This document shows positions 1 to 64,000 of a stretch of DNA of 64,000 bases, in pieces. The position numbers were made by a program, and so were the translations under genes. Source of the stretch: Candidatus Omnitrophota bacterium (GTDB lineage Bacteria > Ratteibacteria > UBA8468 > MWAK01); contig JAZDPL010000061.1 of assembly GCA_043797665.1 (NCBI GenBank), positions 1,065 through 65,064 of the forward strand, in the 5' to 3' direction. The stretch's first letter is position 1; each line of letters starts with the position of its first letter. The notes beneath the pieces are model-generated. The model saw only the letters and a program-made list of their open reading frames with translations. It was not told the DNA's origin and made no database searches.

Positions 1-745
1 CTTCTCTGGTCCCGATGTTAAATACCCGGCCGGAAATCCCCTCTTTCCGGAAGAGCAGGTAGAGCGCCTCCACAACGTCGGAAACCCCTGTAAAACACCG
101 GCTCTGCTTCCCGTCGCCATAAATGGTAATCGGCTTCCCGGAAAGAGCCTGGCTGATAAATTTGGGCACGACCATTCCGTAACGGCCGGTCTGTCTGGGC
201 CCGATGGTGTTGAAAAGGCGTGCGATAATTATCGGAACTTTTTTTTCCGAAAAGTATGCCTGGGCTAAAAATTCATCCAGGGCTTTACTGCAGGCGTATC
301 CCCAGCGCCGGATAAAGGTAGGGCCGATGATGAGGTCATCTTCTTCTTTAAACGACGCGGATTCGTTCTTGCCGTAAACCTCGCTGGTGGAAGTTAAAAG
401 AACTTTTCTGCCAAATACCGCCGAAGATTCCAGAACGTTGGCAGTGCCTTCAATATTGGTTTTTAAAGATGAGAGAGGGTGCTCAATTACCGTACGCACG
501 CCTACTGCGGCAGCTAAGTGAAAGACGCCTTCGGACTTGGCGACCAGTCTTTCCAGAAGAGGTTTGTTGAGAACGCTATCGATGACCAGCTCAAACGAGG
601 GATTACGTTGAATCGCTTTCAGGTTTTCTAAACTTCCGGTGCTCAGGTCGTCAAGGACAGCTACGGAATGTCCCCGGGTCAAAAGTAATTCGCAGAGGTG
701 ACTGCCGATAAAACCCGCCCCACCGGTAACCAATATACACGACAT
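1..745 (-). CDS. NAD-dependent epimerase/dehydratase (extended SDR, GalE/UXS-like); 3' end lies outside the window
   Basis: Reverse translation from the ATG at 745-743 reads MSCILVTGGAGFIGSHLCELL (GxxGxxG Rossmann motif). Further on it reads RWGYACSKALDEF (YxxxK catalytic motif). The frame stays open to the window edge, so it is absent from the ORF track. Confidence 0.85.
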   Translation of the reverse strand, partial: MSCILVTGGAGFIGSHLCELLLTRGHSVAVLDDLSTGSLENLKAIQRNPSFELVIDSVLNKPLLERLVAKSEGVFHLAAAVGVRTVIEHPLSSLKTNIEGTANVLESSAVFGRKVLLTSTSEVYGKNESASFKEEDDLIIGPTFIRRWGYACSKALDEFLAQAYFSEKKVPIIIARLFNTIGPRQTGRYGMVVPKFISQALSGKPITIYGDGKQSRCFTGVSDVVEALYLLFRKEGISGRVFNIGTRE

Positions 746-763
746 AAATAATATGGCACAATT

Positions 764-815
764 TGTAGGGGTTTGATTTATCAAACCCGCGGGTCGGATG
801 AATCCGACCCCTACA
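764..815. repeat. R1 double-hairpin intergenic repeat
   Basis: TGTAGGGGTTTGATTTATCAAACCCGCGGGTCGGATGAATCCGACCCCTACA. Two 9-bp hairpins (GGGTTTGAT/ATCAAACCC and GGGTCGGAT/ATCCGACCC) are closed by TGTAGG/CCTACA. Confidence 0.9.
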
Positions 816-817
816 TC

Positions 818-863
818 TCAGAATGACACATTGGATTCCCGTTAACCACATACGGGAATGACA
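818..863. repeat. R2-family hairpin repeat (CAGAATGACA / ATTCCCGT...ACGGGAATGACA)
   Basis: TCAGAATGACA is followed by the hairpin GGATTCCCGTTAACCACATACGGGAATGACA. The same motifs recur at 7777-7883, 8886-8920, 11826-11879, 25838-25972, 26918-26984 and 29165-29218. Confidence 0.8.
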
Positions 864-868
864 ACTTC

Positions 869-2128
869 TTACGTGCCTAAACGCCAGGAGGAAAGGTATT
901 CTGCCTGAGAAGGGGTAAGGGTGTCAATCTCTATGCCCGACGCGGCTAACTTCAGACGGGCCACCTCCCGGTCAATATCTTCCGGTACGGTATAGAGAGC
1001 GGGCGAAAGGGTCTTGCCTTTCTGAACCAGATATTCCGCAGAAAGAGCCTGGTTGGCAAAACTCATATCCATCACCGCAGAGGGATGGCCTTCCGCCGCC
1101 GCCAAATTGAGTAATCGCCCCTGGGCTAAAAGGTAAAGACGCCGTCCGTCCTTAATCTGAAATTCCTCCAGGTTATCTCTCAACTGACGCCGGGATGTAC
1201 TCATCTTCTCTAAAGCGGGGATATCAATCTCCACGTCAAAATGTCCGCTGTTAGCCAGAATGGCGCCATCTTTCATTATCTTAAAATGCTCTTCCCTGAA
1301 GATTGCCCGGTTGCCGGTGGCGGTGATAAAAACATCACCAATCCTGGCTGCCTCGGCACTCTTCATCACCAGAAACCCATCCATAAACGCTTCCAGCGCC
1401 TTCAAAGGGTCGACTTCGGTTACGATTACAACCGAACCCATACCTCTGGCGCGGGTGGCGATTCCGCGGCTGCACCAGCCGTAACCAGCCACCACCACTT
1501 TTTTACCGGCCAGGAGAAGGTTGGTGGCGCGCAGCAGTCCGTCGATCGTTGATTGACCGGTTCCGTAGCGGTTATCAAAAAGATGTTTGGTCATCGCGTC
1601 GTTTACCGCGATGATGGGAAAACGAATCTTGCCCTCTTTCTCCATGTTCCGGAAACGGATGACTCCGGTGGTTGTCTCTTCGGTCCCTCCCAGAATATTT
1701 TTGCAAAACTCATCTTCTTTCTGATGAGCGTTGCTAATCAAATCCGCACCGTCATCCAGCAATATCCGGGGCTTTTGCTCCAGGACCGCGGTGAGATGGC
1801 GATAATAAGCGTCCCGGTCTTCACCGCGAAACGCAAAGACGGAAATGCCGTATTCTTTTACCAGAGCCGCGGCGACACTATCGTTGGTGCTCAAAGGATT
1901 GGAAGCACAAAGATAGACCTGGGCACCGCCCGCCTGCAGCGTGAGGGCTAAGTTTGCGGTCTCGGAAGTTACGTGCAGACATCCCCCGATACGGCACCCT
2001 TTCAACGGGTTTGACTGGCTGAAACGTTGCCGGATCGAAAGAAGTACCGGCATCTCCCGCGCTGCCCACTCAATACGATTTACTCCTTCCCCGGCTAATT
2101 TCAAATCCTTTACTTCGGCTGGAACCAT
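869..2128 (-). CDS. ahcY: S-adenosyl-L-homocysteine hydrolase (adenosylhomocysteinase)
   Basis: 419-aa ORF. Full-length resemblance to AhcY, with typical stretches: [24 protein letters not shown], the NAD-binding GYGWCSRG and [19 protein letters not shown] lies 5 nt upstream. Confidence 0.95.
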
Positions 2129-2139
2129 TACTCCTCCTT

Positions 2140-2413
2140 AGGGGTCGTAACAGAATAAAATCGACTATTTGCCAGAGATGATTTTGGAGCGAGACAAGGA
2201 GCGAAGAAGCTTGCGTACCCCCTGTGGTACGGAAGCAAGGAGCGACGCAGTCGCAGCCCAAAAGCGGCCTGGCCCTTTGGGGAGTCCCATCTTTGGGTCA
2301 TTGCGGCGTTGCTCCTCGGTTATGTGCCACAGTGGCACAGAACCTTCGTCGCGCCTTGCACTAACCTCAAATCCGGGACTCCAAATAGTCAATTTTATTC
2401 TGTTACGACCCCT
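2140..2413. repeat. ~275-nt imperfect palindrome with 30-bp near-perfect terminal arms, abutting the ahcY RBS
   Basis: AGGGGTCGTAACAGAATAAAATCGACTATT (2140-2170) is the reverse complement of 2383-2413 with 1 mismatch. The interior halves are also roughly 70 percent inverted copies of each other, with sub-hairpins GTGCCACTGTGGCAC and GTACCACAGGGGGTAC. Confidence 0.8.
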
Positions 2414-2541
2414 TATTTTTTATGTTTTTAAAAAGACATTTCATTTTAACACAAAAGGTGAGCACTTGACAAATCGTAAAATTTATGTTCTACTATTATG
2501 GAACAACAAAAAGATTTTGCGAGAAGGGGGGTGGAAACAGA

Positions 2542-2613
2542 ATGGCAACCAAGAAAAAGGTAGCAACTAAGAAACCAGCTAAGAAAGCAAAGAAGAAGGG
2601 CTGCTGCAAATAA
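2542..2613 (+). CDS. candidate 23-aa lysine-rich micro-protein MATKKKVATKKPAKKAKKKGCCK
   Basis: An ATG is preceded by the purine-rich GAAGGGGGGTGG about 10 nt upstream, and TTGACA lies at 2466-2471. The ORF is too short for the ORF track and converges on and overlaps the coaB 3' end. Confidence 0.3.
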   Translation: MATKKKVATKKPAKKAKKKGCCK

Positions 2614-3223
2614 GTAGGCAACGTTCGTAGAGAAAACGGGAGATATCCTCTTTAGATTTGGCAGAAAGGTCGCAGACTTCGCCCTTACGCGAAAGAAGAA
2701 ACGAGGAGTGTCTCCCTTTTTCTTTTCCAAAGAAAGACGGGTTGTTGACCAGAATAAAGTCAATCTTCTTCTCCCGCAATTTCTTCCTCCCCGCCTCAAT
2801 CAAGCCTCTTGTTTCCAGAGCACAACCAATCAAAATCTGGTCCGGCTTTTTTATCTTTCCGCAGGTTCCCAGAATATCCGGATTGGGAAAAAGGGTTAAA
2901 CTGAATTTTTCTTTTCGCTTAATCTTATCCATCCGGAACCGCGGCCGCCAATCACTGACTGCCGCGGTCATAAAAAGCACGTTGATCCTGGGGAAAATCT
3001 TCAGCGTCTCTTCCGCCATCTGTACCGCACTCTCCACCTTGATAAACCTTACGCCGTCCGGAACCGGCAAATTGGCAGGACCGCTGACCAATATGACTTC
3101 GGCACCCCGACGCACTCCTTCTGCGGCTAAAAGATATCCTAAACGTCCGCTGGCCGGGTTACTTATAAAACGGACCGGATCAAGCCATTCGCGGGTGGGA
3201 CCGGCGGTAACTAAAACCCTCAT
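2579..3223 (-). CDS. coaB: phosphopantothenate-cysteine ligase (stand-alone CoaB domain)
   Basis: 214 aa. The N-terminus VLVTAGPTREWLDPVRFISNPASGRLG matches the CoaB signature VTAGPTxExIDPVRxIxNxSSGKMG. No CoaC flavoprotein domain is present. The start overlaps the ftsZ stop (3220-3223). Confidence 0.8.
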   Translation of the reverse strand: MRVLVTAGPTREWLDPVRFISNPASGRLGYLLAAEGVRRGAEVILVSGPANLPVPDGVRFIKVESAVQMAEETLKIFPRINVLFMTAAVSDWRPRFRMDKIKRKEKFSLTLFPNPDILGTCGKIKKPDQILIGCALETRGLIEAGRKKLREKKIDFILVNNPSFFGKEKGRHSSFLLSRKGEVCDLSAKSKEDISRFLYERCLLICSSPSSLLS

Positions 3224-4329
3224 GGTTCTTTTTTGTTCCGAATATAGGCCGGTAATTCGGCTTCGGAAAGACCTGGCTCAAAAAGCGAAGGACCTACTTT
3301 GTCTTCACCGGCCGTTTCTCTCCTGCGGGATTTTGTTTCTTTCTCCTTGGGTTCTTCTCTGGCCGTACTTGCTTTTTCCAAACCGGTTGCAATCACCGTA
3401 ACCTTAAGGTCATCTTCCAGCCTGGAATCGATTACGGTTCCGCAAAAACTCTTCGCCTGGGGAGTAAGCGCCTGATGAACATAGTAGACAACTTTTCTGA
3501 CTTCAAAAACACCTAAATTTTCCCCGCCGGCAATACTGATCAGGATGTTACGCGCGGTAACCAGTTCTTCGCGTTTCAAAAACGGGTTACTGATAGCCAG
3601 GCGTGATGCTTCCTCGGAACGATTGGCTCCCCTGGCAACTCCGGTACCCATCAAGCCTTCACCACCGTCCTCAACAATGGTACGCAGATCCGCAAAGTCC
3701 AGGTTCATCAATCCCGGCTGCGTAATTAAATCGGAAATCGCGGCCACTCCTTGATAAAGAATCTCATTAACCAAAGCGAAGGCTTCTTTTAAGGAGGTAT
3801 CCGGTGGTACCACATCAAAGATCTTTTCGTTGGGAACCGTAATTAATGTGTCTAACTGCTTGCGGACCTCCGGAAGTCCATCGTGGGCGATGTCCATTCT
3901 CTGGCTCCCTTCAAAAACGAAAGGGAAGGTAACAAAACCGATCACTATGGCTCCGTTATCCTTGGCGATTTTAGCCACGACCGGACCAGCACCCGTACCG
4001 GTGCCGCCACCCAGACCCAGAGTTAAAAAAACGACGTTGGCGCCTTTCAATAATTCGGAAATTTGTGACCGGTCCTCATTGGCGGCAAACTTACCCATTT
4101 CAGGGTTGGCTCCGGTACCCAGACCTTCCGTGAGCCTGCGCCCAATCTGAAGTTTAATCGGCGCGGTGTTGGCTGACAGAGCCTGACTGTCGGTATTAAG
4201 GGCAATCAGGTCAACTCCTGACAAACGAGACACCATTTCGCCCACCGCATTCCCGCCGGCGCCGCCGACGCCAACCACCTTAATCTTAACCCCAAACGCA
4301 CTGCCCTCATCCGGTTTAATCTTAAGCAT
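3220..4329 (-). CDS. ftsZ: cell division GTPase FtsZ
   Basis: 369 aa with the tubulin signature GGGTGTGAGPVVA, the N-terminal VVGVGGAGGNAV and a charged C-terminal tail. Confidence 0.97.
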   Translation of the reverse strand: MLKIKPDEGSAFGVKIKVVGVGGAGGNAVGEMVSRLSGVDLIALNTDSQALSANTAPIKLQIGRRLTEGLGTGANPEMGKFAANEDRSQISELLKGANVVFLTLGLGGGTGTGAGPVVAKIAKDNGAIVIGFVTFPFVFEGSQRMDIAHDGLPEVRKQLDTLITVPNEKIFDVVPPDTSLKEAFALVNEILYQGVAAISDLITQPGLMNLDFADLRTIVEDGGEGLMGTGVARGANRSEEASRLAISNPFLKREELVTARNILISIAGGENLGVFEVRKVVYYVHQALTPQAKSFCGTVIDSRLEDDLKVTVIATGLEKASTAREEPKEKETKSRRRETAGEDKVGPSLFEPGLSEAELPAYIRNKKEP

Positions 4330-4350
4330 AATTTTTCATCCTTTGTAAAG

Positions 4351-4401
4351 GTAGGGGTTCAATTTATTGAACCCGCGGGCTTGATAAATCAAGCCCCTAC
4401 A
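4351..4401. repeat. R1 double-hairpin repeat
   Basis: GTAGGGGTTCAATTTATTGAACCCGCGGGCTTGATAAATCAAGCCCCTACA. The arms differ from other copies, but both hairpins are kept by paired changes. Confidence 0.9.
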
Positions 4402-4438
4402 CGATTTTCGTTTGTATTAATTATCCTGTCATTACATT

Positions 4439-5653
4439 TTAAAAAAGGTCGTCCCAGATACGGCGTACCTTAACCACTGCCCGATGCAGCCCCGCCCCAT
4501 GACTGGAAACAGGCGTGTAATCCGGCGTCTTCGTCCAGGAGGCTTTAATTACCCCCAGAACTGCGTTGTAGGCCGGGTCTTTCCAGACCTTCTCCCAGCC
4601 ATGAAATTGAAAAGCGGTCCCCATTCTGACCGGCATCTCTAATTCCCCGGAAAGAAACTCCGGCAAACCGGAAAGTAAAGCCCCACCCCCGCCCAGGACC
4701 ACACCGGCGGTAAGAAAGGGTTTATATTTTTTCAGGGTAGTCTGAAACGGGAACAAAACGTCTTTCATTTCCGCCGCGATAATCTCGGCAACTTCACGAC
4801 GGTTGGCAATCTGTTTCATTTCGCCCTGAACATTAGAAAGCGAAAACTCCTGAGGCTCCACATCCAGAAGACAGGAACCGTATTCCTTCTTAATCCGTTC
4901 CGCTTCCGCGGTACTTGCCTTCAAACAGTAACTGAGCGCAAAAGTAAGCCGGTCACTGCCCCGCGCCACAACTTCCACTTCCCGTAAAAAAGGCTGAAAG
5001 ACCATTAAGGTGACCGCGCTTCGGCCAAAATCAAGGTAAGCCACCCCGGACTCCATCTCTTCTGAAGTAACAACCGCTTCCGCAGCTACAAACGGTGCAA
5101 AAGAAATCGAAGTAACTTCTAAACCCTGGTCCTGTAAACAACGGCGTAAATTCTTCAGCCCGCTGGCAATCGCAGTCACCAGAAATAAGTTTGCTCCTAA
5201 ATGCTGACCAAACATCCGCAAGGGGTTGCTTATCTGTCGCCGGTCATCCAGAAAATATTCCTGAACGATGATGTGGACAATCTCATAGTCCGGAGTAGTA
5301 GAAGGCAGAGCCTTCTTAATCACCATCTGACGGTCGCCCTCATCCACTCCGCCCTGGCGGTTCCGGATGTCAGCCTCACCCTGACGCTTCATCACCCGGA
5401 AGTAGTCGCCAAAAAAACTCAGGTAGACCTGGCGGATTGATTTCCCGGACAGAGATTCTGCCTCTACTACCGCCTTTTCCACGGTGGCGCTCAACTCGGG
5501 AATGCTGGTTATCGCACCAAACCTTAAGCCCGCGGTAGGAACGGAAGCCACGCCCAGAACTTCAAAATCAGTCCCGTCCGGAGCGGCTACTACAACGGCA
5601 GTCTTATCAGACCCGATATCAACTCCTACCAAATAATTATCGGTCGTCGCCAT
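4439..5653 (-). CDS. ftsA: cell division protein FtsA (actin-like ATPase)
   Basis: The ORF track gives 4439..5704. I place the start at the internal Met (MATTDNYLVGVDIGSDKTAVV) because the first 17 codons lie inside an R1 repeat. Actin-fold phosphate motifs VGVDIGS and VLGGGGALL are present, and the gene sits between ftsQ and ftsZ. Confidence 0.88.
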   Translation of the reverse strand: MATTDNYLVGVDIGSDKTAVVVAAPDGTDFEVLGVASVPTAGLRFGAITSIPELSATVEKAVVEAESLSGKSIRQVYLSFFGDYFRVMKRQGEADIRNRQGGVDEGDRQMVIKKALPSTTPDYEIVHIIVQEYFLDDRRQISNPLRMFGQHLGANLFLVTAIASGLKNLRRCLQDQGLEVTSISFAPFVAAEAVVTSEEMESGVAYLDFGRSAVTLMVFQPFLREVEVVARGSDRLTFALSYCLKASTAEAERIKKEYGSCLLDVEPQEFSLSNVQGEMKQIANRREVAEIIAAEMKDVLFPFQTTLKKYKPFLTAGVVLGGGGALLSGLPEFLSGELEMPVRMGTAFQFHGWEKVWKDPAYNAVLGVIKASWTKTPDYTPVSSHGAGLHRAVVKVRRIWDDLF

Positions 5654-5687
5654 ATATAAATGTAAATACTCGGTGAACCCCGTTAGC

Positions 5688-5747
5688 GTGGGGGTCGGAT
5701 TCATCCGACCCGCATATCTCTCGGGCTCAATAAATTGAGCCCCTACA
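5688..5747. repeat. R1 double-hairpin repeat
   Basis: GTGGGGGTCGGATTCATCCGACCCGCATATCTCTCGGGCTCAATAAATTGAGCCCCTACA. Confidence 0.9.
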
Positions 5748-5782
5748 TTTTTGTGCCCGATATAACGTACTTCACTGAATAT

Positions 5783-6499
5783 TCATGCCGGTAGAAAGAC
5801 CGGGTTAGAAAACCGAAGGTCAAGATATTTATATCTTACACCTTTTCGCCTCAAGTCTGCAAGAATATGGTAAAAGAGGAACAGATTGTTATTGAGTTCC
5901 TCCCTGGGTAAAAGAACCGTTTCGCCGGAAGTGAGTGTAAGCGTAAAAAAAGCGGGAGCAGAACAAACACGCTGGAGCGGAGCAAAAGAACTGGTATAAT
6001 CAGAAATATTTGCCACAATCGGAATGTCTTTCCGCAGCTCCTCCGGAATTACTCCTCTAACTTCCAGCACCGGTGACGCCGAACCTTCCGGAACCGGAAG
6101 CACAACACCGTCCTTGCCTACCACCAAAACTTCCCTCCCTTCCAACGAAATGTAAGCAAAAGGAACCCGCCTCTCCACCGACACATAAAGTGCTCCGGGA
6201 TAGAGGCGCCGGATAGTAAAACGGCTGATTCTGGGATCCTCTCTTATCCTGGCAGCCGCCTCCAGAAACGACAGACGAAAGATGTTTTGCCCGCACAGAT
6301 AAGAAAAATCAAACTCTGCGTCCGTACCTACTACCTTCCGGACCGTAAAGAGGGGACCTAATAACACCTCTTTTACGAAAAGATGCGCTAAAAATATACC
6401 GGATGACAATGCCACCATGTAGAAAAGGCTCCGGGCAAGGGACAGTCCGCGACCTGTCCCTACGCTATCCTTCCTTGAAGAACGCTGCTTCTGACCCAT
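5783..6499 (-). CDS. ftsQ: cell division protein FtsQ/DivIB (POTRA domain)
   Basis: 238 aa with a basic N-terminus, one TM segment (LFYMVALSSGIFLAHLF) and a POTRA-like segment (FTVRKVVGTD...NIFRLSFLEAAARI). It lies immediately upstream of ftsA. Confidence 0.7.
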   Translation of the reverse strand: MGQKQRSSRKDSVGTGRGLSLARSLFYMVALSSGIFLAHLFVKEVLLGPLFTVRKVVGTDAEFDFSYLCGQNIFRLSFLEAAARIREDPRISRFTIRRLYPGALYVSVERRVPFAYISLEGREVLVVGKDGVVLPVPEGSASPVLEVRGVIPEELRKDIPIVANISDYTSSFAPLQRVCSAPAFFTLTLTSGETVLLPREELNNNLFLFYHILADLRRKGVRYKYLDLRFSNPVFLPA

Positions 6500-6518
6500 G
6501 GTGGTAATAATACGTATT

Positions 6519-6577
6519 TGTAGGGGTTTGATTTATCAAACCCGACAATTTCGGGCGTCATAAATGTCGCCCCTACA
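6519..6577. repeat. R1 double-hairpin repeat
   Basis: TGTAGGGGTTTGATTTATCAAACCCGACAATTTCGGGCGTCATAAATGTCGCCCCTACA. It overlaps the stop region of the holA-like ORF. Confidence 0.85.
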
Positions 6578-7238
6578 CATTATATAAACCAAAAATAGTT
6601 AATTCCAAAGAGGTCCGGCCGTCAAACTTTCCCCGGCGGAAGTCCCGCTCGACAGTATAAAGACGCCGGAACAAATCAGCGTCTTTCCGGGTTAGACGTC
6701 CCTGTCTTTCTATCCGGTTCCGAAGATGCCAGACCAAAAGGCCAAAGAAACGGGGAAAATCCCTCTCGTCACCATATTGATAATCAATTATACGTAAAGC
6801 CAGATTCAGTTTGCGGTTCTGCAAGGCATGGACTACACCAAAGTTATCGGCAAACTCAGATTTCTCGCCGGAAAAGAACAGGGAAATCTGGTTGTTGACA
6901 AAGGGAAACCTCGTCTTCTTATCTGCCTGAAAAAGAAATACGGGAAGGCTGGCCGGACTGGGTTTTTTCAGATAATTAAATAACTTTTCCCGGTCTTCTT
7001 TAGTAAACCTCTCTGCCCGGCGCACCAGAACAAAACGTTGTCCGCCTCCAAAAGACGGCGTTTGACAGACCGCGATGACCTGCTCAATGTCAGTCTCGCC
7101 GCCAAAGAGAACCGTATCGTTGAAAGAATTTCTACCTCCCCGCGCGTCAGGAAATACAGCCGCCTTAATTCCGGCGACCTTCTCTTCCGCAGCCTTGATG
7201 TCCTGATAAAGTATGAGGTAAAATGGCTTATTTTTCAT
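6573..7238 (-). CDS. holA: DNA polymerase III delta subunit-like protein (short)
   Basis: 221 aa. The N-terminus KPFYLILYQD...VFLFQADK resembles the HolA N-domain. It overlaps an lptE-like gene by 11 nt, the same lptE-holA order known from E. coli. It is shorter than typical HolA. Confidence 0.5.
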   Translation of the reverse strand: MKNKPFYLILYQDIKAAEEKVAGIKAAVFPDARGGRNSFNDTVLFGGETDIEQVIAVCQTPSFGGGQRFVLVRRAERFTKEDREKLFNYLKKPSPASLPVFLFQADKKTRFPFVNNQISLFFSGEKSEFADNFGVVHALQNRKLNLALRIIDYQYGDERDFPRFFGLLVWHLRNRIERQGRLTRKDADLFRRLYTVERDFRRGKFDGRTSLELTIFGLYNV

Positions 7239-7839
7239 TCAGCCACTCCGTTGCCCTCTTGGCTAAATCATCCGCCACTATTCCGAACGCTTCGGTCTCC
7301 TTTTTCGCAAAAGGACCAGTTAGGTAATAGTCGGTAGACGTGGTAAGATCCACTTGAGATATTTTCAAGTCAAGGGAAAATCCCCCTTCTTCCCCCTTTT
7401 GCAAAGGGGGATTGAGGGGGATTAGAGGAGGGGTGGAAGAGATAAATTCCTCCAGCTTCAGGTGTATGATTACCGCTAAGCGGTATTGACTGACCTCCTT
7501 GGGGTCAACGGAACTGAAAGACAAAGCGGTTCGCTGGTAAGAGGTGACCACGCCGGAAAGGAGATATTCCGGTTCTTTCCCGGTTAAAACGATACCGGAC
7601 CTGAGCAGTTCCTCAGTAATGGCGTTGGTCAGAGTAACTTCTGCCCCTGGCTGCATCGTCCGGTTGGTAAGAATCGGAAAGTAAACAGAACGGTAAAAAG
7701 AAGCCCGGCTTAAGTTCTGATAACCGCAACCGGATAATAAAAGGCACAGAATCAGTATAAATGCATTTAATACTTTGTCATTCCCGCATGTCTTTAGCGG
7801 GAATCCATACTCGTTTTTATTACCCATGTTCTGCTTCAC
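7228..7839 (-). CDS. lptE: LptE-like LPS-assembly lipoprotein
   Basis: Lipobox LLLSGC followed by GYQNL, and synteny with holA. The annotated N-terminus overlaps an R2 hairpin, so the true start is uncertain. An internal hairpin repeat is embedded at 7380-7440. Confidence 0.5.
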   Translation of the reverse strand: MKQNMGNKNEYGFPLKTCGNDKVLNAFILILCLLLSGCGYQNLSRASFYRSVYFPILTNRTMQPGAEVTLTNAITEELLRSGIVLTGKEPEYLLSGVVTSYQRTALSFSSVDPKEVSQYRLAVIIHLKLEEFISSTPPLIPLNPPLQKGEEGGFSLDLKISQVDLTTSTDYYLTGPFAKKETEAFGIVADDLAKRATEWLNEK

Positions 7840-7883
7840 CTAAGGGCAAACTGGATTCCGGCTTACTATCCGCCGGAATGACA
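7777..7883. repeat. pair of R2-family hairpins
   Basis: GTCATTCCCGCATGTCTTTAGCGGGAATCC (7777-7806) and GGATTCCGGCTTACTATCCGCCGGAATGACA (7853-7883). Confidence 0.8.
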
Positions 7884-7903
7884 ACTTATTTAAGACGTTC
7901 CTA

Positions 7904-8830
7904 TTAGTTTTGTTTAGGCAGCAGGGATTTGGCTTTTTTAGCCACCGAAGTCTCCGGATACTCGGCAAATATCTTCTGATAATAGATTTTGGCCGCCTTG
8001 GGATTTTCGCCCTTTTGATAAAATCGGGCAATTTCAAAAACCTTTTCTGCCAGCATCTCCCGGGTCTGGCGGTACAGTCTCTCTGCCGGCACCCTATACT
8101 TCCCTTGCGGGTACTTCATCAGGAAGGTAGCCAGCCGGTTCGAGGCCGAAAAGAGTAAGTCGTCGCTATTCTCCTGCCTCCGGTAAAGTTCCACCTCTGC
8201 CTGGGCTGTTTCAAGCTCCGCCTTTTCGGCAAAAAGGCTGTCCGGGTAATTTTTTACCAGGCGCTCAAAGGTCTTAATACTCTCGGAAAAATTCCCCCGG
8301 CGAACCTGGTGGTGACCCAAATCGTAAAGAGCCTTTTCCGCTTCCGGTGCGTAAGGTGCGGAATCTACCACCTCACCCAATATTTCCGAGTGGTCCGTGC
8401 GTAAAAATGAAAACCGGCCTGATTCCTTTGCGGTCTGCGCCTCACCGATGGAAAACTGACGGCTGATGGCAGAAGTAACGAACTCCGACCCCGGGTAGTT
8501 ATTAACGACTTTCTGATAGGCTTTGAAGGCCTTCTCCCAGTCGCCGGCCATCTGGTAGAGTTCGCCCATCCGGTACTGAGTCCTGGCGGCTAAGGGAGAG
8601 TTTGGAAAAACCTGGATTAGTTGCTCCAATTTGCGGATGGCGGTGGAGTAGTCTCTCTTAATCACGTACTCCTCGGCCCAGGCAAACTGAGCTTCCGGAG
8701 TCTCTTTTGCCGCATATTTGGGGTTGATCCAGCGCCTGGCCTGGGGAGTCCACTCCCAGTAGGCAGAAGAAAAAGAAGGAAAAAGAATCAAAACGGAAAT
8801 TGCGAGAAAAAGCGTTTTTTTCATTGACAA
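7904..8830 (-). CDS. bamD: secreted TPR protein, BamD/YfiO-like
   Basis: 308 aa with a signal peptide (LFLAISVLILFPSFSSA) and repeated TPR-like helices (AQFAWAEEY, YRMGELY, YDLGHH, ARFYQKG). It lacks a lipobox Cys, so the BamD assignment is tentative. Confidence 0.5.
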   Translation of the reverse strand: MSMKKTLFLAISVLILFPSFSSAYWEWTPQARRWINPKYAAKETPEAQFAWAEEYVIKRDYSTAIRKLEQLIQVFPNSPLAARTQYRMGELYQMAGDWEKAFKAYQKVVNNYPGSEFVTSAISRQFSIGEAQTAKESGRFSFLRTDHSEILGEVVDSAPYAPEAEKALYDLGHHQVRRGNFSESIKTFERLVKNYPDSLFAEKAELETAQAEVELYRRQENSDDLLFSASNRLATFLMKYPQGKYRVPAERLYRQTREMLAEKVFEIARFYQKGENPKAAKIYYQKIFAEYPETSVAKKAKSLLPKQN

Positions 8831-8882
8831 CCTAAACGCAGGCTAACCCCTGTCTCAAACATACAGGGGCAGGCGCCTGCGA

Positions 8883-11816
8883 CTACCGTTCAGATTCTTC
8901 GCTATCGCTCAGAATGACACCTTTTATTGTCCAGATGAGGGGACGCAATAAGCCGCGAGCGAAAGCACACCATAACGGCCGGGGGCGAATGAACTCGGCA
9001 ACCGGCGGCGAATGACGGTTGTAGAAACGGATAAATCTCCGGCCCCAATCCCTCTGCATTAAGAACCGTTCCCGGAATTGACGCAGAATCTCCACCTCTT
9101 TCGCTAAAGGAGTCCCGAAGGCCGCGGTGGCGATGAAACAGTATCCGGAGGGAAGAACGTCTTCGTCTGACTGAGAAGTATCATTGTCAAAAGTGACGGA
9201 TATGGTATGGTCAGAAGAGACCTCCGTAAAGGTATAACTGGTAGCCGTGTCGACCGAAGAATCATCTACCAAAATGTCCTCTATGTGATAACCGCTTGAT
9301 GGGGTAATCGCAAATGTGGATGTAGCATCAGCCGGGACCAAAACCGCTCCGGAAGGGCTGATTGAACCCCCATCGCCGGCAGTAGCGGCAATGGTATAAA
9401 GAGTAGTTCCGGGAGAAGAGAAAGAGACCGCATCAAGCCAGACCGTGTCGGAAACGGATGAACCGTCCGCATCTTTGATATATTCCCACTTAAGGGTGTG
9501 GCTGCCCGCATTCAACCAGATACAGTATGATGTCCAGTCAATATCTCCAACATAACCGCCGCACCATTCGGTCTGCTCCACGTCATCTACGTAAAACTTT
9601 ACGTAATCATAGCCCCATTCGGAAGAAACCTTAATAAAAAAGGAAAACACGTCCGCATCAGTAAGATAACCGGACCACTGGAGCCAGGTAGACTGGCTGT
9701 CGTCGATGTCTCCGGCCTGGGCAGACTGACTTCCCAGAACCGCATCGGTATTTGAAATGGACCAGGCTACATCCCCGCCGGTGGACCAGCCGGAGGAAAA
9801 ACTGGTACCCTCAAAATCTTCCAGAGGAGATGCCGGAACGTCAATGATACCGATGGCGTCCCAGGCAGCCCCAACGCTGTCCCCCCACACCCCGGTTGAA
9901 TCAAGGTCATCAGCCGCATTAACCCAGCAATCCCGCATCTGCTGGTAAGCGGTGGAGGAACCGGCCTCATCGTTATTGGCTTTGTAGGCAATCTGCCGGA
10001 CATTGGTTTCGCCGATGCCGGTAACGTCGTAGGGAAGGCCATCGTTGGTTCCGGTACCCCCTTCCGAAAGAAGGTAATAGACAAAGTTCTGGGGAGCATT
10101 GTTATAATGGATCCCGCCGTTATCTAACAAAAAATTTGTACCGCTGTTAAGCCAATACTGACCGTGGTACCGGGAAGGCTGTTCGTTTCCGCTGCCGACC
10201 GTTTCCGTGTTGGAGGGATTCCTCATATCGCGGAAGCCGGGACTTGACAACGAAGCGTCTTCGCCTATCAGCCAGTCTGCGCTGCCAGCGGTCTTATCCG
10301 GATAGACAGCCTGGCCGTCCGGCTGGGCGGCAAACTCCACGCTGACACCGATAATGTCGGAAAACGATTCGTTCAGGGCGCCGGTCTCGTCAACATAAAT
10401 CAACTGGGACGCATTATCGGTCCAGGCGTGGGCATACTCGTGCCCCATCAGGTCAAGAACCGTTAAAGGTCCGACATCTACTCCGTCTCCATCACCAAAA
10501 GAAAATTCTTGAAGTTCAGAATCCCAGTAGGCATTGGCGCCCACCGACGCATCGTGGACATTGACCTTGGCACAGGCTTTGAGGTCATCGTAACTCTTTC
10601 GGCCATAGACGGTATTAAAGTAACCCTGGATAGCGGAGAAGTTATTCCCCGCTGATATCTCGGTCCGGTCAGTGGTACCCCAGTCATTGGTAGCGGTCCG
10701 GTAGGCATAGGTACTGGTGTCGGTGTAAACGGACGAGTCGGTGGAAAGGTTATAGATATACCAGGGACCGGTATCGACCGCGCTCTGGTCATAGAGGTAC
10801 CAGATATCCGCATCGGCAGTCTCGTGCCACCCCAGAATAGTAACCTCGGTATCGGTATCGTCTTCTCCGGTAAGCCTGGAACCCTTGATAGCTCCGGGGA
10901 CACCACCGGCAGTAGGCGGTGCCACGTACTTCAGGTCGTTGTAACTCCGCAGGACCTTGCCGGTATTTGCGTCTACGTAATAGACCCATTTGCCTAAGTC
11001 CCCGGCACCATTATTATAGGAAAGAACATAGTGGTAGGCTAAATGGGGCTGATTGCCTATCGGAAAAATAACTAATTGCGGTTGTTGGATAATTTCAAGG
11101 TTTATTTTACCGGTGAGATGTTTATAGCCAACCCCGAGCGCCTGGGTTTCCGTAATACCGGGGATGATTGAAACCGCAATGTCCGGTGTATATCGTCCAT
11201 TGACCTGGTAGATGCTGCTTTTATCATTGATATGTACAATCAATTGAGAACCAACGACCGGAAGTCCCTGGTAGTACTGGTCAAGCCGGACGTGGAGGTA
11301 GCCTGTCCGGTCCGGCAAAATCTCTTTATGAAGTTTAAACTCCTGACCGGGGTTCTTCATCCGGTAGATATTCTTTATACCCTCCAGAAAGTTCAGGGAT
11401 GCTGAGGCCGGCTCACCGGAAACCGGCTGGTCAAAACCACGCAGAGAATTAGGTACGCCGTTTCCGCCCCAGTTCACTTTCAGTTTCGGATAAGAGGATA
11501 AGGCGGCTTGCTGGGAAGGAGTTACTACCCCCCCACCGCTGTCCTCCCCCCTTTCCAATCCGATGGAAAGGGAACCCGCCCCTGGGGGGGAAGGATTGGG
11601 GAGAGGGGAAATTTCAGAAGAGCCGGTATTCTTCTGCGCCTCTGCCGGAAGAAGCGCTTTATCCGGAGCCCGGAAGGCAAAAGCGTTTGTAACAGAAAGA
11701 AGAAAAACCGTAAGGAATACCCCGGCAAACCTTCGGTCTGCCACCCCTTTTACAAAAAGGGGAATGAATACCTCGGCGAACCGGATTTTTTTTCTAAATT
11801 CAATTTTCTTTTTCAT
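8883..11816 (-). CDS. secreted thermolysin-family (M4) zinc metalloprotease with C-terminal CFIATAAFG module
   Basis: 977 aa with a signal-like N-terminus. HEYAHAW (HExxH) plus GALNESFSDIIG match the M4 motif pair HExxH...GxxNExxSD. Extra beta-rich domains follow. The last ~85 aa are shared with the next two genes. Confidence 0.85.
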   Translation of the reverse strand: MKKKIEFRKKIRFAEVFIPLFVKGVADRRFAGVFLTVFLLSVTNAFAFRAPDKALLPAEAQKNTGSSEISPLPNPSPPGAGSLSIGLERGEDSGGGVVTPSQQAALSSYPKLKVNWGGNGVPNSLRGFDQPVSGEPASASLNFLEGIKNIYRMKNPGQEFKLHKEILPDRTGYLHVRLDQYYQGLPVVGSQLIVHINDKSSIYQVNGRYTPDIAVSIIPGITETQALGVGYKHLTGKINLEIIQQPQLVIFPIGNQPHLAYHYVLSYNNGAGDLGKWVYYVDANTGKVLRSYNDLKYVAPPTAGGVPGAIKGSRLTGEDDTDTEVTILGWHETADADIWYLYDQSAVDTGPWYIYNLSTDSSVYTDTSTYAYRTATNDWGTTDRTEISAGNNFSAIQGYFNTVYGRKSYDDLKACAKVNVHDASVGANAYWDSELQEFSFGDGDGVDVGPLTVLDLMGHEYAHAWTDNASQLIYVDETGALNESFSDIIGVSVEFAAQPDGQAVYPDKTAGSADWLIGEDASLSSPGFRDMRNPSNTETVGSGNEQPSRYHGQYWLNSGTNFLLDNGGIHYNNAPQNFVYYLLSEGGTGTNDGLPYDVTGIGETNVRQIAYKANNDEAGSSTAYQQMRDCWVNAADDLDSTGVWGDSVGAAWDAIGIIDVPASPLEDFEGTSFSSGWSTGGDVAWSISNTDAVLGSQSAQAGDIDDSQSTWLQWSGYLTDADVFSFFIKVSSEWGYDYVKFYVDDVEQTEWCGGYVGDIDWTSYCIWLNAGSHTLKWEYIKDADGSSVSDTVWLDAVSFSSPGTTLYTIAATAGDGGSISPSGAVLVPADATSTFAITPSSGYHIEDILVDDSSVDTATSYTFTEVSSDHTISVTFDNDTSQSDEDVLPSGYCFIATAAFGTPLAKEVEILRQFRERFLMQRDWGRRFIRFYNRHSPPVAEFIRPRPLWCAFARGLLRPLIWTIKGVILSDSEESER

Positions 11817-11825
11817 AGATACCCT

Positions 11826-11879
11826 GTCATTCTGAACAACGTGAAGAATCTATAGATTCTTCGTTACACTCAGAATGAC
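11826..11879. repeat. 54-nt near-perfect R2 palindrome between two protease genes (possible terminator)
   Basis: GTCATTCTGAACAACGTGAAGAATCTATAGATTCTTCGTTACACTCAGAATGAC. Confidence 0.8.
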
Positions 11880-11883
11880 ATCT

Positions 11884-14847
11884 TTACCTATTGCATGGAA
11901 GGGCATGCGCCAGCCAGATTACGGGACGCAAGAAGCCGCGGACCAGACCGCAGAGGGCGGGTCTGGGCCGGATGAATTCGGCTACCGGCGGAGAGTATTG
12001 GTTGTAGAAACGGACAAAGGCTCTGCCCCACTTACTCTTCAGCAAAAACCTGTCCCGAAAGTTACGTAAGATTCCAACTTCTTTCGCCAGGGGTGTACCA
12101 AAGGCTGCGGTGGCAATGAAACAGCCTCCCTCGCCTGATTCTACCGACTGAGAGGGAGTAACCACCTGAGAATAATAGGTAGTTTTGGATATGGCGTTGG
12201 TACAGGAAGCGGTAACCGTAATCTGCACTTCGTATTCCGTCAGGGGTGAAACCGCAACCTCGGCAATCCAGACCGGATTTTGAAGACCACTGGTATCAAC
12301 ACCGGTATCTTCAAAATAGCCGTCATCCGCTTCCCAGGAGTAGGTAAACGGGCTGTCAGTACTGTTATAGGCGGTAACCGAACACCGGACCGGGCTGCCC
12401 GCAGTGACCGGATTGGGTGTACCGGAAGGTTCGGTGGTAAAGGTAATCTGGAGGTAGGCGGTAAAGTTCTGGTCCGGCATATCACTTTCCAGTCCGGCAT
12501 AGGAAATACTGGTGGGCTGGAGGTCCCATCCGGTAATCGCCGGGGTCAGGGTATAGTCTCCCGCCAGAACGTTTTGGAATTGGTAGTCACCGTTTGCGTC
12601 GGTGGAGATAGTGGCTAAAAATCCTGTCCCGGAAAGGGTCAAAAGGACATCGGCCAGGCCGGTGCTGGTTGTGCCCTGGGTCACTCTTCCGGAGATGGTA
12701 GAGTAGGCTTCCTGGACCGTAAAGTCATTGCCCGCAATGTCCGCATCGGTTACGGTCACTTCCTGATAGGTGGGTGTAAACCTCCAGTTCTTAAGTTTGG
12801 GAACAATCCGGTATTCCCGGCCATCCTGACTGCCCTGAGCGTAAAGGGTATAGGTTCCGGCCGCGCCGGTGGTATCGGTCAAAACAGTATCGTTAAGGGT
12901 CAGGTCAACCAGACTCACCAGGACATCCGGCAGAGGTGGTGAACCGGCCTCATCCTTAGTAATCGTTCCGGTTATGGCGAAGGTATTAGTTATGGAATTG
13001 CCGACGTTGAGCCGGCCGCCGGTAACGGATTTCCCCTCTAAGGCGGTAAGGCGGTCACAGCCGGCTGAAACCCGGTTGATTCTCTGGCTCAGGCTCTCCT
13101 GGGGAAATCCGGCCGCGGACAAAGCCACCGCACCACTGACGTGGGGTGCCGCCATTGAAGTACCATCATAATAATCGTAATAGTTAGAACTGGCGCCGCC
13201 AAGACCGGTGTCAACCACCACGTCATCCAGGTAAACTCCGTCGTAGGTATTATTCCCATCGGTAATCAGATGGAACCGAAACTTAAACGCTGCGGTCTTG
13301 TAGGCTTCCGGTACGGAGTAAGAGTAGAGGCTCCAGAGAGGTGCTGAGCCGGTAAGGGAACCGACTACATAATCAAAGTTACTCCCGCCATCCCTGGAGA
13401 GTTCTACGTAAAGGATGTCTATATCCTCCTCTAATTCTAAATCGGCCCAGAAGCGGAGCCGGACATCCTGACCGGCTAATGCGGAAAGGTTAAGATTCTC
13501 CTTGATGGAAAGATAGGAGCTGGTGTTATTGAGATAATCTCCACCGGGGCTATCAGCCCAACAATGGCTTTCGCTGTGATAGGAAGAATCGGTGAGCGCC
13601 CAACTGTCCTGGGTGCCTCCGTGTTCCCACTTCGCCGTACCGGATTCCATCCGGTCAAAAAATGGGTTGTTCGGGGAATCCGTGGCACCGCCGGGCAGGG
13701 TACTGTAGATATTGACACCCGGCGCGGCTAAATCCACGCTCTTTAAGCCGTAGTTGGAGAACCAGGCAAGCCCATCGTCCTGGTCACTGGCCGCCACCGA
13801 AATGATATTGGGCAGGCTATAAGAAGCCGGATAGGCCGGTGTGGCATCATTATCGCTCCCATCATTACCGGCCGCGGCGACAAAGATGATGCCGGCATCG
13901 CCGGCGGCTTCAATCGCATCTTCTAAAAGGGCATCATACCCACCTCCACCCCAGGAGGCGTTGATGGCCACGATGTTTACGTTGTATTCGGTCTTCATAC
14001 TCACTACATAGTTAATACCGGTAATCGCATCCGCATCCGTACCGGAACCTTCTGCGTCGAGAAATTTAACCGCCATAATCCGGGCGGACCAGTTCACCCC
14101 GGTAATACCAACACCATTATTCCCCACTGCGGCGATGGTGCCGGAGACATGGGTACCATGGCCATGGTCGTCCATCGGGTCTCCCGGATTTGCGGCTTCG
14201 GTAATCGCGTTGATTCCGTAAAGGTCATCCACATAACCGTTGCCATCGTCGTCTATGTCGTTATCCGCAATCTCTTCACTATTCCACATATTGGCCGCTA
14301 AGTCCTCGTGGGTGTAATCTACCCCGGTGTCAATAACCGCAATAACGACGGAAGTATCACCCCGGGTGAAATCCCAGGCGATGGCCGCGTCAATATCCGC
14401 ATCAGATGTGCCGGAGATTCCGTTGACCTTCTGACCGGTATTATCTAAACCCCACAACTGATCAAAGGATGGGTCATAGGGAAAGGTGGCGGTAATCTTA
14501 CGAAGGTAATTGGGTGAAACCTTCTCCACCCGGGAGTCTTGCTGAAAGCAATGAAGTAGTTGCCGGGTAGTCAGACTTCCTGACCTCAGATGAAAAAAAG
14601 CCTGTCCGGTCCTCCGGGAGAGAGCCGGAAACTCTCTGGGAACCTTGACACCGTAAGCGGAAACGATGCCTCTGGCGTCGGCCAGACCGATACCCTTCCG
14701 GAACTTTACCAGGACTTCCCCTTCCCGATAAGTCTGAGCCGCAGAAAGTCCTGCGGGAGAGGGGAATACCCCGTCTGCTACGCAGACACCCCTTTTACAA
14801 AAGGGGAATGACAGGCTGAGGAAAACGAGAAAAAGCGCTTTTTTCAT
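11884..14847 (-). CDS. secreted subtilisin-family (S8) serine protease with C-terminal CFIATAAFG module
   Basis: Catalytic triad contexts VIDTGVDYTHEDL (Asp), HGHGTHVSGTIAA (His) and GTSMAAPHVSGAVAL (Ser), with an I9-like propeptide. Start placed at MKKALFLVFLSL (14847), because the upstream extension of the ORF-track frame runs into an R1 repeat. Confidence 0.9.
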   Translation of the reverse strand: MKKALFLVFLSLSFPFCKRGVCVADGVFPSPAGLSAAQTYREGEVLVKFRKGIGLADARGIVSAYGVKVPREFPALSRRTGQAFFHLRSGSLTTRQLLHCFQQDSRVEKVSPNYLRKITATFPYDPSFDQLWGLDNTGQKVNGISGTSDADIDAAIAWDFTRGDTSVVIAVIDTGVDYTHEDLAANMWNSEEIADNDIDDDGNGYVDDLYGINAITEAANPGDPMDDHGHGTHVSGTIAAVGNNGVGITGVNWSARIMAVKFLDAEGSGTDADAITGINYVVSMKTEYNVNIVAINASWGGGGYDALLEDAIEAAGDAGIIFVAAAGNDGSDNDATPAYPASYSLPNIISVAASDQDDGLAWFSNYGLKSVDLAAPGVNIYSTLPGGATDSPNNPFFDRMESGTAKWEHGGTQDSWALTDSSYHSESHCWADSPGGDYLNNTSSYLSIKENLNLSALAGQDVRLRFWADLELEEDIDILYVELSRDGGSNFDYVVGSLTGSAPLWSLYSYSVPEAYKTAAFKFRFHLITDGNNTYDGVYLDDVVVDTGLGGASSNYYDYYDGTSMAAPHVSGAVALSAAGFPQESLSQRINRVSAGCDRLTALEGKSVTGGRLNVGNSITNTFAITGTITKDEAGSPPLPDVLVSLVDLTLNDTVLTDTTGAAGTYTLYAQGSQDGREYRIVPKLKNWRFTPTYQEVTVTDADIAGNDFTVQEAYSTISGRVTQGTTSTGLADVLLTLSGTGFLATISTDANGDYQFQNVLAGDYTLTPAITGWDLQPTSISYAGLESDMPDQNFTAYLQITFTTEPSGTPNPVTAGSPVRCSVTAYNSTDSPFTYSWEADDGYFEDTGVDTSGLQNPVWIAEVAVSPLTEYEVQITVTASCTNAISKTTYYSQVVTPSQSVESGEGGCFIATAAFGTPLAKEVGILRNFRDRFLLKSKWGRAFVRFYNQYSPPVAEFIRPRPALCGLVRGFLRPVIWLAHALPCNR

Positions 14848-14880
14848 GTGACAACCTGATACGAACGAAAGAAATAATAC

Positions 14881-14932
14881 TGTAGGGGTTTGATTTATCA
14901 AACCCGCGGGTCGGATGAATCCGACCCCTACA
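14881..14932. repeat. R1 double-hairpin repeat (identical to the 764-815 copy)
   Basis: TGTAGGGGTTTGATTTATCAAACCCGCGGGTCGGATGAATCCGACCCCTACA. Confidence 0.9.
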
Positions 14933-14983
14933 ATGCGAGGCTAAAGCCTTGCCCTTACAGATCCCACTGTAAGGGGACCCGCG

Positions 14984-17900
14984 CTACCCTAATAAATTAA
15001 CCAGCCAGATGAGGGGACGCAATAAGCCGCGCGTGAAAGCACACCATAACGGCCGGGGGCGAATGAACTCGGCAACCGGCGGCGAATGACGGTTGTAGAA
15101 ACGGACAAATTTCCGGCCCCAATCCCTCTGCATTAAGAACCGCTCCCGGAATTGACGCAGAATCTCCACCTCTTTCGCTAAAGGAGTCCCGAAGGCCGCG
15201 GTGGCGATGAAACAACTACCGACGCTACCCTCCTCCAGAGAAAGGTTTATTTCTTCAAAGATTTCTACCTCAACGGTTTCAGAATAACCGGAGTATCCGG
15301 TGACACCGGTATCATAATACTTGAAGGCACGGACCCGGTACTGGTAGAACTTCTCTGCCACCAGCATACTATCGGTATAGGCAGAATCAGTATAAACGCC
15401 AAAGGTAATGCTGTTGCCGGTTACACTACCAAGTACGGTAAAGTTGGTTTCACCGCGGCCCTTGCGCTCAATGGAAAAACCGTCTTCCAGAATTTCATTA
15501 CCGTTTTCCCAGGTCCACCGCAGGTCAGCCATCATTATACCCGGGGTAACCACCAAACCGGTGGGGTTCTGACTGAAGGCTAACAGGGTAACCGAGATGG
15601 TATTGGAAGTAAAGAGGTAGTCAGAACCGCCTTCCGTGATGTAGACCCCGACATAGTAGTTATAGGAGTGGTCTGCCTGCAACTCGGAATCGTTATCAAT
15701 GTATTGCCAGGTATTTGTCCCGGCATCAACCTGTTCCGGTTCCGGCGCCGCCGATTCACTGGCGCTCTCAATCGTTACCCAGGCAGAGTCAGTTCCCGTG
15801 GCGTCCCGGCGAAAGATTCTATATTCCTTATTCCCCTCACCGGCCGGAGTCTTATCCACCCAGGTCAGGGTGATGGTAGTGGTAGTAGCATCCGCACCCA
15901 GGGTTACCGACGGTGCTTCCTCAAGAATCCGGACCCGGCCGTCGGCCTGGTCAGTATCAGACCAGATACCATCGTAAATAACGCCCCGGAGAAAAAGATA
16001 GGTATCGGTCGGAATAGTAATACTTGTGTCCGAGGCGGCGTAGTCCCAGAGGTAACTGCCCGGCCCATCCGCTTCCACCAGGGGCCCGGCAATCGGGTAG
16101 GTGTCTCCGGATGCCGCATCATAAAGGTAAAACTCGAAGTTGGCGCTATCGTCCGGGTCACTGGCAAGGTAGGTGATGTTGAAAGGATAATCAGGCCAGA
16201 TATCCGTGTCTGTCTCCGGCCGGGTAATAACCAGGTCCGGAGCGCTTTCCACGGTAACCGTGCCCGGAGCGTAATCATAAACAGCGGGATACCAATTATT
16301 TTCTTCGGTGATACCCAGAGCCAGATAGTAGGTACCGTGCTGGGCGATTGATAACTGACTGAAATCATAGGTAAGGGATTTTGCCAGGGATTCGCCCGTG
16401 AGAACCGTGTCACTGTAAATCTCCCCGGAAAATTCGTTGTCCGGATTAGTATCGGTATCCAGGTAGAGATTAGTAAAGGTACTGGTGGGTGCATTCTGGC
16501 CGGCCGGTGAAGAATCCCAGATGATGTCAACCACCGGGTTAGAATAACTGAACCGGCAGTTACCATCCTCACCTTCATAAACAATTGCCTCATCCGTATC
16601 CCAGGTACCGCTGCCGTTAAAGTCCCAGTAAGCAAACGGGTTGCTTTTGATTAAGTTGACCCCGCTCTTATCGGAACCGGGGGTAATGCCCGCCAGAAGG
16701 GTATCACCGGTATTGAAGTAGCTGTTATCATCCGCGTCAAGCCACAAACTGTCATAAAGGATATCCCATTCTCCGGAAACCCAGGTATCATACCAGCAGA
16801 TATGGTCAGAGGATTTGAAGACGGCCAGAACCTGGTCCCGGCTGATGGTCGGCGGCGAAGAAGGATAGAGAATCTGGTCAAGGGTGCCGTCCAGAAGGAG
16901 GTTGTCCGCGGGTTGGCTCACTTCCATTTCTGCCGGTGCCGCGTAGTCCCTTACATCTATGCTGCCGGTTGACAAATCGGTGTCCGTGGAGTCGTCGTCC
17001 CGGAGAACTGCGTAGATGCGGTAAATACCGTTAGGTACGCCGGTTGTATCCCACTGGTAACCGCTATCGGTCACGGCTCGATCAGAGATAATCAGGGTGG
17101 TATCAATGTAGGTGGTCTCCGTTACCCGGAAGAGGCTAACCTTTCCCGAACCAGACAGAAGGTCAAGGTTAGCGGCGGTCCACCGGATAAAATACTCCTG
17201 GTTAAGAGCCTTTTCCCCTGGTCCGGTCGGCGCGGTAATCGTAATCAGCGGAAGCAGGTTTATCCCGACGGTACCGGTACTGTAACTGCCGGCGGTGGTA
17301 CTCCCTTCCGTTACTTCGCCGTAGAGGTAGTAGGTACCTCTGGGCACACTCCTGGTATCCCAGGTATAGGAACCGGACAGCGAAGCGAAAGGCAGGGTAG
17401 TAATCAAACTCTTATTGGCCGGGTCTTTATTGTTATCGTAGTAAAGGAGAATCGTTCCGGACGGTTGGCCCGAACCACCATCCCGGGCAACCTGCCAGTT
17501 AACGGTGTAGGAACGGTTTCCATCCTCGCCGGCCGCAGTCGGGTTTAAAAAGGTAAGCCGCAGGTAAGGTGTGGGCTGGCCGGTGCCGGTAAGAGAGTAA
17601 CTTTCCTCCTTTTCAAAAGTGAAGGCGTCAACCTTGAAGAGGCGGATAGTATTTCCATCCTCAACTCCGTCACTCACAAAATCAGCGCCCGTGCAGGTAA
17701 TAATCAACTGGGTACCATCCAGGCTGGCCACCTTATAGACCTTACCCTTGGCGATACCACTCTTAACCAGGACGTACCACTGCTTGGTGTAGTCATTCCC
17801 CACCGCATTGTTGACTACGGTAGTAACCGTAAGGGTGTCCTCGTCAACGCCACCAACATCAATCGTTCTATCCTGGTACAACTGGTCGTCATTGGAGGAG

Positions 17901-20900
17901 CGGGTCCCGTACCCGATTCCGTAAGTACGCAACGGCTCAATATTACTGCCGTGAATCCGTGCCCGGAATTTGTCGTTCAGGGCCATACCGATATTGGTGC
18001 GGACCACCAGGAAGAATGTAAGTCCGGTGTCCGGGACGGTTTCCGGTGTCTTCAACTGGAGGAGGAGCCGGTAGTAACCCTCTTCGCCTCCACTCAGAGA
18101 AGAAGGGGAAATGACCGGGGTAAGGAGGGTGTCGTTATCGTCAAACGATTCATTGCTATTGGCGTCTTTATAGAGGCTAAGGCCGCTGGTAATGGCGGTG
18201 TCAAGACCAGCCAGGTCAGAAAGGGTAAAACTGCTTTCGGGAATAATCTGGGCTACTACACTCTGTAAATAGATCGGGTTTCCGCTTTCCGGACCATAGG
18301 CTTTAATCTTAAAGACCGCGGTGGGGTCACTCCCCCGGTCAATGCTCTGGCCGGAGGCGGTCAAATCGGTGATGAAGGTCGGGACATTGGCTGAAACGGA
18401 GTCGGCAGTTACGTCGTCCTCAAGGTCAGCGTCAAAGACGATATTGCCGTTATAGACCGAGGAGTAGCCGGAAATCTGAACATCCTGTCTTCCCACCTCT
18501 ACGTTTATCTTGTCAAGGTAATCTATCGTTTCACTGGTGGCCAGACAAATAAAGTAATCATCACCCCGGTTGGTGCCGGCGGTATCACCGCCGGTATCAT
18601 CAGACAAGGTAAACCCGGAACGGCTGATGGGTGCGGAAGGTGAAACTAAGCCGGAAAATTTTCCGCCCCCTTCATCAAGCCAGGATTGAGGCTGGATAGA
18701 AACGATGGTATCGGAAGCGTCAAAAGAACCGGCCTGGCCGGAACTCTTATTGTCCTTGTAAAGCGTCAGGCCGCCCGTCTGGCTGCCACCCAGAATAGAT
18801 AGAAGGTCACTTGAGTCCAGCCCGGTTCCGGACAGGGTTATTTTAATCTGGTCAAAAGTCTCGTTACTGCTTTCACCGAAGGCCAGATTAAGACCGACAA
18901 TCGGTATGGGGCTGCTGGTGGCGTCAATATACCGGGGCGTCAAATCTGAAAGCCGGAAGAGGATGTAGCCGGTGTCTACGCCGGTATCGTCAAGAGAAAA
19001 GGCATTCTGACCGGCCAGGGGCACCTGTTTAAACTTGATATCTCCCACGGAAAGATAACTCTTAAAGGTGGCGCCGCGGGCCGGGTTGGTCGGGTTGACC
19101 CGCAAGACCACAAAGTAGTCGGTGAAATTGTTAGAGGTCTGGGGAATAACGGTGCGGGAATCGGTCGCATCCAGGAAGATTTGTAATTTTTTGGTATCCC
19201 CGCTGCCGCTCCAGGTATACCCGCTGCTGGTTCCGCGGGTGGTGTCAATCCTCAACGGGAAATCAGCGGTGCTTCCAAAAATTCCATCCCCCTGGTCCGC
19301 ATAGACCGCCACCCCGCGAGCCGCCAGGTCAATGGAGGTCAAAGAGTTAAGTTTAGTCTGGGGGTTGAACCTTCCGCCGCTGGTATCCTGAAAGGTTACG
19401 GTAAGGGAATCCAGGGCTTCGGTCTGATAGGTAGTGGCGTTGGTCTGGGTACCGGCGTTTCCCGCAACTTTGATTCCTAAAACCGCGGTCGGCGTATCTA
19501 AGGGCAGAACCGTAGGTTTTTTAAGAAATTTGGGGAGGTTCAGGCCGGTATCATAATCAAGGTACTCATCCTGAGTGAGAAGGAAGTCCTGGTCGGTCCG
19601 CAAAAGATAATCCTTATCCGGCTCAGCCATCTCTTCCGGAATAGAATAATCGTAATCGGTGTCTACCACCAGAAGGTCAGTAACTTTTGCTTCTACCGCC
19701 AAGGTATGCGTGGTAAGGGTCCCGGAGGGAACAGATAGGGAATCCGCACTATCTTTAGTAATAACCAGGTCATCTATCGTAGCGGTGAACTTAAGGTTGT
19801 GCGGCAAACCGGCTTCGGTCTTTAAAACCAGGTAATAGTCATAACCGGTACTGGCGCCGGAATCATTCACCGGCAGGGTATCGGGAGAGGTGAGGTCCAG
19901 GACCCCGTTAAATTTGCCGGGAGTATCTCCATCCGCAGTCCAGGCCAGGGAAGTATCTAAGGCAGTGTCCTCTTTACTGAAGTAGCCCTGACTGGAAGCA
20001 TAATTATCTTTGTAAACCGCAAAATTGAGCAGACCGGTATCCAGGTCCACACCGTCGGTAACATCCGCATCCTGAACGTTAAGGTGTATTTGCTTCAGGT
20101 AGACCACGATTTGTGTATCGGTAAAGAGGTTAAAGCCAAAAAGAGCCATTCCGGTACTGCCGTTTTCCGGCAGAACACCCTGATTTCCCGCGGTGGTCAG
20201 ACGGTTAGCGGTCAGGCTGTAGGTAGCCGTAACCATCTGGGCAATCAGGCCCCGGTTAGTGTCCATCGTAATGGTGATGGGATTGTCCGTAGCGCCTTCC
20301 ACGGGACCGCCGGCGGTCTTATCACCCTGGCCGCTCCAGTAATTGAAGAGGTAACCACTGTTTGGATACGCGGTGATTACGACGTCGGAATCCGGGAGGA
20401 CATTATCGTAGTACCCGACCCCTAAATCCGGCCGGCCGGTATCCGGCGTGAAGGTAACGGTTCCGCTGGCGGCCGGTGAAACTGCGGTAAATAACTGATA
20501 GGCATCCGCGGCGCCCAGGATAAAGTGTGCGGTAACCGAACGCGGCGCACTCATCGTCACCGAAATAAAGGGTATGTCTCCGGTGTAATCGCCGGTCCAC
20601 TCGTCAAAGATGGAGCCGGGGTCCGGAGTTGCGGTCACCACCACCACCGCACCGGCATCCTGCCAACCGGTCACCGGATAGACACTACCGTCGGCTCCGT
20701 CGGTCCCGGAGGTGGCGGTAGTCAACATATACTGGGTCTTCCACTGCCAGGTAAGGATGGAATTCTGGGTGATGGTAATGAGGCCGGTATTATTGGTAAT
20801 TCCGGTGAGCGGCACGCTTCCTGTTCCAACCCAGCCGGTGCAGACATATTGAGTTCCTGCCGGCCCGGCAACCGGGGAGGTAACGCTGCAGGTAACGGTA

Positions 20901-23900
20901 TTTCCGGCATCGTAGTATGTCGTGCCGGAAGGTGTCGGTGTGTCATAGGCTGAGGAAACGGTCAGGGAAAACTTCTGCATAGTCAGGACATTGCCTGTGG
21001 TAAGGTACTCACCCGAATTATCCGGAACCGGTGGGCCGCCGGCAAACTTAATGCCCTCTCCTACCGGAGAAGAAAGGGAAGAGCGAATCTGTGCCTGGAT
21101 GGTATTCCCCTGGGTAACTATGTTTCTGGTCTTAATTACCACAAAGTAGTCATCCCCGGTATCCGTTCCCGTATCTTCGTCGGGGACCGAGACCTGGTTA
21201 GCACCCGAGGTATTAAAAGTAATCCGAACCCGGTTGGCGTCAACCCAGGAAATGGACGCGGGGGTGACCAGGTCATCCTCAGAATCAAAAACTCCATAGG
21301 TGCCGTTAACCGGGTTATCGTAATAGAAAGCCACGCCGCTGCTGGTGGTGGGGCCTAAGTCCTCTAAGTTTGTCTGGACGTTGGTTCCCGAAAAATAGAT
21401 ATTAACCTCGGAGACGGTATCGGCCAGAGGACTGTCGCTGTCGTAAAGGTTGATACCGAGGACCGGCTCCTGCTGACCGGCGGCAATCAAAGTACCGGAT
21501 TCCACCAAATCGGTCAGGAAGACCGGAATCCGGCTGGTAATAGGGTTGGTGGTCAAATCGGTGTTGGCAAAAGACCTTCCCGAAGAAAAAGTGATGCCGT
21601 TGGAAGGAAGGGAAAGACTGAAACTGTCCTGATATTTAATTTCGCTGCCGGTGCGAAAGACCACAAAGAAGTCCGGACCGCCATCACTGTCATCGGCAGG
21701 CAGGTTGACCACCGGGTTAAGGTTCAAATCAACAAAGTAGCCTAACCGGTCCCGGTCCCGGCCCAGAAAGTAGATATCCTCACCGTCGTCGTAGTGAGTA
21801 CTACCATCACTGTCATAATAAGCAAAACCATTATTTTCATCAACCAAACTCCCGGAAACACCATCGGCCAAACTTCCGGTGATTATCGTTCCGTCAGTGG
21901 CCGATTGATATGTCCCGTTAGCGTTGTTATCTACCCATAAACCGTCACCGCCGCTCCAGATGCTGTTGCCATCCGCATCATACCAGTAAATATCGGGGTC
22001 AGCGGCATCAAACTTTTCTAAGACGGTACCGGCCGGCACCGGAATCGGCTCCTGGCTGCCGGTTCCGTTACTATCAATCCCGTCGCTATCCACAAAACTA
22101 TCCGTGTAGTCTGCCTTCCAGCCCGTAGTGATCGAGGGCAGGACTGTATCAGTGGTGCGGTCAAAAGAACCGTTGTGGTTGGTGTCCTGATAAACCGCTA
22201 AGCCGCTGGTCGCATCGCTGGAAAGTGTGGCCAGGGCGGAATCCGCACCTAAACCATCGGTGAGGGGATTAAAGTAAACCCTAAGCCGGTTAAGGGTATT
22301 ACCCTGGGTATCGGAGACGTTAAGCCCGATACCGGCAAACGGGTCACTGGTCGCGTCAACCCGGAAATCAAGCGGTATCTCATCCTCCAAATCGGCGGCT
22401 GTTACCGTCTGGCAGGTCAACTGCCGGCCGGTAATCCGCTCGTAACTGCGGTAGTTGATGTCGAAAACCTCAAACTGGTCACCAGGGTCAATCCCATCAC
22501 CGTTAAAGTTAGCCTCGTAACAGGTAACGGTGTTTGCGGTAACCTCCTTTACCAGATAAATCTTATTCCCACCGCCGGCAGAACTGGTAAAGATGAGGGT
22601 ATTCCCGGCAGAGATGCCGGCAGTAGCCGCCACCGACAGGGTATCGTAATTTACCTGCGTCACCATGTATGGCCCGTCGACCGAAGAAGCGTCAGTCGTA
22701 AAGCCGACCGCCCGGGTATCTAAGTATTTGGAACTACTAGGTACCTGTAACCAGTCATTAAAACCAACATTACTGCCCATCAGCCGTACCCGGAACTTAT
22801 CACCCGCGCTAATCGTATCACTGGTGCGGATGACCAGGAAGTAATCCGGGCCGGAGTAATTATTCCCTTCGGCGACGTCGTTAATGTCGTGCGGCCAGAG
22901 GTCTGCCTCATGGTTAATATAAAAAGGAGCATTCGGTGCAGCCGGTGACTTCAAAATGAGGTGTACCCGGTAGAACCCCTCGCCGGTAAACTTCTGCCAG
23001 ACGATTGGTACCACCGCAAGGTCCACCGCAGTATCTCCGCTGTCAAAAACACCCCGGGTCCCGGTGGTCTTATTATCTTTATATAAAGCCAGACCGCTAC
23101 TGGTAGCAGTGGCGGAAAGGTCTTCGAGGTCGTCCATCGTGAAACTGTCATCGTCGCTGTAAAACTGGACTACTAAGGAAGAGAGATAAAGGTCAGTGGC
23201 TGGGTCGGTATCCGGCTTGATAAAATTTAATCCAAGCACCGGGATATCCCCGCTTTGGGCCGAGATGGAATCAGAGGTGGTCACATCGGTCAGGAAGGTC
23301 GGCGGGTTGGCATTGATCGTCCTGACCGTCACGCCGCTTCCGTCCGCATTCTGTTTGTCTCCCAGAACCACCTCGTGGTCAGCCACCCGGACAATAATCT
23401 CGTCGTCAAAGTCAATGCCCCGGGCGCCGGGGACCTCCTGGTAAGGCTGATTACTGTTAGTGCGGATACAGACAAAGTAGTCGTCACCCCGGTACGCGCC
23501 GGCACCGTCTTCATAGTCGTCATCATCGTGAACGTCCTGGCCGGCGACCGGCTTTAAGGTTACGTAATATTCTCCGCCATCCAACGTCCATTCCAAATAT
23601 TCGGGGTCAGTATTGATGGTGACCAGGGTATCATGCTCATCCCAAATACCTACATTCTCCGTGTCGGCGGATTTGTCATCCTTATAAAGAGAGACGCCGC
23701 TGGTAACGGTATCGGAAAGGGCCGCTAAGTCAGTGGTTTGAAAGCCGGTCCCGGAAAACCGCACCGTGATGGAATCAAAGGTCTTATTGCACTCGGTGTC
23801 ATTCCCTCCGTTTGCCGTTGTTGGCGCGTCGGTCAGGTTAATCCCCAGGACCGGAATCGGGCCGCTGGTGGCGTCAATCCGGAAGGGTGAGTAGTCATCG

Positions 23901-25765
23901 CCATTCGGCGAATCCCAACTAGGGGTATTCTGGTTGCAATCCCGGCGGTAGTCAGAGGGAGAGTTATAGTGGAGTTTAAGGTTGGCGTAAATGGTCTTGA
24001 CGTCTTCCATCTTCCGGCGCAGTCCGGTGACCGGACTTGCTCGCCAGAACTCAACGTCTCCGGGTTTAACCCAGACCTTAAAGTTACTGCCAAAAGTGAC
24101 GTTCTCACTGGTACGTAAGCAAACCAGGTAGTCTATCTTCTGGTCAGCAGTCTCCGGAATAAGAACATTGGGGTCAGTAGCGGGGCTTGGAAGAGGACAG
24201 ATCAGACTCCACTCGTCAATGACGTAGACGCAGTCATCGAGATTAGCAATACCGGTAATCCCGGAATTCAGGGTCAGTCTATTGGTGGTATTGGAAGCAA
24301 TCATTGACCACTGACCTTCCGCGGCACCGCTACCGCTCAGAAACCGGACAATCGCGCCGGCATACTGATTACCTTCCCAGTTCTGGTTGGCGTCGTTAAT
24401 TACCGAGTCGGCACCGACGGTATCGACGGTACCCGCGGAACCGACCAGCCGGTCAGCCCAGTCATTACCGATAATCTCGTAAAACGAATTGACGCCCGGA
24501 TGATCGTTGCCGGCGTCATCGATATCCCAAGCGTCTGCAACGGTAATCGTATGGGTGCCATGGTCAACGTCAGTAATCCTGCGATACTGACCTCGACAGT
24601 CACCGCTGACAATCCGCACATAACAACCGCTGTTGAAAAGGTTGTCAGTCCAGGTGGTCTCTTCAGCATCAACCAAAGTGGTAGCGCTGCCATCACTGGC
24701 GACACCACTGGTCAAGAGCCTGAGCCACTCATCAGCGTGTGAGCCATAGGAGCCGTTATCATACCCCTCCGGACGAGCGATTAACTCGCCGCTATCCGGC
24801 AGCCGGTTCTGATTGCTATCCCGCCAGAAGGTAATCCCCATCTCGGCATCAATGCCGAAATGGTCAAAGGCACTCGCCGGGTTGAAGTTTGGTGTTATGG
24901 TCGGATTGAAGGTGAGGATAACGTAAGAAAGGTAATCATCAAACCCATAGGTACTGTTAGAATAGCCACCGTAGGCGCCGACGTCTAAACCCAGGACCGG
25001 CGTGGTCTTGAACATCGGCAATAACTGGTCCTGCTCCAGTGACCCTTTCCAAAGGGTAGCGCCATCTTTCCTCTCCTCCGGCGAACCGAAGACAAGGAGG
25101 TCGGGGTCAGGATAGTATTCCAGAAGATTTTGCTCAAGAGTGGAGTCAGCGTTATCACTATCAAAAGGCATCAATTCAACGATTCGGCTCTCGCAGGTAA
25201 TCGTACCGGTAGTAATGCCGTAAACGCCGGTTATGAATCCAAAGCTAGTATCAGTGACCATAACGGTAAAAGCATCAAAGTGGGTTATGTCATCGGAGGT
25301 CCGGATAACGATGAAGTAGTCATATCCGGCGTTGGCTCCGGCATCGTCCCCAGGTACGAAGTCACCCCCCCCAATTGTTATAGTATCCCAGGGTACTCCT
25401 CCCACATCACTACCTATCGGGGTATCCCCGGAATCAAAAACTTGTCCACCACTCCCATCGGTAACCTTGCTAGTATTCTTGTAGAGATAGACACCGAGTA
25501 ACTTGCTATCGTCATAGTCATAGATACTGTTAATGGCTACGGTAACCCCCGTGAGAGTGTCAATGCCCGGAGCGTCGGTGGTAAGGTTTAAGCCGATTAC
25601 CGCGGTATACGGACTGCGGGGCAGGATTCCCTGTCCCTCTATTGTTAAACTGGTGGCAGAACCGGAGGTGGCCGCAAAGGCCGGCGCAGAATACAAAAGG
25701 GCAAAAAATAAGAGGTAGCCGCAGGCTTTAGCCTGCGTAACCTTTAAAACCCGTTTCTTAATCAT
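14984..25765 (-). CDS. giant (~3,590 aa) secreted modular surface protein with C-terminal CFIATAAFG module
   Basis: One 10.8-kb uninterrupted frame. Start placed at MIKKRVLK...APAFAATSG (signal peptide). At least 9 recurrences of a module bear ...G(L/V)(A/S)(L/V)YKD...FDxxD... then ...DY(F/Y)(V/L)V(I/L)(R/K)T.... InlB-B-repeat-like and FN3-like segments lie near the C-terminus. Confidence 0.85.
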   Translation of the reverse strand: MIKKRVLKVTQAKACGYLLFFALLYSAPAFAATSGSATSLTIEGQGILPRSPYTAVIGLNLTTDAPGIDTLTGVTVAINSIYDYDDSKLLGVYLYKNTSKVTDGSGGQVFDSGDTPIGSDVGGVPWDTITIGGGDFVPGDDAGANAGYDYFIVIRTSDDITHFDAFTVMVTDTSFGFITGVYGITTGTITCESRIVELMPFDSDNADSTLEQNLLEYYPDPDLLVFGSPEERKDGATLWKGSLEQDQLLPMFKTTPVLGLDVGAYGGYSNSTYGFDDYLSYVILTFNPTITPNFNPASAFDHFGIDAEMGITFWRDSNQNRLPDSGELIARPEGYDNGSYGSHADEWLRLLTSGVASDGSATTLVDAEETTWTDNLFNSGCYVRIVSGDCRGQYRRITDVDHGTHTITVADAWDIDDAGNDHPGVNSFYEIIGNDWADRLVGSAGTVDTVGADSVINDANQNWEGNQYAGAIVRFLSGSGAAEGQWSMIASNTTNRLTLNSGITGIANLDDCVYVIDEWSLICPLPSPATDPNVLIPETADQKIDYLVCLRTSENVTFGSNFKVWVKPGDVEFWRASPVTGLRRKMEDVKTIYANLKLHYNSPSDYRRDCNQNTPSWDSPNGDDYSPFRIDATSGPIPVLGINLTDAPTTANGGNDTECNKTFDSITVRFSGTGFQTTDLAALSDTVTSGVSLYKDDKSADTENVGIWDEHDTLVTINTDPEYLEWTLDGGEYYVTLKPVAGQDVHDDDDYEDGAGAYRGDDYFVCIRTNSNQPYQEVPGARGIDFDDEIIVRVADHEVVLGDKQNADGSGVTVRTINANPPTFLTDVTTSDSISAQSGDIPVLGLNFIKPDTDPATDLYLSSLVVQFYSDDDSFTMDDLEDLSATATSSGLALYKDNKTTGTRGVFDSGDTAVDLAVVPIVWQKFTGEGFYRVHLILKSPAAPNAPFYINHEADLWPHDINDVAEGNNYSGPDYFLVIRTSDTISAGDKFRVRLMGSNVGFNDWLQVPSSSKYLDTRAVGFTTDASSVDGPYMVTQVNYDTLSVAATAGISAGNTLIFTSSAGGGNKIYLVKEVTANTVTCYEANFNGDGIDPGDQFEVFDINYRSYERITGRQLTCQTVTAADLEDEIPLDFRVDATSDPFAGIGLNVSDTQGNTLNRLRVYFNPLTDGLGADSALATLSSDATSGLAVYQDTNHNGSFDRTTDTVLPSITTGWKADYTDSFVDSDGIDSNGTGSQEPIPVPAGTVLEKFDAADPDIYWYDADGNSIWSGGDGLWVDNNANGTYQSATDGTIITGSLADGVSGSLVDENNGFAYYDSDGSTHYDDGEDIYFLGRDRDRLGYFVDLNLNPVVNLPADDSDGGPDFFVVFRTGSEIKYQDSFSLSLPSNGITFSSGRSFANTDLTTNPITSRIPVFLTDLVESGTLIAAGQQEPVLGINLYDSDSPLADTVSEVNIYFSGTNVQTNLEDLGPTTSSGVAFYYDNPVNGTYGVFDSEDDLVTPASISWVDANRVRITFNTSGANQVSVPDEDTGTDTGDDYFVVIKTRNIVTQGNTIQAQIRSSLSSPVGEGIKFAGGPPVPDNSGEYLTTGNVLTMQKFSLTVSSAYDTPTPSGTTYYDAGNTVTCSVTSPVAGPAGTQYVCTGWVGTGSVPLTGITNNTGLITITQNSILTWQWKTQYMLTTATSGTDGADGSVYPVTGWQDAGAVVVVTATPDPGSIFDEWTGDYTGDIPFISVTMSAPRSVTAHFILGAADAYQLFTAVSPAASGTVTFTPDTGRPDLGVGYYDNVLPDSDVVITAYPNSGYLFNYWSGQGDKTAGGPVEGATDNPITITMDTNRGLIAQMVTATYSLTANRLTTAGNQGVLPENGSTGMALFGFNLFTDTQIVVYLKQIHLNVQDADVTDGVDLDTGLLNFAVYKDNYASSQGYFSKEDTALDTSLAWTADGDTPGKFNGVLDLTSPDTLPVNDSGASTGYDYYLVLKTEAGLPHNLKFTATIDDLVITKDSADSLSVPSGTLTTHTLAVEAKVTDLLVVDTDYDYSIPEEMAEPDKDYLLRTDQDFLLTQDEYLDYDTGLNLPKFLKKPTVLPLDTPTAVLGIKVAGNAGTQTNATTYQTEALDSLTVTFQDTSGGRFNPQTKLNSLTSIDLAARGVAVYADQGDGIFGSTADFPLRIDTTRGTSSGYTWSGSGDTKKLQIFLDATDSRTVIPQTSNNFTDYFVVLRVNPTNPARGATFKSYLSVGDIKFKQVPLAGQNAFSLDDTGVDTGYILFRLSDLTPRYIDATSSPIPIVGLNLAFGESSNETFDQIKITLSGTGLDSSDLLSILGGSQTGGLTLYKDNKSSGQAGSFDASDTIVSIQPQSWLDEGGGKFSGLVSPSAPISRSGFTLSDDTGGDTAGTNRGDDYFICLATSETIDYLDKINVEVGRQDVQISGYSSVYNGNIVFDADLEDDVTADSVSANVPTFITDLTASGQSIDRGSDPTAVFKIKAYGPESGNPIYLQSVVAQIIPESSFTLSDLAGLDTAITSGLSLYKDANSNESFDDNDTLLTPVISPSSLSGGEEGYYRLLLQLKTPETVPDTGLTFFLVVRTNIGMALNDKFRARIHGSNIEPLRTYGIGYGTRSSNDDQLYQDRTIDVGGVDEDTLTVTTVVNNAVGNDYTKQWYVLVKSGIAKGKVYKVASLDGTQLIITCTGADFVSDGVEDGNTIRLFKVDAFTFEKEESYSLTGTGQPTPYLRLTFLNPTAAGEDGNRSYTVNWQVARDGGSGQPSGTILLYYDNNKDPANKSLITTLPFASLSGSYTWDTRSVPRGTYYLYGEVTEGSTTAGSYSTGTVGINLLPLITITAPTGPGEKALNQEYFIRWTAANLDLLSGSGKVSLFRVTETTYIDTTLIISDRAVTDSGYQWDTTGVPNGIYRIYAVLRDDDSTDTDLSTGSIDVRDYAAPAEMEVSQPADNLLLDGTLDQILYPSSPPTISRDQVLAVFKSSDHICWYDTWVSGEWDILYDSLWLDADDNSYFNTGDTLLAGITPGSDKSGVNLIKSNPFAYWDFNGSGTWDTDEAIVYEGEDGNCRFSYSNPVVDIIWDSSPAGQNAPTSTFTNLYLDTDTNPDNEFSGEIYSDTVLTGESLAKSLTYDFSQLSIAQHGTYYLALGITEENNWYPAVYDYAPGTVTVESAPDLVITRPETDTDIWPDYPFNITYLASDPDDSANFEFYLYDAASGDTYPIAGPLVEADGPGSYLWDYAASDTSITIPTDTYLFLRGVIYDGIWSDTDQADGRVRILEEAPSVTLGADATTTTITLTWVDKTPAGEGNKEYRIFRRDATGTDSAWVTIESASESAAPEPEQVDAGTNTWQYIDNDSELQADHSYNYYVGVYITEGGSDYLFTSNTISVTLLAFSQNPTGLVVTPGIMMADLRWTWENGNEILEDGFSIERKGRGETNFTVLGSVTGNSITFGVYTDSAYTDSMLVAEKFYQYRVRAFKYYDTGVTGYSGYSETVEVEIFEEINLSLEEGSVGSCFIATAAFGTPLAKEVEILRQFRERFLMQRDWGRKFVRFYNRHSPPVAEFIRPRPLWCAFTRGLLRPLIWLVNLLG

Positions 25766-25837
25766 AATCGTAAGAATACCCCCTTTCCCATCCGAGGGAA
25801 AGGGAACCCGCGCCTGTAAATAATCAGTAAAAGCCGT

Positions 25838-25972
25838 GTCATTCTGAGGCACGGGTACCCTACCATCAAGGTAGGGAACCGAAGAATCTATCCGGATTCT
25901 TCACGGAGCCTGTTCCTTCATTTCATTCAGGACAAGCTCTGAGCGAGATTCTTCGCTACGCTCAGAATGACA
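25838..25972. repeat. composite of R2-family hairpins upstream of the giant gene
   Basis: GTCATTCTGAGGC...GAAGAATCTATCCGGATTCTTC...GAGATTCTTCGCTACGCTCAGAATGACA. Confidence 0.75.
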
Positions 25973-25993
25973 GGAAGTGAAGCCCGCCTATTC

Positions 25994-26018
25994 GGGTCGG
26001 ATGAATCCGACCCCTACA
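25994..26018. repeat. R1 half-unit
   Basis: GGGTCGGATGAATCCGACCCCTACA (single hairpin plus the right closing arm). Confidence 0.7.
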
Positions 26019-26109
26019 TTTTTGTGCAGGGCATAACAGACTCCACTTGAGTATTTACTATATTATTAAACCTTATATTACGGAAGTATGTCAAGTCAAA
26101 TCCCCTAAA

Positions 26110-26168
26110 TGTAGGGGTCGGATTCATCCGACCCGAAAAACGCGGGCTTGATAAATCAAGCCCCTACA
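26110..26168. repeat. R1 double-hairpin repeat
   Basis: TGTAGGGGTCGGATTCATCCGACCCGAAAAACGCGGGCTTGATAAATCAAGCCCCTACA. Confidence 0.9.
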
Positions 26169-26213
26169 GCTTTGGATTAACAGGGGAAATAAAAGATATA
26201 AATTCCTGTAGGT

Positions 26214-26885
26214 TCAAGTAAGATGGAAGCGGAGAGGCAGGATTGCCCAGGTAGGTTCGCCCTCTTGCGGTGCAAAACGCCAACGGCTTACCGTCTCAAT
26301 ACAGATACGGTCCAGGTCAAGATATCCGGAACTCTTCAGAATAGAGACTTCCTTAACTTCCCCGGACTCCTCAACCCAGAGTTTCAATTCTAAATAAGCC
26401 TCCACACCCCGTTCCTTTGCCCAGTCCGGATAGGAGGGAACCGGACTGTAAAGAATTTTTCTGCGGCTGCCGGGTCCGGTAAGGTGAAACAACGGAGTGC
26501 TGACCAAAGACCGGCCCCCTTTATTTTCCGGTAACAGAAGCGGCAGGGCAAGGTCACCTTCAGGAGTTGCCGGCAGAAGAGCGGTATGGGAAATCCGGGG
26601 GGGAACGGTACCCCCTTTAAGACTGAGCGGACCGGAAAGATACTGCGGAACAGGTATTGGTTTCGGAAGATAAACTTGAATCAGGAAACGACCGGCATCT
26701 TCCCTGACTTTTAAGTGCTGTCCGGCTTCATTCCCTGTTCCTGGCGGAGGTGCGGGCAACGGAACCAGTTCCACCGCAACCTGGGTAAACTTTACCACCC
26801 GGCTGGGCAGCGCCAGGACAAAGATGACAAACACAAGAGTGTGACTCGTTAAAGAAAGTGCCAGAGTTTTCTGTAACAACCTCAT
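26214..26885 (-). CDS. tonB: TonB-family energy transducer
   Basis: 223 aa with an N-terminal TM, a Pro-rich stretch (PLPAPPPGTG) and a C-terminal TonB-like domain (YPDWAKERGVEAYLELKLWVEESGEVKEVSILKSSG...RWRFAP). It lies downstream of exbB-exbD. Confidence 0.7.
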   Translation of the reverse strand: MRLLQKTLALSLTSHTLVFVIFVLALPSRVVKFTQVAVELVPLPAPPPGTGNEAGQHLKVREDAGRFLIQVYLPKPIPVPQYLSGPLSLKGGTVPPRISHTALLPATPEGDLALPLLLPENKGGRSLVSTPLFHLTGPGSRRKILYSPVPSYPDWAKERGVEAYLELKLWVEESGEVKEVSILKSSGYLDLDRICIETVSRWRFAPQEGEPTWAILPLRFHLT

Positions 26886-26917
26886 TGTATATTATAAATT
26901 CGAAGTGACCGTAATCT

Positions 26918-26984
26918 GTCATCCTGAGCGATAGCGAAGGATCTAAATGAGAGATTCTTCAGCACAAAACGATTCAGAATGACA
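26918..26984. repeat. R2-family repeat
   Basis: GTCATCCTGAGCGATAGCGAAGGATC...GATTCTTCAGC...CAGAATGACA. Confidence 0.75.
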
Positions 26985-26991
26985 TGGGAAT

Positions 26992-27402
26992 TTATTGTTC
27001 CGGGCTGGTGGCGATAATAAGCCGGTCCGCACCAGCCAGCCGGGCAATATCTAACACCTTTACGACCACACCATGACTGGCGGCTTCATCTCCCTTGACC
27101 AAAATTACAAACCTTCCTTTCCGGCCCTCAGCGGAAAGCAAAACTTCCAGTTCACCTAAACCCACCTGCCGGTCTTTATAGAAAACCTGATTACCTTTGG
27201 TAACCGACACCAGAACCGGCGAGGGAACTCCTTGTTCCGTAGTCTTGGCTTCGGGAAGTTTTATCTTAAGGCCCGGCTGCATGATAAAGGATGAGGTAAG
27301 GAGGAAATAGACTAAAAGGAGGAGGACCACATCGATGAGAGGCGCCATATCCAATTGGCCCGTGGTCATCCGGTGGTGCCGTTTAAACTTTACCTGTTTC
27401 AC
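26992..27402 (-). CDS. exbD: biopolymer transport protein ExbD/TolR
   Basis: 136 aa with the typical N-terminus ...LDMAPLIDVVLLLLVYFL and a periplasmic domain. It overlaps exbB by 4 nt. Confidence 0.85.
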   Translation of the reverse strand: MKQVKFKRHHRMTTGQLDMAPLIDVVLLLLVYFLLTSSFIMQPGLKIKLPEAKTTEQGVPSPVLVSVTKGNQVFYKDRQVGLGELEVLLSAEGRKGRFVILVKGDEAASHGVVVKVLDIARLAGADRLIIATSPEQ

Positions 27403-28025
27403 TGGACCGGTTCACGCAAAGAAAATAACTGGAGGAGCCGGCTGGCGCTCTTTTCCATTTCGGTAACGATATGGTTAACCCGGTTGACAAAATAGTTGTA
27501 AGCAATGTAGGTCGGGATAGCCACCGAGAGACCCGCTACCGTGGTAATGAGCGCCTCCCAGATACCACCGGCCAAATCCGCCGGGCCCACCAGTCCACTC
27601 TTCATCTGGACCACCATAAAGGCGCGCACTAATCCGGTAACGGTCCCCAAAAGACCTAACAGGGGCGATACGGTCGCAATGGTAGCCAGAATTCCCAAAT
27701 AGCGCTCCAGATAAGGAATCTCAAAGGAAGCGGTTTCTTCAATCGCTTCCCGCACCTCTTCCATCGGCCGGTCCTGACAGAGTAAACCGCTCTTGACGAT
27801 TCTGGGTACGGAACCCTTGGTCTCCTCACAAAGGTTGAGCGCTTCAACAATCTTATTACGCCGAACCGGTTCTTCTATCTTGCGGAAAAAAGTTTCGCTG
27901 TCAACCTGTGCCCGATGGAGGCTGAAGGCACGCTCGATGATAACCGCAAAAGAAAGGACCGAACAGAAGATGATGGGAATCATCAAAACCCCACCCTTGA
28001 GAATCATTTCTCCAAATCCAAACAT
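27399..28025 (-). CDS. exbB: MotA/TolQ/ExbB proton channel protein
   Basis: 208 aa with three TM segments and the conserved C-terminal half LGLLGTVTGL...GGIWEALITTVAGLSVAIP. Confidence 0.85.
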   Translation of the reverse strand: MFGFGEMILKGGVLMIPIIFCSVLSFAVIIERAFSLHRAQVDSETFFRKIEEPVRRNKIVEALNLCEETKGSVPRIVKSGLLCQDRPMEEVREAIEETASFEIPYLERYLGILATIATVSPLLGLLGTVTGLVRAFMVVQMKSGLVGPADLAGGIWEALITTVAGLSVAIPTYIAYNYFVNRVNHIVTEMEKSASRLLQLFSLREPVQ

Positions 28026-28047
28026 AAACCTCCTTTTATATCTTCAA

Positions 28048-29148
28048 TTATATCCCTTTAATCAAACCCTTGTAAAGTTGGACGTATTCAGAAACCATTT
28101 TGTCCCGGGAAAAATCCTTTTCGACCCGTTCTTTACCCTGCCGGCCCATTTTCAGGCGTCTTTTTTCGTCTTCTAAGAGTAAAATAATCTTCTGAGCAAT
28201 CTGCTGGGGATTAGCCGGCTCTACCAGAAAACCTTCTTCACCTTCCGTAACCACCTCAGGAATTCCCGAGACCGAGGTAGCCACCGCGGGCAGACCATAG
28301 GAAAGCGCCTCCAAAAGCGCTACCGGCATCCCTTCCCAGAGAGAAGGCAGAACAAAGACGTCCAGAGCCGAATAAAAAAGAGAGAGGTTTCTCTGGAACC
28401 CCAAAAAAGAGACGGAACCGGAAAGTCCTAACCGGCGGCTGAAAGTCTCCAAATCCTTTCTTAACGGTCCGGCACCGGAAATTAAGAGTTTTGCACCGGG
28501 GAACTTATGAACCACCTCCCGGAAGGCAGGTAAAAGATACTGGTATCCTTTGGCAGACCGAAGGTTTCCTACCGAACCGACCAGGAGAGTGTCTTTAGAA
28601 AAGCCTAAATAAGACTTAGCCTCCTCTTTGTGAATCGGAGTAGCAGAAGGAACGCCGTTGGGAATGACCATAACTTTTTCCGGCGGTATACCGGTCCGCA
28701 GCAGCATCTTACGACCTGCCTGACTGTTACTGACCACGAAACGGCAGAGCGGAGAGGTCAGGCGGTCAATCACATTGTGATAGAACCGGCGCCAGCGGTC
28801 GGTCGAACGCTGACCTCCAACAATAACCGTTACCCCGGCCACCTTTCCCACAAGCCGGCCGAAAATATTGGCTAAAAAGAGAAAGGTCTGAAGGATATCC
28901 GGACGGTAGACCAACAGAAAGCGATAAAGCCGGAAAGGAAGCAAAAAGATTTTACTGCGGCTATTGATATCCAGCGTGTAAACCGGCACACCCGTTCTTT
29001 GCGCTGAACGGTGAAGGGAACCTTCAGGTTTTATGGTTAAAATCGCCACCGAAAACTCTTCTTTCCGAAGACCGGTTGCCAACGAAATGACCATCTTCTC
29101 CGTACCGCCGATTCGGCTATCCACCGTAAAAAACAGAATTCTGGTCAT
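28048..29148 (-). CDS. glycosyltransferase family 4 (GT-B, group 1)
   Basis: 366 aa with N-terminal GGTEK and C-terminal ...LPSLWEGMPVALLEALSYGLPAVAT... (EX7E region). Confidence 0.85.
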   Translation of the reverse strand: MTRILFFTVDSRIGGTEKMVISLATGLRKEEFSVAILTIKPEGSLHRSAQRTGVPVYTLDINSRSKIFLLPFRLYRFLLVYRPDILQTFLFLANIFGRLVGKVAGVTVIVGGQRSTDRWRRFYHNVIDRLTSPLCRFVVSNSQAGRKMLLRTGIPPEKVMVIPNGVPSATPIHKEEAKSYLGFSKDTLLVGSVGNLRSAKGYQYLLPAFREVVHKFPGAKLLISGAGPLRKDLETFSRRLGLSGSVSFLGFQRNLSLFYSALDVFVLPSLWEGMPVALLEALSYGLPAVATSVSGIPEVVTEGEEGFLVEPANPQQIAQKIILLLEDEKRRLKMGRQGKERVEKDFSRDKMVSEYVQLYKGLIKGI

Positions 29149-29164
29149 AAAATTAACGCTTCAT

Positions 29165-29218
29165 GTCACCCTGAGCCCTTCGCTCCCTGTCATTCTGAGC
29201 CAAAGGCGAAGAATGACA
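29165..29218. repeat. R2-family repeat
   Basis: GTCACCCTGAGCCCTTCGCTCCCTGTCATTCTGAGCCAAAGGCGAAGAATGACA. Confidence 0.75.
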
Positions 29219-29225
29219 TTTAATG

Positions 29226-29642
29226 TTATTTTGCAATGGTTTTAAATTTGGGTAAATGTCCATAATTTACCGCAATCTCCTCCGGTCCCTGACCCATGAG
29301 GCACTGGCAAGCCAACGCTGCGGCCAGGGTATGAGCGGGCAAAACCCGGGCGTTTAGTTCCGGAGTGGACTGAACAAAAATTTTTTTTCCGGTAACTACT
29401 GCCCAACCTTTCACCACTGCCAGACCGAACCGCAAACCGGTCCAGGACCCTGGTCCATTACAGACCGCAAAGAAGTCCATATCTTTTATCGTTATCCGGT
29501 TCTCTCTCAGAAAGGCGCCTAATCCCGGCCAGAATTCGGTTAGCAGGTCACCGGGAAATGAGACCTCATCAAGTAAGGCATTATCCTCAGCCAGGGCAAC
29601 GCTTTTCACCGCTCCCGTTGTCTCAATCGCCAATACGCGCAT
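29226..29642 (-). CDS. tsaB: tRNA t6A biosynthesis protein TsaB/YeaZ-like (short form)
   Basis: 138 aa. MRVLAIETTG...FAVCNGPGSWTGLRFG matches the TsaB motif GPGSFTGLR. Only the N-terminal ASKHA half is present. Confidence 0.7.
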   Translation of the reverse strand: MRVLAIETTGAVKSVALAEDNALLDEVSFPGDLLTEFWPGLGAFLRENRITIKDMDFFAVCNGPGSWTGLRFGLAVVKGWAVVTGKKIFVQSTPELNARVLPAHTLAAALACQCLMGQGPEEIAVNYGHLPKFKTIAK

Positions 29643-30402
29643 ATTTTGCTTCCACTAAAGTACAACTTAACACTCCAAAAGGGGCGCGCGCCGAAAAGTA
29701 GAGCGGCACTCTCAATTTATCCGCGGAAATCCACATCCACAGCGAACCCTGTTGAAAAGGCACTCCCTGCAAGGAGGCACCCGGCTGGAGGATAAAAGCA
29801 TCCCATATTTTTCCCAGCGCCTTAAATTTTGTTCTGCGTAACACCTTCACCGTTACCGTATAATTCTTTCGGTCTATGATTAAGGGCACCTTAATCTGGT
29901 CACCAACCTTCAATTCCCGTGTTCGCAAATAGTAGAGAATGGAAAGAGGGTCCTGAAAAAACTCCGGGGTCTCAAAGGTAACATTTTTCATTGACAAGCC
30001 TTTCTTCTTCTTATACTTCTCCTGGTGCCACAACCCTTTCTTCTGTCCCCGGGGGTACTCAATACTCTCTGACTTGATTTCGGCCGGCGCCCAGTAATTA
30101 AACCGGTACCGCAGAAGAGAGAAATCTTTTGGGGAAACAAAAGATTCGATCCTGGTCCGGATGGGCTCCAAATAGCGAAAGAAACCCCTGGTCTCGGTGT
30201 CTGCCTGAAGATGGAATACTTCTTCGCCGGCAGCCTCACTTTTATCCACCACCTGCAGTTTCATCGTACCGCTGGTCAAGAAATTCCACTTAATCTCGTA
30301 ACAGAACATCTCACCCGGAGCAAACGGAACGGTCTGGCTGGCACAACGGAAAGGAGAAAAAATAACGATAACCAGCCAGAAAAAAAATCCAACTCTAATC
30401 AT
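29623..30402 (-). CDS. secreted DUF3108-like beta-barrel protein
   Basis: 259 aa with a signal peptide and an alternating beta pattern (YEIKWNFLTSGTMKLQV...). The family call is from memory of DUF3108 features and is tentative. Confidence 0.4.
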   Translation of the reverse strand: MIRVGFFFWLVIVIFSPFRCASQTVPFAPGEMFCYEIKWNFLTSGTMKLQVVDKSEAAGEEVFHLQADTETRGFFRYLEPIRTRIESFVSPKDFSLLRYRFNYWAPAEIKSESIEYPRGQKKGLWHQEKYKKKKGLSMKNVTFETPEFFQDPLSILYYLRTRELKVGDQIKVPLIIDRKNYTVTVKVLRRTKFKALGKIWDAFILQPGASLQGVPFQQGSLWMWISADKLRVPLYFSARAPFGVLSCTLVEAKYARIGD

Positions 30403-30424
30403 CTTTCGTTCTTTAATCGTAAAT

Positions 30425-30485
30425 TGTAGGGGTCGGATTCATCCGACCCGCGTATCTCTCGGGCTCAATAAATTGAGCCCCTACA
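30425..30485. repeat. R1 double-hairpin repeat
   Basis: TGTAGGGGTCGGATTCATCCGACCCGCGTATCTCTCGGGCTCAATAAATTGAGCCCCTACA. Confidence 0.9.
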
Positions 30486-30573
30486 TTAATCCCTCAATCT
30501 GGTACCCCCTTATATTTTACTCCAACTTGCCCCACCCCGGCAAAAAATGGTATACTAATACAAACGAAATAAG

Positions 30574-30625
30574 TGTAGGGGCTTGATTTATCAAGCCCGC
30601 GGGTCGGATGAATCCGACCCCTACA
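30574..30625. repeat. R1 double-hairpin repeat
   Basis: TGTAGGGGCTTGATTTATCAAGCCCGCGGGTCGGATGAATCCGACCCCTACA. Confidence 0.9.
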
Positions 30626-30642
30626 TCAAATTATTTATTTCT

Positions 30643-31317
30643 ATGGTTAGTGAATGGGAGTGGGTCTTAAGATTACTTTTGGCGTCGGTACTGGGCAGTA
30701 TCATCGGCCTGGAACGGGAGAGCCACGGACGGGAAGCCGGCTTTCGTACCCTGATGCTGGTCTGCGGCGGAACCGCCTTGATTATGGTAACTTCTCTCCG
30801 TATTCCGGAACTCTTTCCTGCTTCTGACGCCAATTCCATCCTCCGTTTAGACCCGGCCCGGCTCGCCTACGGAACGATTACCGGTATCGGTTTTTTAGGA
30901 GCGGGCGCCATCGTCCGGGATGAAAAACGTATCCGGGGCATCACAACCGCGGCCTGCCTCTGGGTTGTTGCTGCGATTGGCTTGGCGGTCGGTGCCGGTT
31001 TTTATCTTATGGCACTGATTACCACCGCTGTTTCCGTAATTATACTTTATTGCTTAAGGTGGGTGGAACACTTCATTCCCAGAGACCTCTACAACGAGGT
31101 TACGATTGTCCGACAGGGTGAAATAGACCTGGCTCCTTTAATGGAAATCTTCATTCAAGAGAAGGCAAACGTTCTGAACCATCAGATAAAAGTGCAGACT
31201 CCGCCGCCGATGACTGAGATGGAATTTACCTTGCGACACAAGAACCGGAATATTTCGGAAAGGCTGGTCAAGAAACTCTTAAGTCTGCCGGGTGTAAAAC
31301 AGGTGGAATGGAAATAA
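30643..31317 (+). CDS. mgtC: MgtC/SapB family membrane protein
   Basis: Start moved to MVSEWEW because the ORF-track start lies inside an R1 repeat. Contains SIIGLERESHGREAGFRTLMLV (MgtC signature) plus an ACT-like C-terminal domain. Confidence 0.85.
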   Translation: MVSEWEWVLRLLLASVLGSIIGLERESHGREAGFRTLMLVCGGTALIMVTSLRIPELFPASDANSILRLDPARLAYGTITGIGFLGAGAIVRDEKRIRGITTAACLWVVAAIGLAVGAGFYLMALITTAVSVIILYCLRWVEHFIPRDLYNEVTIVRQGEIDLAPLMEIFIQEKANVLNHQIKVQTPPPMTEMEFTLRHKNRNISERLVKKLLSLPGVKQVEWK

Positions 31318-31374
31318 AAAGGGCAGGCTATGACTCTACCCAAAACCCCTGGTAAAATAAAGCCTGCCCTTTTA
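31317..31374. terminator. candidate bidirectional terminator hairpin between convergent mgtC and hup
   Basis: AAAAGGGCAGGCT (31317-31329) pairs with AGCCTGCCCTTTT (31361-31373). The 13-bp stem is flanked by A/T runs, but the ~31-nt loop is atypically large. Confidence 0.4.
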
Positions 31375-31379
31375 AGAAT

Positions 31380-31649
31380 TTACTTCACTGCGCTCTTGAG
31401 GGCGCTACCAGCCTTGAAAACTGGAACCTTCTTTGCGGGGATGTTGATGGTCTTGCCGGTGCGCGGATTGCGCCCGGTGCGTGCCTTCCTTCTGGAAACC
31501 TTGAAGGTGCCGAAACCAACCAGCGTTACAGCCTTACCCTTCTTCAGTTCACCCTTGACTGCATTCAGGACTGCATCAACCGCTGCTGCCGCTTCCTTCT
31601 TGCTGCACACCGCCTTACCCACTGCTTCGATCAGTTCGCTTTTATTCAT
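31380..31649 (-). CDS. hup: HU-family DNA-binding protein
   Basis: 89 aa: MNKSELIEAV...GFGTFKVSRRKARTGRNPRTGKTINIPAKKVPVFKAG, the canonical HU arm. Confidence 0.95.
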   Translation of the reverse strand: MNKSELIEAVGKAVCSKKEAAAAVDAVLNAVKGELKKGKAVTLVGFGTFKVSRRKARTGRNPRTGKTINIPAKKVPVFKAGSALKSAVK

Positions 31650-31847
31650 TCTTTTTCACCCCCCTTCTTACGGAATATCAATAATTTTCCCCATATTTTA
31701 CACCTTATTTTTCGTTTTGTCAAGTGGAGCAAGGAAAAGCACCGCTATCCTGGTGTCAGAATATTGTAAAATTTAGAGATTTCCAGATCTTCCCTAACCT
31801 TCGCAAGGGATAGGGCATGAATCGTCGATTTACATTTACGACAAGCC

Positions 31848-32092
31848 GGGCCCGTGGCTCAGCGGTAGAGCAGCGGACTCATAATCCGTTCAGGTCAATT
31901 TTAATCCGAGGTTTTCTCCCGGGCTAATCTCCAGCAAACCATTGTGTATCAACGGTCTTGTCATTGCGAGCCCGAAGGGCGTGGCAATCTCATCCTTCCC
32001 CATTTTTAACGAATTCTGTCACACACCTGTCACACTCCTGCACCTTTCGTTTCTTATTGAAATCGTTTGACTATCAATGGATTTGAAAGAAA
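31848..32092 (+). repeat. T block copy 1: 43-nt tRNA-Met-like 5' fragment plus ~200-nt conserved tail
   Basis: GGGCCCGTGGCTCAGCGGTAGAGCAGCGGACTCATAATCCGTT gives the acceptor 5' strand, D arm (GCTC/GAGC) and anticodon arm (GCGGA-CTCATAA-TCCGT, anticodon CAT). No T arm or CGGGCCC 3' acceptor follows. The tail is about 85-90 percent alike in copies at 35701 and 50827. Confidence 0.85.
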
Positions 32093-32208
32093 GAAGTGCT
32101 ACTCGACGACACCAAAACCACAACCGCGGGAAAAATCAACTTACCGCGAGCTAAGCAAAACCATCAAAAACTTGACCAGCCAACACTTTCGGCTTGCTTT
32201 GGAAAACA

Positions 32209-33870
32209 TTACCAATCCAATGTATCCTGTTCGTGTTCAAACTTTAAGAGTGGGTAATGGCTTTTAACCGACATTGAAACCGCAGGCTGTGGAGTACCAC
32301 CATCATTTCTTATCAAGACATAAGGAAATCTTATCTGCAGCCACCTCGTACATATTATTTTTGGGTTTCTTGATTCTGGGTATTCACAACCATAGAAAAA
32401 ATCGATTATTTTCGTCTTATTTGCTGTAAATAGATCCGGTATGGTTATTTCTGATAACCAAAAACGAGATGGTAGAATTTTCAGTAACTCTTCCTTGTCG
32501 ATTGAAGTAAAGACATTTTCTTCAAAATCGCTTTTTTCAAGGCTTTCAGCATAATCTTCCTTTGTGGTTAGAAACGTTCTCATAACTATTGGTTTAACCT
32601 TACCAATCCTGTCGATTATTCTATTTGTCCAATCATCCAAAGGTTGTGGGGTCCCTTTACGCGACTCAAGTAGTTCTAATGTGACAATTGTAGCCGCCCA
32701 TTCTGCCTCCTCATGGAGAGTTGTAACTTTGGCAGGGAGTATGATAACTGCATAATTTGCTCTGAATGCAGGATCATATTTTGGTAAAGTTATGCGCTTG
32801 AGTGAGTCTACGGGCAAGCAAAAATACATCCCGAGATTATCATCGTGAATAATAAAATGGTCTACCCAAGCAGAGGTAGACATGAAATAGTCTGTCCGTA
32901 CTGCAGGGGGGTTTGAATATGCGCTTTGTGCCTCCGGTTGCCATTTATCAGAATTCAGTGTGTGTCCAAAGATCGGAACCACATGCAAATCGGAGAGAAT
33001 ATCGTGGGTGGTGAAAATAAGCAAGACTGGACACTTACTTTCTATATATCGGTATATGTATTCGTTATATTCTATATTAGGATTTTCAAAAAAATCTATC
33101 AATCTATATGTTAACCCATATTGATTTAATACTTTTTTAATTTGTTCATTACTGAAAATGAAATCTCCACCTCCGCCCTTTAACTTTACTTGTTCATGAT
33201 CCACTCCAACTATTTTGTTTATGTTTTCGGGCGTAATTAAATCGGCTTCCTCGCGTGTATTGTTCAACACCATACATAGTGAAGCATGCGCACATACGGA
33301 AGTTAGGCTATTCTGCTGACAAAAAAAGGTGCCGGTAATATCAAACTGGAAAGTTTCATCTTTAGATATACTTATTTCCCGCTTAAACTTCTTATGAATA
33401 TGCAAATAATTATTCTGTAACGGTATAGAGGTTCCAGCACCCTTATAATTTCTAATTTTGGGGATGGTAAATAGCGCATTAAAGAGGTAGGATTTCCAAT
33501 TGTTGTCTTTTTTAGGATCTTGAAAATTCATAACTACGGCACTTGCCAAAAAATGTTCACTGCTTAGAGATAATATATCATTGAAGGAGGAAACTCGTTC
33601 AGTTAAAAAAGTAATTCTATATGGCTGGAATTTAATGGGTTGACCAAAGTATTTAATTAAGGCTATACATTCATCACTTATCTCGGCATATTCAGGCGCG
33701 ATTTCTTCAATTACGGCTGTTTCAACGCGCATTTTTCTTGCAAGCGAACATAACCGATGAAAAGCTGAATTATGCGAAAGTCCGGAAGATTCCCCTAAAC
33801 AATGTTGTTTGATGAAAGAATAAAGGGAACAATGCTCCCCTATGGATTCAATCCTTCGATTAAGCACCAT
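32209..33870 (-). CDS. 553-aa C39-like (papain-fold) cysteine peptidase domain protein, paralog of 37861..39519
   Basis: FFCQQNSLTSVCAHASLCMVLNN resembles the Q...C(G/A)xxxLxMVL nucleophile region of C39-like peptidases. Downstream are HVVPIFGHTLNSD and IIHDDNLG (candidate His/Asp). It is colinear with the 552-aa protein over its full length. RBS AGGGGG. Confidence 0.55.
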   Translation of the reverse strand: MVLNRRIESIGEHCSLYSFIKQHCLGESSGLSHNSAFHRLCSLARKMRVETAVIEEIAPEYAEISDECIALIKYFGQPIKFQPYRITFLTERVSSFNDILSLSSEHFLASAVVMNFQDPKKDNNWKSYLFNALFTIPKIRNYKGAGTSIPLQNNYLHIHKKFKREISISKDETFQFDITGTFFCQQNSLTSVCAHASLCMVLNNTREEADLITPENINKIVGVDHEQVKLKGGGGDFIFSNEQIKKVLNQYGLTYRLIDFFENPNIEYNEYIYRYIESKCPVLLIFTTHDILSDLHVVPIFGHTLNSDKWQPEAQSAYSNPPAVRTDYFMSTSAWVDHFIIHDDNLGMYFCLPVDSLKRITLPKYDPAFRANYAVIILPAKVTTLHEEAEWAATIVTLELLESRKGTPQPLDDWTNRIIDRIGKVKPIVMRTFLTTKEDYAESLEKSDFEENVFTSIDKEELLKILPSRFWLSEITIPDLFTANKTKIIDFFYGCEYPESRNPKIICTRWLQIRFPYVLIRNDGGTPQPAVSMSVKSHYPLLKFEHEQDTLDW

Positions 33871-33891
33871 ATTACCCCCTGAAATGCAAAA

Positions 33892-33922
33892 GGCCGACCT
33901 GAAATCTTCGACTAGGTCGGCC
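33892..33922 (-). terminator. hairpin plus U-tract between the small ORF and the 553-aa gene (leaky terminator or attenuator)
   Basis: The minus strand reads GGCCGACCT-13 nt-AGGTCGGCC followed by TTTTGCATTT. The RBS and ATG of the 553-aa gene begin about 10 nt later. Confidence 0.5.
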
Positions 33923-33949
33923 CATGCAAATAGAATAAATCCTTTCTTG

Positions 33950-34144
33950 CTAAAATGTTCTTATAGGCTCTCCTAAAACAAAAGGAGTCTTTTTCGCCTG
34001 TTCCTCAGCAAGCTTAGTCCTTTCAAACTTAGCTTCTTCTTGCTCATTTAGCCCGGTGATGCGATATTCCCTAGAGACACTCTCCCATCCTTTTAGAATG
34101 GAGGTTTCATTATCTCTTCTTGCATCAGTCTTGTCTTTCGACAT
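33950..34144 (-). CDS. 64-aa charged hypothetical protein upstream of the 553-aa gene
   Basis: ORF-track frame. Same strand as the 553-aa gene and 80 nt upstream of it. No recognisable motif. Confidence 0.4.
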   Translation of the reverse strand: MSKDKTDARRDNETSILKGWESVSREYRITGLNEQEEAKFERTKLAEEQAKKTPFVLGEPIRTF

Positions 34145-34306
34145 AGGGCCCCCCTAATTCAACTATCATTTAATGTCAATTGTAAGCGCTTTTTTGAGGT
34201 TTGTCAAGTAGATGCTTGAATAATATAGTAAACCACATCATGGGTAATTGCGTCAAGTGTTACCATATATTAACAATTCCCACTACGTCATTCATCACGT
34301 ATTGCA

Positions 34307-34438
34307 CTAGGGTAAATATTCCGATGGCAATACCCAGAAGTCTTTCTCGACGATTTGCGGACTTATCCGCATTCGTTCGGCGGTCTGCACAAAGTAAAGA
34401 CCCCGTTCTTCACCAGGTAGCCGGATGAACTGGTTCAT
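34307..34438 (-). pseudogene. relic N-terminus of an AbiEii/DUF1814-type nucleotidyltransferase toxin
   Basis: A 43-codon frame reads MNQFIRLPGEERGLYFVQTAERMRISPQIVEKDFWVLPSEYLP*. The (I/L)xEKD(F/Y/V)WV motif about 30 aa from the start is what I recall for AbiEii N-termini. The frame stops after 43 aa and no remainder is present. Confidence 0.35.
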
Positions 34439-34743
34439 GATTTAGGAATTCCCTTCCGCAATAGCCCGCAAATGAGCCCCCACCCAGGCGGCTGCCGATG
34501 TCCAGAAAATTAATTGGAACAACCACCGCACCCCTGCCGAGGCCATAGATTCTGCTAACTATCCTGAAATCAATGCTTATCCATAATTATCGAGGGTGTT
34601 TTTTGTAAGAAAAAATAGCATGTTTTTCTTACATAAATCAGTCCAAAAGCAAACCTCATCGGGTTGGATAGGCATATTTTATCATAACCTCTCCGTAAAC
34701 CTCAATGAAAAACCTATTTTGGGGTGGTTTACGGAACGACGTT

Positions 34744-34940
34744 CAAACCTGCCAGTTAGATAATTTCTTGCCTATTTCCCCTCCCGGGAGTACTACAGGA
34801 ACCGGTAGAATAAACTCATGGTAGAAGTTATATAGGAAATGGTAGGGCGGACTTTTTTGGAGAAAGTGATACATAGAATACCACCCGAGGGGAGATTTAC
34901 GTCAGGATAAAGCGTAGCTACGTAGGATCGCATAGAATTG
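34744..34940 (+). repeat. type C element (~200 nt) copy 1
   Basis: CAAACCTGCCAGTTAGATAATTTCTTGCCTATTT...CTCCCGGGAGTACT...GGTAGAAGTTATATAGG...GATACATAGAATACCACCCGAGGGGAGATTTACG... It is about 85-90 percent alike with 51168-51365, and there is a partial copy at 36855-36935. Confidence 0.85.
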
Positions 34941-35016
34941 ATTTTATAGGGTGGAGTATAGTAGAATGAAAGAATGGTTGGTGGTTGAGATAAACAATAA
35001 TAGTGAGGAAATAAAT

Positions 35017-35421
35017 ATGGGCAGAAGCAAAATAATGAAAAAATTGTTAATAATTATTTTCCTGCTAACTTTAATTCCTTTTTCTTCGGGGTGTGGTGTA
35101 ACGAAGGTGGTTGGGGCTGGTGGATATGCTGCATCTCAAAGTCCCGAGAGAACTGTGGAAATTATACAAGTAAATAACCAGTATAGAATAGAAATGGAAA
35201 AGTTAATTATACAAGCAAAAATCAAACACACTGAATTGTATGTCCAGTATAAAATAGAAATGGAAAAGTTAAACCTGGAACGAGAAAAGGCAGGCTTAAA
35301 ACCTAAATCAATAATGGGTTTTGAAGAATGGCGTAACCTACAACCATTAAGTCTTACAGAATGGAAGTTAATTAAAGAAATGAAGGAACAAGAGAAAGTA
35401 AAAACAGACACTCCTACGTAG
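35017..35421 (+). CDS. small lipoprotein with internal coiled-coil duplication
   Basis: GAGGA RBS 9 nt before the ATG at 35017. The signal plus lipobox reads MKKLLIIIFLLTLIPFSSGC. The motif Y(R/K)IEMEKL is duplicated. Confidence 0.6.
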   Translation: MGRSKIMKKLLIIIFLLTLIPFSSGCGVTKVVGAGGYAASQSPERTVEIIQVNNQYRIEMEKLIIQAKIKHTELYVQYKIEMEKLNLEREKAGLKPKSIMGFEEWRNLQPLSLTEWKLIKEMKEQEKVKTDTPT

Positions 35422-35519
35422 AAATAGACCCGTTACCTGCAAGATTCTTTTATTTCCGTCCTGGAGAGTGACTTACCCTGAATACCCTATTCCCATCATT
35501 CTGACAGGTAATTATCCAT

Positions 35520-35630
35520 CCGATCCCCTCTGACAACACAAGAAACCTTTTCAGACAAGCACCCCCACCACCCTGTCGCAATTAATTCCGGTTCTTATTC
35601 TGCTCTGCACTCTAAAGAAGGGTGGTACAG
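35520..35630 (+). repeat. type A element copy A1
   Basis: CCCCTCTGACAACACAAGAAACC...CCCCCACCACCCTGTCGCAATTAATTCC...AAGGGTGGTAC. The flanking ACCACCC/GGGTGGT arms enclose the GTCGCAATTAAT core. Confidence 0.8.
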
Positions 35631-35648
35631 AAGACGGGGTAAGGTCAA

Positions 35649-35945
35649 ATCCAGTCAAGGGATTATTAGTATGGAAAATATGATATAATACAGGGCAGCC
35701 GGGCCCGTGGCTCAGCGGTAGAGCAGCGGACTCATAATCCGTTAAGTTCAATTTTAATCTGAGGTTTTCTCCCGGACTAATCTCCAGCAAACCATTACGT
35801 ATCAACGGTTTGTCATTGCGAGCCCGAAGGGCGTGGCAATCTCATCCTTCCCTCATTTTTAACGAATTCTGTCATACACCTGTCATACTTTTTCACGTCC
35901 CTGTTTTCGTTGAAAATCGTTTGCTACCAAGGGATTCGGAAAGAT
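35649..35945 (+). repeat. T block copy 2 (promoter region, tRNA-like head at 35701-35743, conserved tail)
   Basis: Its 43-mer is identical to copies 1 and 3. The upstream 52 nt is shared with copy 3 only. Confidence 0.85.
35681..35689 (+). promoter_or_regulatory. extended -10 box TGATATAAT, 11 nt upstream of the tRNA-like head (copy 2)
   Basis: An exact TGnTATAAT match, conserved at the same distance in copy 3. Confidence 0.55.
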
Positions 35946-36036
35946 GGGTGAAATAGAATTGTGATTAGTGATAGGAGGTATGGCTTAATTTTTCATGAAA
36001 TCGCTGAGAAATTATTCTATTGTAAACTTGAATGTT

Positions 36037-36627
36037 CTAACTTCCAATTGATATTTGATAATCCTTAATTGTATCTTGAAGAAGGTTTTTGATTTGCAGG
36101 AATTCTTCGTCACCAATAACTGGTTTTTTAAGGGTAACCGTACAATCTTCTCTTGTTAGATCAGCCCATCTGCCACAATGCCCCGTGGGTTTTATCTTTT
36201 CTTCTGGAAGTTCTTCGGTAGTTTCCCATATTCTAATCAAGAGTATTTTGCATTTTGTTTGATCGCTGTGCTCATTACACCATTTGTTTGGTGCTTCCGG
36301 TTTCCAAATGTCAAATAAACCATTATGACAGATTTTCTCCCATAACCCCATTTCGTTTTTTACGATATAGGTAGATTTCAGTAAAGCCACATATTTATAA
36401 GGAATTGAAAAAGAATCAGAATTCAAATTTCCACCAACTTCACTCATCCTAAACTTTCTATAATTGTGTTTCTGTAAAGTTATCAACTTAGGAAATCCCC
36501 CGTTAGCATTCAGATAAATAGCTTGATGTATAATTCTTCCATTCTTCTCAAACCCATTAATCATTGCTTTCGCATTTACTCTTTCCACCTTAAGACACCT
36601 GTTGTCTAAAACTATCTCTTGGTTCAT
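36037..36627 (-). CDS. 196-aa hypothetical protein
   Basis: ORF-track frame in AT-rich DNA. No motif recognised. Confidence 0.55.
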   Translation of the reverse strand: MNQEIVLDNRCLKVERVNAKAMINGFEKNGRIIHQAIYLNANGGFPKLITLQKHNYRKFRMSEVGGNLNSDSFSIPYKYVALLKSTYIVKNEMGLWEKICHNGLFDIWKPEAPNKWCNEHSDQTKCKILLIRIWETTEELPEEKIKPTGHCGRWADLTREDCTVTLKKPVIGDEEFLQIKNLLQDTIKDYQISIGS

Positions 36628-36854
36628 AAGATAATCAATCAGGTTGAAATTAGGGACAACTCCTCAGATTTTTACTGCCCCAAAAATCCACCAAAATTCC
36701 CTTAGGTAGCCCCAAAGGTATTCTATTTTGAACTCGGAAGTTATTATACCCCAGATTTTCACGGAAATACAAGCCATCTGTTCTGGGGCCCAGAGTTTTT
36801 CAACCATAGAATTCAATCTTCAAAATGCGTGATGAGATAGAAGCGTATACCGGC

Positions 36855-36935
36855 AAAGATTTTTTGAAAGTGGATAGGTACCACCCGAAGGTAGATTTAC
36901 GCCAGGACAATGCGTAGCTACGTAAGGATTGCAAG
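36855..36935 (+). repeat. type C element, partial copy (3' portion)
   Basis: GGTACCACCCGAAGGTAGATTTACGCCAGGACAATGCGTAGCTACGTAAGGATTGC aligns with the 3' ends of C1 and C3. Confidence 0.7.
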
Positions 36936-36974
36936 GGAAAGGGGGCTGCTTCACCACCATGAGGCAATTCATTA

Positions 36975-37073
36975 CCGGTCCCCGCTGACAAGCACAAAAA
37001 CCTTTCCCGGCAATAACCCCACCATGCTGTCGCAATTAGTTTGGACTGCAAACCTTGACCGGATTCTGCTGAC
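36975..37073 (+). repeat. type A element copy A2
   Basis: CCCGCTGACAAGCACAAAAACCTTTCCCGGCAATAACCCCACCATGCTGTCGCAATTAGTTT...CCTTGACCGGATTCTGCTGACC. Confidence 0.8.
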
Positions 37074-37345
37074 CCCCAGAATCCCTTCCCTGCGGGCAGG
37101 TCCCACCCACCATACCTCCCTCTCCCCTGAGTTGCTGTTCAGGCTGAACAGCAACTGCCGACACCGGGATGCCCTACCCCACCCCCCCAGTTTCGTTTTC
37201 TTCCTTTCTAACTTGCGATTGGCGGCGATATCTCCCCAGAACTGGTGCTTCTTCCATTACCTAAGTCAAAAAAATCAGCAGGAAGCGATTTTGAAAAGCA
37301 AATTCAGGTATAAGGTTCTATTATTGATTCCCTGCAATTGACCTT
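37074..37345 (+). repeat. type B element (~265 nt) copy B1 with a 12-bp hairpin at 37130-37156
   Basis: CCCCAGAATCCCTTCCC...CCCACCATACC...CCCCTGAGTTGCTGTTCAGGCTGAACAGCAACT...TTTCTAACTTGCGATTGGCGGCGATATCTCCCCAGAACTG...GGAAGCGATTTTGAAAAGCAAATT.AGGTATAAGG. About 90 percent alike with 57267-57530. Confidence 0.85.
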
Positions 37346-37404
37346 GAAATATATAGGCGTAGTCCTTCGCGGATTTGATAGAATGTACATCATACAGCCC
37401 TATC

Positions 37405-37495
37405 TGCTCCGGCAACTACCCCACCATCCAGTCGCAATTAGTCGCTGATAACGAATTGACTACCCAAAGAGAAGGTGGTATCCTTTAATGTGAGT
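37405..37495 (+). repeat. type A element copy A3 with promoter module
   Basis: CCCCACCATCCAGTCGCAATTAGT...TTGACTACCCAAAGAGAAGGTGGTATCCTTTAATGTG (TTGACT-17 nt-TATCCT). Confidence 0.8.
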
Positions 37496-37571
37496 AGATT
37501 CCACAGATTAGTAGAAACTTGACTATTTTTTCATTAATGTGCTACTATAATTAGAATTTCGAAATCTGCGT

Positions 37572-37835
37572 GTGAGAAAATCAAATCTTTTAACAATGGA
37601 CGATAATCTTCTGAATATTTGTAGAAATGGGGGGCATATGGGATTGTTGAACAGCAAAACCATTGATACGTCTAACGGCAAAGAAGATAATCTTCGCGAA
37701 CGTATCTCTCTTTGCTCCAGTAAGAACACTTTTCAGAGAAAAGGTGAATTTGTTAACGATGATGTCCCAAATTTTCTGAAAGACCTAGAGCGATTTCTTA
37801 AAAGATCCAAAATGAGTCACTTGAAAATTCCTTAA
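37572..37835 (+). CDS. small hypothetical ORF upstream of the 552-aa gene
   Basis: ORF-track frame starting at an alternative codon, with an internal ATG at codon 9. TTGACT (37519-37524) and TACTAT (37543-37548) promoter-like boxes lie upstream. Coding status is uncertain. Confidence 0.3.
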   Translation: MRKSNLLTMDDNLLNICRNGGHMGLLNSKTIDTSNGKEDNLRERISLCSSKNTFQRKGEFVNDDVPNFLKDLERFLKRSKMSHLKIP

Positions 37836-37860
37836 TACCTTCCAATTTTTAGAAACTTTA

Positions 37861-39519
37861 ATGCCCGCCAATTTGACTTCTGTTCGAACTGTAGAAAGTA
37901 CTAATAGTACATCTCTCCAATTAGTGGAGCAGCCATTTTCTTTCTTTAACTATTTGGAAAGCGTAGATGACCTTAGAGGACTTCTTCCACTTCATCGGAT
38001 TTGTAGTCAGGCTCGAAAACTAGGCGCCCAAACAATAATAACAGAGCATCTTCGTATATCAGACGACGTAAAAGAAGAAAATGCTGACATTACCAAAAGA
38101 TTTTCACGGTTCTCAGAAAGTCGAGTATGGCGGTTGAGTTTCTTTGAAGAAAAAATTTCTTCGTTGAAAGAACTAGATAAAAATTCCAACAAGGGTTTTA
38201 TCGGTTATGCTGTTGTTAAAACGGACATTCTTCCACCTCCACTGGGACGTAGGACACGTGTTCTTGAATCAGTCATACTTAAAAGCCAACATGAAAATAA
38301 TTACATAAGAAATGCACCTAAATGGAAATGTTGTGTGGCTGGTAGAACGTTCACAGTGGAAGGCTATTTATATGCACAGCAAAATGGAATAACCAATATT
38401 TGTGCACATGTTGCCCTCCGAACGGTTGCTGCGCGTTTCCACCAAAATGGCGATATATCCTATCGCGAAATTAATGACTTGCTCGGCATTAATCACATTT
38501 CCAAGAAGATTGGCTGGGGTGAGAATAAGGGTTGGAATGAAAACGGCGGATTGGAAACCTGGGAAATTTGTAAAGTGCTTGAAACAATTGGTGCAGAATG
38601 TCTTAGAGCAACTTATAAAAATCCTATAACAGAAGGGAATTCTGTCCCATTCCAAAAATTATTGTATGGAAGTATTGAATCAGGCTATCCTGCAATTCTA
38701 TGTTTTGCGATACAGAAAGAGCGTCATGCAATTCCTGTTTTTGGGCATACTTTCAATGAAGATATTTGGGTTCCCAGTGCCGAAGCTTTGTACTTTAAGG
38801 TTGGACCTGGAACTCGATATATACCAAGCGAACTTTGGACGAGTATGTTTATTACTCATGACGATAATTTTGGTTCAAACTTTTGCATTCCACGCCACTA
38901 TCTTTATACTCGATTAACATGTGGCCGTGATCAACAGTCGGAGTCTCCTTATCTATGCCCAATTCAACAGGAACGAGTTTTTTATGTAATAGCCACATTC
39001 CCTAAACTGGTAAAAGTTAATTCGGTTCAAGCCGAGGTTATAGCAATAGATTACCTTCGGAGCATCCTCGAAAAATTTAGCCGACCTACATCCGACCCAT
39101 GGATCAAGCGTTTAAGAATTTATGCAACTAATGGATCTATTGTGCTTCGACCTATTCTTATTAAGGGTTTAAAAGAATATGGGGAGCATTTGAGGAAGGT
39201 ACGCAACTGGGAAGGAGATAGGTTCAATAATGATGTCACAAAAACTTTCATTCAAAGCCCCGGGGATGACTTCTTTTGGATGGTGGAAATTTCAGTTCCT
39301 GAATTATTTTCCGCGAATAACCGCAAACTGGGGGAGATATTATTGAAAGCGCAGGTTCCCGTTGCTACAACAAGGGACTTTGGCAATTTTTTATTAACCC
39401 GCATTCCTGGCCATTTCGTTTTCTATGTAGGGGGTGAGATGTCTAATCCAGAGTATCGTTATGTCCCTTGTGGTTTAGACAACCACATTGAACTTTATAG
39501 GTGTGAAAAAAACTCCTGA
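37861..39519 (+). CDS. 552-aa C39-like (papain-fold) cysteine peptidase domain protein, paralog of 32209..33870
   Basis: YAQQNGITNICAHVALRTV (Q...C nucleophile region), HAIPVFGHTFNED and ITHDDNFG. Shared N-terminal motif HRICSQARKLG (vs HRLCSLARKM) and C-terminal FWMVEISVPELFSANNRKL (vs FWLSEITIPDLFTANKTKI). Confidence 0.55.
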   Translation: MPANLTSVRTVESTNSTSLQLVEQPFSFFNYLESVDDLRGLLPLHRICSQARKLGAQTIITEHLRISDDVKEENADITKRFSRFSESRVWRLSFFEEKISSLKELDKNSNKGFIGYAVVKTDILPPPLGRRTRVLESVILKSQHENNYIRNAPKWKCCVAGRTFTVEGYLYAQQNGITNICAHVALRTVAARFHQNGDISYREINDLLGINHISKKIGWGENKGWNENGGLETWEICKVLETIGAECLRATYKNPITEGNSVPFQKLLYGSIESGYPAILCFAIQKERHAIPVFGHTFNEDIWVPSAEALYFKVGPGTRYIPSELWTSMFITHDDNFGSNFCIPRHYLYTRLTCGRDQQSESPYLCPIQQERVFYVIATFPKLVKVNSVQAEVIAIDYLRSILEKFSRPTSDPWIKRLRIYATNGSIVLRPILIKGLKEYGEHLRKVRNWEGDRFNNDVTKTFIQSPGDDFFWMVEISVPELFSANNRKLGEILLKAQVPVATTRDFGNFLLTRIPGHFVFYVGGEMSNPEYRYVPCGLDNHIELYRCEKNS

Positions 39520-39594
39520 AATATAAAATTGTGACCGGGTGAATTTCCTGTCACAACAAGTTTCAGCCAATCTACGCAAACCCGCACCAGACAA

Positions 39595-39630
39595 GCGAAT
39601 CCGTTGTCTGTCAACAATTTCACCTATCTG
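39595..39630 (+). repeat. type E short element copy 1
   Basis: GCGAATCCGTTGTCTGTCAACAATTTCACCTATCTG versus GCCGAATCCTTTGTCTATCAACAATTCCTATCTG at 52114-52147. Both lie just 3' of a cassette gene. Confidence 0.7.
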
Positions 39631-39766
39631 ACCGAGTTATACCAAGGTTATACGGGAATATACCGTTTTGGATGGTGACATGGCACAAATCTGGCACAAG
39701 CATACCAATGGTTGTTTCATATAAACAGCCATCGGTACACATAACGTATCACCGGTACGTTTGAGA

Positions 39767-40663
39767 TTACTGTTCACCGCGGAGATTATCCAAATGTTTC
39801 CGGAGTTTTTCCTCAACTCGTGTTTTGCCACCGATAGAGTTATCGTAGAATATCGTTCTATTTGCAGCTATATCAAAGGGTAGGGATTCTCGCTTCTTGT
39901 CGCAAAGCATGACGGTTTTCTTCCTAATAGCATGCGAATAGCCTATTTCATAATAAACATTGGGATTATTCGGCGTCACATCTGCAATAACTAAGGACGC
40001 TTCACTTATCGATCGTGTTATGTCTTGGATTATCAGGTTGGAGGTGTACATGTCGTCAGCCCTCTTGACTGTGTATCCAAATGCTTCACATGTTGGCTTA
40101 ATGACTTCTCGGTATAGATCATCAAACTCGGGCGAAAATTGCATTATTACGAATGCCGTCTGAGATGTCTTGTCCATCTTGACGTTTCGAAAGTGTACAT
40201 ATGATTTACCTTGAGCAAACAGACCTATCTGCGAATCTACGATATTGAGTTCTGCCTGGCTAATCACTACGCCATGAATTGATAATTTTACGGCTGCACC
40301 AGTCACCTTAATAGTAACCGGAATCCAGTCGTCTTTCCTTAGGACGGTACCGAAACCCGCAAGGTTGATGGCTCTCCACTTCCCGCTTGCGAGGGATGCA
40401 ATTCCGTATGGTGTTTTCATTACATTCAAACCAACAAAAATCTGCTCGGCAGTCTGGTGATTTAGTACGACTTGGGCACAACAAGTCTCTTCTCCTATCT
40501 GGGCATCGAAGGAAATAGTCCCATTTTCGAAGTACTGGTTACATTTAACTACGCCGAAGGGTATTAGTCCAGGGCCGAGAGGTTCCGTAATCTCCGGCGT
40601 AAAAATCAAGTCGTTCTCTTGTATATCAAACTTCCCAATTATTGGGACCCATTGTATATTCAT
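39767..40663 (-). CDS. fusion protein: N-terminal LamG/DUF1080-like beta-sandwich plus C-terminal TIR-like/nucleoside 2-deoxyribosyltransferase-like Rossmannoid domain
   Basis: The C-terminal half reads AFVIMQFSPEFDDLY...VKRADD...SLVIADVTPNNPNVYYEIGYSHAIRKKTVML. This matches the strand/helix pattern with a conserved Glu (YEIGY) typical of NDT/TIR-like effector domains. The N-terminal half ends in ...GLFAQGKSYVHFRNVKM, like DUF1080 jelly-rolls. Confidence 0.55.
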   Translation of the reverse strand: MNIQWVPIIGKFDIQENDLIFTPEITEPLGPGLIPFGVVKCNQYFENGTISFDAQIGEETCCAQVVLNHQTAEQIFVGLNVMKTPYGIASLASGKWRAINLAGFGTVLRKDDWIPVTIKVTGAAVKLSIHGVVISQAELNIVDSQIGLFAQGKSYVHFRNVKMDKTSQTAFVIMQFSPEFDDLYREVIKPTCEAFGYTVKRADDMYTSNLIIQDITRSISEASLVIADVTPNNPNVYYEIGYSHAIRKKTVMLCDKKRESLPFDIAANRTIFYDNSIGGKTRVEEKLRKHLDNLRGEQ

Positions 40664-40774
40664 ATTTTTTCCTCCCTTTTACAGCCGAACAATTAAAAGA
40701 CGGAAGTACTGGTGGTGTTGACATCCGTCAATTAAAGATGTGTCCCCGGTATTTCACTATGGATAAAATTTACT

Positions 40775-41062
40775 TCACTCCCAATTCTTCCATCTATAAA
40801 CGAAACTGTTTTTTCGTTTTCGCTCTCTAATCGCTTCTTTAAATATCTTTCTGCCAGGGCTTTCAGGGGTATCTATTCTTTTTTCTTTTTTTCGCAGACA
40901 TTTCGCAAACTGTATTTTTGTTCTTGACCAGAGTGTTCGGAATTTCCGTTGTTGCTTGTCGTTTAACGGACCGATTATGGAAAAAGGTAATGTTATTAGC
41001 GCAATAATAAGCATAGCAATTGCTATGGCTATGCTAACATCGCTACTTGTGAAATTTTTCAT
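40775..41062 (-). CDS. 95-aa single-pass membrane protein with a basic C-terminal tail
   Basis: TM segment IAIAIAMLIIALITLPFSIIG followed by a Lys/Arg-rich tail. Same strand as the LamG/TIR-like gene and 112 nt upstream of it. Confidence 0.4.
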   Translation of the reverse strand: MKNFTSSDVSIAIAIAMLIIALITLPFSIIGPLNDKQQRKFRTLWSRTKIQFAKCLRKKEKRIDTPESPGRKIFKEAIRERKRKNSFVYRWKNWE

Positions 41063-41300
41063 TATTTACTCTGGCATGCCCATTTCACCGAATCGGCAAG
41101 TTCGAGTCTGGTCCCGATAGAAAACATCGGGATGCCACGACAGCAATAGAACATACGTTAAACCGTGTCAGGGTGGCGGAGGGAGACGACGTTAGAACCT
41201 ACCTAGTGGACAATTTAGCCTTGCCCACCATTTTTAACTACCATACTCCACCCTATTTGCTTATTATTGTACCACATTTTACGTTCTTCCCTTGACTGGC

Positions 41301-41652
41301 CCCCAAAAACCCTTCCCTGTGGTTAGGTCACACCCACCATACCTACTTTCCTGAATTACTGTTGAGGCTCAACAGTAACTTATGCCAAACCCTCTCAGAG
41401 AACAACCTCTCCCGTGCCCTTTACCACCACTACCCCCTGGAACAACGTTCACAAGTTCACCAAAGCGACAGAAACCAGTGGCTGATAGTGGAATGCCTTA
41501 CCCACCATGCAATTAATTTGGCTTTAGGATGTTGCCCCTGGAACGTAGGAAGAAGTACAAGCTGGGAGGAAGAAACTTTACTCAAACAAACTACCTGGGC
41601 CAGTATCAAACCGCAAACTTGAAATCAGGTGATTGTGTCCATTGAAATCTGA
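41301..41652 (+). repeat. diverged type B copy (B4, hairpin 41356-41378) followed by type D element (D1, ~41546-41652)
   Basis: CCCCAAAAACCCTTCCCTGTGG...CACCCACCATACCTAC...GAATTACTGTTGAGGCTCAACAGTAACT... The D part AGGAAGAAGTACAAGCTGGGAGG...GAAATCAGGTGATTGTGTCCATTGAAATC aligns with 54946-55050. Confidence 0.75.
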
Positions 41653-41654
41653 AT

Positions 41655-44600
41655 TTAGGCTACTGCCAATTGGCGAATCTCACTCAACAGCGAGACAAGT
41701 TGGTCAACCTGCGTTAGCGTGAACAGGCCTTCGGGACCCCGTGGGCTGATGTCAGTAAAAGGTGACTCGTAGAGCCGAGCTGTTTCCAGGACACCATGCT
41801 CCGTCAAGTGGTTGATGATGAGGTTGATAAACTCAATCTGGTTCGCGGTGGAGATCTTGCCTGATAAAAATTGATCGAAGGCGCGCTTGGCAGCTTCTCG
41901 ATCCAGTCCAACAAGGGAGCGGATAAAGAGACCAAGTCCTCTGCTTTCTTGCTTGGCGCGGTTCAGGTCCACCGATGTGCCGACGCCAGCCTGAAGCATG
42001 ATCCGCTCCAGTTCTTCGAGGTCTGTGGCCGTCAGCGGTTTATTCCATCTCAGTTTGTGGATAGTCAGATGATTCTCGTGTTCCCGTAAGAACTGACGCG
42101 CTTTAGCTCGAAACCGCTCGAAATCCGCGCCGGCGCCGAAACCGGACAACTCCACTGCGGCTTCTTTACCCATCTGATCCTCAAAGTCCGTATACACGTA
42201 CTTCCGCTTTGTCTTTTCGATGAGTTTCACCAATGTGCGCAGTCGCTTGCGGGCGGTTTCGAGAATGGGAATGGTTACGTCTTGCCAGTAGGCATCGGTC
42301 TGAATCTCCAGAATCAGTAACATTTGCTCGCGCACCATCGGGATGCTCGACTTTTCCTCCAACAGCCCCGCGATGTACCGCACTTGATCCCGTGACCTCT
42401 CAAAAAATGGATCGGTCCGCAGCAGCATCAGTTGCAGCCGCAGCATTAGCAGATCAAAGCGTTTCGCCTCCTCGTCCTCGTCCATCAGTTCACTTGGTAG
42501 GCCGGCAACGTTCCGCGCCAGTTCGTCGAAGTTTTCGCTTTTCAGCGCCGTCCACGCTTCAGGCTTCGCGTATTTCTCTACCAGTCGGCGCCGGGGGCGG
42601 ACGATGAAGTTGTCCACGTTCATCGCGGCTACCTGCCCCCGAAGCAAAGCAACCATTTCATGCCGAATTTCTTGCTCCGTGAATGTGTCGCCGTAGGATA
42701 TCATTTGTTCCTGCACGTGATCCGGGGCACCGGCAGCCGGCGCGCCCAGTTTCCGGTCCAGTTCGCCGATTAACTCCAGCCGCGTCGTGAAAAGCTTCTT
42801 CCCGAGCGATTCGCCCAAACTGCCTTCGGTCGTCTCCGGATTCTGGCTAAAGAACTCTAGGTTTTGACAGTAGTCGAACAGGTAGAAAAACTCCTTGGGC
42901 TTACCCGGCCCGAACAAATCCGGCCGCAACCGCGTACCACGTCCCACCATCTGCCAGAATTTCGTTTTCGAGCGCACCAGTTTGAAAAACACGAGGTTTA
43001 CCACCTCCGGGATATCGATGCCCGTGTCCAGCATATCCACGGAGATCGCGATGTGCGGCGCCTTGTCAGGTAGGGAGAAGTTGTCGATTAGGCTCTGCGC
43101 GTATTCAACCTTAAAATCGATCACCCGAGCGAACTCGCCCTTGTAGTGCGGGTAGTTGGCGTTGAAGCGCTCCGCGATAAACTCCGCATGGGCGTGGTTC
43201 TTGGCAAAAATGATGGTCTTTCCCAACCGGTCACCGTCGGACACCTTAAGACCTCGGGTCAACAGATGTTCGAGCACCTTATCTACGGTGTCCTTGTTGA
43301 AGAGCCACTTGTTGACCGCTTCGGCCTCCACGTGTTCGGGCACTTCGCCATCTTCACCCCACTCGAGCGCGTCCCACTGTTCCTTGTCTTCCTCGGATAG
43401 TTGGTCGTAGCGGATGCCCTCGCGCTGGAACTTGAGCGGCACGGAAACGGCCTTCGGGGGTACAAGGAACTTGTCATTTACCGCCTCTTCCAGTCCGTAA
43501 ACGTCTGTCGGCACACCCGTCTCCAGCTCGAACAAGCCATATGTGTTGTGGTCCACCTCGTCTTTCGGCGTCGCCGTCAGACCGACCAGCAGCGAGTCGA
43601 AGTAGTCGAAAATGGCGCGGTATTTCTGGTAGACGGAACGGTGCGCTTCGTCGATGATGACGAGGTCGAAGTGGCCCACGCCGAACTTCTTCTGCCCGTC
43701 GCGCGTCTCGTCGATGAGCCGCATCATCGTCGGGTAGGTAGAGACATACACCCGTCCCTCGGTGTTCTTCTCGGTCACCAGATTAACCGGGGACGACGCG
43801 GGCAGGTGCTTCTTGAAAACCCCCACCGTCTGGTTCACCAGCGCCACCCGGTCCGCAAGAAAGAGCACGCGCTTGACCCAGTTGCAGCGCATGAGCAGGT
43901 CGCACAGCGCGATTACGGTTCTGGTCTTACCCGCGCCGGTCGCCATAACCACCAGCGCTTTGCGGTCGTGGTCTTTTTCGAAGGCTTCGCCGATACGCCG
44001 GATCGCCCGCGTTTGGTAGTAGCGTTCGACGATGTCCGGATTGATCTCCGCGCCGGCCAGCGAGCGCCGCGTGCTGCGCCGCTGGGTCAACAGTTCCAGA
44101 TCCGCCTTTTTTAGGAAACCCTGCACCGGGCGCGGCGGATAGTTCGCGTCATCCCACAGCCAGTGCTCGTATCCGTTGGAGTAGAAAATTACAGGTCGCT
44201 GCCCGAACTGCTTCTCCAGACAATCCGCATAGAGTTTGGCCTGCTGCTGACCCACGCGCGCGTCACGTTTCGTGCGTTTGGCCTCTACTACGGCGAGCGG
44301 TTTGCCATCATCACCCCATAGCACGTAGTCCACAAAACCTCTGCCTTCGTTGTTGGGCATACCGCCGACCTCGAACTCGCGGTCCTGCGGTTTATCAAGC
44401 GCCCAGCCGGCTTCTTTAAGCAGCAGGTCGATGAAGTAATCGCGGGTCTCGACCTCTGAATAGTCGTGCGTATCGGGATAGACGGCGTTCGCGGCCTTGG
44501 TTTTAGCCACTTCTTCGCGCAGCCGCTTCAGTTCTTCATTGAGCGCGGCCTTATCCGAGAGCAGTATCGATAACCGGGTATCCTTCTCGGCGAGTTGCGC

Positions 44601-45074
44601 GGCCAGTGTCTGTAACTGCGTCAGCGTCTGGGGCGGGATGGGCGAAATTTTGGGCAGTAGGTTCGCATCAAAAACCAGTTCATCGGCGGTCTTGGCGTTC
44701 CGTGCATAGGTACGGGTTAGCCAGAAGCAGAAGTGGAACAGTTCGCGTACCGCCGTCAGGGCATCAAGCTGCTGCACCGGCCTGGTGCTGTGGACGGCCT
44801 GATTGCCTAATTCTTTAATAACCCGCGCCTTGTTGAAAACCGCCGGCCCGACCACCTGCCGGAAAGTGGGCTCGTGAATGAGCGCATTCAGGTGGTCCTG
44901 ATAGGGTAAAGTGAGCGCCCTGTCGTTCCGGTAGAGCCACGCCACAGCGAGTTCCAGCGCGCGCCGGGCGTAGAAACAGGCCGCCCGCGCATCGGGATAG
45001 GCCAGCGCTTCCGCTTTGGACGCGGCATCGTGCAATTCGGGCCATTCAACTTTGAGAAAGGTGAAGTTTGACAT
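41655..45074 (-). CDS. hsdR: type I restriction enzyme R subunit
   Basis: 1139 aa with SF2 helicase motifs MATGAGKTRT (Walker A) and VIIDEAHRS (DEAH). An N-terminal nuclease region and a long helical C-terminus are present. It belongs to an operon with hsdM and hsdS. Confidence 0.95.
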   Translation of the reverse strand: MSNFTFLKVEWPELHDAASKAEALAYPDARAACFYARRALELAVAWLYRNDRALTLPYQDHLNALIHEPTFRQVVGPAVFNKARVIKELGNQAVHSTRPVQQLDALTAVRELFHFCFWLTRTYARNAKTADELVFDANLLPKISPIPPQTLTQLQTLAAQLAEKDTRLSILLSDKAALNEELKRLREEVAKTKAANAVYPDTHDYSEVETRDYFIDLLLKEAGWALDKPQDREFEVGGMPNNEGRGFVDYVLWGDDGKPLAVVEAKRTKRDARVGQQQAKLYADCLEKQFGQRPVIFYSNGYEHWLWDDANYPPRPVQGFLKKADLELLTQRRSTRRSLAGAEINPDIVERYYQTRAIRRIGEAFEKDHDRKALVVMATGAGKTRTVIALCDLLMRCNWVKRVLFLADRVALVNQTVGVFKKHLPASSPVNLVTEKNTEGRVYVSTYPTMMRLIDETRDGQKKFGVGHFDLVIIDEAHRSVYQKYRAIFDYFDSLLVGLTATPKDEVDHNTYGLFELETGVPTDVYGLEEAVNDKFLVPPKAVSVPLKFQREGIRYDQLSEEDKEQWDALEWGEDGEVPEHVEAEAVNKWLFNKDTVDKVLEHLLTRGLKVSDGDRLGKTIIFAKNHAHAEFIAERFNANYPHYKGEFARVIDFKVEYAQSLIDNFSLPDKAPHIAISVDMLDTGIDIPEVVNLVFFKLVRSKTKFWQMVGRGTRLRPDLFGPGKPKEFFYLFDYCQNLEFFSQNPETTEGSLGESLGKKLFTTRLELIGELDRKLGAPAAGAPDHVQEQMISYGDTFTEQEIRHEMVALLRGQVAAMNVDNFIVRPRRRLVEKYAKPEAWTALKSENFDELARNVAGLPSELMDEDEEAKRFDLLMLRLQLMLLRTDPFFERSRDQVRYIAGLLEEKSSIPMVREQMLLILEIQTDAYWQDVTIPILETARKRLRTLVKLIEKTKRKYVYTDFEDQMGKEAAVELSGFGAGADFERFRAKARQFLREHENHLTIHKLRWNKPLTATDLEELERIMLQAGVGTSVDLNRAKQESRGLGLFIRSLVGLDREAAKRAFDQFLSGKISTANQIEFINLIINHLTEHGVLETARLYESPFTDISPRGPEGLFTLTQVDQLVSLLSEIRQLAVA

Positions 45075-45115
45075 TATGCGCCTCTCAGAACCAACTCCCT
45101 GAATATAGTCCGCCT

Positions 45116-46150
45116 CTATTTCAATTCTTCTTGTATCGGCATTTTCAATGCGTTTGCGTCAGGAAGTTTTCCCGCCAAATATCTGGGAAGTTTCTTTGTA
45201 AGATAGTACTCAGCAACACCCACGGGCTTTTTGACACTGCGTAAGGCATACTCAACCACGATGTTATCCTTATCCGCACACAGAATAATACCTATTGACG
45301 GATTCTCATCTTTCAACTTCACTTGTTCATCCAACAGATGCAGGTAAAAATCCATTTTACCGGCATATTCGGGTTCGAACTTACCGGTCTTAAGCTCAAC
45401 TGCCACGAGACATTTCAATTTGCGGTTGAAAAACAGAAGATCAACGAAATATTCGTTATTTCCCAGCGTGAGCCGGTATTGATTACCGAGAAATGAAAAT
45501 CCGTAACCAAGCTCCAGAATAAACTGTTTGATTTTCTCCACAAGCCTTTTTTCAAGATCCCGCTCCAAGACCGGTTTGGTAATGCCGAGAAAATCAAGGT
45601 TGTAAACGCTTTTTATGGCTTCATCCGCCTGTTCGGCGAGATGGACAGGCAAGGCTTTAGGAAAATTGTGGGTTTTTTGTCTCTGGCTTAATGCGTATGC
45701 GTTGGCTTTTATCTGATTGAGAAGCACATTCCTTGACCAGCCAAAATCACGGGAAGATTTAATATAATATTCCCGTTCGTCATCAGCGGAAATCTTCTCC
45801 ATAATCAGCAGATTATGCCCCCATGGAATTTCTGCAACAAGCTGTTGCAGAAATGGCTTGTCTTTGTATTCCTCATATAATCTGCGCATGTTCCACACAT
45901 TTCTCTCCGAAAACCCTTGCACCTCTGGAAAGGACTTTTGTAAGTCGCGGGCAAGAACCTCAACAACATTGTCACCCCACTTGTATTTTTGCTGACGCTC
46001 AACGATGTTTTTACCGATATCCCAGTATAGATTTATAAGCTCTTTATTGACCGATCTTATCGCCTGAATCCGCGCTGTAAGAATGCGAGATTTAATTTCA
46101 TTTAAGAATTCAATGTATTCTTTACCCGCTATGTTTTGTCGAGTAGACAT
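45116..46150 (-). CDS. DUF1016/YhcG-like PDDEXK nuclease-fold protein
   Basis: 344 aa. The N-terminus Y..FLNEIKSRILTARIQAIRSVNKELINLYWDIGK and the C-terminal core FVDLLFFNRKLKCLVAVELKTGKF (D...ExK) are as I recall for YhcG-family proteins. Confidence 0.75.
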   Translation of the reverse strand: MSTRQNIAGKEYIEFLNEIKSRILTARIQAIRSVNKELINLYWDIGKNIVERQQKYKWGDNVVEVLARDLQKSFPEVQGFSERNVWNMRRLYEEYKDKPFLQQLVAEIPWGHNLLIMEKISADDEREYYIKSSRDFGWSRNVLLNQIKANAYALSQRQKTHNFPKALPVHLAEQADEAIKSVYNLDFLGITKPVLERDLEKRLVEKIKQFILELGYGFSFLGNQYRLTLGNNEYFVDLLFFNRKLKCLVAVELKTGKFEPEYAGKMDFYLHLLDEQVKLKDENPSIGIILCADKDNIVVEYALRSVKKPVGVAEYYLTKKLPRYLAGKLPDANALKMPIQEELK

Positions 46151-46170
46151 CTTTTAAATCCTCAAAGGAG

Positions 46171-47895
46171 TCATGCCCCCGCCGCTTTCCGGATGAATTC
46201 ATTCATGCACGTGACCAGCGCCTCTCGCCTGAAGCGCAGAAACTCCCGGTAATTTTCCATCTTCCACAACTCCGGCGTACATGGCACCCGTTGGGCGTCC
46301 AGCGCCGCCTGTCCCCGTGCCTCGATGATGCCTGGTAGATACGCGCCCGGTTCCTTGTTGCTCAACTGGCGGTTGGTCTGGCCGGTGATAAAAGCCATAT
46401 TTGCGATTTCATTGATCTCGCCTGTCTCGAAATCGCGCTTCTTGAGTAAAGACTTAGGAAAAATATGGTGCCACTGGATGAAATGCATCCGGCCTTGATT
46501 GGTCAGAGAAAGACCCAGCCCACTGAACCAGTCCTTCGCGCCGCCGTCTTTAAGGGCGAGGTAGGCCAACGAAAACAAGGGGCTGTTTGCGCCGCGCCCG
46601 GCAAGATCCGTCGTCTCGATATGCAAGCGTCCGAACTGTTGTTTCACCGGTTCAAGCAGCGTCGCGATGTCGCCGGAACGGAAGATTATGGCCAAATCCT
46701 CATTGAGCAGTGATTCGGTGGAACCGCGCGAGTAACGACCACGCGCGTTGGCAATTAGCAACCAGTACAAGAGTGCGTTCTGCTCCGCCTGCGTAAGTTT
46801 GTTGTTTTTGGCGCGACTGACGGCGGCCAGCGCAAGGATGAACATCGGGGATGAAAGCAGCGATTCATCTTCGATACCGGCGTTCGTCCGCAGAAAGTTG
46901 ATTGCATAGCGCAGTCCTTCCTGGGCCTCATCCCAGCCCGTTTTTAGCCGTGCCACGGACGTGCCGCCTACAATTCGAAAAAGACATTGCTTGGTTGCAA
47001 ACACTACGATGGACCGCACCAGCAGACCGAGGTCGAGCGTGAACCACCTTTGCTCACACTCCTCCTGAAACTCTTCGAGATGTTTGAGCAGGTTCGGCCA
47101 GCGCGACGTCATCTGGGCCAGCGCGAGGTCCGACGAACGCAACTTGGCGCCCAACGAGTTCACGCGGACGAAGATCTCCGTCACCTCCTCGTATTTCATC
47201 GCCCGTTCCAGCACGTGGACCACATACGGATAGCTCTTAATCTGCCGCAACTTGGTTAGCCGGTCGGAGTATTTCTGGTAGCGCGGATCTTTGAATGACT
47301 CAATACCCGCTTTTTCCAAGATAGCGGTATCACTGGACTTAAATACTTCACTCACCGACACCCAGTTGGGCAGTGCTTGCAGGTTCCGGCTGGCCACCAC
47401 GAACGTGCGCCGGTTCAGCCGCTCCACCAATCCCTCGTCGGAGTCGCCATTATCGTCGGCTTCGTCCACCATCTCGTCGTCTGGAGTCAGTAGCGATTCC
47501 TCATCGCTAACGACCTCGACGACCTCGGTAGGCGGGCCCTCCGGATGTTCCAGGTTGAATAGAATTTCAATCGGCCGCTTGCGACCGCGTACTGTTACCG
47601 GTTCGCCATTGAGCACAGCCGTCAATGAAGTCAGGCGTTGCTGTCCGTCGAGCAGCAGTTTGCGTCCGGCGAATGCCGTCGTGTCCTGCGGAATGGCGAA
47701 ATCGTGGGTCGGAATAGGCTCATCCGTTTCCCACATCAGGATCGAGCCACTGGGATAACCGCGATACAAAGAATCAAATAGGTCGCGTACACGCGTCGCC
47801 CGCCACACGTAATGGCGCTGGATTTCGGGCAACTGCAACTCCCCCCGTTTATACATATCAACCAGAGTGCTGATTGGAATGTTCTGTTGTTGCAT
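46171..47895 (-). CDS. DUF262 (ParB-like) plus DUF1524/HNH-like protein, GmrSD-type modification-dependent nuclease family
   Basis: 574 aa with N-terminal LPEIQRHYVWR and LLLDGQQRLTSL (DUF262 hallmarks). The C-terminal HHIFPKSLL...NEIANMAFITGQTNRQLSN is a His-Me finger-like motif. Confidence 0.8.
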   Translation of the reverse strand: MQQQNIPISTLVDMYKRGELQLPEIQRHYVWRATRVRDLFDSLYRGYPSGSILMWETDEPIPTHDFAIPQDTTAFAGRKLLLDGQQRLTSLTAVLNGEPVTVRGRKRPIEILFNLEHPEGPPTEVVEVVSDEESLLTPDDEMVDEADDNGDSDEGLVERLNRRTFVVASRNLQALPNWVSVSEVFKSSDTAILEKAGIESFKDPRYQKYSDRLTKLRQIKSYPYVVHVLERAMKYEEVTEIFVRVNSLGAKLRSSDLALAQMTSRWPNLLKHLEEFQEECEQRWFTLDLGLLVRSIVVFATKQCLFRIVGGTSVARLKTGWDEAQEGLRYAINFLRTNAGIEDESLLSSPMFILALAAVSRAKNNKLTQAEQNALLYWLLIANARGRYSRGSTESLLNEDLAIIFRSGDIATLLEPVKQQFGRLHIETTDLAGRGANSPLFSLAYLALKDGGAKDWFSGLGLSLTNQGRMHFIQWHHIFPKSLLKKRDFETGEINEIANMAFITGQTNRQLSNKEPGAYLPGIIEARGQAALDAQRVPCTPELWKMENYREFLRFRREALVTCMNEFIRKAAGA

Positions 47896-47897
47896 AG

Positions 47898-49142
47898 TTA
47901 TAGGTCTCCTTTAAACGCGCGGTGCTGGAGGGAAGCGAAGAGTGAATCCAACTTCGCCAACGACACCCGCTGCTTCGCTTTCAATCGTTCCACCGTTTTC
48001 ACCTGCCCGGCAAACTCACGTTGTAGTGGAAACGGAGGGACCGAAACCTGTAGCTTGCTCAAGTTGCCTCTGGAGATCCTCTCACGAGTCGTACCGGTAG
48101 CGTGTCGGGCAACCTGCTTTCGAAACGAGTCGCTGTTGATGCATGAAACGAGCCAATAAATGTCGGGGCCGCCTTTCGACGGACGAATGATGCACACATC
48201 AACGACTGTCACGCACTCCTGATGTTCACCGGGGAAGATACACGCTCGTCCCAGTGGGTCAGGCATTCGGGCAACCAAGACATCGCCCGTGCGAAGGAAC
48301 GTGCAACGAAGATCTGCCGCCTTTTCGGGAGTTAAAAAACGAGCGGATTTGTTGAGGTAGATGCCATCACCAACATCAGCGAGCTGTATGAGCCTTACGG
48401 CTCCGTCTGGGTTTTGGTCCTTCGATTCAACCCAATCGCCGTCAACGAACACTTCTGCATTTTCTAGAACTTTAGCGAATGGCTTTGCCTCCCAATGCTT
48501 CGGATTCGTCACCGGATCACCAAACATCTCAAGAAAAATTGCTTGGGTGAGGATATCAAGTTGGGCGAGGGCATGGCGACGCTTGGCTCGCAACGCTTCC
48601 GCCCGGTCCAGTACCTCTGCAATCCGCCGCTGCTCCGCCAAGGGGGGGAGGGGAATACGCAGTTGCTTCAATAAACCGCTATTGAAGCCCGCCATAATGG
48701 CGCCGTGGCACTTAGCTTTTATCTGTGCGACAACGAGCGGGCAGAAATTGAGCATCCACGATACGTAAGGTGGCCACGCTGCATGTGTATCGAGGCTAAT
48801 CTTGATTAGATGACTTGAGATAATGGATTTCTCCAAGTCGTCTGGGACGACACACGTCCGTCCTACTGTTCCCATGTTCGTGACAAGGAGGTCCCCAGGT
48901 TTGACTGTGTATTGGCTGAGCTCGCGGAATTTCGGTTCAGGGATGTACTTCCGTTTTTCAGACACCAATTCGTTAGGAAAAACATCTTCAATCCCAAGTA
49001 CTCTGACACCAACTTCAGAATACTCGTGCTTCTTCAGCGCGCTGCCGAAAGGGCCAATCCGGATGGCGCTTTTCTCTGGAGCCGCGATTTGTTCCATCGT
49101 TGGGAAGCGCCAACCAACCGGCGGTTCGTAGGGGAGTCTCAC
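47898..49142 (-). CDS. hsdS: type I restriction enzyme specificity subunit
   Basis: 414 aa with two target-recognition halves, each followed by the conserved helix (LPPLAEQRRIAEVLDRAEALRAKRR and VPPFPLQREFAGQVKTVERLKAKQR). It overlaps hsdM by 4 nt. Confidence 0.9.
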   Translation of the reverse strand: MRLPYEPPVGWRFPTMEQIAAPEKSAIRIGPFGSALKKHEYSEVGVRVLGIEDVFPNELVSEKRKYIPEPKFRELSQYTVKPGDLLVTNMGTVGRTCVVPDDLEKSIISSHLIKISLDTHAAWPPYVSWMLNFCPLVVAQIKAKCHGAIMAGFNSGLLKQLRIPLPPLAEQRRIAEVLDRAEALRAKRRHALAQLDILTQAIFLEMFGDPVTNPKHWEAKPFAKVLENAEVFVDGDWVESKDQNPDGAVRLIQLADVGDGIYLNKSARFLTPEKAADLRCTFLRTGDVLVARMPDPLGRACIFPGEHQECVTVVDVCIIRPSKGGPDIYWLVSCINSDSFRKQVARHATGTTRERISRGNLSKLQVSVPPFPLQREFAGQVKTVERLKAKQRVSLAKLDSLFASLQHRAFKGDL

Positions 49143-50677
49143 TTCAGCATCCCCCCCAACTCCTTCATCCCCTGCTGAATCTCCGCCTCCAGATTGGAAA
49201 GGTCGGCGAGGATATCCTGCGGTGGGCGGTGCTGCACTTCTTCATGCACCACTTCCTTGTACCGGTTAAGGGAGAGGTCGTAGCCCTGTGCCATGAGGTC
49301 GGCCTTGGGCACACAGAAACTCTGCGCGGTGCGTGGGCGTTTACGTTCTGTTTTGTCCCGCTGTTTCCAGCGCGCCAGCACGTCAGGTAGGTTATTCTTA
49401 GCGAGTTCCTCGGCTGTCAACGCATGCGCGGGAACGGGACCGAGTTTTTCCTCGGGTAGAAACGGTTGGCGCTTGTCGTCCAAAGACCAGCCGTCGGCGT
49501 CGCAGTCGTAGAACCACACCTGGTCGGTCCCGCCGGAGTTGGTCTTGGTGAAAAGTAGAATGGCGGTGGACACGCCAGCGTAGGGCTTGAACACGCCGCC
49601 GGGCAACGAAATCACGGCGTCGAGCTTCTGCTCCTCGATGAGCATCTGGCGCAGGGTCTTGTGCGCGTTACTGGAGCCGAAGAGCACACCATCGGGCACA
49701 ATTACCGCGGCGCGGCCACCGGGCTTTAAGAGCCGCAGGAAGAGCGCGAGGAAGAGCAGTTCGGTCTTCTTAGTCTTGACGATCTGCTGGAGGTCCTTGG
49801 CGGTGTTCTCGTAGTCGAGTGACCCGGCGAAGGGCGGATTGGCTAAAACCAGGGTGTAACGTTCCTCTTCGCCGGCATGGTCTTCTGCGAGCGAGTCGCG
49901 GTAGCGGATGTCGGGGTTCTCCACACCGTGCAGCAACATGTTCATACTACCGATGCGCAACATGGTGTTGTCGAAATCGAAACCGTGGAAGGCATGCTGG
50001 TGGAAGTGCGTCTTCTGCTTCGCGTCGCGCAGGATCTCCGGGTGGCGCTCGCGTAGGTATTCACCCGCCGCGACGAGGAAACCGGCGGTGCCGCAAGCAG
50101 GGTCGCAGATTACGTCGCGTGGACCGGGGGCCGTCATCTCCACCATCAACCGGATGATGTGGCGCGGGGTACGGAACTGGCCGTTGGTGCCGGCGGTGGC
50201 GATTTTGCCAAGCATGTATTCGTAGAGGTCTCCCTTGGTGTCGCGGTCCTCCATCGGCACGCGGTCGATCAGGTCCACCACCTTGACCAGTAGTGCGGGT
50301 GTGGGTATGGTAAAACGAGCGTCCTTCATGTAATGTGCGTAGGTGGAACCGTTACCGACCTGAGTGCGGAGAAAGGGGAAGACGTGTTCGCTAACTATGG
50401 TAAACATCTCGTGCGCCTCGAAGTGTTTGAAGCGCGACCAGCGCAGATCGTCGTAGGGGCGGCCCTTGGGGTCTGTGCTCTTGGGGAAGACGCGCCGCTC
50501 CATCGGCGTTTTGAGCCGGGAGGACTTGTTCTCTTCCAGGGTGTGTAGGTCATCGAGACGACGCAGGAAGAGCAAGTAGGTGATTTGCTCGATGACTTCG
50601 AGCGGATTTGAGATGCCACCGGACCAAAAGGCGTCCCAGATGTGGTCGATTTGGTTGCGCAGTTCACCTGTAATCAC
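49139..50677 (-). CDS. hsdM: type I restriction enzyme N6-adenine DNA methyltransferase subunit
   Basis: 512 aa with the SAM-binding motif ICDPACGTAGFL and the catalytic LANPPFAG (NPPF). Confidence 0.95.
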   Translation of the reverse strand: MITGELRNQIDHIWDAFWSGGISNPLEVIEQITYLLFLRRLDDLHTLEENKSSRLKTPMERRVFPKSTDPKGRPYDDLRWSRFKHFEAHEMFTIVSEHVFPFLRTQVGNGSTYAHYMKDARFTIPTPALLVKVVDLIDRVPMEDRDTKGDLYEYMLGKIATAGTNGQFRTPRHIIRLMVEMTAPGPRDVICDPACGTAGFLVAAGEYLRERHPEILRDAKQKTHFHQHAFHGFDFDNTMLRIGSMNMLLHGVENPDIRYRDSLAEDHAGEEERYTLVLANPPFAGSLDYENTAKDLQQIVKTKKTELLFLALFLRLLKPGGRAAVIVPDGVLFGSSNAHKTLRQMLIEEQKLDAVISLPGGVFKPYAGVSTAILLFTKTNSGGTDQVWFYDCDADGWSLDDKRQPFLPEEKLGPVPAHALTAEELAKNNLPDVLARWKQRDKTERKRPRTAQSFCVPKADLMAQGYDLSLNRYKEVVHEEVQHRPPQDILADLSNLEAEIQQGMKELGGMLK

Positions 50678-50772
50678 GGTTGTTCAGTTGTTAAAAAATA
50701 ATACCTTCGGCAAAGAAAAAAGACAACCCATTTTTCTATTCAGGACACACAGTAAATGTTAGCATCCTGCCA

Positions 50773-51150
50773 GAATCCAGTCAAGGGATTATTAGTATGG
50801 AAAATATGATATAATACAGGGCAGCGGGGCCCGTGGCTCAGCGGTAGAGCAGCGGACTCATAATCCGTTCAGTTCAATTTTAACCAGAGGTTTTCTCCCG
50901 GGCTAATCTCCAGCAAACCATTACCTATCAACGGTCTTGTCATTGCGAGCCCGAAGGGCGTGACAATCTCATCCTTCCTCATTTTCAGCGAATTCTGTCA
51001 CACACCTGTCACACTTTTTCACGCCTCCATAATCAGCAGATTATGCCCCCATGGAATTTCTGCAACAAGCTGTTGCAGAAGAAGTTTGACATTATGCGTC
51101 TCTGTTTTTTGCTGAAGTTCGTTTAGTATCAAGGGATTTGAAAGAAATCA
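50773..51150 (+). repeat. T block copy 3 (promoter region, tRNA-like head 50827-50869, tail interrupted by a 79-nt patch at 51025-51103)
   Basis: It has the same 43-mer and the same upstream 52 nt as copy 2. Relative to copies 1 and 2, its tail carries an insertion made of two pieces of the adjacent R-M locus. Confidence 0.85.
50807..50815 (+). promoter_or_regulatory. extended -10 box TGATATAAT, 11 nt upstream of the tRNA-like head (copy 3), divergent from hsdM
   Basis: An exact TGnTATAAT match at the same spacing as in copy 2. Confidence 0.55.
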
Positions 51151-51167
51151 GCATAACGGGGCGACAT

Positions 51168-51365
51168 CCAAACCTGCCAGTTAGATAATTTCTTACCTAT
51201 TTTTCCCTCCCGGGAGTACTCCCGGATCCGGTAGAATGCCCCCATGGTAGAAGTCATATAGGAATGGTGGGACGGACTTTTTGGGGAAAGTGATACATAG
51301 GATACCACCCGAGGGGAGATTTACGCCAGGCGTGGACGTACGCAAAGCAGGAACGCATAGATTTT
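51168..51365 (+). repeat. type C element copy 3
   Basis: It aligns with 34744-34940 along its whole length. It contains the perfect 16-nt palindrome CCGGGAGTACTCCCGG. Confidence 0.85.
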
Positions 51366-51384
51366 CTCCGGGGGTTGTCTCACC

Positions 51385-51518
51385 TCGGCGGGTGGTTGTC
51401 TATCCGGCCTTCCTCTGACAACCCAAAACCTTTCCCAGCAAAACTTTCCCCACCCTCCAGTCGCAATTAATTACTAACAACGAATTTGACTACCCAAAGA
51501 GAATGAAGTATCCTTTAA
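51385..51518 (+). repeat. type A element copy A4 with promoter module ending 5 nt before an ATG
   Basis: CCTCTGACAACCCAAAACCTTTCCCAGC...CCCCACCCTCCAGTCGCAATTAATT...TTGACT(51486-51491)-17 nt-TATCCT(51509-51514)-TTAAT-ATG(51520). Confidence 0.8.
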
Positions 51519-51519
51519 T

Positions 51520-52065
51520 ATGATGCGATTGGATCAAAATAGGTTGAGAATGCAATACAAAAAACTCCGTAATGCTTATAAGCCGGATAGTATTCGGGCC
51601 GTGTTTGTTTTGGAATCTCCCCCGAAATCGGGAAAGTTTTTCTACAATCCGGAGGGCAAAACCACCGAGTCATTATTCAAAGCAATGATGGAGCTTATCG
51701 GCTACGCTCCGAAGGACCAGCAGAAGCAGGACGGTCTTAAGGAATTCAAAAGCCGCGGACTTATCATTGTTGACGCAATCTATATGCCGGTCAATGGCAT
51801 GAAGAAAAAGGAGCGCAACAACCGGATCATAGGCAAGTATAAGGTTCTTTTACAGGATTTGAACGCTCTTATTCCGGGTAAACGCACGCCGCTCATACTG
51901 GTTAAAGCGAATATCTGCCGATTATTGGAGAAGCGTCTAAAGAAAGATGGTTTTACTGTTGCCAATGAAGGTATCGTGGTGTATTTTCCGTCCGGCAGGC
52001 AACAGGGTAAGTTCCGGAAGCAGATCGCCTCCGTGCTGAATAAATCTGGAATAAAGGTCTCGTAG
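51520..52065 (+). CDS. 181-aa hypothetical protein (weak uracil-DNA-glycosylase-superfamily-like motif order)
   Basis: The ORF is clear. VFVLESPP ... IIVDAIYMP ... VVYFPSGRQQ is reminiscent of UDG motif 1, a middle strand and motif 2 in a protein of typical UDG size. This rests on pattern memory only. Confidence 0.3.
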   Translation: MMRLDQNRLRMQYKKLRNAYKPDSIRAVFVLESPPKSGKFFYNPEGKTTESLFKAMMELIGYAPKDQQKQDGLKEFKSRGLIIVDAIYMPVNGMKKKERNNRIIGKYKVLLQDLNALIPGKRTPLILVKANICRLLEKRLKKDGFTVANEGIVVYFPSGRQQGKFRKQIASVLNKSGIKVS

Positions 52066-52113
52066 CTACCGTTTTTTTCCCACCAATTCTATGCCGACAT
52101 CTCGGGTAAGGTT

Positions 52114-52147
52114 GCCGAATCCTTTGTCTATCAACAATTCCTATCTG
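52114..52147 (+). repeat. type E short element copy 2
   Basis: See 39595-39630. Confidence 0.7.
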
Positions 52148-52192
52148 TTACATATCCCACTTTACTGTCCACTATCTTTTACCCTGCCTGGT

Positions 52193-52470
52193 CCCCAGAA
52201 TCCCTTCCCCGCGCTCAGGTCCTACCCACCATACCTACTCTCCCCTGAGTAACTGTTGCATGCAACGGTTACTACTGACAATGTGGTGCCCTACCTCACC
52301 ACCCAGTTTCAATTCCTTCCTTTCTAATTTGCGATTTGCGAAGATATCACCCCAGAATTGATATTCTTCCCTCACCCAATCTCCAAAAATCCGTAAGAAG
52401 CGATTTTGGAGGTTGATTTAGCAGTTCTTCCCAACCACCATCCAAACGCAATTAATTCCGTTGTCGTTTA
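52193..52470 (+). repeat. type B copy B2 (hairpin 52248-52273) fused to a short type A core (A5, CGCAATTAATT at 52447-52457)
   Basis: CCCCAGAATCCCTTCCCCGCGCTCAGGTCCTACCCACCATACCTAC...GAGTAACTGTTGCATGCAACGGTTACT...TTTCTAATTTGCGATTTGCGAAGATATCACCCCAGAATTG... Confidence 0.8.
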
Positions 52471-52533
52471 ATTTATGGGTTGAAATGTGATAGAATAAGG
52501 GCAAGGAGCATCAGGCTAAAATGTTTCTTTTTG

Positions 52534-53346
52534 ATGGGCAAATGGAGGATTCCAATTAAAATAAGTCCGAAAAGGGTTGCATTAGGAATTGTATTCCTTT
52601 TTATTATACTTATACTCTTTTTTTGTAACGACATAAACCAAAGAAAAATAGCAAAACGTGCGGCGATAGAACAACAAAAGATTGCAGAGGAAAAACAAAA
52701 GATTACAGAGGAACAACGAAGGATCGCAGAGGAAAAAGCAGCAGATGTTAACGCCACGGACAATTACGGCAAGACCCCGCTACATCTGGCTGCAAACGAG
52801 GGTCGCACCGAAGCGGTGGAGGCATTACTCAAACGCGGAGCGGATGTTAGTGCAAAGAACAACGATGGTCAGACACCGCTGCACATAGCTGCTAACGCCG
52901 AGGTAGCTGAAGCATTGCTTAAACACGGAGCAGAAATTAATAGCAAAGATAATTACGGTCAGACTCCGCTGCATCAGGCTGCAAGATATGGTTGCGCTGA
53001 GGTGGCAGAGTTTTTAATTAGCAACCGGGCAGATGTCAACGCCAAAGATGGGTTTGGCAATACTCCGTTATTGTTGGCTATAATGGAGGGCAAAACCGAG
53101 GTGGCTAGTTTGTTACTTAAACACGGAGCAAAGGTTAACGTTAAGGCTGAATTTGGTTATACCCCGTTACACTTCGCTGCATCCGGGGGCCAAATCGACC
53201 AAACCGAGACGGTAGACTTGTTGCTCAAGTATGGAGCAAAGGTTAATGCCAGAAATGAGGAAGGTTATACCCCGCTGCACCTGGCTGTGCTCGCGGACCA
53301 CGCCGAGGCCGCTGCCTTGCTTCGGAAACACGGCGGAGTGGAGTAG
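52534..53346 (+). CDS. membrane-anchored ankyrin-repeat protein
   Basis: Start placed at MGKWRIP. One TM (VALGIVFLFIILILFF), a coiled EEKQK stretch, then about 6 ankyrin repeats (GKTPLHLAANEG...LLKRGADVSAKN etc.). Confidence 0.9.
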   Translation: MGKWRIPIKISPKRVALGIVFLFIILILFFCNDINQRKIAKRAAIEQQKIAEEKQKITEEQRRIAEEKAADVNATDNYGKTPLHLAANEGRTEAVEALLKRGADVSAKNNDGQTPLHIAANAEVAEALLKHGAEINSKDNYGQTPLHQAARYGCAEVAEFLISNRADVNAKDGFGNTPLLLAIMEGKTEVASLLLKHGAKVNVKAEFGYTPLHFAASGGQIDQTETVDLLLKYGAKVNARNEEGYTPLHLAVLADHAEAAALLRKHGGVE

Positions 53347-53516
53347 TAATATTATTCCAGGTTGGCTAACTGCGTGAAGTTAATCTGCTTGGGGGGCGAC
53401 TATGGAATTTCCCTCCGTTAGGAAAATGTTTCCATAGGCGGTTACAGCCCGGCCCAGGCAGGTTATCCTAACCTATCTGTCAAAGAGAAGGGAGTTCACT
53501 ACAGTTTGAGGAAAAA

Positions 53517-54023
53517 ATGAAAAAAGTGCTGATTTGGTGCGGTGTGGGGGTCTTTGTTATTGGCATTGCCTTTACGATTTTTTATAACACTCCAGATAGA
53601 AGAGCGAAAAGGCAAGCGCAACAAATTATAAAGGTTTCAGAATATATATACGAAGAAATGCAGGGGTCTGTGGGTGAAGCCAAAATAACCACTGCCCGGG
53701 TGCAGATTCAGAACCTGGAGACCGCTCTCCGGCTCTTTTATCTTGACACCGGATTTTATCCCACCACGGAGCAGGGTTTGTGGGCGCTGGTGATACCACC
53801 CCCACCCCCTTTCCCTTTCGAGAAATGTCGTAAGGGAGGATACTTGGAGAAAGATGTGGCAGGATACGGAGCGGTGCCCGAGGACCCCTGGGGTAATGAC
53901 TATATCTACCGCTCTCCGGGGCAAGAGAAACGGGAATATGAAATTATCTGCCTGGGATGGGACGGAAAAGAAGGCGGTACCGGAGTCGATGCGGATATCA
54001 AAAGTTGGGAACCTCCTAAGTAA
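53517..54023 (+). CDS. GspG-like (type II secretion major pseudopilin) globular domain protein lacking the prepilin motif
   Basis: [33 protein letters not shown]...[16 protein letters not shown]...[24 protein letters not shown] matches the GspG core. The N-terminus [19 protein letters not shown] has no G/FTLIE cleavage or methylation site. Confidence 0.7.
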
Positions 54024-54039
54024 TGGGGTGGGCTGTACT

Positions 54040-54135
54040 TCTACCAACACAAAAACCTTCCCCGACAAGTACCCCACCAGGCTGTCGCAATTAATTCTTT
54101 GACTACCCAAAGAGAAGGTGGTATTCTTTAATATG
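54040..54135 (+). repeat. type A element copy A6 with promoter module
   Basis: CCAACACAAAAACCTTCCCCGACAAGTACCCCACCAGGCTGTCGCAATTAATTC-TTGACT(54099-54104)-17 nt-TATTCT(54122-54127)-TTAAT-ATG(54133). Confidence 0.8.
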
Positions 54136-54181
54136 GGTGGAATTAGGAAGGTTGGCAGAAACTTAATCGTTTTCCACTAAT

Positions 54182-54838
54182 ATGATACTTACAATAAACG
54201 TTCATTTGGAGAAGGCTTTTGTTCAAAATGCTTCCTCGCTGGGTGCCGGTAGCGTCGCGATGCTCATGCTGGTTGGACCTTTCAGTAAGAATGTAGTGAC
54301 TTTAGCTGGCAAGGTTGTTCCAAAAGAGGGGAACTCGGCAACGCAAACTTTCCTGAAGAGATTGGACTGGGGGGAAAGTGTTCACATGGTTACAGTTCCT
54401 CAGAACTGTGAAATTCAGTTGGCTTTGTGTGTCGGCGGTACTCGCACTGGACAGATGGATATTGGAACGGTCAGCGTGGAAAATGAGCCGACAAGAACAA
54501 TCTATATTAAGTTTACGGGAGATGGAGTTGAGATAATTACGTCTCTGAATTTTCTGGCACAAAATCCTAGTAAAAAAGCAATAGAATCAATCTTACTTCT
54601 GGCAGAGAAAACAGATGAAGATACCACCTTACGGATTGAAGCATTGAATATTCTTGGGAAAACAGCTGATTGCGATGATTTGCTGCGGATAAAGGAAATC
54701 TTTTTCCGTCTGCGTGAAGGAGACCCGGCGGTTCGCGAAGCCGCTGCTAACGCAATCAAGGAGATAGAGACCAGAACAGGAACTCAAAGGGATATGCCCT
54801 GGTTCCTGAAACCTTTGATTGACCGGAGAAAGGGTTAG
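54182..54838 (+). CDS. 218-aa protein with C-terminal HEAT-like repeats
   Basis: The C-terminal ...RIEALNILGKTADCDDLLRIKEIFFRLREGDPAVREAAANAIKEI resembles PBS-lyase-type HEAT repeats. The N-terminal half is unassigned. Confidence 0.5.
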   Translation: MILTINVHLEKAFVQNASSLGAGSVAMLMLVGPFSKNVVTLAGKVVPKEGNSATQTFLKRLDWGESVHMVTVPQNCEIQLALCVGGTRTGQMDIGTVSVENEPTRTIYIKFTGDGVEIITSLNFLAQNPSKKAIESILLLAEKTDEDTTLRIEALNILGKTADCDDLLRIKEIFFRLREGDPAVREAAANAIKEIETRTGTQRDMPWFLKPLIDRRKG

Positions 54839-54849
54839 TGATTAAATCC

Positions 54850-55050
54850 CTCACCTAATCCCCAGAAACCCACAGGAAGCGATTTTGAAAAGCAAATTTA
54901 GGTATAAGATTTCATGATTGGTTCCCTACGATTGACCTTGGAGTACAGGAAGAAGTACAATTTGGGAGGTAGACATTTAACGGAAACGACTACCCGGACC
55001 AACACCAAACCACAGAATAGAAATTAGGTGATTGCGTCCACTAAAATCGG
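54850..55050 (+). repeat. 3' part of a type B element (B5) followed by type D element (D2)
   Basis: CTCACCTAATCCCCAGAAACCCACAGGAAGCGATTTTGAAAAGCAAATTTAGGTATAAG..., then AGGAAGAAGTACAATTTGGGAGG...GAAATTAGGTGATTGCGTCCACTAAAATC. Confidence 0.75.
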
Positions 55051-55073
55051 AGGACATACAATCGAGGAGGAAA

Positions 55074-55445
55074 ATGACCAGATTGGAAATTAAAGAGGGT
55101 GTATTAAAAGAAGCGAATGTGGAGAAACTATCCTTTAAGGAAATCGGGGAAAAAATTTGCTGTGGGCTAATGATTTCACTTACGATTATTCAAAAGTCTG
55201 ACCAAGAATTTACTAAAATGGAAGATTATAATTTGCCAGATTATACCTTGCAACAGGAGATTTTAAACGAATTTTCGCCGGAATATTATTTAAGTGGTAT
55301 AAGTATTCTAGGTTTTTCTCCTTCCGGTATAAGTTTTATTGACGAAAGTAATAAAGAGTATTATAAAGGATATATTCATGAAAAATCTGGAGTGGAAATA
55401 TTCACTAAAATCTCTTGGCCCTCAGTAAACAATAATAATCAATAA
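55074..55445 (+). CDS. 123-aa hypothetical protein
   Basis: Start moved to the ATG preceded by GAGGAGG (55064-55070). No motif recognised. Confidence 0.55.
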   Translation: MTRLEIKEGVLKEANVEKLSFKEIGEKICCGLMISLTIIQKSDQEFTKMEDYNLPDYTLQQEILNEFSPEYYLSGISILGFSPSGISFIDESNKEYYKGYIHEKSGVEIFTKISWPSVNNNNQ

Positions 55446-55479
55446 AGGGGTTTCGGGTTATTTGTTTGACCTGTTCTCG

Positions 55480-55600
55480 TACCCGGCGGGTGATTATCTA
55501 TCCGGTCCCCTCTGACAACACAAGAAACCTTTCCCGGCAAACCCACTCCACCATCCTGTTGCAATTAGTTTTCACCAGAATCCCTTGACCGGCCTTCTGG
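55480..55600 (+). repeat. type A element copy A7
   Basis: CCCGGCGGGTGATTATCTATCCGGTCCCCTCTGACAACACAAGAAACCTTTCCCGGCAAACCCACTCCACCATCCTGTTGCAATTAGTTTTC...CCCTTGACCGGCC. Confidence 0.8.
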
Positions 55601-55676
55601 CAGAGTGATAACATCTTGTTTGGTGTCCTGACAGAAACTTGACTATTTAAGGCTAATAAATTACCGAATTTTTAAT

Positions 55677-57107
55677 ATGAAGAAGGCAATCCTGTTATCT
55701 TGTATCACGGTTTGGTTATTATTTAGCATCTGCTTTCCTAAAGCCTGCCAGACCGGAGAAACTACCATAATCTTTGCTACAGAACTAACCGGTGATGCCC
55801 TCTACGAACAAGGCTTTAGCCTCAACAATCAAGAAAAATACCAAGAGGCTATACCTTATTTCGAAGAAGCCGTTAAAAGAAAAACAAACTTTTTTGAGGC
55901 AAATTACCAATTAGGAATTTGTTATCTGAAGATTAAGCAATTTGATAAAGCAAAACAAAATTTAATTTATGTAAAAACATTATCACAAGATAAAACATTA
56001 AAAGAGAAAACAAAATTTTTAATTGCCGAGATACCTAAAGAGATAGAAAAAGAGAAAAAGAAACAGGAAGAAAAAATAATAAGAAAAAAGAATGAAGAAT
56101 ATCGCGTAGGGGAAGAAGAAAAACGGTTATTAGAAAAAGAAAAACGGGCGTTAGTGAAAGATGTTAGTGATGCCCTCAAAAAGATAAGCACCTATAAAAT
56201 ACACTCGCTGCAGAACGCAGGTTTTGGCTTCAAAGTTGACTATTTCAAAGATGGTTATCTTGTTGCTTCTATATCGGGGTCCTGCACGGACGGTCACGGA
56301 ATTTATAGGGTAAGCAATGAGGTGAACATTTATTGGTCTTTTGGTGCCGAAGGTGGGGTTTTTCTTGAACCGAGAGAAGAGTTTGTTTACTTCCGCATAA
56401 CGAAAGAACAAAAAAGGGATTGGTATCCGGAAATAACAATTCTGCGTACTGTAAAAATACTAAAAAAAGACCTACCCAAAGAAGATTCTTTTAATTTTCC
56501 TCCAGAACGTTCGTCGGAACCAACAAAATTAGGCGGATTGACAACGTGGAAAGATAAAGATGGAACAATCCTCGGGATAATCGAGCCAGAGTCTCCTGAA
56601 TATACCTCCCGATTCGGGCGGATGAAAGCAGAACAGTTTTTTGAGCAAACCAGTTTTTATCAAGATTTTAATTTTACCGTAAAAAAGGAACTTGCCTACA
56701 AAGGCGGAGAGTTAAATAAATTCGGGATCAAAAAACGAATTTTTTATACAAGACCAAATGACGACAGCGTTAAAATTCTATTATGTGTTGATGATGAGCA
56801 ATATGTAAAAATTTTAGGTTTGACTTTCTCAAGGACAGATTCACAATATACGATATGGGTTAAGGCGTTATTAAATGAATGCGGAATAAACGAATCAACT
56901 TGTGGAGAGAATTATCCGCTTGACTTCATCCAGGGAAGTGTTATGCAGAACATCAGTAGGTCAGGACGACTTGATTTATCTGATTATTTTACCTCTTATG
57001 TTATAGAGTGTTGCAAAGATGGGGAAAATTATGGAGTTTTTGTTAGAAAACAAGTTATAGATATGGGTAAAATTCTTTATTTAGAAGGTGTACAAAGCGA
57101 AAAATAG
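55677..57107 (+). CDS. 476-aa secreted TPR-containing protein
   Basis: Signal peptide MKKAILLSCITVWLLFSICFPKA, TPR-like repeats (ALYEQGFSLNNQEKYQEAIPYFEEAV..ANYQLGICYLKIKQFDKA), a Lys/Glu-rich coil and an unassigned C-terminal domain. Confidence 0.6.
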   Translation: MKKAILLSCITVWLLFSICFPKACQTGETTIIFATELTGDALYEQGFSLNNQEKYQEAIPYFEEAVKRKTNFFEANYQLGICYLKIKQFDKAKQNLIYVKTLSQDKTLKEKTKFLIAEIPKEIEKEKKKQEEKIIRKKNEEYRVGEEEKRLLEKEKRALVKDVSDALKKISTYKIHSLQNAGFGFKVDYFKDGYLVASISGSCTDGHGIYRVSNEVNIYWSFGAEGGVFLEPREEFVYFRITKEQKRDWYPEITILRTVKILKKDLPKEDSFNFPPERSSEPTKLGGLTTWKDKDGTILGIIEPESPEYTSRFGRMKAEQFFEQTSFYQDFNFTVKKELAYKGGELNKFGIKKRIFYTRPNDDSVKILLCVDDEQYVKILGLTFSRTDSQYTIWVKALLNECGINESTCGENYPLDFIQGSVMQNISRSGRLDLSDYFTSYVIECCKDGENYGVFVRKQVIDMGKILYLEGVQSEK

Positions 57108-57189
57108 GCGTGGTGTACAAAATGAGCAAGAGCCAGGACAGGAAGGGGGTCCAAAGAACAAGTGCATATTCCGCCGCAAGGTAGCCACC

Positions 57190-57266
57190 CGTTCCGCTCA
57201 AGGTAACTTACCCCACCTCCCAGCCGCAATTTAGTTTCAATATCCCTTGACCGGATTCTGCTGGAC
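57190..57266 (+). repeat. type A element copy A8 (degenerate core CAGCCGCAATTTAGT)
   Basis: ...TACCCCACCTCCCAGCCGCAATTTAGTTTC...CCCTTGACCGGATTCTGCTGGAC, as at the A2/B1 junction. Confidence 0.7.
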
Positions 57267-57530
57267 CCCAGAATCCCTTCCCCGCGCTCAGGTTCCCCCA
57301 CCATACCGACTCTCCCCTGAGTTGCTGTTGAGGTCAACAGCAACTTCCGACACCGGGATGCCCTACCCCACCCCCCAGTCTCAATTTCTTCCTTTCTAAT
57401 TTGCGATTGGCGGCGATATCTCCCCAGAACTGATGTTCTCCCTCACCTAACTCCCCAGAAACCCGTAGGAAGCGATTTTGAAAAGCAAATTAAGGTATAA
57501 GGTTTCGTTATTGATTGCCTGCAATCTCTT
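57267..57530 (+). repeat. type B copy B3 (hairpin 57320-57345)
   Basis: About 90 percent alike with B1. The hairpin reads AGTTGCTGTTGA-GG-TCAACAGCAACT. Confidence 0.85.
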
Positions 57531-57557
57531 GACCGTATTCTGACGGAGTGGTAACAT
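57529..57557 (+). promoter_or_regulatory. candidate sigma70-type promoter for the Hsp70 operon
   Basis: TTGACC (57529-57534)-17 nt-TAACAT (57552-57557). The first ATG of the operon is 13 nt after the -10 box, implying a very short leader without an SD. Confidence 0.45.
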
Positions 57558-57570
57558 TTAGCCAATAAGA

Positions 57571-57921
57571 ATGGAGAACAATAATTATCATAGGAAAAAT
57601 GTGCTTACCTTTTATAACTTGCCATTCATATTTGCTAGGGGAATCAACATGGTTTTGCTTTTATTTGCACTCAACCGTTTGCCCTATGACTATTATACTC
57701 TCCTGCGATTGATTACTTGCGGAGTTAATGGTTATGGAGTCTATATTGCTCTAAAATTACGGAAGACCACATGGGTTTGGATATTTGGGATCATCGCTTT
57801 TCTTTTTAACCCTATCTTCACTGTTCATTTGACCAGAGACACTTGGCAAATCATCGACTTGATTACTGCTGTTACCTTGTTTGTATCCTTTTTCCAAATT
57901 ATGAACCGAACAAAAGCGTAG
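57571..57921 (+). CDS. 116-aa polytopic membrane protein
   Basis: Three hydrophobic helices (MVLLLFALNRL, LLRLITCGVNGYGVYIAL, WVWIFGIIAFLFNPIF). First gene of a tightly packed operon. Confidence 0.6.
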   Translation: MENNNYHRKNVLTFYNLPFIFARGINMVLLLFALNRLPYDYYTLLRLITCGVNGYGVYIALKLRKTTWVWIFGIIAFLFNPIFTVHLTRDTWQIIDLITAVTLFVSFFQIMNRTKA

Positions 57922-57927
57922 GTTCTT

Positions 57928-58581
57928 ATGGACGAAATCTTGGATACCAAAAACATCAAGAGGGATAATTGGTTTGTAAGGCGTATAAAAAATTATCAAG
58001 TCTTAACTTTTACATTCCTTTTCCTTACCATTTATCGTTTTTCCATACTTACAACTGTATACTGCGTAAACAGAAAAAATTTCTTAGAAATCTATAAATT
58101 AAGTTACTGGTTTTTTGTAGTCGCAATACCAATTTTCTACTTCCTGATATGGTTTTTGGTAACTTCAATTGTTTCAAGATATACATTACAATCATTAAGG
58201 GGAAAATTCTATCGCCACCCTATCGCATTTATTATTCTTACCATTCTTTATATTCTTGATTTGCCTCATTATCTTTCCAATTTTGCTCATGGTCGTGGAT
58301 TGTTTAAATTATTTGACGTTTTTGAAATAGTTATCTATTACGGTCTGTTGTCCTTCTTGTGGTATATATTTGCCTGCTGGATTAGTGAAAAGATTTGGAA
58401 AAGGGGTATTATATGGAATTGGTATAAAAAATTTATAGATAAGGTATTCGTAATATTTCCTGTAATTTATAGATTTACCTTGGGTTTAATTGTGGCTTTG
58501 TTTATTTTTATAGTTCTTTTCTCCAGTTTGGCGTGGATTTTCCATTATTCCGGTCTTGATTTACGAAAATTAGGATTTTAA
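57928..58581 (+). CDS. 217-aa polytopic membrane protein
   Basis: At least 5 hydrophobic segments. It starts 6 nt after the previous stop. Confidence 0.6.
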   Translation: MDEILDTKNIKRDNWFVRRIKNYQVLTFTFLFLTIYRFSILTTVYCVNRKNFLEIYKLSYWFFVVAIPIFYFLIWFLVTSIVSRYTLQSLRGKFYRHPIAFIILTILYILDLPHYLSNFAHGRGLFKLFDVFEIVIYYGLLSFLWYIFACWISEKIWKRGIIWNWYKKFIDKVFVIFPVIYRFTLGLIVALFIFIVLFSSLAWIFHYSGLDLRKLGF

Positions 58582-58599
58582 TCTTAAAGGAACGACCAT

Positions 58600-58857
58600 A
58601 TGAAATCAATTGGGAAAATAATCGGGTACATACTTTGGATAAGCAGCGGGATTCTAATGTTTATTTTTTGGTTATCTGCAATGAGTAAATGGCTTGGTTT
58701 TTGGGGTGTTGTTATTGCTCTTGTGTTATCTCCTGGTTTGGTAATTTTTCCAATCGTATTTTGGATTGTGGAACATGTATTCCCTGTATTTTACTTCATA
58801 GTTTGGGGAATAGGAATAGCTGGATTAATCATCGCCGGCATTTCCAGCGATACCTAA
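58600..58857 (+). CDS. 85-aa polytopic membrane protein
   Basis: Three hydrophobic helices, with a GGAACGA purine stretch before the ATG. Confidence 0.55.
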   Translation: MKSIGKIIGYILWISSGILMFIFWLSAMSKWLGFWGVVIALVLSPGLVIFPIVFWIVEHVFPVFYFIVWGIGIAGLIIAGISSDT

Positions 58858-58942
58858 CTGACATTAAAATGCAGCAAATCTAAAACAGCCAATTGTTTCC
58901 ACTAAATTCTGAAGACACACAGAAGATATACACTTTAAATAT

Positions 58943-59482
58943 ATGGGTGATTTTTTGAATTTCCTTACTCGAATCAAAAACCCCCTAATCTTAGTGCTAA
59001 CTGTTTTCTTCATTATGCTCTTTATCTTGCTTCATCTTGCTTTGCGAAAAAATAGGCGAAACAATATTTTCTTCACAAACAAGTTCGATGAGTTGTATCT
59101 GAAAATCAAAGAGGATATCAATTTCGCCGTAACCCCCAAATTCGTTAGTTTGTCCTCAGATATGAATGATCTTGTGGAGTTAACCGTTGAAGTTTGGAGA
59201 ATCGAGCAACGAATAATAAAATCTTTACCGGCCTTATCGGAAAACCAAAGGAATGGTTTAGAAAATTCTATCCGAAGATTGAGAAGATATCTTGAAAAAC
59301 ACGACATCATGATTGTAGATCATACGAACCAGAAGTTTAATGATGGGCTTAATCTTGATGTCTTGTCCGTTGAGAAGGATTCATCGTTGACAGAACCAAT
59401 TATCAAGGAAACAATCGAACCGACAATCATGTACAAAGGCCTGGTCGTCAGGAAGGCCAAAATTATTTTATTGAGCAAATAG
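58943..59482 (+). CDS. membrane-anchored GrpE-like nucleotide-exchange-factor homolog
   Basis: N-terminal TM (LILVLTVFFIMLFILLHLAL). The C-terminal LEKHDIMIVDHTNQKFNDGLNLDVLSVEKDSSLTEPIIKETIEPTIMYKGLVVRKAKIIL aligns position by position with my recollection of the E. coli GrpE beta-domain (LEKFGVEVI...G..DPN.H.A....E......V......GY.L.GR.IR.A.V.V). Confidence 0.5.
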   Translation: MGDFLNFLTRIKNPLILVLTVFFIMLFILLHLALRKNRRNNIFFTNKFDELYLKIKEDINFAVTPKFVSLSSDMNDLVELTVEVWRIEQRIIKSLPALSENQRNGLENSIRRLRRYLEKHDIMIVDHTNQKFNDGLNLDVLSVEKDSSLTEPIIKETIEPTIMYKGLVVRKAKIILLSK

Positions 59483-59500
59483 AGAATAACGTAGAATACC

Positions 59501-62014
59501 ATGGCTAATGAAAACATCCAAATTGGTATTGATTTGGGAACAACAAATTCAGAAGTTGTTATTAATAGCAATGGCGTTATCGAGGTCGTTAAAAATGCAT
59601 TTGGGGATGAGTATACACCTTCTGTTTTCGGTTTTGATAAGTCAAAGAACGGAACGGTTGGCAAAAGAGCACATGAGCGGCTTTATAAAAATACATCGGA
59701 AGAAGAACTTAGGAATAATAAGGCGGAAGTCAAGAGGCTAATGGGGACATCCGAAACCGTCTACTTTGAAAGAACTGGCCTTAAAATGAATGCTGAAGAG
59801 ATTTCTGCTGAAATTCTCAAGAGCTTAAAAGAAGATGTCTTGAGAAAATATCCGGACTTTGATACTTTGGCCGCAGTCATCACTGTACCTGCCTATTTCT
59901 CTGTCTTGCAGTCTGAGGCCACCAAGAGGGCTGGTAATCTCGCTGGGTTCAAATACGTGGTTCTGCTGCAGGAGCCCATTGCGGCGGCAATCTCATATGG
60001 ATTCATGAACGCGAAAAACGAAAACTGGCTCATTTACGATCTTGGCGGTGGAACATTCGATGTCGCTTTAATCTCCTCGAGGGATGGAGTTTTGTCAGTA
60101 TTGGGTCATAATGGTGACAACTTCTTGGGAGGTAAGGATTTTGATTGGTTAATTGTTGATCGTGTGATTGTTCCGAAAATTCTTGAAAAATATTCAATGA
60201 GCAACTTCGATAGAGGCAATGTCAAATATAGAAGTGTTTTTGCGAAATTGAAATACATTGCCGAAACATTAAAAATTGATCTGGCGCAATATGGTAAAAC
60301 CTCTATCGAAATAGATGGTATAGGCAAAGATGGTTTAGACAAAGAGATATGTTTTTCCATTACTTTTTTGAGAAAAGAATTTGAGGAGTTAATCAAGCCA
60401 ATGGTCGACCGGACGATCGAACTAGCAAAAAAAACCTTGAAAGAAGCCGGGATTAAAAATACTTCAGTCGAGAGAACTATTCTTGTTGGTGGCCCCACCC
60501 AGATTCCTTACATCAGAGAAAGGCTTAACAATGATCTCGAAATAACAGTTGATTCCTCTGTTGATCCACTTACTGTTGTGGCTAAAGGAGCCGGCGTGTT
60601 TGCTATCAGTCAAAAGATTCCAGGGGAATTTTTTGGGGGTGAACCCCGGAAAATAAAAAAAGGTACTCAAACTTTAAAATTGAATTATGAGACTCTAACT
60701 TCTGAACCCGAACCGACGATTAGCGGCATCGTAGATGACTTTAAGAATTCGGAAGATGAATATTACATACAAATTCAATCTGAAAGCGGATTTTACAGTG
60801 GTTCAAAGACTAAATTAAAAAATGGCACATTTTTTGACACTGTTGTGCTTGAACCGAATAAAACAAACTTGTTCTGGATATATCTTTTCGACCAGCAAGG
60901 TAATTCTATCCCAATTGATCCTGACTCGTTTACAATCACTCATGGTTTGTCTGTTTCTGGCGCTCCGATATCCCACTCTATAGGAATTGCCGTTGTTAAA
61001 AAAGATATCAGGGGAGGATTCGTTCCCACCGAAGTATTTGAGGAATTTTTCGAAAAAGGCTCCATTCTACCACTAAAAAAGACGGAGCCATTCAAAACAG
61101 TTAGGAGATTGAAGAGAAATGAGAATGACAACCCTCTTTGGATCAAGATTGGCGAGGGCGAATCTGATATTCCAGATAGAAATGTCTATGTTTGTACACT
61201 GGGAATAAAAGGAAGTGATTTGCCATATGATTTACCAGAAGGCACTGATATCGAGATAACTGTTGAGGTCAACGAGTCTCGCGAGCTTTTTGTAACAGCT
61301 TATATCCCCCTAATCGACCTTCGCCTCAATGCTCGTTCTACATTCAAAGATGAAGTAGTCAACGTCAAAGATATGGAATCCGAACTTGCTATAGAAATGG
61401 ATAGAGCTAGAGTTATTGCTAAAAATTGTTCCACGGAAAAACGCAACAAAATTGATAATATACTTCAATCCGTGCGCACCAGTTTAAAAAATGCTCACCT
61501 TGACGAAGATGAAAAGCGAAAGGCTAACAAGCAATTGAAGGATCTTAAGACTTATGTTGACCAGTTGCAAAAGGAAACTGAAATGCCACAATTGATTGAA
61601 ATATTTAACGCTGGCATTGAACAAGTACAAAAAATAATCGATGAGTTTGCCGATCAGAAAGAGAAAAACACCAACAATGAACAACTGAGAAAGATAAAGG
61701 CCGAGGGAGAAAAAGCAATATGTGAAAATGATAAACCTTTGCTGAGTAGAATTAATGAACAAATTGAAGAATTTCGAATGAAGACCCTGTTATCCAATCC
61801 AGAGATGTGGGTTTATTACTTCCAGCAAATTACTCAAGGCGATAAGAAATTTATAAATGAAAAAGAAGCGAATTATTACATTGAAAAAGGGAAAAGGTCA
61901 ATTGAGTCTGGTGATGTTGAAGATCTAAAACATTGTGTCCGCAATTTGATTTCATTACTCCCAGAGGAGGATCAGGAAATAATGAAGAGAAATCTTGCAG
62001 GCATTACTCATTAA
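59501..62014 (+). CDS. atypical 837-aa Hsp70-family ATPase
   Basis: Actin-fold NBD motifs IGIDLGTTNSEV, DLGGGTFDVALI, ILVGGPTQIPYIRERL and DPLTVVAKGAGVFA. About 130 aa of extra sequence follows, then SBD-beta-like strands (APISHSIGIAV, IKIGEGES, IEITVEVNESRELFVTAY) and a long helical tail. Confidence 0.85.
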   Translation: MANENIQIGIDLGTTNSEVVINSNGVIEVVKNAFGDEYTPSVFGFDKSKNGTVGKRAHERLYKNTSEEELRNNKAEVKRLMGTSETVYFERTGLKMNAEEISAEILKSLKEDVLRKYPDFDTLAAVITVPAYFSVLQSEATKRAGNLAGFKYVVLLQEPIAAAISYGFMNAKNENWLIYDLGGGTFDVALISSRDGVLSVLGHNGDNFLGGKDFDWLIVDRVIVPKILEKYSMSNFDRGNVKYRSVFAKLKYIAETLKIDLAQYGKTSIEIDGIGKDGLDKEICFSITFLRKEFEELIKPMVDRTIELAKKTLKEAGIKNTSVERTILVGGPTQIPYIRERLNNDLEITVDSSVDPLTVVAKGAGVFAISQKIPGEFFGGEPRKIKKGTQTLKLNYETLTSEPEPTISGIVDDFKNSEDEYYIQIQSESGFYSGSKTKLKNGTFFDTVVLEPNKTNLFWIYLFDQQGNSIPIDPDSFTITHGLSVSGAPISHSIGIAVVKKDIRGGFVPTEVFEEFFEKGSILPLKKTEPFKTVRRLKRNENDNPLWIKIGEGESDIPDRNVYVCTLGIKGSDLPYDLPEGTDIEITVEVNESRELFVTAYIPLIDLRLNARSTFKDEVVNVKDMESELAIEMDRARVIAKNCSTEKRNKIDNILQSVRTSLKNAHLDEDEKRKANKQLKDLKTYVDQLQKETEMPQLIEIFNAGIEQVQKIIDEFADQKEKNTNNEQLRKIKAEGEKAICENDKPLLSRINEQIEEFRMKTLLSNPEMWVYYFQQITQGDKKFINEKEANYYIEKGKRSIESGDVEDLKHCVRNLISLLPEEDQEIMKRNLAGITH

Positions 62015-62028
62015 TAAAGGAAGTGAAA

Positions 62029-63936
62029 ATGGCTGTATTTGAAGAAAAAAAGGTTGTTGTTTGTTCCCGTGGCCATCTCTTTTTTACGGTAAATAAGACA
62101 TCAGTATCTGCTATTATTTGTCCTGAATGTGGAGAGAAAATTATCGATGCCCTCCCCACTCAACCGAGAAAGACAATTTTGGCGCCTGCAGCGGAAAAAC
62201 ATGAGGTTCAAAGTGCGGAAGCCCCAGCCATTCAAGACAAACTGGATCAGGAGATGGATTTAGCACCAAAAATTACCACGCCCGTTATTTCGAATCAAAA
62301 ATCAATGGAGCGGGGTAATACGTCTAATACATTCAAAAATAACGCTTATTGCATTCTTGGGTTGGAAACTTCGGCGAACCAAAAAGATATCCTTAAGCGA
62401 TCAAGGGAAATTATCAATCACCTAAAAATTGGCGAACATCCGGAATACGACTTAGATGTCAATCTATTCAAAGACTTCAGGACGGAAGAATCGGTAAAAG
62501 AAGCCGTGCAAAGATTGCAGACCCCAAAGAAAAAAATCAAAGAATATTTTTTCTGGTTCCAAATAGCGGATAGCATCGATCAACAAGCACTGGGATTACT
62601 TAGAAGCAAAGATTACTTAGGTTCCTCGGTCACCTGGCAAAATGCATCTGACACCAATAATGCAAGGTTTTACTCCTACAAAAGGAATCTTGCTATTTTG
62701 TATTGCTTGTTACTTTCGATAGGAAATAACGAGCATTATCTTCAAGATTCACTATTAATATGGAAGGAACTTCTAGGTTCCGAGGATTTTTGGACTTTCT
62801 TTTCTAAAGAATATAAATTACAGGATGAACAAACAACCAGCCAAGAAATAATCACCGATTTTGAAAATCAGGCTGTCGGTTATTTAGCTGATATATATAC
62901 TGAACTGCATCAAATTCACAATAACGCCGAATATATAAATGAGTTTCAAAAAATCTTTTCGACAAAAGGTGAAAAGATAGAAAGGAATGTATTGGAACCA
63001 GCTTACCAAGCGATTAATGATGCTACCAAAAAGTTAGAAGAGATGAAGGTGGGCGAAGACGGTGTACTTACTAAGCAAGAGACGGAAGAAATAAAAAACC
63101 TCTATGGATCAATTCAGCTTGAACTAAATAAACTAATCGACCTAGGTTTTTATGATGACAGTCAAACGAAAATAATGCGGGATAAGGTGGCGAACGCATT
63201 GAAAACCATCGTCTTGGACCTACACAACAATCTAAGCGAAACAGAAAAGGCTCTTTCCCTGTTAAATATTGCCTTGAAAATAGTCGGCACATCCAGTTTA
63301 GAAGCAACAATAAAACATGAAATTCAAACTCTCGAGAAGATTAAAAAGAATACCGACTTAATTAACCCCGTCAGTGACTTGATTGCTCAAGAAAAATATG
63401 AAGAAGCATTGCAGCGCCTCTATTTTGACCAAGCAAAATACCAAGAGGACCCAGAACTGCAAAAATTGTATGATCGGCAAAAGAAATTTTTTGTTTCCAA
63501 CATTGCATCTAGGAATAATAGTTTAGCATGGGGCCATTTAGAACTCTCGCGGATGGATTTGGCAAAGCTCCTTTCGCGGCAGGCTGGAGATTTAATCTAC
63601 GACAACATTATTCTATATAACTTCAATAGAAAGGCTATTGACGAGATGCTAGCGGAAATCCATTCAAATCTCACAAGGTTCAAATCTTGCCACATTAAAC
63701 GATGCTATGAATATCGAAATTCCTTCGCGAAATTGGCCAATGAGCAATTCAAAGGACAACCTGAGGAAATGGCATTGGTGATTTTGGTTGATTCATACTT
63801 GTTTCCCCACCTTATTAACCTACACAAAAGGAAAAAAGAGGCAGATACGATGTACAATATTGGCAGCTATACGTGGTGGTTCGGTGTGGGTTTAATTTTT
63901 TATATAGCCGGCTGGATTCATGAAAATAGGGGTTGA
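62029..63936 (+). CDS. 635-aa zinc-ribbon / J-like domain / helical / C-terminal TM protein
   Basis: Start at MAVFEEKK, 14 nt after the Hsp70 stop. CSRGH...CPECG is a zinc ribbon. NAYCILGLETSANQKDILKRSREIINHLKIGEHPEYD resembles J-domain helices II-III with HPE in place of HPD. The last 25 aa are hydrophobic (WWFGVGLIFYIAGWI). Confidence 0.55.
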   Translation: MAVFEEKKVVVCSRGHLFFTVNKTSVSAIICPECGEKIIDALPTQPRKTILAPAAEKHEVQSAEAPAIQDKLDQEMDLAPKITTPVISNQKSMERGNTSNTFKNNAYCILGLETSANQKDILKRSREIINHLKIGEHPEYDLDVNLFKDFRTEESVKEAVQRLQTPKKKIKEYFFWFQIADSIDQQALGLLRSKDYLGSSVTWQNASDTNNARFYSYKRNLAILYCLLLSIGNNEHYLQDSLLIWKELLGSEDFWTFFSKEYKLQDEQTTSQEIITDFENQAVGYLADIYTELHQIHNNAEYINEFQKIFSTKGEKIERNVLEPAYQAINDATKKLEEMKVGEDGVLTKQETEEIKNLYGSIQLELNKLIDLGFYDDSQTKIMRDKVANALKTIVLDLHNNLSETEKALSLLNIALKIVGTSSLEATIKHEIQTLEKIKKNTDLINPVSDLIAQEKYEEALQRLYFDQAKYQEDPELQKLYDRQKKFFVSNIASRNNSLAWGHLELSRMDLAKLLSRQAGDLIYDNIILYNFNRKAIDEMLAEIHSNLTRFKSCHIKRCYEYRNSFAKLANEQFKGQPEEMALVILVDSYLFPHLINLHKRKKEADTMYNIGSYTWWFGVGLIFYIAGWIHENRG

Positions 63937-63937
63937 A

Positions 63938-64000
63938 TATGGCACAAGAAAAGCAACATCTCGATATTGACCTCGGATTTTTAGATAAAGTCGATTCCTC
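63938..64000 (+). CDS. start of a further operon gene (partial, MAQEKQHLDIDLGFLDKVDS...)
   Basis: The ATG lies 1 nt after the preceding stop and the frame is open to the window end. Confidence 0.4.

Follow-up and report, generated by a model that had tools for sequence, protein, structure and literature searches.

Intergenic palindromes at the joints of mosaic spacers in the accessory-gene regions of a Candidatus Omnitrophota bacterium

The window analyzed here, a stretch of 64,000 nucleotides, is part of contig C52; the assembly comprises 2.69 Mb in 93 contigs and is 86% complete (a window coordinate equals the C52 coordinate minus 1064). Four copies of an intergenic element, type B, occur in it on the + strand, each made up of a 5′ module, a short palindrome and a 3′ module of one of two kinds, alpha or beta. 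In B1, the C-rich 5′ module (37053–37129; CCCCAGAATCCCTTCCC..CAGGTCCCACCCACCATACC..CTCTCCCCTG) contains a promoter-like box, TTGACC-16-CAGAAT, at 37055–37082, and is followed by the palindrome at 37130–37156 (AGTTGCTGTTCAG-G-CTGAACAGCAACT), whose 12-bp stem and 3-nt loop fold in isolation at −17.3 kcal/mol (z = −3.7), and by an alpha module (37157–37345) with the blocks TTTCTAACTTGCGATTGGCG and GGAAGCGATTTTGAAAAGCAAATT. In B4, the 5′ module (41280–41353) precedes a palindrome at 41354–41380 (AATTACTGTTGAG-G-CTCAACAGTAACT), of which positions 41356–41378 form only the inner hairpin; it has one A.C mismatch on the + strand, folds in isolation at −11 kcal/mol and is followed by a beta module (41381–41520; TATGCCAAACCCTCTCAGAGAACAACC...GGAACAACGTTCACAAG...CTGATAGTGGAATGCCTTACC) that is common to copies on contigs C61 and C64. 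The 5′ module of B2 (52172–52247) is without a promoter-like box, and its palindrome (52248–52273; AGTAACTGTTGCA/TGCAACGGTTACT), which has one T.G wobble and is altered on both arms at positions 4, 5 and 12, folds in isolation at −13.5 kcal/mol and adjoins an alpha module truncated at its 3′ end (52274–52410). B3 consists of a 5′ module (57245–57319) with the same TTGACC-16-CAGAAT box (57247–57274), a palindrome (57320–57345; AGTTGCTGTTGA-GG-TCAACAGCAACT) that folds in isolation at −17.3 kcal/mol (z = −4.35) and an alpha module (57346–57557) ending in a second promoter-like box, TTGACC-17-TAACAT (57529–57557), 14 nt past which the next gene starts (57571).

All four hairpins had been described in an earlier sequence-only reading of the window, and they are present at its coordinates and with the letters that it quoted, including the single G-U pair of B2, which is the T.G wobble mentioned above. 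A MAFFT alignment of the four elements places the hairpins in identical columns, in agreement with the assertion that they occupy the same relative position. The conserved flanking blocks were also recovered, CCCACCATACC in all four copies and both TTTCTAAYTTGCGATTKGCG and GGAAGCGATTTTGAAAAGCAAATT in B1 and B3, the latter block being degraded in B2. As a separate observation, the widespread ‘X box’ (GTCGCAATTAG) and a block of the alpha module (CTAAYTTGCGAT) are inverted repeats of one another (37030–37041 with 37208–37220 in B1; 57222–57233 with 57397–57409 in B3), flanking the 5′ module and hairpin on both sides in these two copies; the pair may represent a common protein-binding motif or a long-range helix.

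When the whole assembly was searched for copies by BLAST, nhmmer, regular expressions and a covariance model, the family proved to be larger than four. About 13 copies of a palindrome with the pattern AGTTRCTGTT-(6/7 nt)-AACAGYAACT occur in the genome, each 26–27 bases long and all intergenic. Ten of these follow the 5′ module, a C-rich sequence of ~60–115 nt with the consensus CAGGTCCCACCCACCATACCTACTCTCCCCTG: B1–B4, C44:21384, C61:71501, C64:4176, C64:4474, C64:5047 and C52:74198. The other three are stand-alone palindromes (C52:72824, C52:74346 and C52:74446), the second of which is a divergent variant spotted by eye, and two additional copies are broken off within the left arm (C78:14766–14844; C40:~748–780). 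The alpha module is also found without a hairpin on C17, C64 and C40. A covariance model (R1) comprising the 5′ module plus hairpin, with which the genome's own copies score up to 90 bits, found no match in 40 relatives, the same genus included, nor in the other 64 of the 65 genomes of the phylum; one fixed 22-nt pattern of the 5′ module gave chance matches only (14–21 bits) in genome, viral and metagenome contig collections. In the collections searched, the palindrome family is, as judged from these comparisons, species-specific and confined to one genome. Among public sequencing runs, none of RNA contained this region, and the single DNA run that turned up does not extend over it. A half palindrome (AGTTGCTGTTTAGCC, then unrelated sequence) was also seen ~80 nt or less from a contig end at C27:73 and C75:60, where the two contigs are mutually reverse complementary, and the assembly may have broken there at a further copy.

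The module-bearing copies are placed in a characteristic manner relative to genes. About nine of the ten point in the same direction as the next downstream gene, 180–420 nt ahead of its start, and four to six lie 20–140 nt past the stop of a co-directional gene; B4 alone is antisense to the genes on both of its sides, and B1 and C61 are without a co-directional upstream gene. The neighboring genes are accessory and many are defence-like, encoding type I R-M, GmrSD, ankyrin, TPR, PIN, macro domain, DUF6804 and C39-like peptidase proteins. In B1 and B3, promoter-like boxes, which are consensus matches only, are located ~50 nt upstream of the hairpin and again between the hairpin and the gene, and inspection of C44 by eye revealed the same upstream box as well as a TTGACA...TATACT box after the hairpin, likewise as consensus matches only. 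Scanning of B2 found no box on either side of the hairpin, and no upstream box was seen by eye in B4, C61 and C78; counting altered versions as well, the upstream box is absent or altered in B2, B4, C61, C64b/c and C78. The first ~150 nt of the element are C-rich and G-poor (C minus G of +0.18 to +0.32 in 78-nt windows), and Rho is encoded in the same genome.

Is the palindrome maintained? Across 10 copies and 12 pairs, 95% of the cells pair, four pairs are changed on both sides and none of 500 shuffles matches the covariation score; when the outer 10 pairs are counted in 13 copies, 96.9% of the cells pair, three pairs are double-changed and one of 500 shuffles reaches the score, these shuffle counts not being probabilities, since every copy is a paralogue within one genome. 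Sliding the partner columns by one to three columns on the 3′ side lowers pairing to 16–52%, and for the hairpins in isolation the folding energies range from −8 to −17 kcal/mol (z from −2.3 to −4.4). In alignment A5 we counted by eye about seven independent double changes versus ~8–12 one-sided ones; the former comprise G-C to A-T at position 5, G-C to T-A and also to C-G at position 11, changes at positions 4 and 12 in B2, and two in the C52:74346 variant, at positions 7 and 13. An exact complementary second change at the partner base is rare by chance, and therefore something preserves the palindrome even when paralogy is allowed for; the high proportion of paired cells, the changes on both arms and the rarity of shuffles that score as high together show that palindromy is actively maintained. 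The proposal that the arms covary across copies is thus borne out, while the accompanying proposal of selection on structure stands only in part, as self-complementarity is kept beyond sequence alone but RNA as the selected form is unsupported. Within the limits of one genome, the covariation has statistical support, and it is reasonable to conclude that a structure is maintained; this structure is a single stem.

Several readings of the element at the RNA or protein level were tried and rejected. As a structured RNA, the whole type B element has only its 12-bp stem as a stable part: shuffled versions of the 226-nt B1 element fold just as well on either strand (z = −0.33 on +, 0.03 on −), and RNAalifold applied to B1–B3 detected covariation in the known stem only and no further covarying helix. 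Rfam returned zero matches at E ≤ 1 across 36600–37900, its only matches in the window being three weak tRNA-like ones elsewhere. Coding in a consistent frame, which would have spoken against a structural interpretation, did not materialize, as the copies differ by one-base indels that disrupt every frame, and stops occur in most frames of each copy; the 143-aa + strand ORF that runs over B1 (36910–37341) is an artefact of stop-poor C-rich sequence, its frame being lost in B2 and B3. A G-quadruplex or i-motif in the C-rich module was also discarded, given that four C-runs are found in only five of ten copies and are separated by long loops.

The hairpin does not qualify as a canonical intrinsic terminator, since it lacks a T-tract (the 3′ tails are GCCGACACC, TCCGACACC, ACTGACAAT and TATGCCAAA), and a terminator scan of three regions gave no terminator-like site at the hairpin. 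However, canonical intrinsic terminators seem to be rare in this organism: of the strong hairpins (≤ −10 kcal/mol) located no more than 90 nt downstream of ORFs of at least 250 aa, merely 29 of 388 are followed by at least five T in nine bases, which makes the absence of a U-tract uninformative in this genome.

The sharpest signal comes from an all-against-all comparison of the copies with 300–400 nt of flank each. With positions counted from the palindrome's first base, most pairwise homologies stop at +24 to +27, where the palindrome itself ends; past this point at least five mutually unrelated 3′ contexts are found: alpha (B1, B2, B3), beta (B4, C61, C64b, C64c) and three that are unique (C44, C64a, C52x). 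The 5′ boundary of homology is variable (−114 to −19). The end of beta (CTGACAATGNNATGCCCTACC) equals the start of alpha, and the alpha form therefore looks like a deletion of a ~100-nt beta segment. The palindrome itself is also reshuffled, since C64b combines an A-type left arm with a G/T-type right arm, C64c has the reverse and C61 is reassorted too; furthermore, relative to the 5′ module, the loop triplet reads GGC in B1, B4 and C61 and GCC in C44, C64b and C64c, and five copies have a center of 6 nt, the other eight one of 7 nt. Non-canonical pairs are divided between the strands, with four G.U-type wobbles on the + strand and three A.C pairs, which are wobbles on the − strand. Neither the wobbles, nor the loop flip, nor the arm reassortment points to a particular RNA strand; all three are the behavior of DNA prone to hairpins or cruciforms, and arm reassortment and loop flips are typical of cruciform- or hairpin-mediated DNA events. 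Taken together, the breakpoint at the end of the palindrome, the flipped loop and the strand-neutral wobbles suggest a stem-loop at the level of DNA, placed where recombination joins sequences, and the breakpoints show the putative stem-loop as a preferred DNA joint at which spacer modules are swapped, truncated and rejoined.

The beta copies carry ATGCCAAACCC... after the hairpin, which raised the suspicion that the hairpin is the 5′ UTR of a decayed IS1182-family insertion sequence. On C64, an intact 72-aa tail of an IS1182-family transposase (C64:4560–4775, L043:4560–4775; Pfam DDE_Tnp_1_6, tblastn) is indeed fused directly to the beta module after the B hairpin, the remainder of the insertion sequence being absent from the assembly. 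Nevertheless, this candidate was rejected: the nearest full-length transposases have unrelated N-termini (P0003 is 72% identical over the tail), and the IS ends at six loci have nothing in common with the B, beta or X modules. Since the transposase homology begins where C64b departs from the other beta copies, the C64 tail is the scar of an insertion sequence beside a B copy.

Among the closest known systems are the promoter-early stem-loops (PeSLs) of the T4-type phages RB49 and phi1, cassettes of a promoter and a stem-loop that occur in hyperplastic regions, act as transcription terminators and serve the shuffling of modules (Arbiol et al., 2010; PMC2839356). Like PeSLs, the type B elements are repeated intergenic units of short length with a stable stem-loop for which a U-tract is dispensable, and in B1, B3 and, by eye, C44 consensus matches to sigma-70-like boxes accompany the stem-loop; type B elements and PeSLs also share two features that we tested for and found here, namely location in plastic regions before unrelated accessory genes and use as points of module exchange. 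The differences are not trivial. PeSLs are ~50–100 nt long, with the stem-loop inside or beside the promoter, number ~50 per phage genome and have measured activities, whereas type B elements are chromosomal or island-borne, mosaic and up to ~290 nt long, with the stem 50 bp after one promoter-like box and 60–250 bp before the next.

By analogy with PeSLs, we tentatively propose, at somewhat less than even confidence, that the palindrome is the boundary stem-loop of reusable promoter or insulator spacers. The hairpin, which is kept foldable, is the fixed 3′ end of a C-rich spacer module, and such modules are parts of mosaic, putatively promoter-bearing spacers preceding accessory or island genes, in which the stem-loop would act as a boundary element. 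RNA reading through from upstream might meet the C-rich, G-poor leader and the stable stem and stop before the promoter of the next gene, either by Rho loading, by a hairpin that protects the 3′ end, or by both, so that the element could serve as a terminator or insulator. Copies would spread together with their spacers by recombination and duplication, without a dedicated transposase. The grounds for the boundary reading are the foldable palindrome, its position at a homology joint, the two copies broken off in the left arm, the reassorted arms and flipped loop, the C-rich leader oriented toward the downstream gene with a promoter-like box in between in B1, B3 and C44, the copies that follow shortly after a co-directional gene, and the presence of a C>G bubble and of Rho in the same genome. 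Several facts speak against it, as B1 and C61 have no upstream co-directional gene to insulate, B4 is antisense to both neighbors, the upstream box is missing from B2, B4, C61 and C78, and three to four palindromes that lack the C-rich module are found where an integrative element has its regulatory region, a stand-alone placement that would better suit an operator or a recombination site.

That integrative element, as we read it, occupies ~67–80.5 kb of C52, outside the window. Its genes form two divergent sets, one for a trypsin-like peptidase, a UvrD-like helicase, RadC and a PD-(D/E)XK nuclease, the other, on the opposite strand, for a 427-aa protein, a Toprim/DUF5906 primase-helicase and a tyrosine integrase. 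Four palindromes are located in the 2.3 kb of non-coding DNA that separates the two sets, three of them within 280 bp upstream of the element's first + strand gene. Two of the four, at C52:72824–72849 and C52:74198–74223 (L042:7825–7850 and 9199–9224), form an inverted pair with 100% complementarity along all 26 nt, down to the asymmetric center (GG versus CC), and the 1348 bp between them could be an invertible segment. The same region has iteron-like direct repeats (GGTACTACTTCTSTCTGCTATGCTRATGT, two copies ~80 nt apart) at C52:73290–73400 (L042:8290–8400), which may mark a replication origin.

These features invite the reading of the palindrome as the crossover site of a site-specific recombinase, with inverted arms around a center (12-2-12 or 10-6/7-10) at which an island enzyme would delete, invert and shuffle segments, for instance the 1.35-kb regulatory one. 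The exact coincidence of homology breaks with the palindrome and the reassorted arm types of C64b and C64c would be accounted for, as would the perfect inverted pair in an element with a tyrosine integrase and a primase-helicase and the position of the truncated C78 copy, 1.4 kb from a tyrosine-recombinase fragment. The resemblance extends to the sites hix/gix, dif and loxP, in that five copies are 26 bp long and can be read as 12-2-12, all can be read as 10-bp arms around a 6–7-bp center and one perfect inverted pair flanks 1.35 kb. Unlike in hix, however, the length of the center is inconstant, only five of 13 copies fitting while the rest are 27 bp, and a single enzyme is normally intolerant of such variation. 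Moreover, we found no invertase gene: the only two serine recombinases of the assembly are large and lie on other contigs, and no recombinase is encoded within the cassette array. The fixed orientation of the modules toward downstream genes is also left unexplained, and on balance we consider a recombinase site unlikely. Still less probable is the more specific version of this idea, in which the palindromes are crossover sites of an undescribed shufflon-like system whose island-encoded recombinase would invert the 1.35-kb control segment of its own integrative element and also delete, invert or swap the promoter-and-gene cassettes that lie between B1, B4, B2 and B3. The attC sites of integrons, which are likewise recombination-associated hairpins between promoter-poor cassettes with structure conserved above sequence, were rejected as a model, since by eye there are no R″/L″-L′/R′ boxes, no RYYYAAC/GTTRRRY core and no extrahelical bases, and the array has only four sites for ~15 genes with no IntI beside it, the nearest Phage_integrase gene (C52:79786) being outside the window.

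A second reading, of the same low probability, is that of a selfish, REP- or MITE-like mobile hairpin without host function that is copied as single-stranded DNA by a hairpin-recognizing transposase, in which case palindromy would persist because only foldable copies are mobilized. REP and REPIN elements with their RAYT transposases (Bertels and Rainey, 2011; PMC3116915, PMC3337134) resemble the present family as imperfect extragenic palindromes of 20–40 bp that are species-specific and keep their stem via paired changes. The short, extragenic and imperfect palindromes studied here, restricted to one species and found in several unrelated contexts, would fit this description, and other REP-like families occur in the same genome together with two Y1-transposase-like (Y1_Tnp) genes. 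But REPs typically number tens to hundreds per genome, usually arranged in inverted doublets (REPINs), and are found on both sides of a RAYT gene cognate to them, whereas the family amounts to ~13 palindromes plus two truncated ones in an 86% complete genome, mostly single, and most of them come with a single type of 5′ module in a uniform orientation. REPIN doublets are absent, the sole inverted pair being the one 1348 bp apart, and no target-site signature was seen. No palindrome flanks a cognate RAYT gene either, the Y1_Tnp matches being limited to C3 and C47, contigs on which the covariance model detects no palindrome.

The clustering of four sites in the 2.3-kb region of the integrative element, three of them close to the first + strand gene, would also be compatible with an operator for a dimeric regulator that co-regulates island genes and is perhaps encoded by the integrative element. 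Five copies (TACTGT/TGCTGT-N8-ACAGTA/ACAGCA) even have the geometry of a LexA box, the consensus used here being the gamma-proteobacterial one. We nonetheless regard an operator as improbable, as the half-site spacing varies by 1 bp (N8 in five copies, N9 in eight), the site in the B modules lies ~50 bp past one promoter-like box and 60–250 bp before the next and overlaps neither, and it is not explained why unrelated sequence should begin right at the edge of the site. The specific case of a LexA box was rejected on account of the inconstant spacing and because the other genomic CTGT-N8/9-ACAG matches are either isolated or members of another repeat family, with no SOS-type regulon bearing the motif. 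This other family is a separate, abundant set of palindromes with the core CCTGT-N9-ACAGG, often GTCATTCCTGT...ACAGGAATCC, which occurs at 8850–8870 of the window (C52:9914) and in ~45 other places in the genome and accounts for a threefold genomic excess of CTGT-N9-ACAG.

About as improbable is a neutral origin of the paired changes. Template switching during replication can generate the same ‘compensatory’ pattern in the absence of selection (PMC7202029), and a functionless, decaying inverted repeat that is re-perfected in this way would display exactly such paired changes by quasipalindrome correction; the flipped loop triplet, the strand-neutral wobbles and the youth of a family confined to one genome are all consistent with it. 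Yet no part of the module is better conserved than the palindrome, which persists in five or more different contexts; its stems stay at 10–13 bp in spite of 15–25% divergence of the flanks, and the orientation bias toward downstream genes suggests use. Least likely, and only marginally credible, is a multi-copy sRNA of ~75–80 nt that starts at the TTGACC-16-CAGAAT box, presents UCCC seeds against Shine-Dalgarno sequences and ends at the hairpin: the box is suitably distant in B1, B3 and C44, the unstructured leader has four to five UCCC motifs and homology stops at the hairpin as it would at a transcript 3′ end, but the box is absent or altered in the other copies named above, there is no U-tract and the A.C mismatches of B4, C64b and C64c sit on the supposed RNA strand.

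Taken as a whole, the element can be placed among the kinds of stem-loop repeat already known from intergenic DNA, and its novelty is modest; it looks like a boundary stem-loop of the REP or PeSL type, not like a new structured RNA. The hairpin alone is an ordinary object, a species-specific intergenic palindrome that is kept foldable; its value lies in being a base-exact marker of the joints between mosaic spacers in an accessory-gene array. If the palindromes were recombinase sites, this array would stand as a new system of programmed variation in a phylum that has hardly been studied, and a shufflon-like arrangement, if true, would mean programmed variation of an accessory and defence gene array in a candidate-phylum bacterium. 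According to the boundary reading that we favor, the spacers would be reusable ‘expression sockets’ that recombine at a stem-loop, an idea that now becomes testable in a chromosome, beyond the T4-type phages.

Follow-up and report, generated by a model that had tools for sequence, protein, structure and literature searches.

Two open reading frames of about 550 codons in the 64-kb stretch of DNA analysed here (the window) raise the question of what kind of protein they encode and why a single locus should carry two such diverged copies. The preliminary description presented them as colinear paralogs of low identity, and its coordinates proved exact: peptidase A and peptidase B (Table 1) align colinearly by BLASTP at 27% identity over 488 residues (E 2e-40), far beyond chance, and all five motifs that had been quoted for the pair were recovered in the A/B alignment, namely HR(I/L)CS.ARK, QQN....(I/V)CAH, H(A/V)(I/V)P(V/I)FGHT(F/L)N.D, (I/F)(T/I)HDDN(F/L)G and FW(M/L).EI(S/T)(V/I)P(E/D)LF(S/T)AN. 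Both proteins are C39-like cysteine peptidases from a large family without annotation, within which they diverged long ago.

Table 1. Features of the two peptidase units in the window (positions count from the first letter of the window; a slash marks the position after the conserved Gly).
Feature	Position	Strand	Details
Upstream copy of 49-nt repeat	37069-37117	+	Bounds the unit with A and a TIR-like gene; partner copy 86% identical
Partner of A	37638-37835	+	65 aa from ATG 37638; the mechanical ORF starts at GTG 37572
Peptidase A	37861-39519	+	552 aa; open throughout
Nucleophile region of A, NGITNIC	38383-38403	+	Asn175, 38383-38385; Cys181, 38401-38403; codons checked
His motif of A, HAIPVFGHTFNED	38725-38763	+	His289 (candidate catalytic His), 38725-38727; codons checked
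HDDN motif of A	38857-38868	+	Asp334/Asp335, candidate third triad member; end of predicted strand 327-331
C-terminal-domain motif of A, (W)MVEISVPELFSANNRK	39283-39330	+	Residues 475-490; Trp473 lies just upstream, outside the coordinates
Downstream copy of 49-nt repeat	41296-41344	+	Bounds the unit with A and a TIR-like gene
Left imperfect direct repeat of B cassette	32101-32119	+	~19 nt
Peptidase B	32209-33870	-	553 aa; open throughout; same three-part layout as A
Asp343 of B	32842-32844	-	Codon checked
His296 of B	32983-32985	-	Codon checked
Cys193 of B	33292-33294	-	Codon checked
Partner of B	33950-34144	-	64 aa; ends ...KKTPFVLG/EPIRTF
Right imperfect direct repeat of B cassette	34731-34749	+	~19 nt

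An AlphaFold (AF2) model of peptidase A (pLDDT 86, pTM 0.88) comprised an N-terminal alpha/beta domain (approximately residues 1-170), a C39-like papain-fold core (approximately 170-381) and a C-terminal alpha/beta domain (approximately 382-552). When this model was compared with the PDB using Foldseek, a peptidase fold was returned: the best match was ComA PEP (5xe8; E 8e-4, probability 1.0, TM 0.67 on target), followed in order by UfSP2, LahT150 with leader, PCAT1 and the C39-like domain of HlyB. Matches to C39 domains, among them 6mpz, 7n87, 6v9z and 3zua, had probabilities of 0.99-1.0 and TM scores of 0.57-0.67 on target. The prominence of the ComA, LahT and PCAT1 peptidase domains, together with a B-clade homolog (P0173) that passes the Pfam model Peptidase_C39_2 (PF13529; E 8.7e-6, 26.8 bits, cutoff 24), supports the earlier proposal that the predicted core is a C39-like papain-fold cysteine peptidase. 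All hits better than E 0.1 fell on the C39 core; neither the N- nor the C-terminal domain had a significant structural match in the PDB, consistent with the description of both flanking regions as unassignable. Foldseek against viral structures (BFVD) gave no significant match. A Pfam scan of A, B and 28 relatives from the clade of A (clade A) gave no match even at E 10 (PF03412 and PF13529 included), an NCBIfam scan gave none for A or B, no PADLOC model (PADLOC-DB 2.0) matched A, B or the small partner of B at E 1, and sequence searches of the PDB with A alone and with the family profile returned nothing relevant.

The candidate catalytic set, as read from aligned sequences, consists of Cys181 as nucleophile, His289 as base, Asp334/Asp335 as third member and Gln174/Asn175 as the oxyanion hole. 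Cys181, His289, His296, Asp301, Asp334 and Asp335 were present in 89/89 non-redundant relatives, so that the Cys, His and Asp of the putative triad proved invariant when checked across homologs; Gln174 was kept in 83/89 and Asn175 in 87/89, and within the C-terminal-domain motif Glu476 was found in 88/89 and Lys489 in 81/89. In a single database homolog the nucleophile Cys is replaced by Ser. In the predicted structure of A, Cys181 forms the N-terminus of helix 181-190, and Gln173 and Gln174 immediately precede Asn175, the candidate oxyanion residue. The context of His289, H-x3-V-x-G, resembles HYYVVYG of ComA, and hhalign pairs Cys181 with ComA Cys17 and His289 with ComA His96, albeit weakly (E 0.067). 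A family-specific insertion of approximately 30 residues after the His strand holds the invariant residues His296, Asp301 and Trp303. These three residues and the two unassigned domains could form a different active site, in which case the papain-like core would be not a protease but a transferase, deamidase or transglutaminase-type enzyme, by analogy with BtrH acyltransferase and phytochelatin synthase, which have the same fold and catalytic residues. BtrH_N has been described as closely related to C39 (PMC10318531), and weak Pfam matches to Phytochelatin synthase and Peptidase_C70 were seen at the Cys region of B-clade homologs. We nevertheless regard a non-proteolytic core as improbable: true C39 peptidase domains are the best structural matches, the Gly-tail pattern of the partner protein described below resembles a peptidase site, and the conserved neighbours include no acyl-carrier or small-molecule pathway genes.

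At 50% identity the family forms from 709 to approximately 2,000 clusters, and uncultured bacteria are the source of them all; its members are 500-570 aa long, and several copies are pseudogenised. No member was found in the plasmid, phage and IMG/VR collections searched, and the exact sequence of A had no record in the assembly collection. The closer relatives of A (48-50% identity) belong to Planctomycetota/Verrucomicrobiota, and those of B reach 60% identity and include Nitrospirota, Thermodesulfovibrionales and Syntrophorhabdus metagenome-assembled genomes. A and B therefore fall in different old clades, each with relatives of 48-60% identity in other phyla, and their divergence must be older than their arrival in the window. 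On the clade evidence we reject duplication in situ with diversifying selection; the preliminary description had taken the two diverged copies as a sign of diversifying selection. Sequence comparison instead indicates that the window copies are separate acquisitions of a mobile cassette and not the outcome of local diversification, which corrects their annotation as a locally diversifying gene pair. A role as an effector or immunity protease is plausible.

The sequence surrounding the two genes agrees with the earlier view that each copy occupies its own cassette. The B unit (approximately 32120-34730) is a 2.6-kb insertion bounded by the imperfect direct repeat, and the sequence at 51095-51225 is continuous across its insertion point; the A unit lies between the 49-nt repeats. 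Both peptidase genes lie in DNA of low GC content (0.38-0.41; the flanks have 0.49-0.57), in which a type I R-M system, GmrSD and the TIR-like gene are also encoded, in line with the reported proximity to defence genes. The tRNA-like blocks reported there also stand: Rfam tRNA scores three copies at 29-30 bits, but no tRNA is called by ARAGORN. Neighbours of relatives elsewhere include SLFN helicase, GmrSD, AAA_15/21, Type ISP, DUF499/DUF1156, integrases, PtuA, AriA and mad genes; many relatives are flanked by housekeeping genes, and the evidence for a defence neighbourhood is qualitative. No ABC exporter is conserved in the neighbourhoods of relatives, and A and B have no transporter domain (no Pfam match). 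The TIR-like, DUF1802-like and lipoprotein-like ORFs of the window were considered as conserved partners and rejected, as none co-occurs with the family.

A gene encoding a partner of approximately 60 residues was found directly upstream of the peptidase gene in every clade. Homologous ORFs of this size end approximately 0-110 nt upstream of the large gene, or slightly overlap its called start, in nearly all related loci; in the window the small gene lies upstream on the same strand, separated from the peptidase gene by 25 nt in the A unit and by 79 nt in the B unit. The ATG of both window partners is preceded by a GGGGGG run, which for that of A is Shine-Dalgarno-like and lies 4 nt before 37638. 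Gene callers mostly miss this gene, for which only 29 database entries exist; in public annotation, partner and peptidase occur at the consecutive locus tags GWN67_24890 and GWN67_24895. Neither the small gene nor the link to ubiquitin-like operons reported below was part of the preliminary description. The AlphaFold model of A's partner (pLDDT 71.6, pTM 0.34) predicts two helices (12-29 and 42-59) and a free tail with no stable globular fold, and no recognisable DNA-binding fold or antitoxin domain was found in the partner. A mixed alignment of the small proteins was poorly aligned, and only clade-A partners were therefore used as a profile; these align well with each other (A's partner carries the clade motif F.NDDVPNFL..LERF..S+), and what aligns across clades is one helix and the tail pattern.

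The C-terminus of the partner follows a simple scheme in most clades, in which two hydrophobic residues, Leu or Val, and Gly are followed by a tail of 2-8 residues, often as G-x-P. B's partner shows the conserved hydrophobic-hydrophobic-L-Gly, then a six-residue tail with Pro at its second position. The post-Gly tails differ strongly among relatives (EPIRTF, KPLS, GPIK, ELKKSC and TY). Partners of clade A and of an Omnitrophota clade end at the Gly column with no tail; the last residue of clade-A partners is K, S, R, G or P, and A's partner terminates in ...LKIP, its last residue falling exactly in the column that Gly occupies in other clades. Tail-bearing clades and tail-less ones share nearly identical active-site motifs in the peptidase.

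The most likely reading of these observations, to which we would give an even chance of being correct, is that the two genes form a mobile conflict module whose peptidase either docks or cuts the tail of its partner. Each copy would be an autonomous two-gene module, encoding first a two-helix protein of approximately 60 residues and then a cytosolic three-domain cysteine endopeptidase. The amphipathic C-terminal helix of the partner would dock on the peptidase as double-glycine leader helices do on C39 domains, and its extended tail would enter the active site. In most clades, including that of B, the tail would be cut after the conserved Gly (...F-V-L-G/E-P-I...); in clade A, whose partners end at the cut position, the C-terminus would occupy the site much as a bound product does. 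If the tail is docked or cut in this way, the partner would be a cognate substrate or pseudosubstrate as well as a regulator of the peptidase. Since clade-A partners end in K, S, R, G or P, cleavage cannot be the common function. From the always-intact catalytic site we infer that, after loss or displacement of the partner, the enzyme cuts additional targets of cellular or invader origin. The modules would move as small cassettes within islands of defence and mobile-element genes and behave like a conflict system of the toxin-antitoxin or abortive-infection type. Against a conflict module stand the near identity of the active-site motifs in tailed and tail-less clades, the lack of a PADLOC match, the qualitative nature of the neighbourhood evidence, the lack of a DNA-binding antitoxin domain in the partner and the invariance of His296, Asp301 and Trp303, which it does not explain.

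The same tails could be read as products. C39 domains act as leader peptidases, with cleavage after a Gly-Gly that closes an amphipathic helix (6mpz, 6v9z; PMC10318531), and the small protein could be a precursor from which cleavage after Gly releases a signal or bioactive peptide of 2-8 residues, in a maturation pathway of the RiPP or signalling type. The strong variability of the post-Gly tails speaks for this reading. However, clade A and the Omnitrophota clade are tail-less and their peptidases are intact, the site contains a single Gly and not Gly-Gly, the conserved neighbours include no exporter, modification enzyme or receptor gene, and no N-terminal hydrophobic signal sequence was obvious in either protein on reading the sequences, which makes peptide maturation very improbable.

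A further association was seen in two clades, one of them that of B, where an operon for ubiquitin-like (Ubl) conjugation with E1, E2 and Ubl genes adjoins the peptidase module in 10/16 well-flanked loci (7/11 in clade 2 and 3/5 in B's clade), in at least five different arrangements. The linked operons encode a ThiF E1 (sometimes JAB-fused), Prok-E2_E, a Multi_ubiq-type Ubl, JAB and an XRE/CapH-like HTH protein, and in seven of these loci the E1 gene lies tail-to-tail with the peptidase gene, 5-47 nt after it (5-7 nt in six). BubE (DUF6527), a Ser-His serine peptidase of unrelated fold, was absent among the recurrent families of the E1-linked loci, though all defined Bub operons carry it. In those operons BubE acts as a deconjugating peptidase, and the biological role and targets of Bub/Bil-type systems are still open (PMC11601596). 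The repeated adjacency of the module to BubE-less 6E/Bub-like and Bil operons suggests that a papain-fold enzyme might carry out the peptidase step there. The family could accordingly be read as a dedicated Ubl-pathway peptidase that replaces BubE in 6E/Bub-like operons, processing Ubl precursors or removing Ubl from its target conjugates, with the small protein as a regulator or adaptor and with stand-alone copies (the window pair among them) serving an E1 and E2 encoded elsewhere in the genome. The rank of UfSP2, a UFM1-specific protease, as the second structural match would fit such an enzyme. On the other hand, the window contains no E1 or E2 within its 64 kb, an adjacent E1/E2/Ubl operon was found in none of approximately 35 well-flanked loci of other clades (all of clade A included), and the linked operons already have a JAB peptidase; moreover, the strictly conserved neighbour is a small helical protein and not a beta-grasp Ubl, genes for which occur only in E1-linked loci. 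A dedicated Ubl-pathway role for the whole family is thus possible but unlikely. More speculatively, the partner could itself be a new, non-beta-grasp protein modifier, trimmed after Gly by the peptidase, as UFM1 and Atg8 are by UfSP and Atg4, and then activated and conjugated by the E1 and E2 of BubE-less Bub/Bil-like operons, with stand-alone modules such as A as derivatives with a pre-trimmed partner; we give this little credence. Under the conflict-module reading, the fixation of the module beside 6E/Bub-like or Bil operons in two clades means that the peptidase probably acts in that pathway there too. Bacterial ubiquitin-like systems may thus have in this family a component that had been missing. 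For a family that had no Pfam, NCBIfam or PADLOC annotation, the analysis provides an assigned fold, a candidate triad, an obligate partner gene and a concrete hypothesis, in which the tail of the partner enters the active site.

Compared with known systems, the family most resembles the C39/C39_2 peptidases (ComA, LahT150 and PCAT1) in its papain-like fold, in a Cys that starts a helix and follows Gln/Asn by 6-8 residues, in a His within an H-x3-V-x-G strand, and in a small helical partner that combines an amphipathic helix and an extended tail with a putative P1 residue that is Gly in most clades. It differs from them as a cytosolic 550-aa protein with N- and C-terminal domains and an insertion after the His strand, neither fused to nor near an ABC transporter, and A and B lack any Pfam match at E 10. 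Where double-glycine leaders have two, the partner in most clades has a single conserved Gly after the amphipathic helix and A's partner has none, with almost nothing following the putative cut site. UfSP1/UfSP2 (C78) and Atg4 (C54) likewise remove a few residues that follow a C-terminal Gly in small proteins, matching the pattern of the partners in most clades, and relatives in two clades adjoin E1/E2/Ubl genes; the structural match to UfSP2 is weak (TM 0.27 on target), and the conserved partner is a predicted two-helix protein instead of a beta-grasp fold. UfSP and Atg4 have the order Cys-Asp-His with an Asp-Pro-His box (PMC10318531), whereas the order here is Cys...His289...Asp334, with no such box. 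The modules that abut E1/E2/Ubl operons in two clades do so at the operon-end position that BubE takes in Bub (6E/DUF6527) operons (PMC11601596), whereas E1/E2 neighbours are lacking for both copies in the window and throughout clade A, and the fold of BubE is unrelated. Finally, although the 550-aa enzyme is much larger than typical toxins and its partner has no recognisable DNA-binding fold, the arrangement recalls type II toxin-antitoxin systems: the larger enzyme gene comes shortly after a small gene on the same strand, all clades keep the two together, one genome holds divergent copies, the modules lie in islands and pseudogenes are frequent.

Peptidase A and its homolog, peptidase B, are both open reading frames at the coordinates given in the preliminary description. 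A single colinear BLASTP alignment of 488 residues (27% identity, E 2e-40) places their homology beyond doubt, and every motif previously quoted for the pair was recovered in it. A profile search over 1.84 billion cluster representatives returned 2,092 family members at E <= 1e-3, of which 709 remained at E <= 1e-30; nearly all are 500-570 aa long. All named records were 'hypothetical protein' entries from MAGs, and the phyla and groups represented include Planctomycetota, Verrucomicrobiota, Omnitrophota, Kiritimatiellae, Desulfobacteraceae, Nitrospirota/Thermodesulfovibrionales and Syntrophorhabdus; searches of PLSDB plasmids, GenBank phages and IMG/VR found no family member. Average-linkage clustering separated A and B into different deep clades. 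For A the nearest relatives (48-50% identity) come from Planctomycetota and Verrucomicrobiota; those of B reach 60% identity, with Thermodesulfovibrionales, Nitrospirota and Syntrophorhabdus MAGs among the named members of its clade. Because of these closer relatives elsewhere and the separate deep clades, the divergence of A and B must predate their arrival in the present genome, so that they are not local duplicates; the diversifying selection that had been suggested from the two diverged copies is not supported. The segment holding both genes (~32 to 41.5 kb) has a GC content of 0.38-0.41, against 0.49-0.57 in its flanks.

A small conserved gene, the partner, escaped the preliminary description. 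Nearly every related locus has, upstream on the same strand, an ORF of ~60 aa that stops ~0-110 nt before the large gene or slightly overlaps its called start. Gene callers usually overlook this ORF, a partner profile search yielding only 29 database entries; where it is annotated, partner and peptidase carry consecutive locus tags (GWN67_24890, GWN67_24895). Clade-A partners share the motif M.F...RK.LL....K.I.F.NDDVP.(F/Y)L..L..FE..S(R/K), and a cross-clade MAFFT alignment revealed one common plan, in which a variable N-terminus is followed by an amphipathic helix, S-(K/R)-K and hydrophobic-hydrophobic-(L/V)-G. In most clades 2-8 variable residues, often G-x-P, follow the Gly (for example FVLG|EPIRTF in the partner of B, IILG|KPLS, FFIG|ELKK and VSVG|SY); partners of clade A and of the Omnitrophota clade have no tail, their last residue (K, S, R, G or P) falling on the Gly column itself. 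For the partner of A, AlphaFold predicted a two-helix protein (residues 12-29 and 42-59) whose ends are free, at low pTM (0.34); on this model it is not a beta-grasp, and it probably folds only on binding.

Neither A nor B matched Pfam, NCBIfam or PADLOC, a Pfam search of 30 family members at E 10 gave no hit to any peptidase family, and PDB sequence searches were empty. An AlphaFold2 model of A, built from an alignment of 30 sequences, was confident (mean pLDDT 86, pTM 0.88). Its sole consistent Foldseek matches in the PDB were C39 peptidase domains, namely S. mutans ComA (5xe8; E 8e-4, probability 1.0, target-normalised TM 0.67), LahT150 with bound leader (6mpz), PCAT1 (7n87 and 6v9z) and the C39-like domain of HlyB (3zua), bearing out the C39-like core proposed earlier; UfSP2 (3oqc) ranked second. 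In the model the candidate nucleophile, Cys181, lies at the N-terminus of helix 181-190 and His289 at the start of the long strand 287-298. A weak local hhalign alignment (E 0.067) of the A core with ComA sequences from PDB entries paired Gln173, Cys181 and His289 with Gln11, Cys17 and His96, and the Cys-to-His region of the B-clade homolog P0173 exceeded the cutoff for Pfam Peptidase_C39_2 (E 8.7e-6, 26.8 bits). In its catalytic core the family is a diverged branch of a known superfamily. Among 89 non-redundant full-length relatives from genomes and metagenomes, Cys181, His289, His296, Asp301, Asp334 and Asp335 were each kept in 89/89, so the putative triad is conserved, and by analogy with ComA (HYYVVYG...LIIGDP) we take Cys181-His289-Asp334/335 as the candidate catalytic residues. 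One database member carries Ser in place of Cys181. Non-protease chemistry on the same fold is a rival reading. The His-to-Asp interval includes a family-specific insertion of ~30 residues bearing the invariant His296, Asp301 and Trp303. No significant structural match was found for the N-terminal (about residues 1-170) or C-terminal (about 382-552) domains, the latter containing the near-invariant motif W..E(L/I)S.PELF.AN.RK. Neither this three-domain architecture nor an obligate mini-partner with a Gly-tail or truncated-tail dichotomy matched Pfam, NCBIfam or PADLOC, or was described in a limited literature search.

The best-supported reading is that A and B each form, with their partner, a mobile two-gene module. 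We infer that the partner contacts the C39-like groove and the active site through its helix and tail: where Gly and tail are present the partner would be the cognate substrate, and the clade-A partner would be a product-like ligand. Release of a short peptide is an alternative account of the module. The strict conservation of the catalytic residues implies further peptidase targets. The fold, the residue conservation, the partner gene, its tail pattern and the genomic associations are established here, whereas how the two proteins bind, whether cleavage occurs and what the module does are inferred.

Features of the island and its surroundings in the window
Feature	Position	Strand	Remarks
~200-nt blocks	31844-32043, 35697-35896, 50823-51022		79-93% identity
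B unit	~32120-34730		bounded by ~19-nt imperfect direct repeat
Peptidase B	32209..33870	-	553 aa
Partner of B	33950..34144	-	GGGGGG Shine-Dalgarno-like run precedes
Partner of A	37638..37835	+	GGGGGG Shine-Dalgarno-like run precedes
Peptidase A	37861..39519	+	552 aa
TIR-like gene	39767-40663	-	298 aa; convergent to A; PADLOC TIR effector, E 2.9e-14
Type I R-M operon	41655-50677	-	HsdR, HsdS, HsdM
700-nt stretch	50823-51530		upstream of ORF 51520-52065
Recurring pieces of 50823-51530	32049-32119, 34731-34924, 35563-35601, 36879-36924, 37017-37055, 37419-37500		between island cassettes
Promoter-like piece	37456-37500 (matches 51486-51530)		TTGACT; just upstream of partner of A
Relic	51025-51103		DUF1016/YhcG nuclease piece (matches 45797-45865) joined to first hsdR codons and upstream region (matches 45063-45085)

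The B unit interrupts sequence that runs uninterrupted at 51095-51225, and a 49-nt repeat, present in two copies, flanks the unit that contains A and the TIR-like gene. Pieces of the 700-nt stretch recur, giving the island the look of successive cassettes, each placed in a copy of a single intergenic sequence; between about 28 and 57 kb in the window no integrase was found. The relic attests to an earlier rearrangement of the R-M cassette. Each ~200-nt block opens with a tRNA-Met-like sequence with intact acceptor 5' strand, D arm and CAT anticodon arm, and 29 unrelated bases in place of the T arm. The tRNA-like blocks noted previously score 29-30 bits against Rfam tRNA, with no ARAGORN call; they may represent degenerate copies of an attachment site or else a tRNA-like element.

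The R-M and TIR-like defence genes reported near the two peptidase genes are present. HsdR has an N-terminal DUF4145, and hsdR is separated from hsdS by two inserted genes, coding for a GmrSD-family nuclease and a DUF1016/YhcG PDDEXK nuclease. The TIR-like/nucleoside 2-deoxyribosyltransferase-like domain of the 298-aa protein is C-terminal, its N-terminal half being unassigned; the proximity of this gene to family members is not conserved across loci, with a single distant co-occurrence found (locus L014). Neighbours in relatives include SLFN-type helicase, GmrSD, AAA_15/21, Type ISP, DUF499/DUF1156/SNF2 and integrases, with PADLOC matches including PtuA, AriA, mad3/8, HEC-01A and PD-T4-6. Housekeeping genes are also numerous, and this qualitative survey is suggestive of islands. 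Five loci (L021, L025, L029, L033 and L036) carry split or truncated copies, probable pseudogenes, implying that the module is frequently lost. In another locus, L001, the 3.4 kb directly downstream of the family gene (9626-13049) contains short overlapping ORFs only and no called gene, and might be a non-coding RNA or decayed element. The mobility of the cassettes, their setting in islands, the variable copy number and the decayed copies are in keeping with a conflict system, either of toxin-antitoxin or of defence type.

In all of the first three B-clade loci examined, an E1/E2/Ubl operon adjoins the module, alongside an XRE/CapH-like HTH and, in one, an M78 peptidase. The three operons are of three types: JAB-E1 fusion with E2 and Ubl; Multi_ubiq with Prok-E2_E, JAB and ThiF; and Bil with BilD_N. 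A phmmer survey with these operon proteins, following a metagenome scan, found E1 operons in two clades. Among loci with enough flank, they occur in 3/5 of B's clade and in 7/11 of a clade distinct from A and B; in the latter clade the E1 gene follows the peptidase gene tail-to-tail at a spacing of 5-47 nt, and in six of these seven loci the spacing is 5-7 nt. None was found in ~35 such loci of the remaining clades, including clade A, or in the 64-kb window. The module would be wired into Ubl pathways in two clades; a dedicated Ubl-pathway peptidase is a rival explanation of the module. Prok-E2_E and ThiF genes (some JAB-fused) with XRE/CapH-like HTH form the Ubl operons of L039, L040/L060, L041/L049, L073, L074, L078, L086/L088 and L091-L094, which may be an undescribed Bub-like variant. 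RepB, ArdC and RadC genes in L088, L091 and L092 point to a plasmid or ICE context.

The junction of the module with Bub/Bil-type operons had no match in Pfam, NCBIfam or PADLOC and no description in the limited literature search. Pfam typing of E1-linked loci gave ThiF in 8/8, Prok-E2_E in 5/8 and HTH_3 in six; DUF6527 (BubE) was not among their recurrent families. Prok-E2_E operons correspond to the 6E/Bub family; as defined, every operon of this family includes BubE, a serine peptidase (DUF6527) with a proposed role in deconjugation (PMC11601596). Therefore, whereas Bub operons carry the BubE peptidase, in the E1-linked variants the C39-like module occupies the position of the missing peptidase.

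Follow-up and report, generated by a model that had tools for sequence, protein, structure and literature searches.

Three related repeats (T blocks 1–3, hereafter T1–T3) are found in the window, i.e. the whole stretch of 64 kb, out of a contig of 95,199 nt, that was analysed here. The third of them lies next to a type I restriction-modification (R-M) operon and carries a short patch composed of two pieces of that very operon. How did the patch get there, and does it have a function? The original prediction pointed to a trans-antisense regulator of the restriction subunit and gave a templated-repair scar as the alternative. Of the two, it is the scar that appears to be better supported, by the exactness of the copies, the intactness of the donors, the collinearity of the T blocks and the microhomology at the joins.

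Comparison of the region 50700–51500 with the whole window by blastn, as the original prediction had suggested, confirmed both of the matches on which it was built. Positions 51025–51080 are identical to 45797–45852 inside the DUF1016 gene (56/56; E = 1.4e-26), and 51081–51103 match 45063–45085, a segment spanning the hsdR start and ribosome-binding site (22/23; E = 1.6e-4). Both hits are on the same strand, so that the two copied pieces are directly oriented relative to their donors. An exact-repeat scan resolved these matches into runs of 56 nt and 18 nt (45063–45080 = 51081–51098), and besides them revealed no gene-to-intergenic exact copies of at least 16 nt between 31 and 64 kb.

The patch is missing in T1 and T2, both of which are uninterrupted at the equivalent point. 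In order to set its limits, all possible deletions from T3 were scanned explicitly for the one that best restored the alignment to T1 and T2. The best collinearity-restoring deletion was 51024–51098 (75 nt), which scored 221 as against 135 for the alignment without deletion. This bears out the view that the patch is an insertion relative to the other two copies and, since its removal restores collinearity with T1 and T2, the recipient site lost nothing. The inferred pre-insertion sequence of T3 is ...TTTTTCACG|TCTCTGTTTTTTGC..., and T2 reads ...TTTTTCACGTCCCTGTTTTCG... at this place. Because the best deletion ends at 51098, the following TCTCT (51099–51103, including the 'mismatch' at 51099) is native T-block sequence which was not copied. 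The second piece had been put at 23 nt; it holds as a match of that length, but only 18 nt of it were copied, the last 5 nt belonging to the T block. Coordinates of all features are collected in the table.

Features of the T blocks, the patch and the donor operon (positions in the window; SD, Shine-Dalgarno sequence).
Feature	Position	Strand	Description
T block 1	31844..32036	+	chromosomal tRNA-Met 5' half and chromosomal upstream DNA, then the foreign left end common to the T blocks; no patch
T block 2	35648..35897	+	promoter, tRNA half and left end as in T3; no patch
T block 3 up to patch	50774..51023	+	promoter region (52 nt exact with T2), tRNA-Met 5' half, left end of the next putative island
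Extended -10 TGATATAAT of T3	50807..50815	+	read from sequence; identical in T2; 11 nt before the tRNA 5' end
tRNA-Met(CAT) 5' half	50827..50869	+	identical in T2 and T3; matches tRNA-Met of relatives up to ...AATCCGTT
Foreign/degenerate stretch	50870..50906	+	in place of variable loop, T arm and 3' acceptor
T3-specific insertion	51024..51098	+	1 nt (C) + 56 nt from DUF1016 + 18 nt from hsdR start
DUF1016 copy	51025..51080	+	56/56 to 45797-45852; plus-strand reading antisense to mRNA
hsdR copy	51081..51098	+	18/18 to 45063-45080; complement of hsdR -6 to +12 (start codon, codons 2-4)
Native TCTCT	51099..51103	+	TCCCT in T2; prolongs complementarity over hsdR SD AGAGG with one G.U pair; proposed microhomology site of template switch
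Type I R-M operon	41655..50677	-	five ORFs, all intact
hsdM	49139-50677	-	
hsdS	47898-49142	-	
GmrSD/DUF262-like gene	46171-47895	-	
DUF1016/YhcG (PDC-S02)	45116-46150	-	
hsdR	41655-45074	-	ORF intact
Donor 1	45797..45852	-	codons 100-118 of intact DUF1016/YhcG; peptide FLQQLVAEIPWGHNLLIME; within Pfam DUF1016_N match
Donor 2	45063..45085	-	hsdR initiation region: AGAGG (SD), 6-nt spacer, ATG TCA AAC TTC

Both donor genes are intact ORFs and the first donor lies in a conserved domain; therefore, copying proceeded from the operon to the junction. The donors are separated by 712 nt and their order in the patch is the reverse of the genomic order, which rules out a single deletion or simple recombination as the source. 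A more elaborate history of deletions would begin with a second copy of the R-M operon, either in tandem or as a circular intermediate, situated beside T3 and reduced by successive deletions to the two fragments. Such a history would draw both fragments from one operon in direct orientation, and their order is indeed collinear across two tandem copies or round a circle, though only there. However, at least three independent deletions would be needed, removing about 8 kb between the pieces as well as everything on either side of them, and the T-block sequence on both sides would have to stay perfectly collinear with T1 and T2. Furthermore, 100% identity to the resident copy fits a recent copy rather than an old decayed paralogue. 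We consider this the least probable of all the explanations discussed here.

The patch can be parsed with zero mismatches as CACG (T block) + CCTC (45081–45084) + CATAATC...GCAGAA (45800–45852) + GAAG...GCG (45063–45080) + TCTCT (T block). The overlaps at the successive junctions are CG, CTC, none and CG, so that three of the four display 2–3 nt of microhomology, the one without usable microhomology being GCAGAA|GAAGTT. In addition, there is 6/7 homeology of the insertion site (CGTCTCT) with CGCCTCT, which is the complement of the hsdR Shine-Dalgarno (SD) region. Across the 9 kb of the operon, the plus strand contains just four copies of the motif CG[CT]CTCT, the hsdR SD complement among them. 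The chance of landing on the hsdR start is roughly 0.3% by position alone and about 1 in 4 given the microhomology. Homeology and the rarity of the motif thus account for the capture of the hsdR start.

This is the pattern that would be expected of serial, microhomology-guided template switching in replication or break repair, a mechanism which we infer from the anatomy of the junctions alone. Synthesis of the non-coding left arm at the third junction would have been interrupted at ...CACG|TCTCT..., possibly by a stalled fork or during break repair. The growing strand would then have used two short segments of the R-M operon, 5–6 kb away, as templates, switching at the CGTCTCT/CGCCTCT homeology at the hsdR SD complement and at CTC at the DUF1016 site, before returning to the T block. 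The outcome would be 75 added bases, with both donors left intact. We put at about 70% the probability that the patch is a scar of this type, left where a templated insertion proceeded in several microhomology-guided steps at an island junction or displaced tRNA-Met fragment.

Templated insertions produced by serial microhomology-mediated template switching are known as FoSTeS/MMBIR-type events (PMC5120786, PMC7954356). The resemblance to the patch is found in several short segments copied out of order from nearby intact donors, in joins with 2–3 nt of microhomology or homeology and in a recipient site that loses nothing. The published events differ in being documented mostly in eukaryotic genomes or experimental systems, whereas the present one is deduced from one uncultivated bacterial sequence.

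A bacterial route of MMEJ that depends on group II intron-like reverse transcriptases has also been described (bioRxiv 10.1101/2022.03.14.484287). It lends some plausibility to an RNA-templated patch, for which fragments of the operon mRNA would have been reverse-transcribed and used as filler in break repair, all the more as both pieces could come from one polycistronic transcript and lie on the same strand. But a single cDNA would give the opposite order of the pieces (45063–45085 before 45797–45852), so that an extra switch between molecules would be needed, and the window ORFs that were scanned did not include a reverse transcriptase gene. Consequently, an RNA template seems to us very unlikely.

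Junctions of this kind might also be generated in the course of sequencing, by chimeric reads (e.g., from multiple-displacement amplification) or by mis-joins in the metagenome graph. The window does come from a 95-kb metagenomic-type contig and amplification polymerases do switch templates. Yet a de Bruijn graph mis-join would require far more than the 0–3 nt shared at the junctions, the patch is cleanly embedded in otherwise collinear sequence, and a chimera would have to be present in the majority of reads in order to enter a consensus assembly. An artefact of this sort is therefore highly improbable.

If the patch is the scar of templated insertion, what is the sequence into which it was inserted? 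T1–T3 are directly oriented and mutually 94–95% identical. Each of them opens with 43 nt corresponding to the acceptor 5' strand, D arm and anticodon arm of tRNA-Met(CAT), after which no T arm follows. Searches against Rfam returned a marginal tRNA at the T blocks (29–30 bits against a threshold of 29; 29.9 for T3), and at a permissive threshold nothing beyond this marginal tRNA was detected in 50700–51500; ARAGORN found no tRNA in the window. T2 and T3 have in common an exact upstream segment of 52 nt that includes TGATATAAT, and so bring their own TGnTATAAT promoter, whereas the DNA upstream of T1 is chromosomal. Since no -35 element accompanies it, TGATATAAT was not called by the consensus promoter scanner. 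The promoter of T1 has decayed: its -10 reads TACGAC versus TATAAT in a close relative (L006), and its -35 is interrupted by an insertion of 42 nt. This insertion was considered as a second templated patch and dismissed, as it has no donor in the window. A group I intron in tRNA-Met was likewise rejected, there being no 3' tRNA half and the conserved block being too short.

Genomes of related bacteria contain the tRNA gene from which the T blocks appear to derive. The closest named relative of the MgtC protein encoded upstream of T1 belongs to Candidatus Omnitrophota. In one relative (L004, GCA_043826355.1) the gene order is as in the window (giant protein, TonB, ExbD, ExbB, glycosyltransferase, ..., DUF3108, MgtC, HU), and in this genome as well as in a further one (L005) an intact tRNA-Met follows MgtC-HU. 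The intact gene of L004 has TGTTATAAT at the place equivalent to that of TGATATAAT in T3. The closer relative L006, the MgtC of which is 92% identical, possesses the upstream DNA of T1 together with the same tRNA 5' half. Its tRNA runs on as ...CCGTTGGTCG, i.e. ...AATCCGTT-GGTCG, with 5 genuine nucleotides (as in L004) until the end of the contig, whereas the three copies in the window diverge after AATCCGTT and read ...AATCCGTT-CAG(G/T)TCAATTTTAA. Judged from these comparisons, the T blocks are 5' halves of tRNA-Met that were displaced and are fused to foreign DNA, and not small RNA (sRNA) genes.

The DNA around the T blocks is of heterogeneous composition. GC content is 0.48–0.54 in the core, 0.38–0.41 in the flanking foreign DNA and 0.52–0.57 in the R-M operon (as compared to about 0.40 in the flanks of the latter), with the shifts located at the T blocks. 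The best matches of HsdM are 82–89% identical and bear names from several phyla; by the criteria of GC content and of such matches, the operon is foreign. The cargo between the T blocks includes a TIR effector, the type I R-M system, the GmrSD-like gene and DUF1016/PDC-S02, as well as two paralogous proteins of 553 and 552 aa. The putative island left end in T3 carries CTGTCACAC twice (50995–51014) and also a TCAAGGGATT motif, which is found again upstream of the core; both motifs may be arm-type binding sites.

Taken as a whole, the T blocks have the appearance of tRNA 5' fragments that were displaced and now separate defence islands arranged in tandem. They would mark the junctions of at least three genomic (defence) islands inserted one after another in the tRNA-Met gene, each junction joining the right end of one island, with its own tRNA promoter and tRNA 5' half, to the conserved left end of the next. 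T2 and T3 would accordingly represent attP-like junctions. Neither an intact tRNA-Met nor its 3' half is present within the 64-kb window, and no integrase or recombinase domain was recognized among the ORFs of at least 80–120 aa scanned between 30.5 and 64 kb, so that the model of an island array is incomplete. Ends of type V-K CAST or Tn7-like elements were considered as well and set aside, no transposase or Cas genes having been seen.

Comparable arrangements are known. Islands residing in tRNA genes leave tDNA fragments, which in the Islander collection are 5' fragments, located upstream of the restored gene, in 159 of 3919 cases, and tandem arrays occur (PMC4383910). Tycheposons grow by repeated integration, partial tRNA copies separating successive or degenerate elements, and include integrase-less remnants (bioRxiv 10.1101/2020.12.28.424599). 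Similarly to these, the locus described here displays directly repeated end fragments of one tRNA gene which separate foreign, compositionally distinct and defence-rich blocks; a related genome retains this gene uninterrupted at the syntenic position; and the inter-block junctions are attP-like, consisting of a tRNA fragment and conserved arms with repeated motifs. It differs in that the repeat is a 5' half with an island-borne promoter, which is the minority configuration in Islander, in the lack of an integrase and of a restored tRNA-Met inside this window, and in the small size of the blocks (3.8 and 15 kb). Both findings are already known in kind: the T blocks form a further example of a tRNA-linked island array, and the patch of a templated insertion. 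Neither amounts to a new system. For annotation purposes, the T blocks would best be described as displaced tRNA-Met 5' halves marking tandem defence-island junctions rather than as sRNA genes.

In order to see whether similar patches accompany related systems elsewhere, we inspected the surroundings of homologous genes. Contexts of HsdM homologues (L007–L009) were unrelated to that in the window and contained no T blocks, tRNA fragments or operon-derived patches; thus, the patches that the original prediction had proposed to look for beside homologous R-M islands were not seen at the L007 and L008 loci, a very small sample. No T blocks, tRNA fragments or patches were found in the contexts of ORF553 homologues (L011–L013) either. 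The breakpoint pattern CATAATCCGTTNNNNTCAATTTTAA, searched in genome and metagenome contigs by exact match, which misses diverged T blocks, gave chance matches in Pedobacter-like DNA only. T-block patterns, as well as ORF181 and ORF553, had no match in viral contigs, and comparison of the T3 region with plasmids yielded a single chance match of 41 nt.

The patch has one property that makes a regulatory role worth considering. As the positions of the genes and of the promoter confirm, the operon is encoded on the minus strand and the T-block promoter is on the plus strand. The latter points into the patch with no predicted terminator in between, so that any transcript from T3 would contain the complement of 56 nt of the DUF1016 mRNA and of the SD sequence and start codon of hsdR. 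Predicted pairing to hsdR comprises 23 contiguous pairs (one G.U) over AGAGG-N6-ATG and 9 further nt, with -36.5 kcal/mol, and that to the DUF1016 mRNA 56 perfect pairs, with -108.3 kcal/mol; these are segment-level energies, the background for duplexes of long RNAs being inflated (-45 to -51 kcal/mol in the T2 control). It is conceivable that a copying accident was retained because the T3 RNA blocks hsdR translation by pairing with the SD and start codon and, by pairing with the DUF1016 mRNA, forms a substrate for RNase III just upstream of hsdR, thereby dampening the restriction subunit in a type I R-M system that was gained by horizontal transfer.

Several observations are consistent with such an exapted regulator. 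TGATATAAT is located about 200 nt (209 nt) upstream of the patch in the right orientation, no intrinsic terminator was predicted on either strand of 50820–51380 by a simple scan, and antisense sequence over an SD and start codon behind a strong-looking promoter has the look of a functional repressor. The R-M operon being foreign, its attenuation could be advantageous. There is also the precedent of EcoRI, an R-M system controlled by the antisense RNA Rna0 (PMC3141266), to which type I toxin-antitoxin systems are alike (review PMC3874152). In these systems an RNA pairs with the message for the toxic or restriction component, as the candidate would do over the SD and start codon. However, the known antisense RNAs are cis-encoded and overlapping, have promoters of their own and are conserved with the system, whereas the candidate would be encoded in trans at a distance of 6 kb, would depend on the promoter of a broken tRNA gene and would act on a type I system; it is confined to one junction and is predicted from sequence.

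Other points argue against a dedicated regulator. The antisense element occurs once, being absent from T1, T2 and the inspected relatives; the choice of hsdR as a target is explicable by microhomology, and of the 23 bases that would pair, 5 were already present in the T block. The promoter of T3 is that of a truncated tRNA-Met and not of a dedicated sRNA gene. An sRNA-like 3' end is missing as well: within the terminator-free interval, the U-run at 51104–51110 has no stable hairpin in front of it. Nor does the predicted fold leave the pairing regions exposed, their mean P(unpaired) being 0.36–0.37 versus 0.41 for the whole RNA. Moreover, the classical control of type I restriction is post-translational and takes the form of ClpXP-dependent restriction alleviation.

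It thus appears that the geometry described by the original prediction is real (minus-strand operon, plus-strand promoter, complementarity), while the regulatory role attributed to it is so far unsupported, given a patch that is unique, a promoter that belongs to a broken tRNA and a 3' end unlike that of sRNAs. We take the antisense complementarity of the putative T3 transcript to be an accidental by-product of the insertion rather than a selected function, and consider an exapted regulator unlikely. Decidedly unlikely, in our opinion, is also its more specific version, a trans-antisense repressor 'caught at birth', in which the templated accident behind an orphan tRNA promoter would now yield an RNA that dampens the production of HsdR in this recently acquired system. 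Should the antisense interpretation nevertheless be true, it would be notable as the first example of a type I restriction subunit controlled at the RNA level, and would document the birth of a regulator.

The perfect identity of the patch to its donors indicates that the event was recent, and selection is therefore not readable from the sequence. The patch is represented by one sequence only, for which neutrality and recent selection look alike. If it is a scar, as we believe, it offers a clean natural example of a multi-segment, microhomology-guided templated insertion in an uncultivated (Omnitrophota-like) bacterium, and would show how accidents of this kind can supply raw material for new regulators by bringing antisense sequence downstream of an orphan promoter.

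The native TCTCT bordering the patch happens to resemble CCTCT, the complement of the hsdR SD sequence. In the predicted fold, the DUF1016-derived segment (51025–51080) holds a 9-bp hairpin, UUCUGCAAC/GUUGCAGAA.

The 5' half of a tRNA-Met(CAT) gene occurs in three direct copies (T1–T3), all joined to the same foreign left end, whereas the gene is unbroken in a syntenic Omnitrophota genome. The arrangement resembles that of three or more islands placed in tandem within the tRNA-Met gene; the restored tRNA, together with any integrase, must lie outside the window. The promoter of T1 (window 31766–31845) has decayed in comparison with the equivalent region (1230–1275) of a contig from a closer relative: its −10 element reads TACGAC rather than TATAAT, and its −35 element, TTGACA, is interrupted by a 42-nt insertion, for which no donor was found in the window. 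Unlike the decayed promoter of T1, TGATATAAT is still intact in T2 and T3.

Features of the probable island array and its surroundings (window positions)
Feature	Position	Strand	Remarks
tRNA-Met(CAT) 5' half, three direct copies	31844–32036, 35648–35897, 50774–51023		joined to same foreign left end
Type I R-M operon	41655–50677	-	two additional genes between hsdS and hsdR
Putative −10-like CATAAT, patch-made	within 51006–51033	+	16 nt after CTGTCA; 9/12 consensus match
Putative ORF, patch-made	51043–51126	+	27 codons
Putative ORF, patch-made	51092–51033	-	19 codons; start is copied hsdR ATG
Two paralogous ~553-aa proteins	32209–33870, 37861–39519	-, +	27% identical to each other
298-aa protein	39767–40663	-	C-terminal TIR-like/nucleoside 2-deoxyribosyltransferase-like domain; PADLOC TIR effector, E = 2.9e-14
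Atypical Hsp70-like protein, 837 aa	within 58943–63936		weak GrpE-like ORF before, 667-aa protein after
Repeat family F2	37053–37338, 52193–52408, 57245–57525		
F3/F1/F4 leaders			ahead of ORFs at 34951, 51520, 54182
Core (non-island) intergenic repeats	761–817, 4351–4419, 5688–5753, 14865–14934, 25980–26169, 30421–30627	both	

The 75-nt patch inserted in T3, which combines pieces of the DUF1016 gene and of the hsdR start, creates three putative features of its own (see table); upstream of the 19-codon frame the Shine-Dalgarno-like sequence is AGAGA, versus AGAGG. In addition, the 12-mer ATGCCCCCATGG, located 130 nt downstream of the patch in repeat F3 (51236–51247), exactly matches part of both the patch and its DUF1016 donor. 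The other copy of this paralogous repeat (34810–34825) reads ATAAACTCATGG and differs from the 12-mer by a 5-nt cluster. Either a further micro-templated change or homeology that helped the template switch might account for this; the number expected by chance is about 0.003–0.005.

The additional genes of the R-M operon encode GmrSD/DUF262-like and DUF1016/YhcG (PADLOC PDC-S02) proteins; in relatives, the same operon position is occupied by other inserts, namely SLFN/AlbA_2 and Fic. The best 120 HsdM matches are 81–89% identical, and the named ones among them belong to several phyla (Acidobacteriota, Actinomycetota, Chloroflexota, Planctomycetota, Geobacter), which indicates extensive horizontal transfer.

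Neither of the ~553-aa paralogues had a match in Pfam or PADLOC. They may be papain-like peptidases, as suggested by Cys and His motifs that are conserved; the 161 homologues retrieved from metagenomes often adjoin HTH regulators. The 298-aa TIR-like protein is likely a defence effector. The 667-aa protein following the Hsp70-like gene was without a Pfam match, and the three ORFs may constitute a non-canonical chaperone-like or defence module.

Five families of non-coding repeats (~50–290 nt, 71–90% identical) lie between the ORFs of 34731–57525 in a cassette-like arrangement. None matched Rfam at the gathering threshold; an F1-like sequence is also found directly downstream of the intact tRNA-Met gene in the syntenic genome. 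The core intergenic repeats, which are REP- or terminator-like elements, are 50–70 nt long, and some copies are 100% identical.
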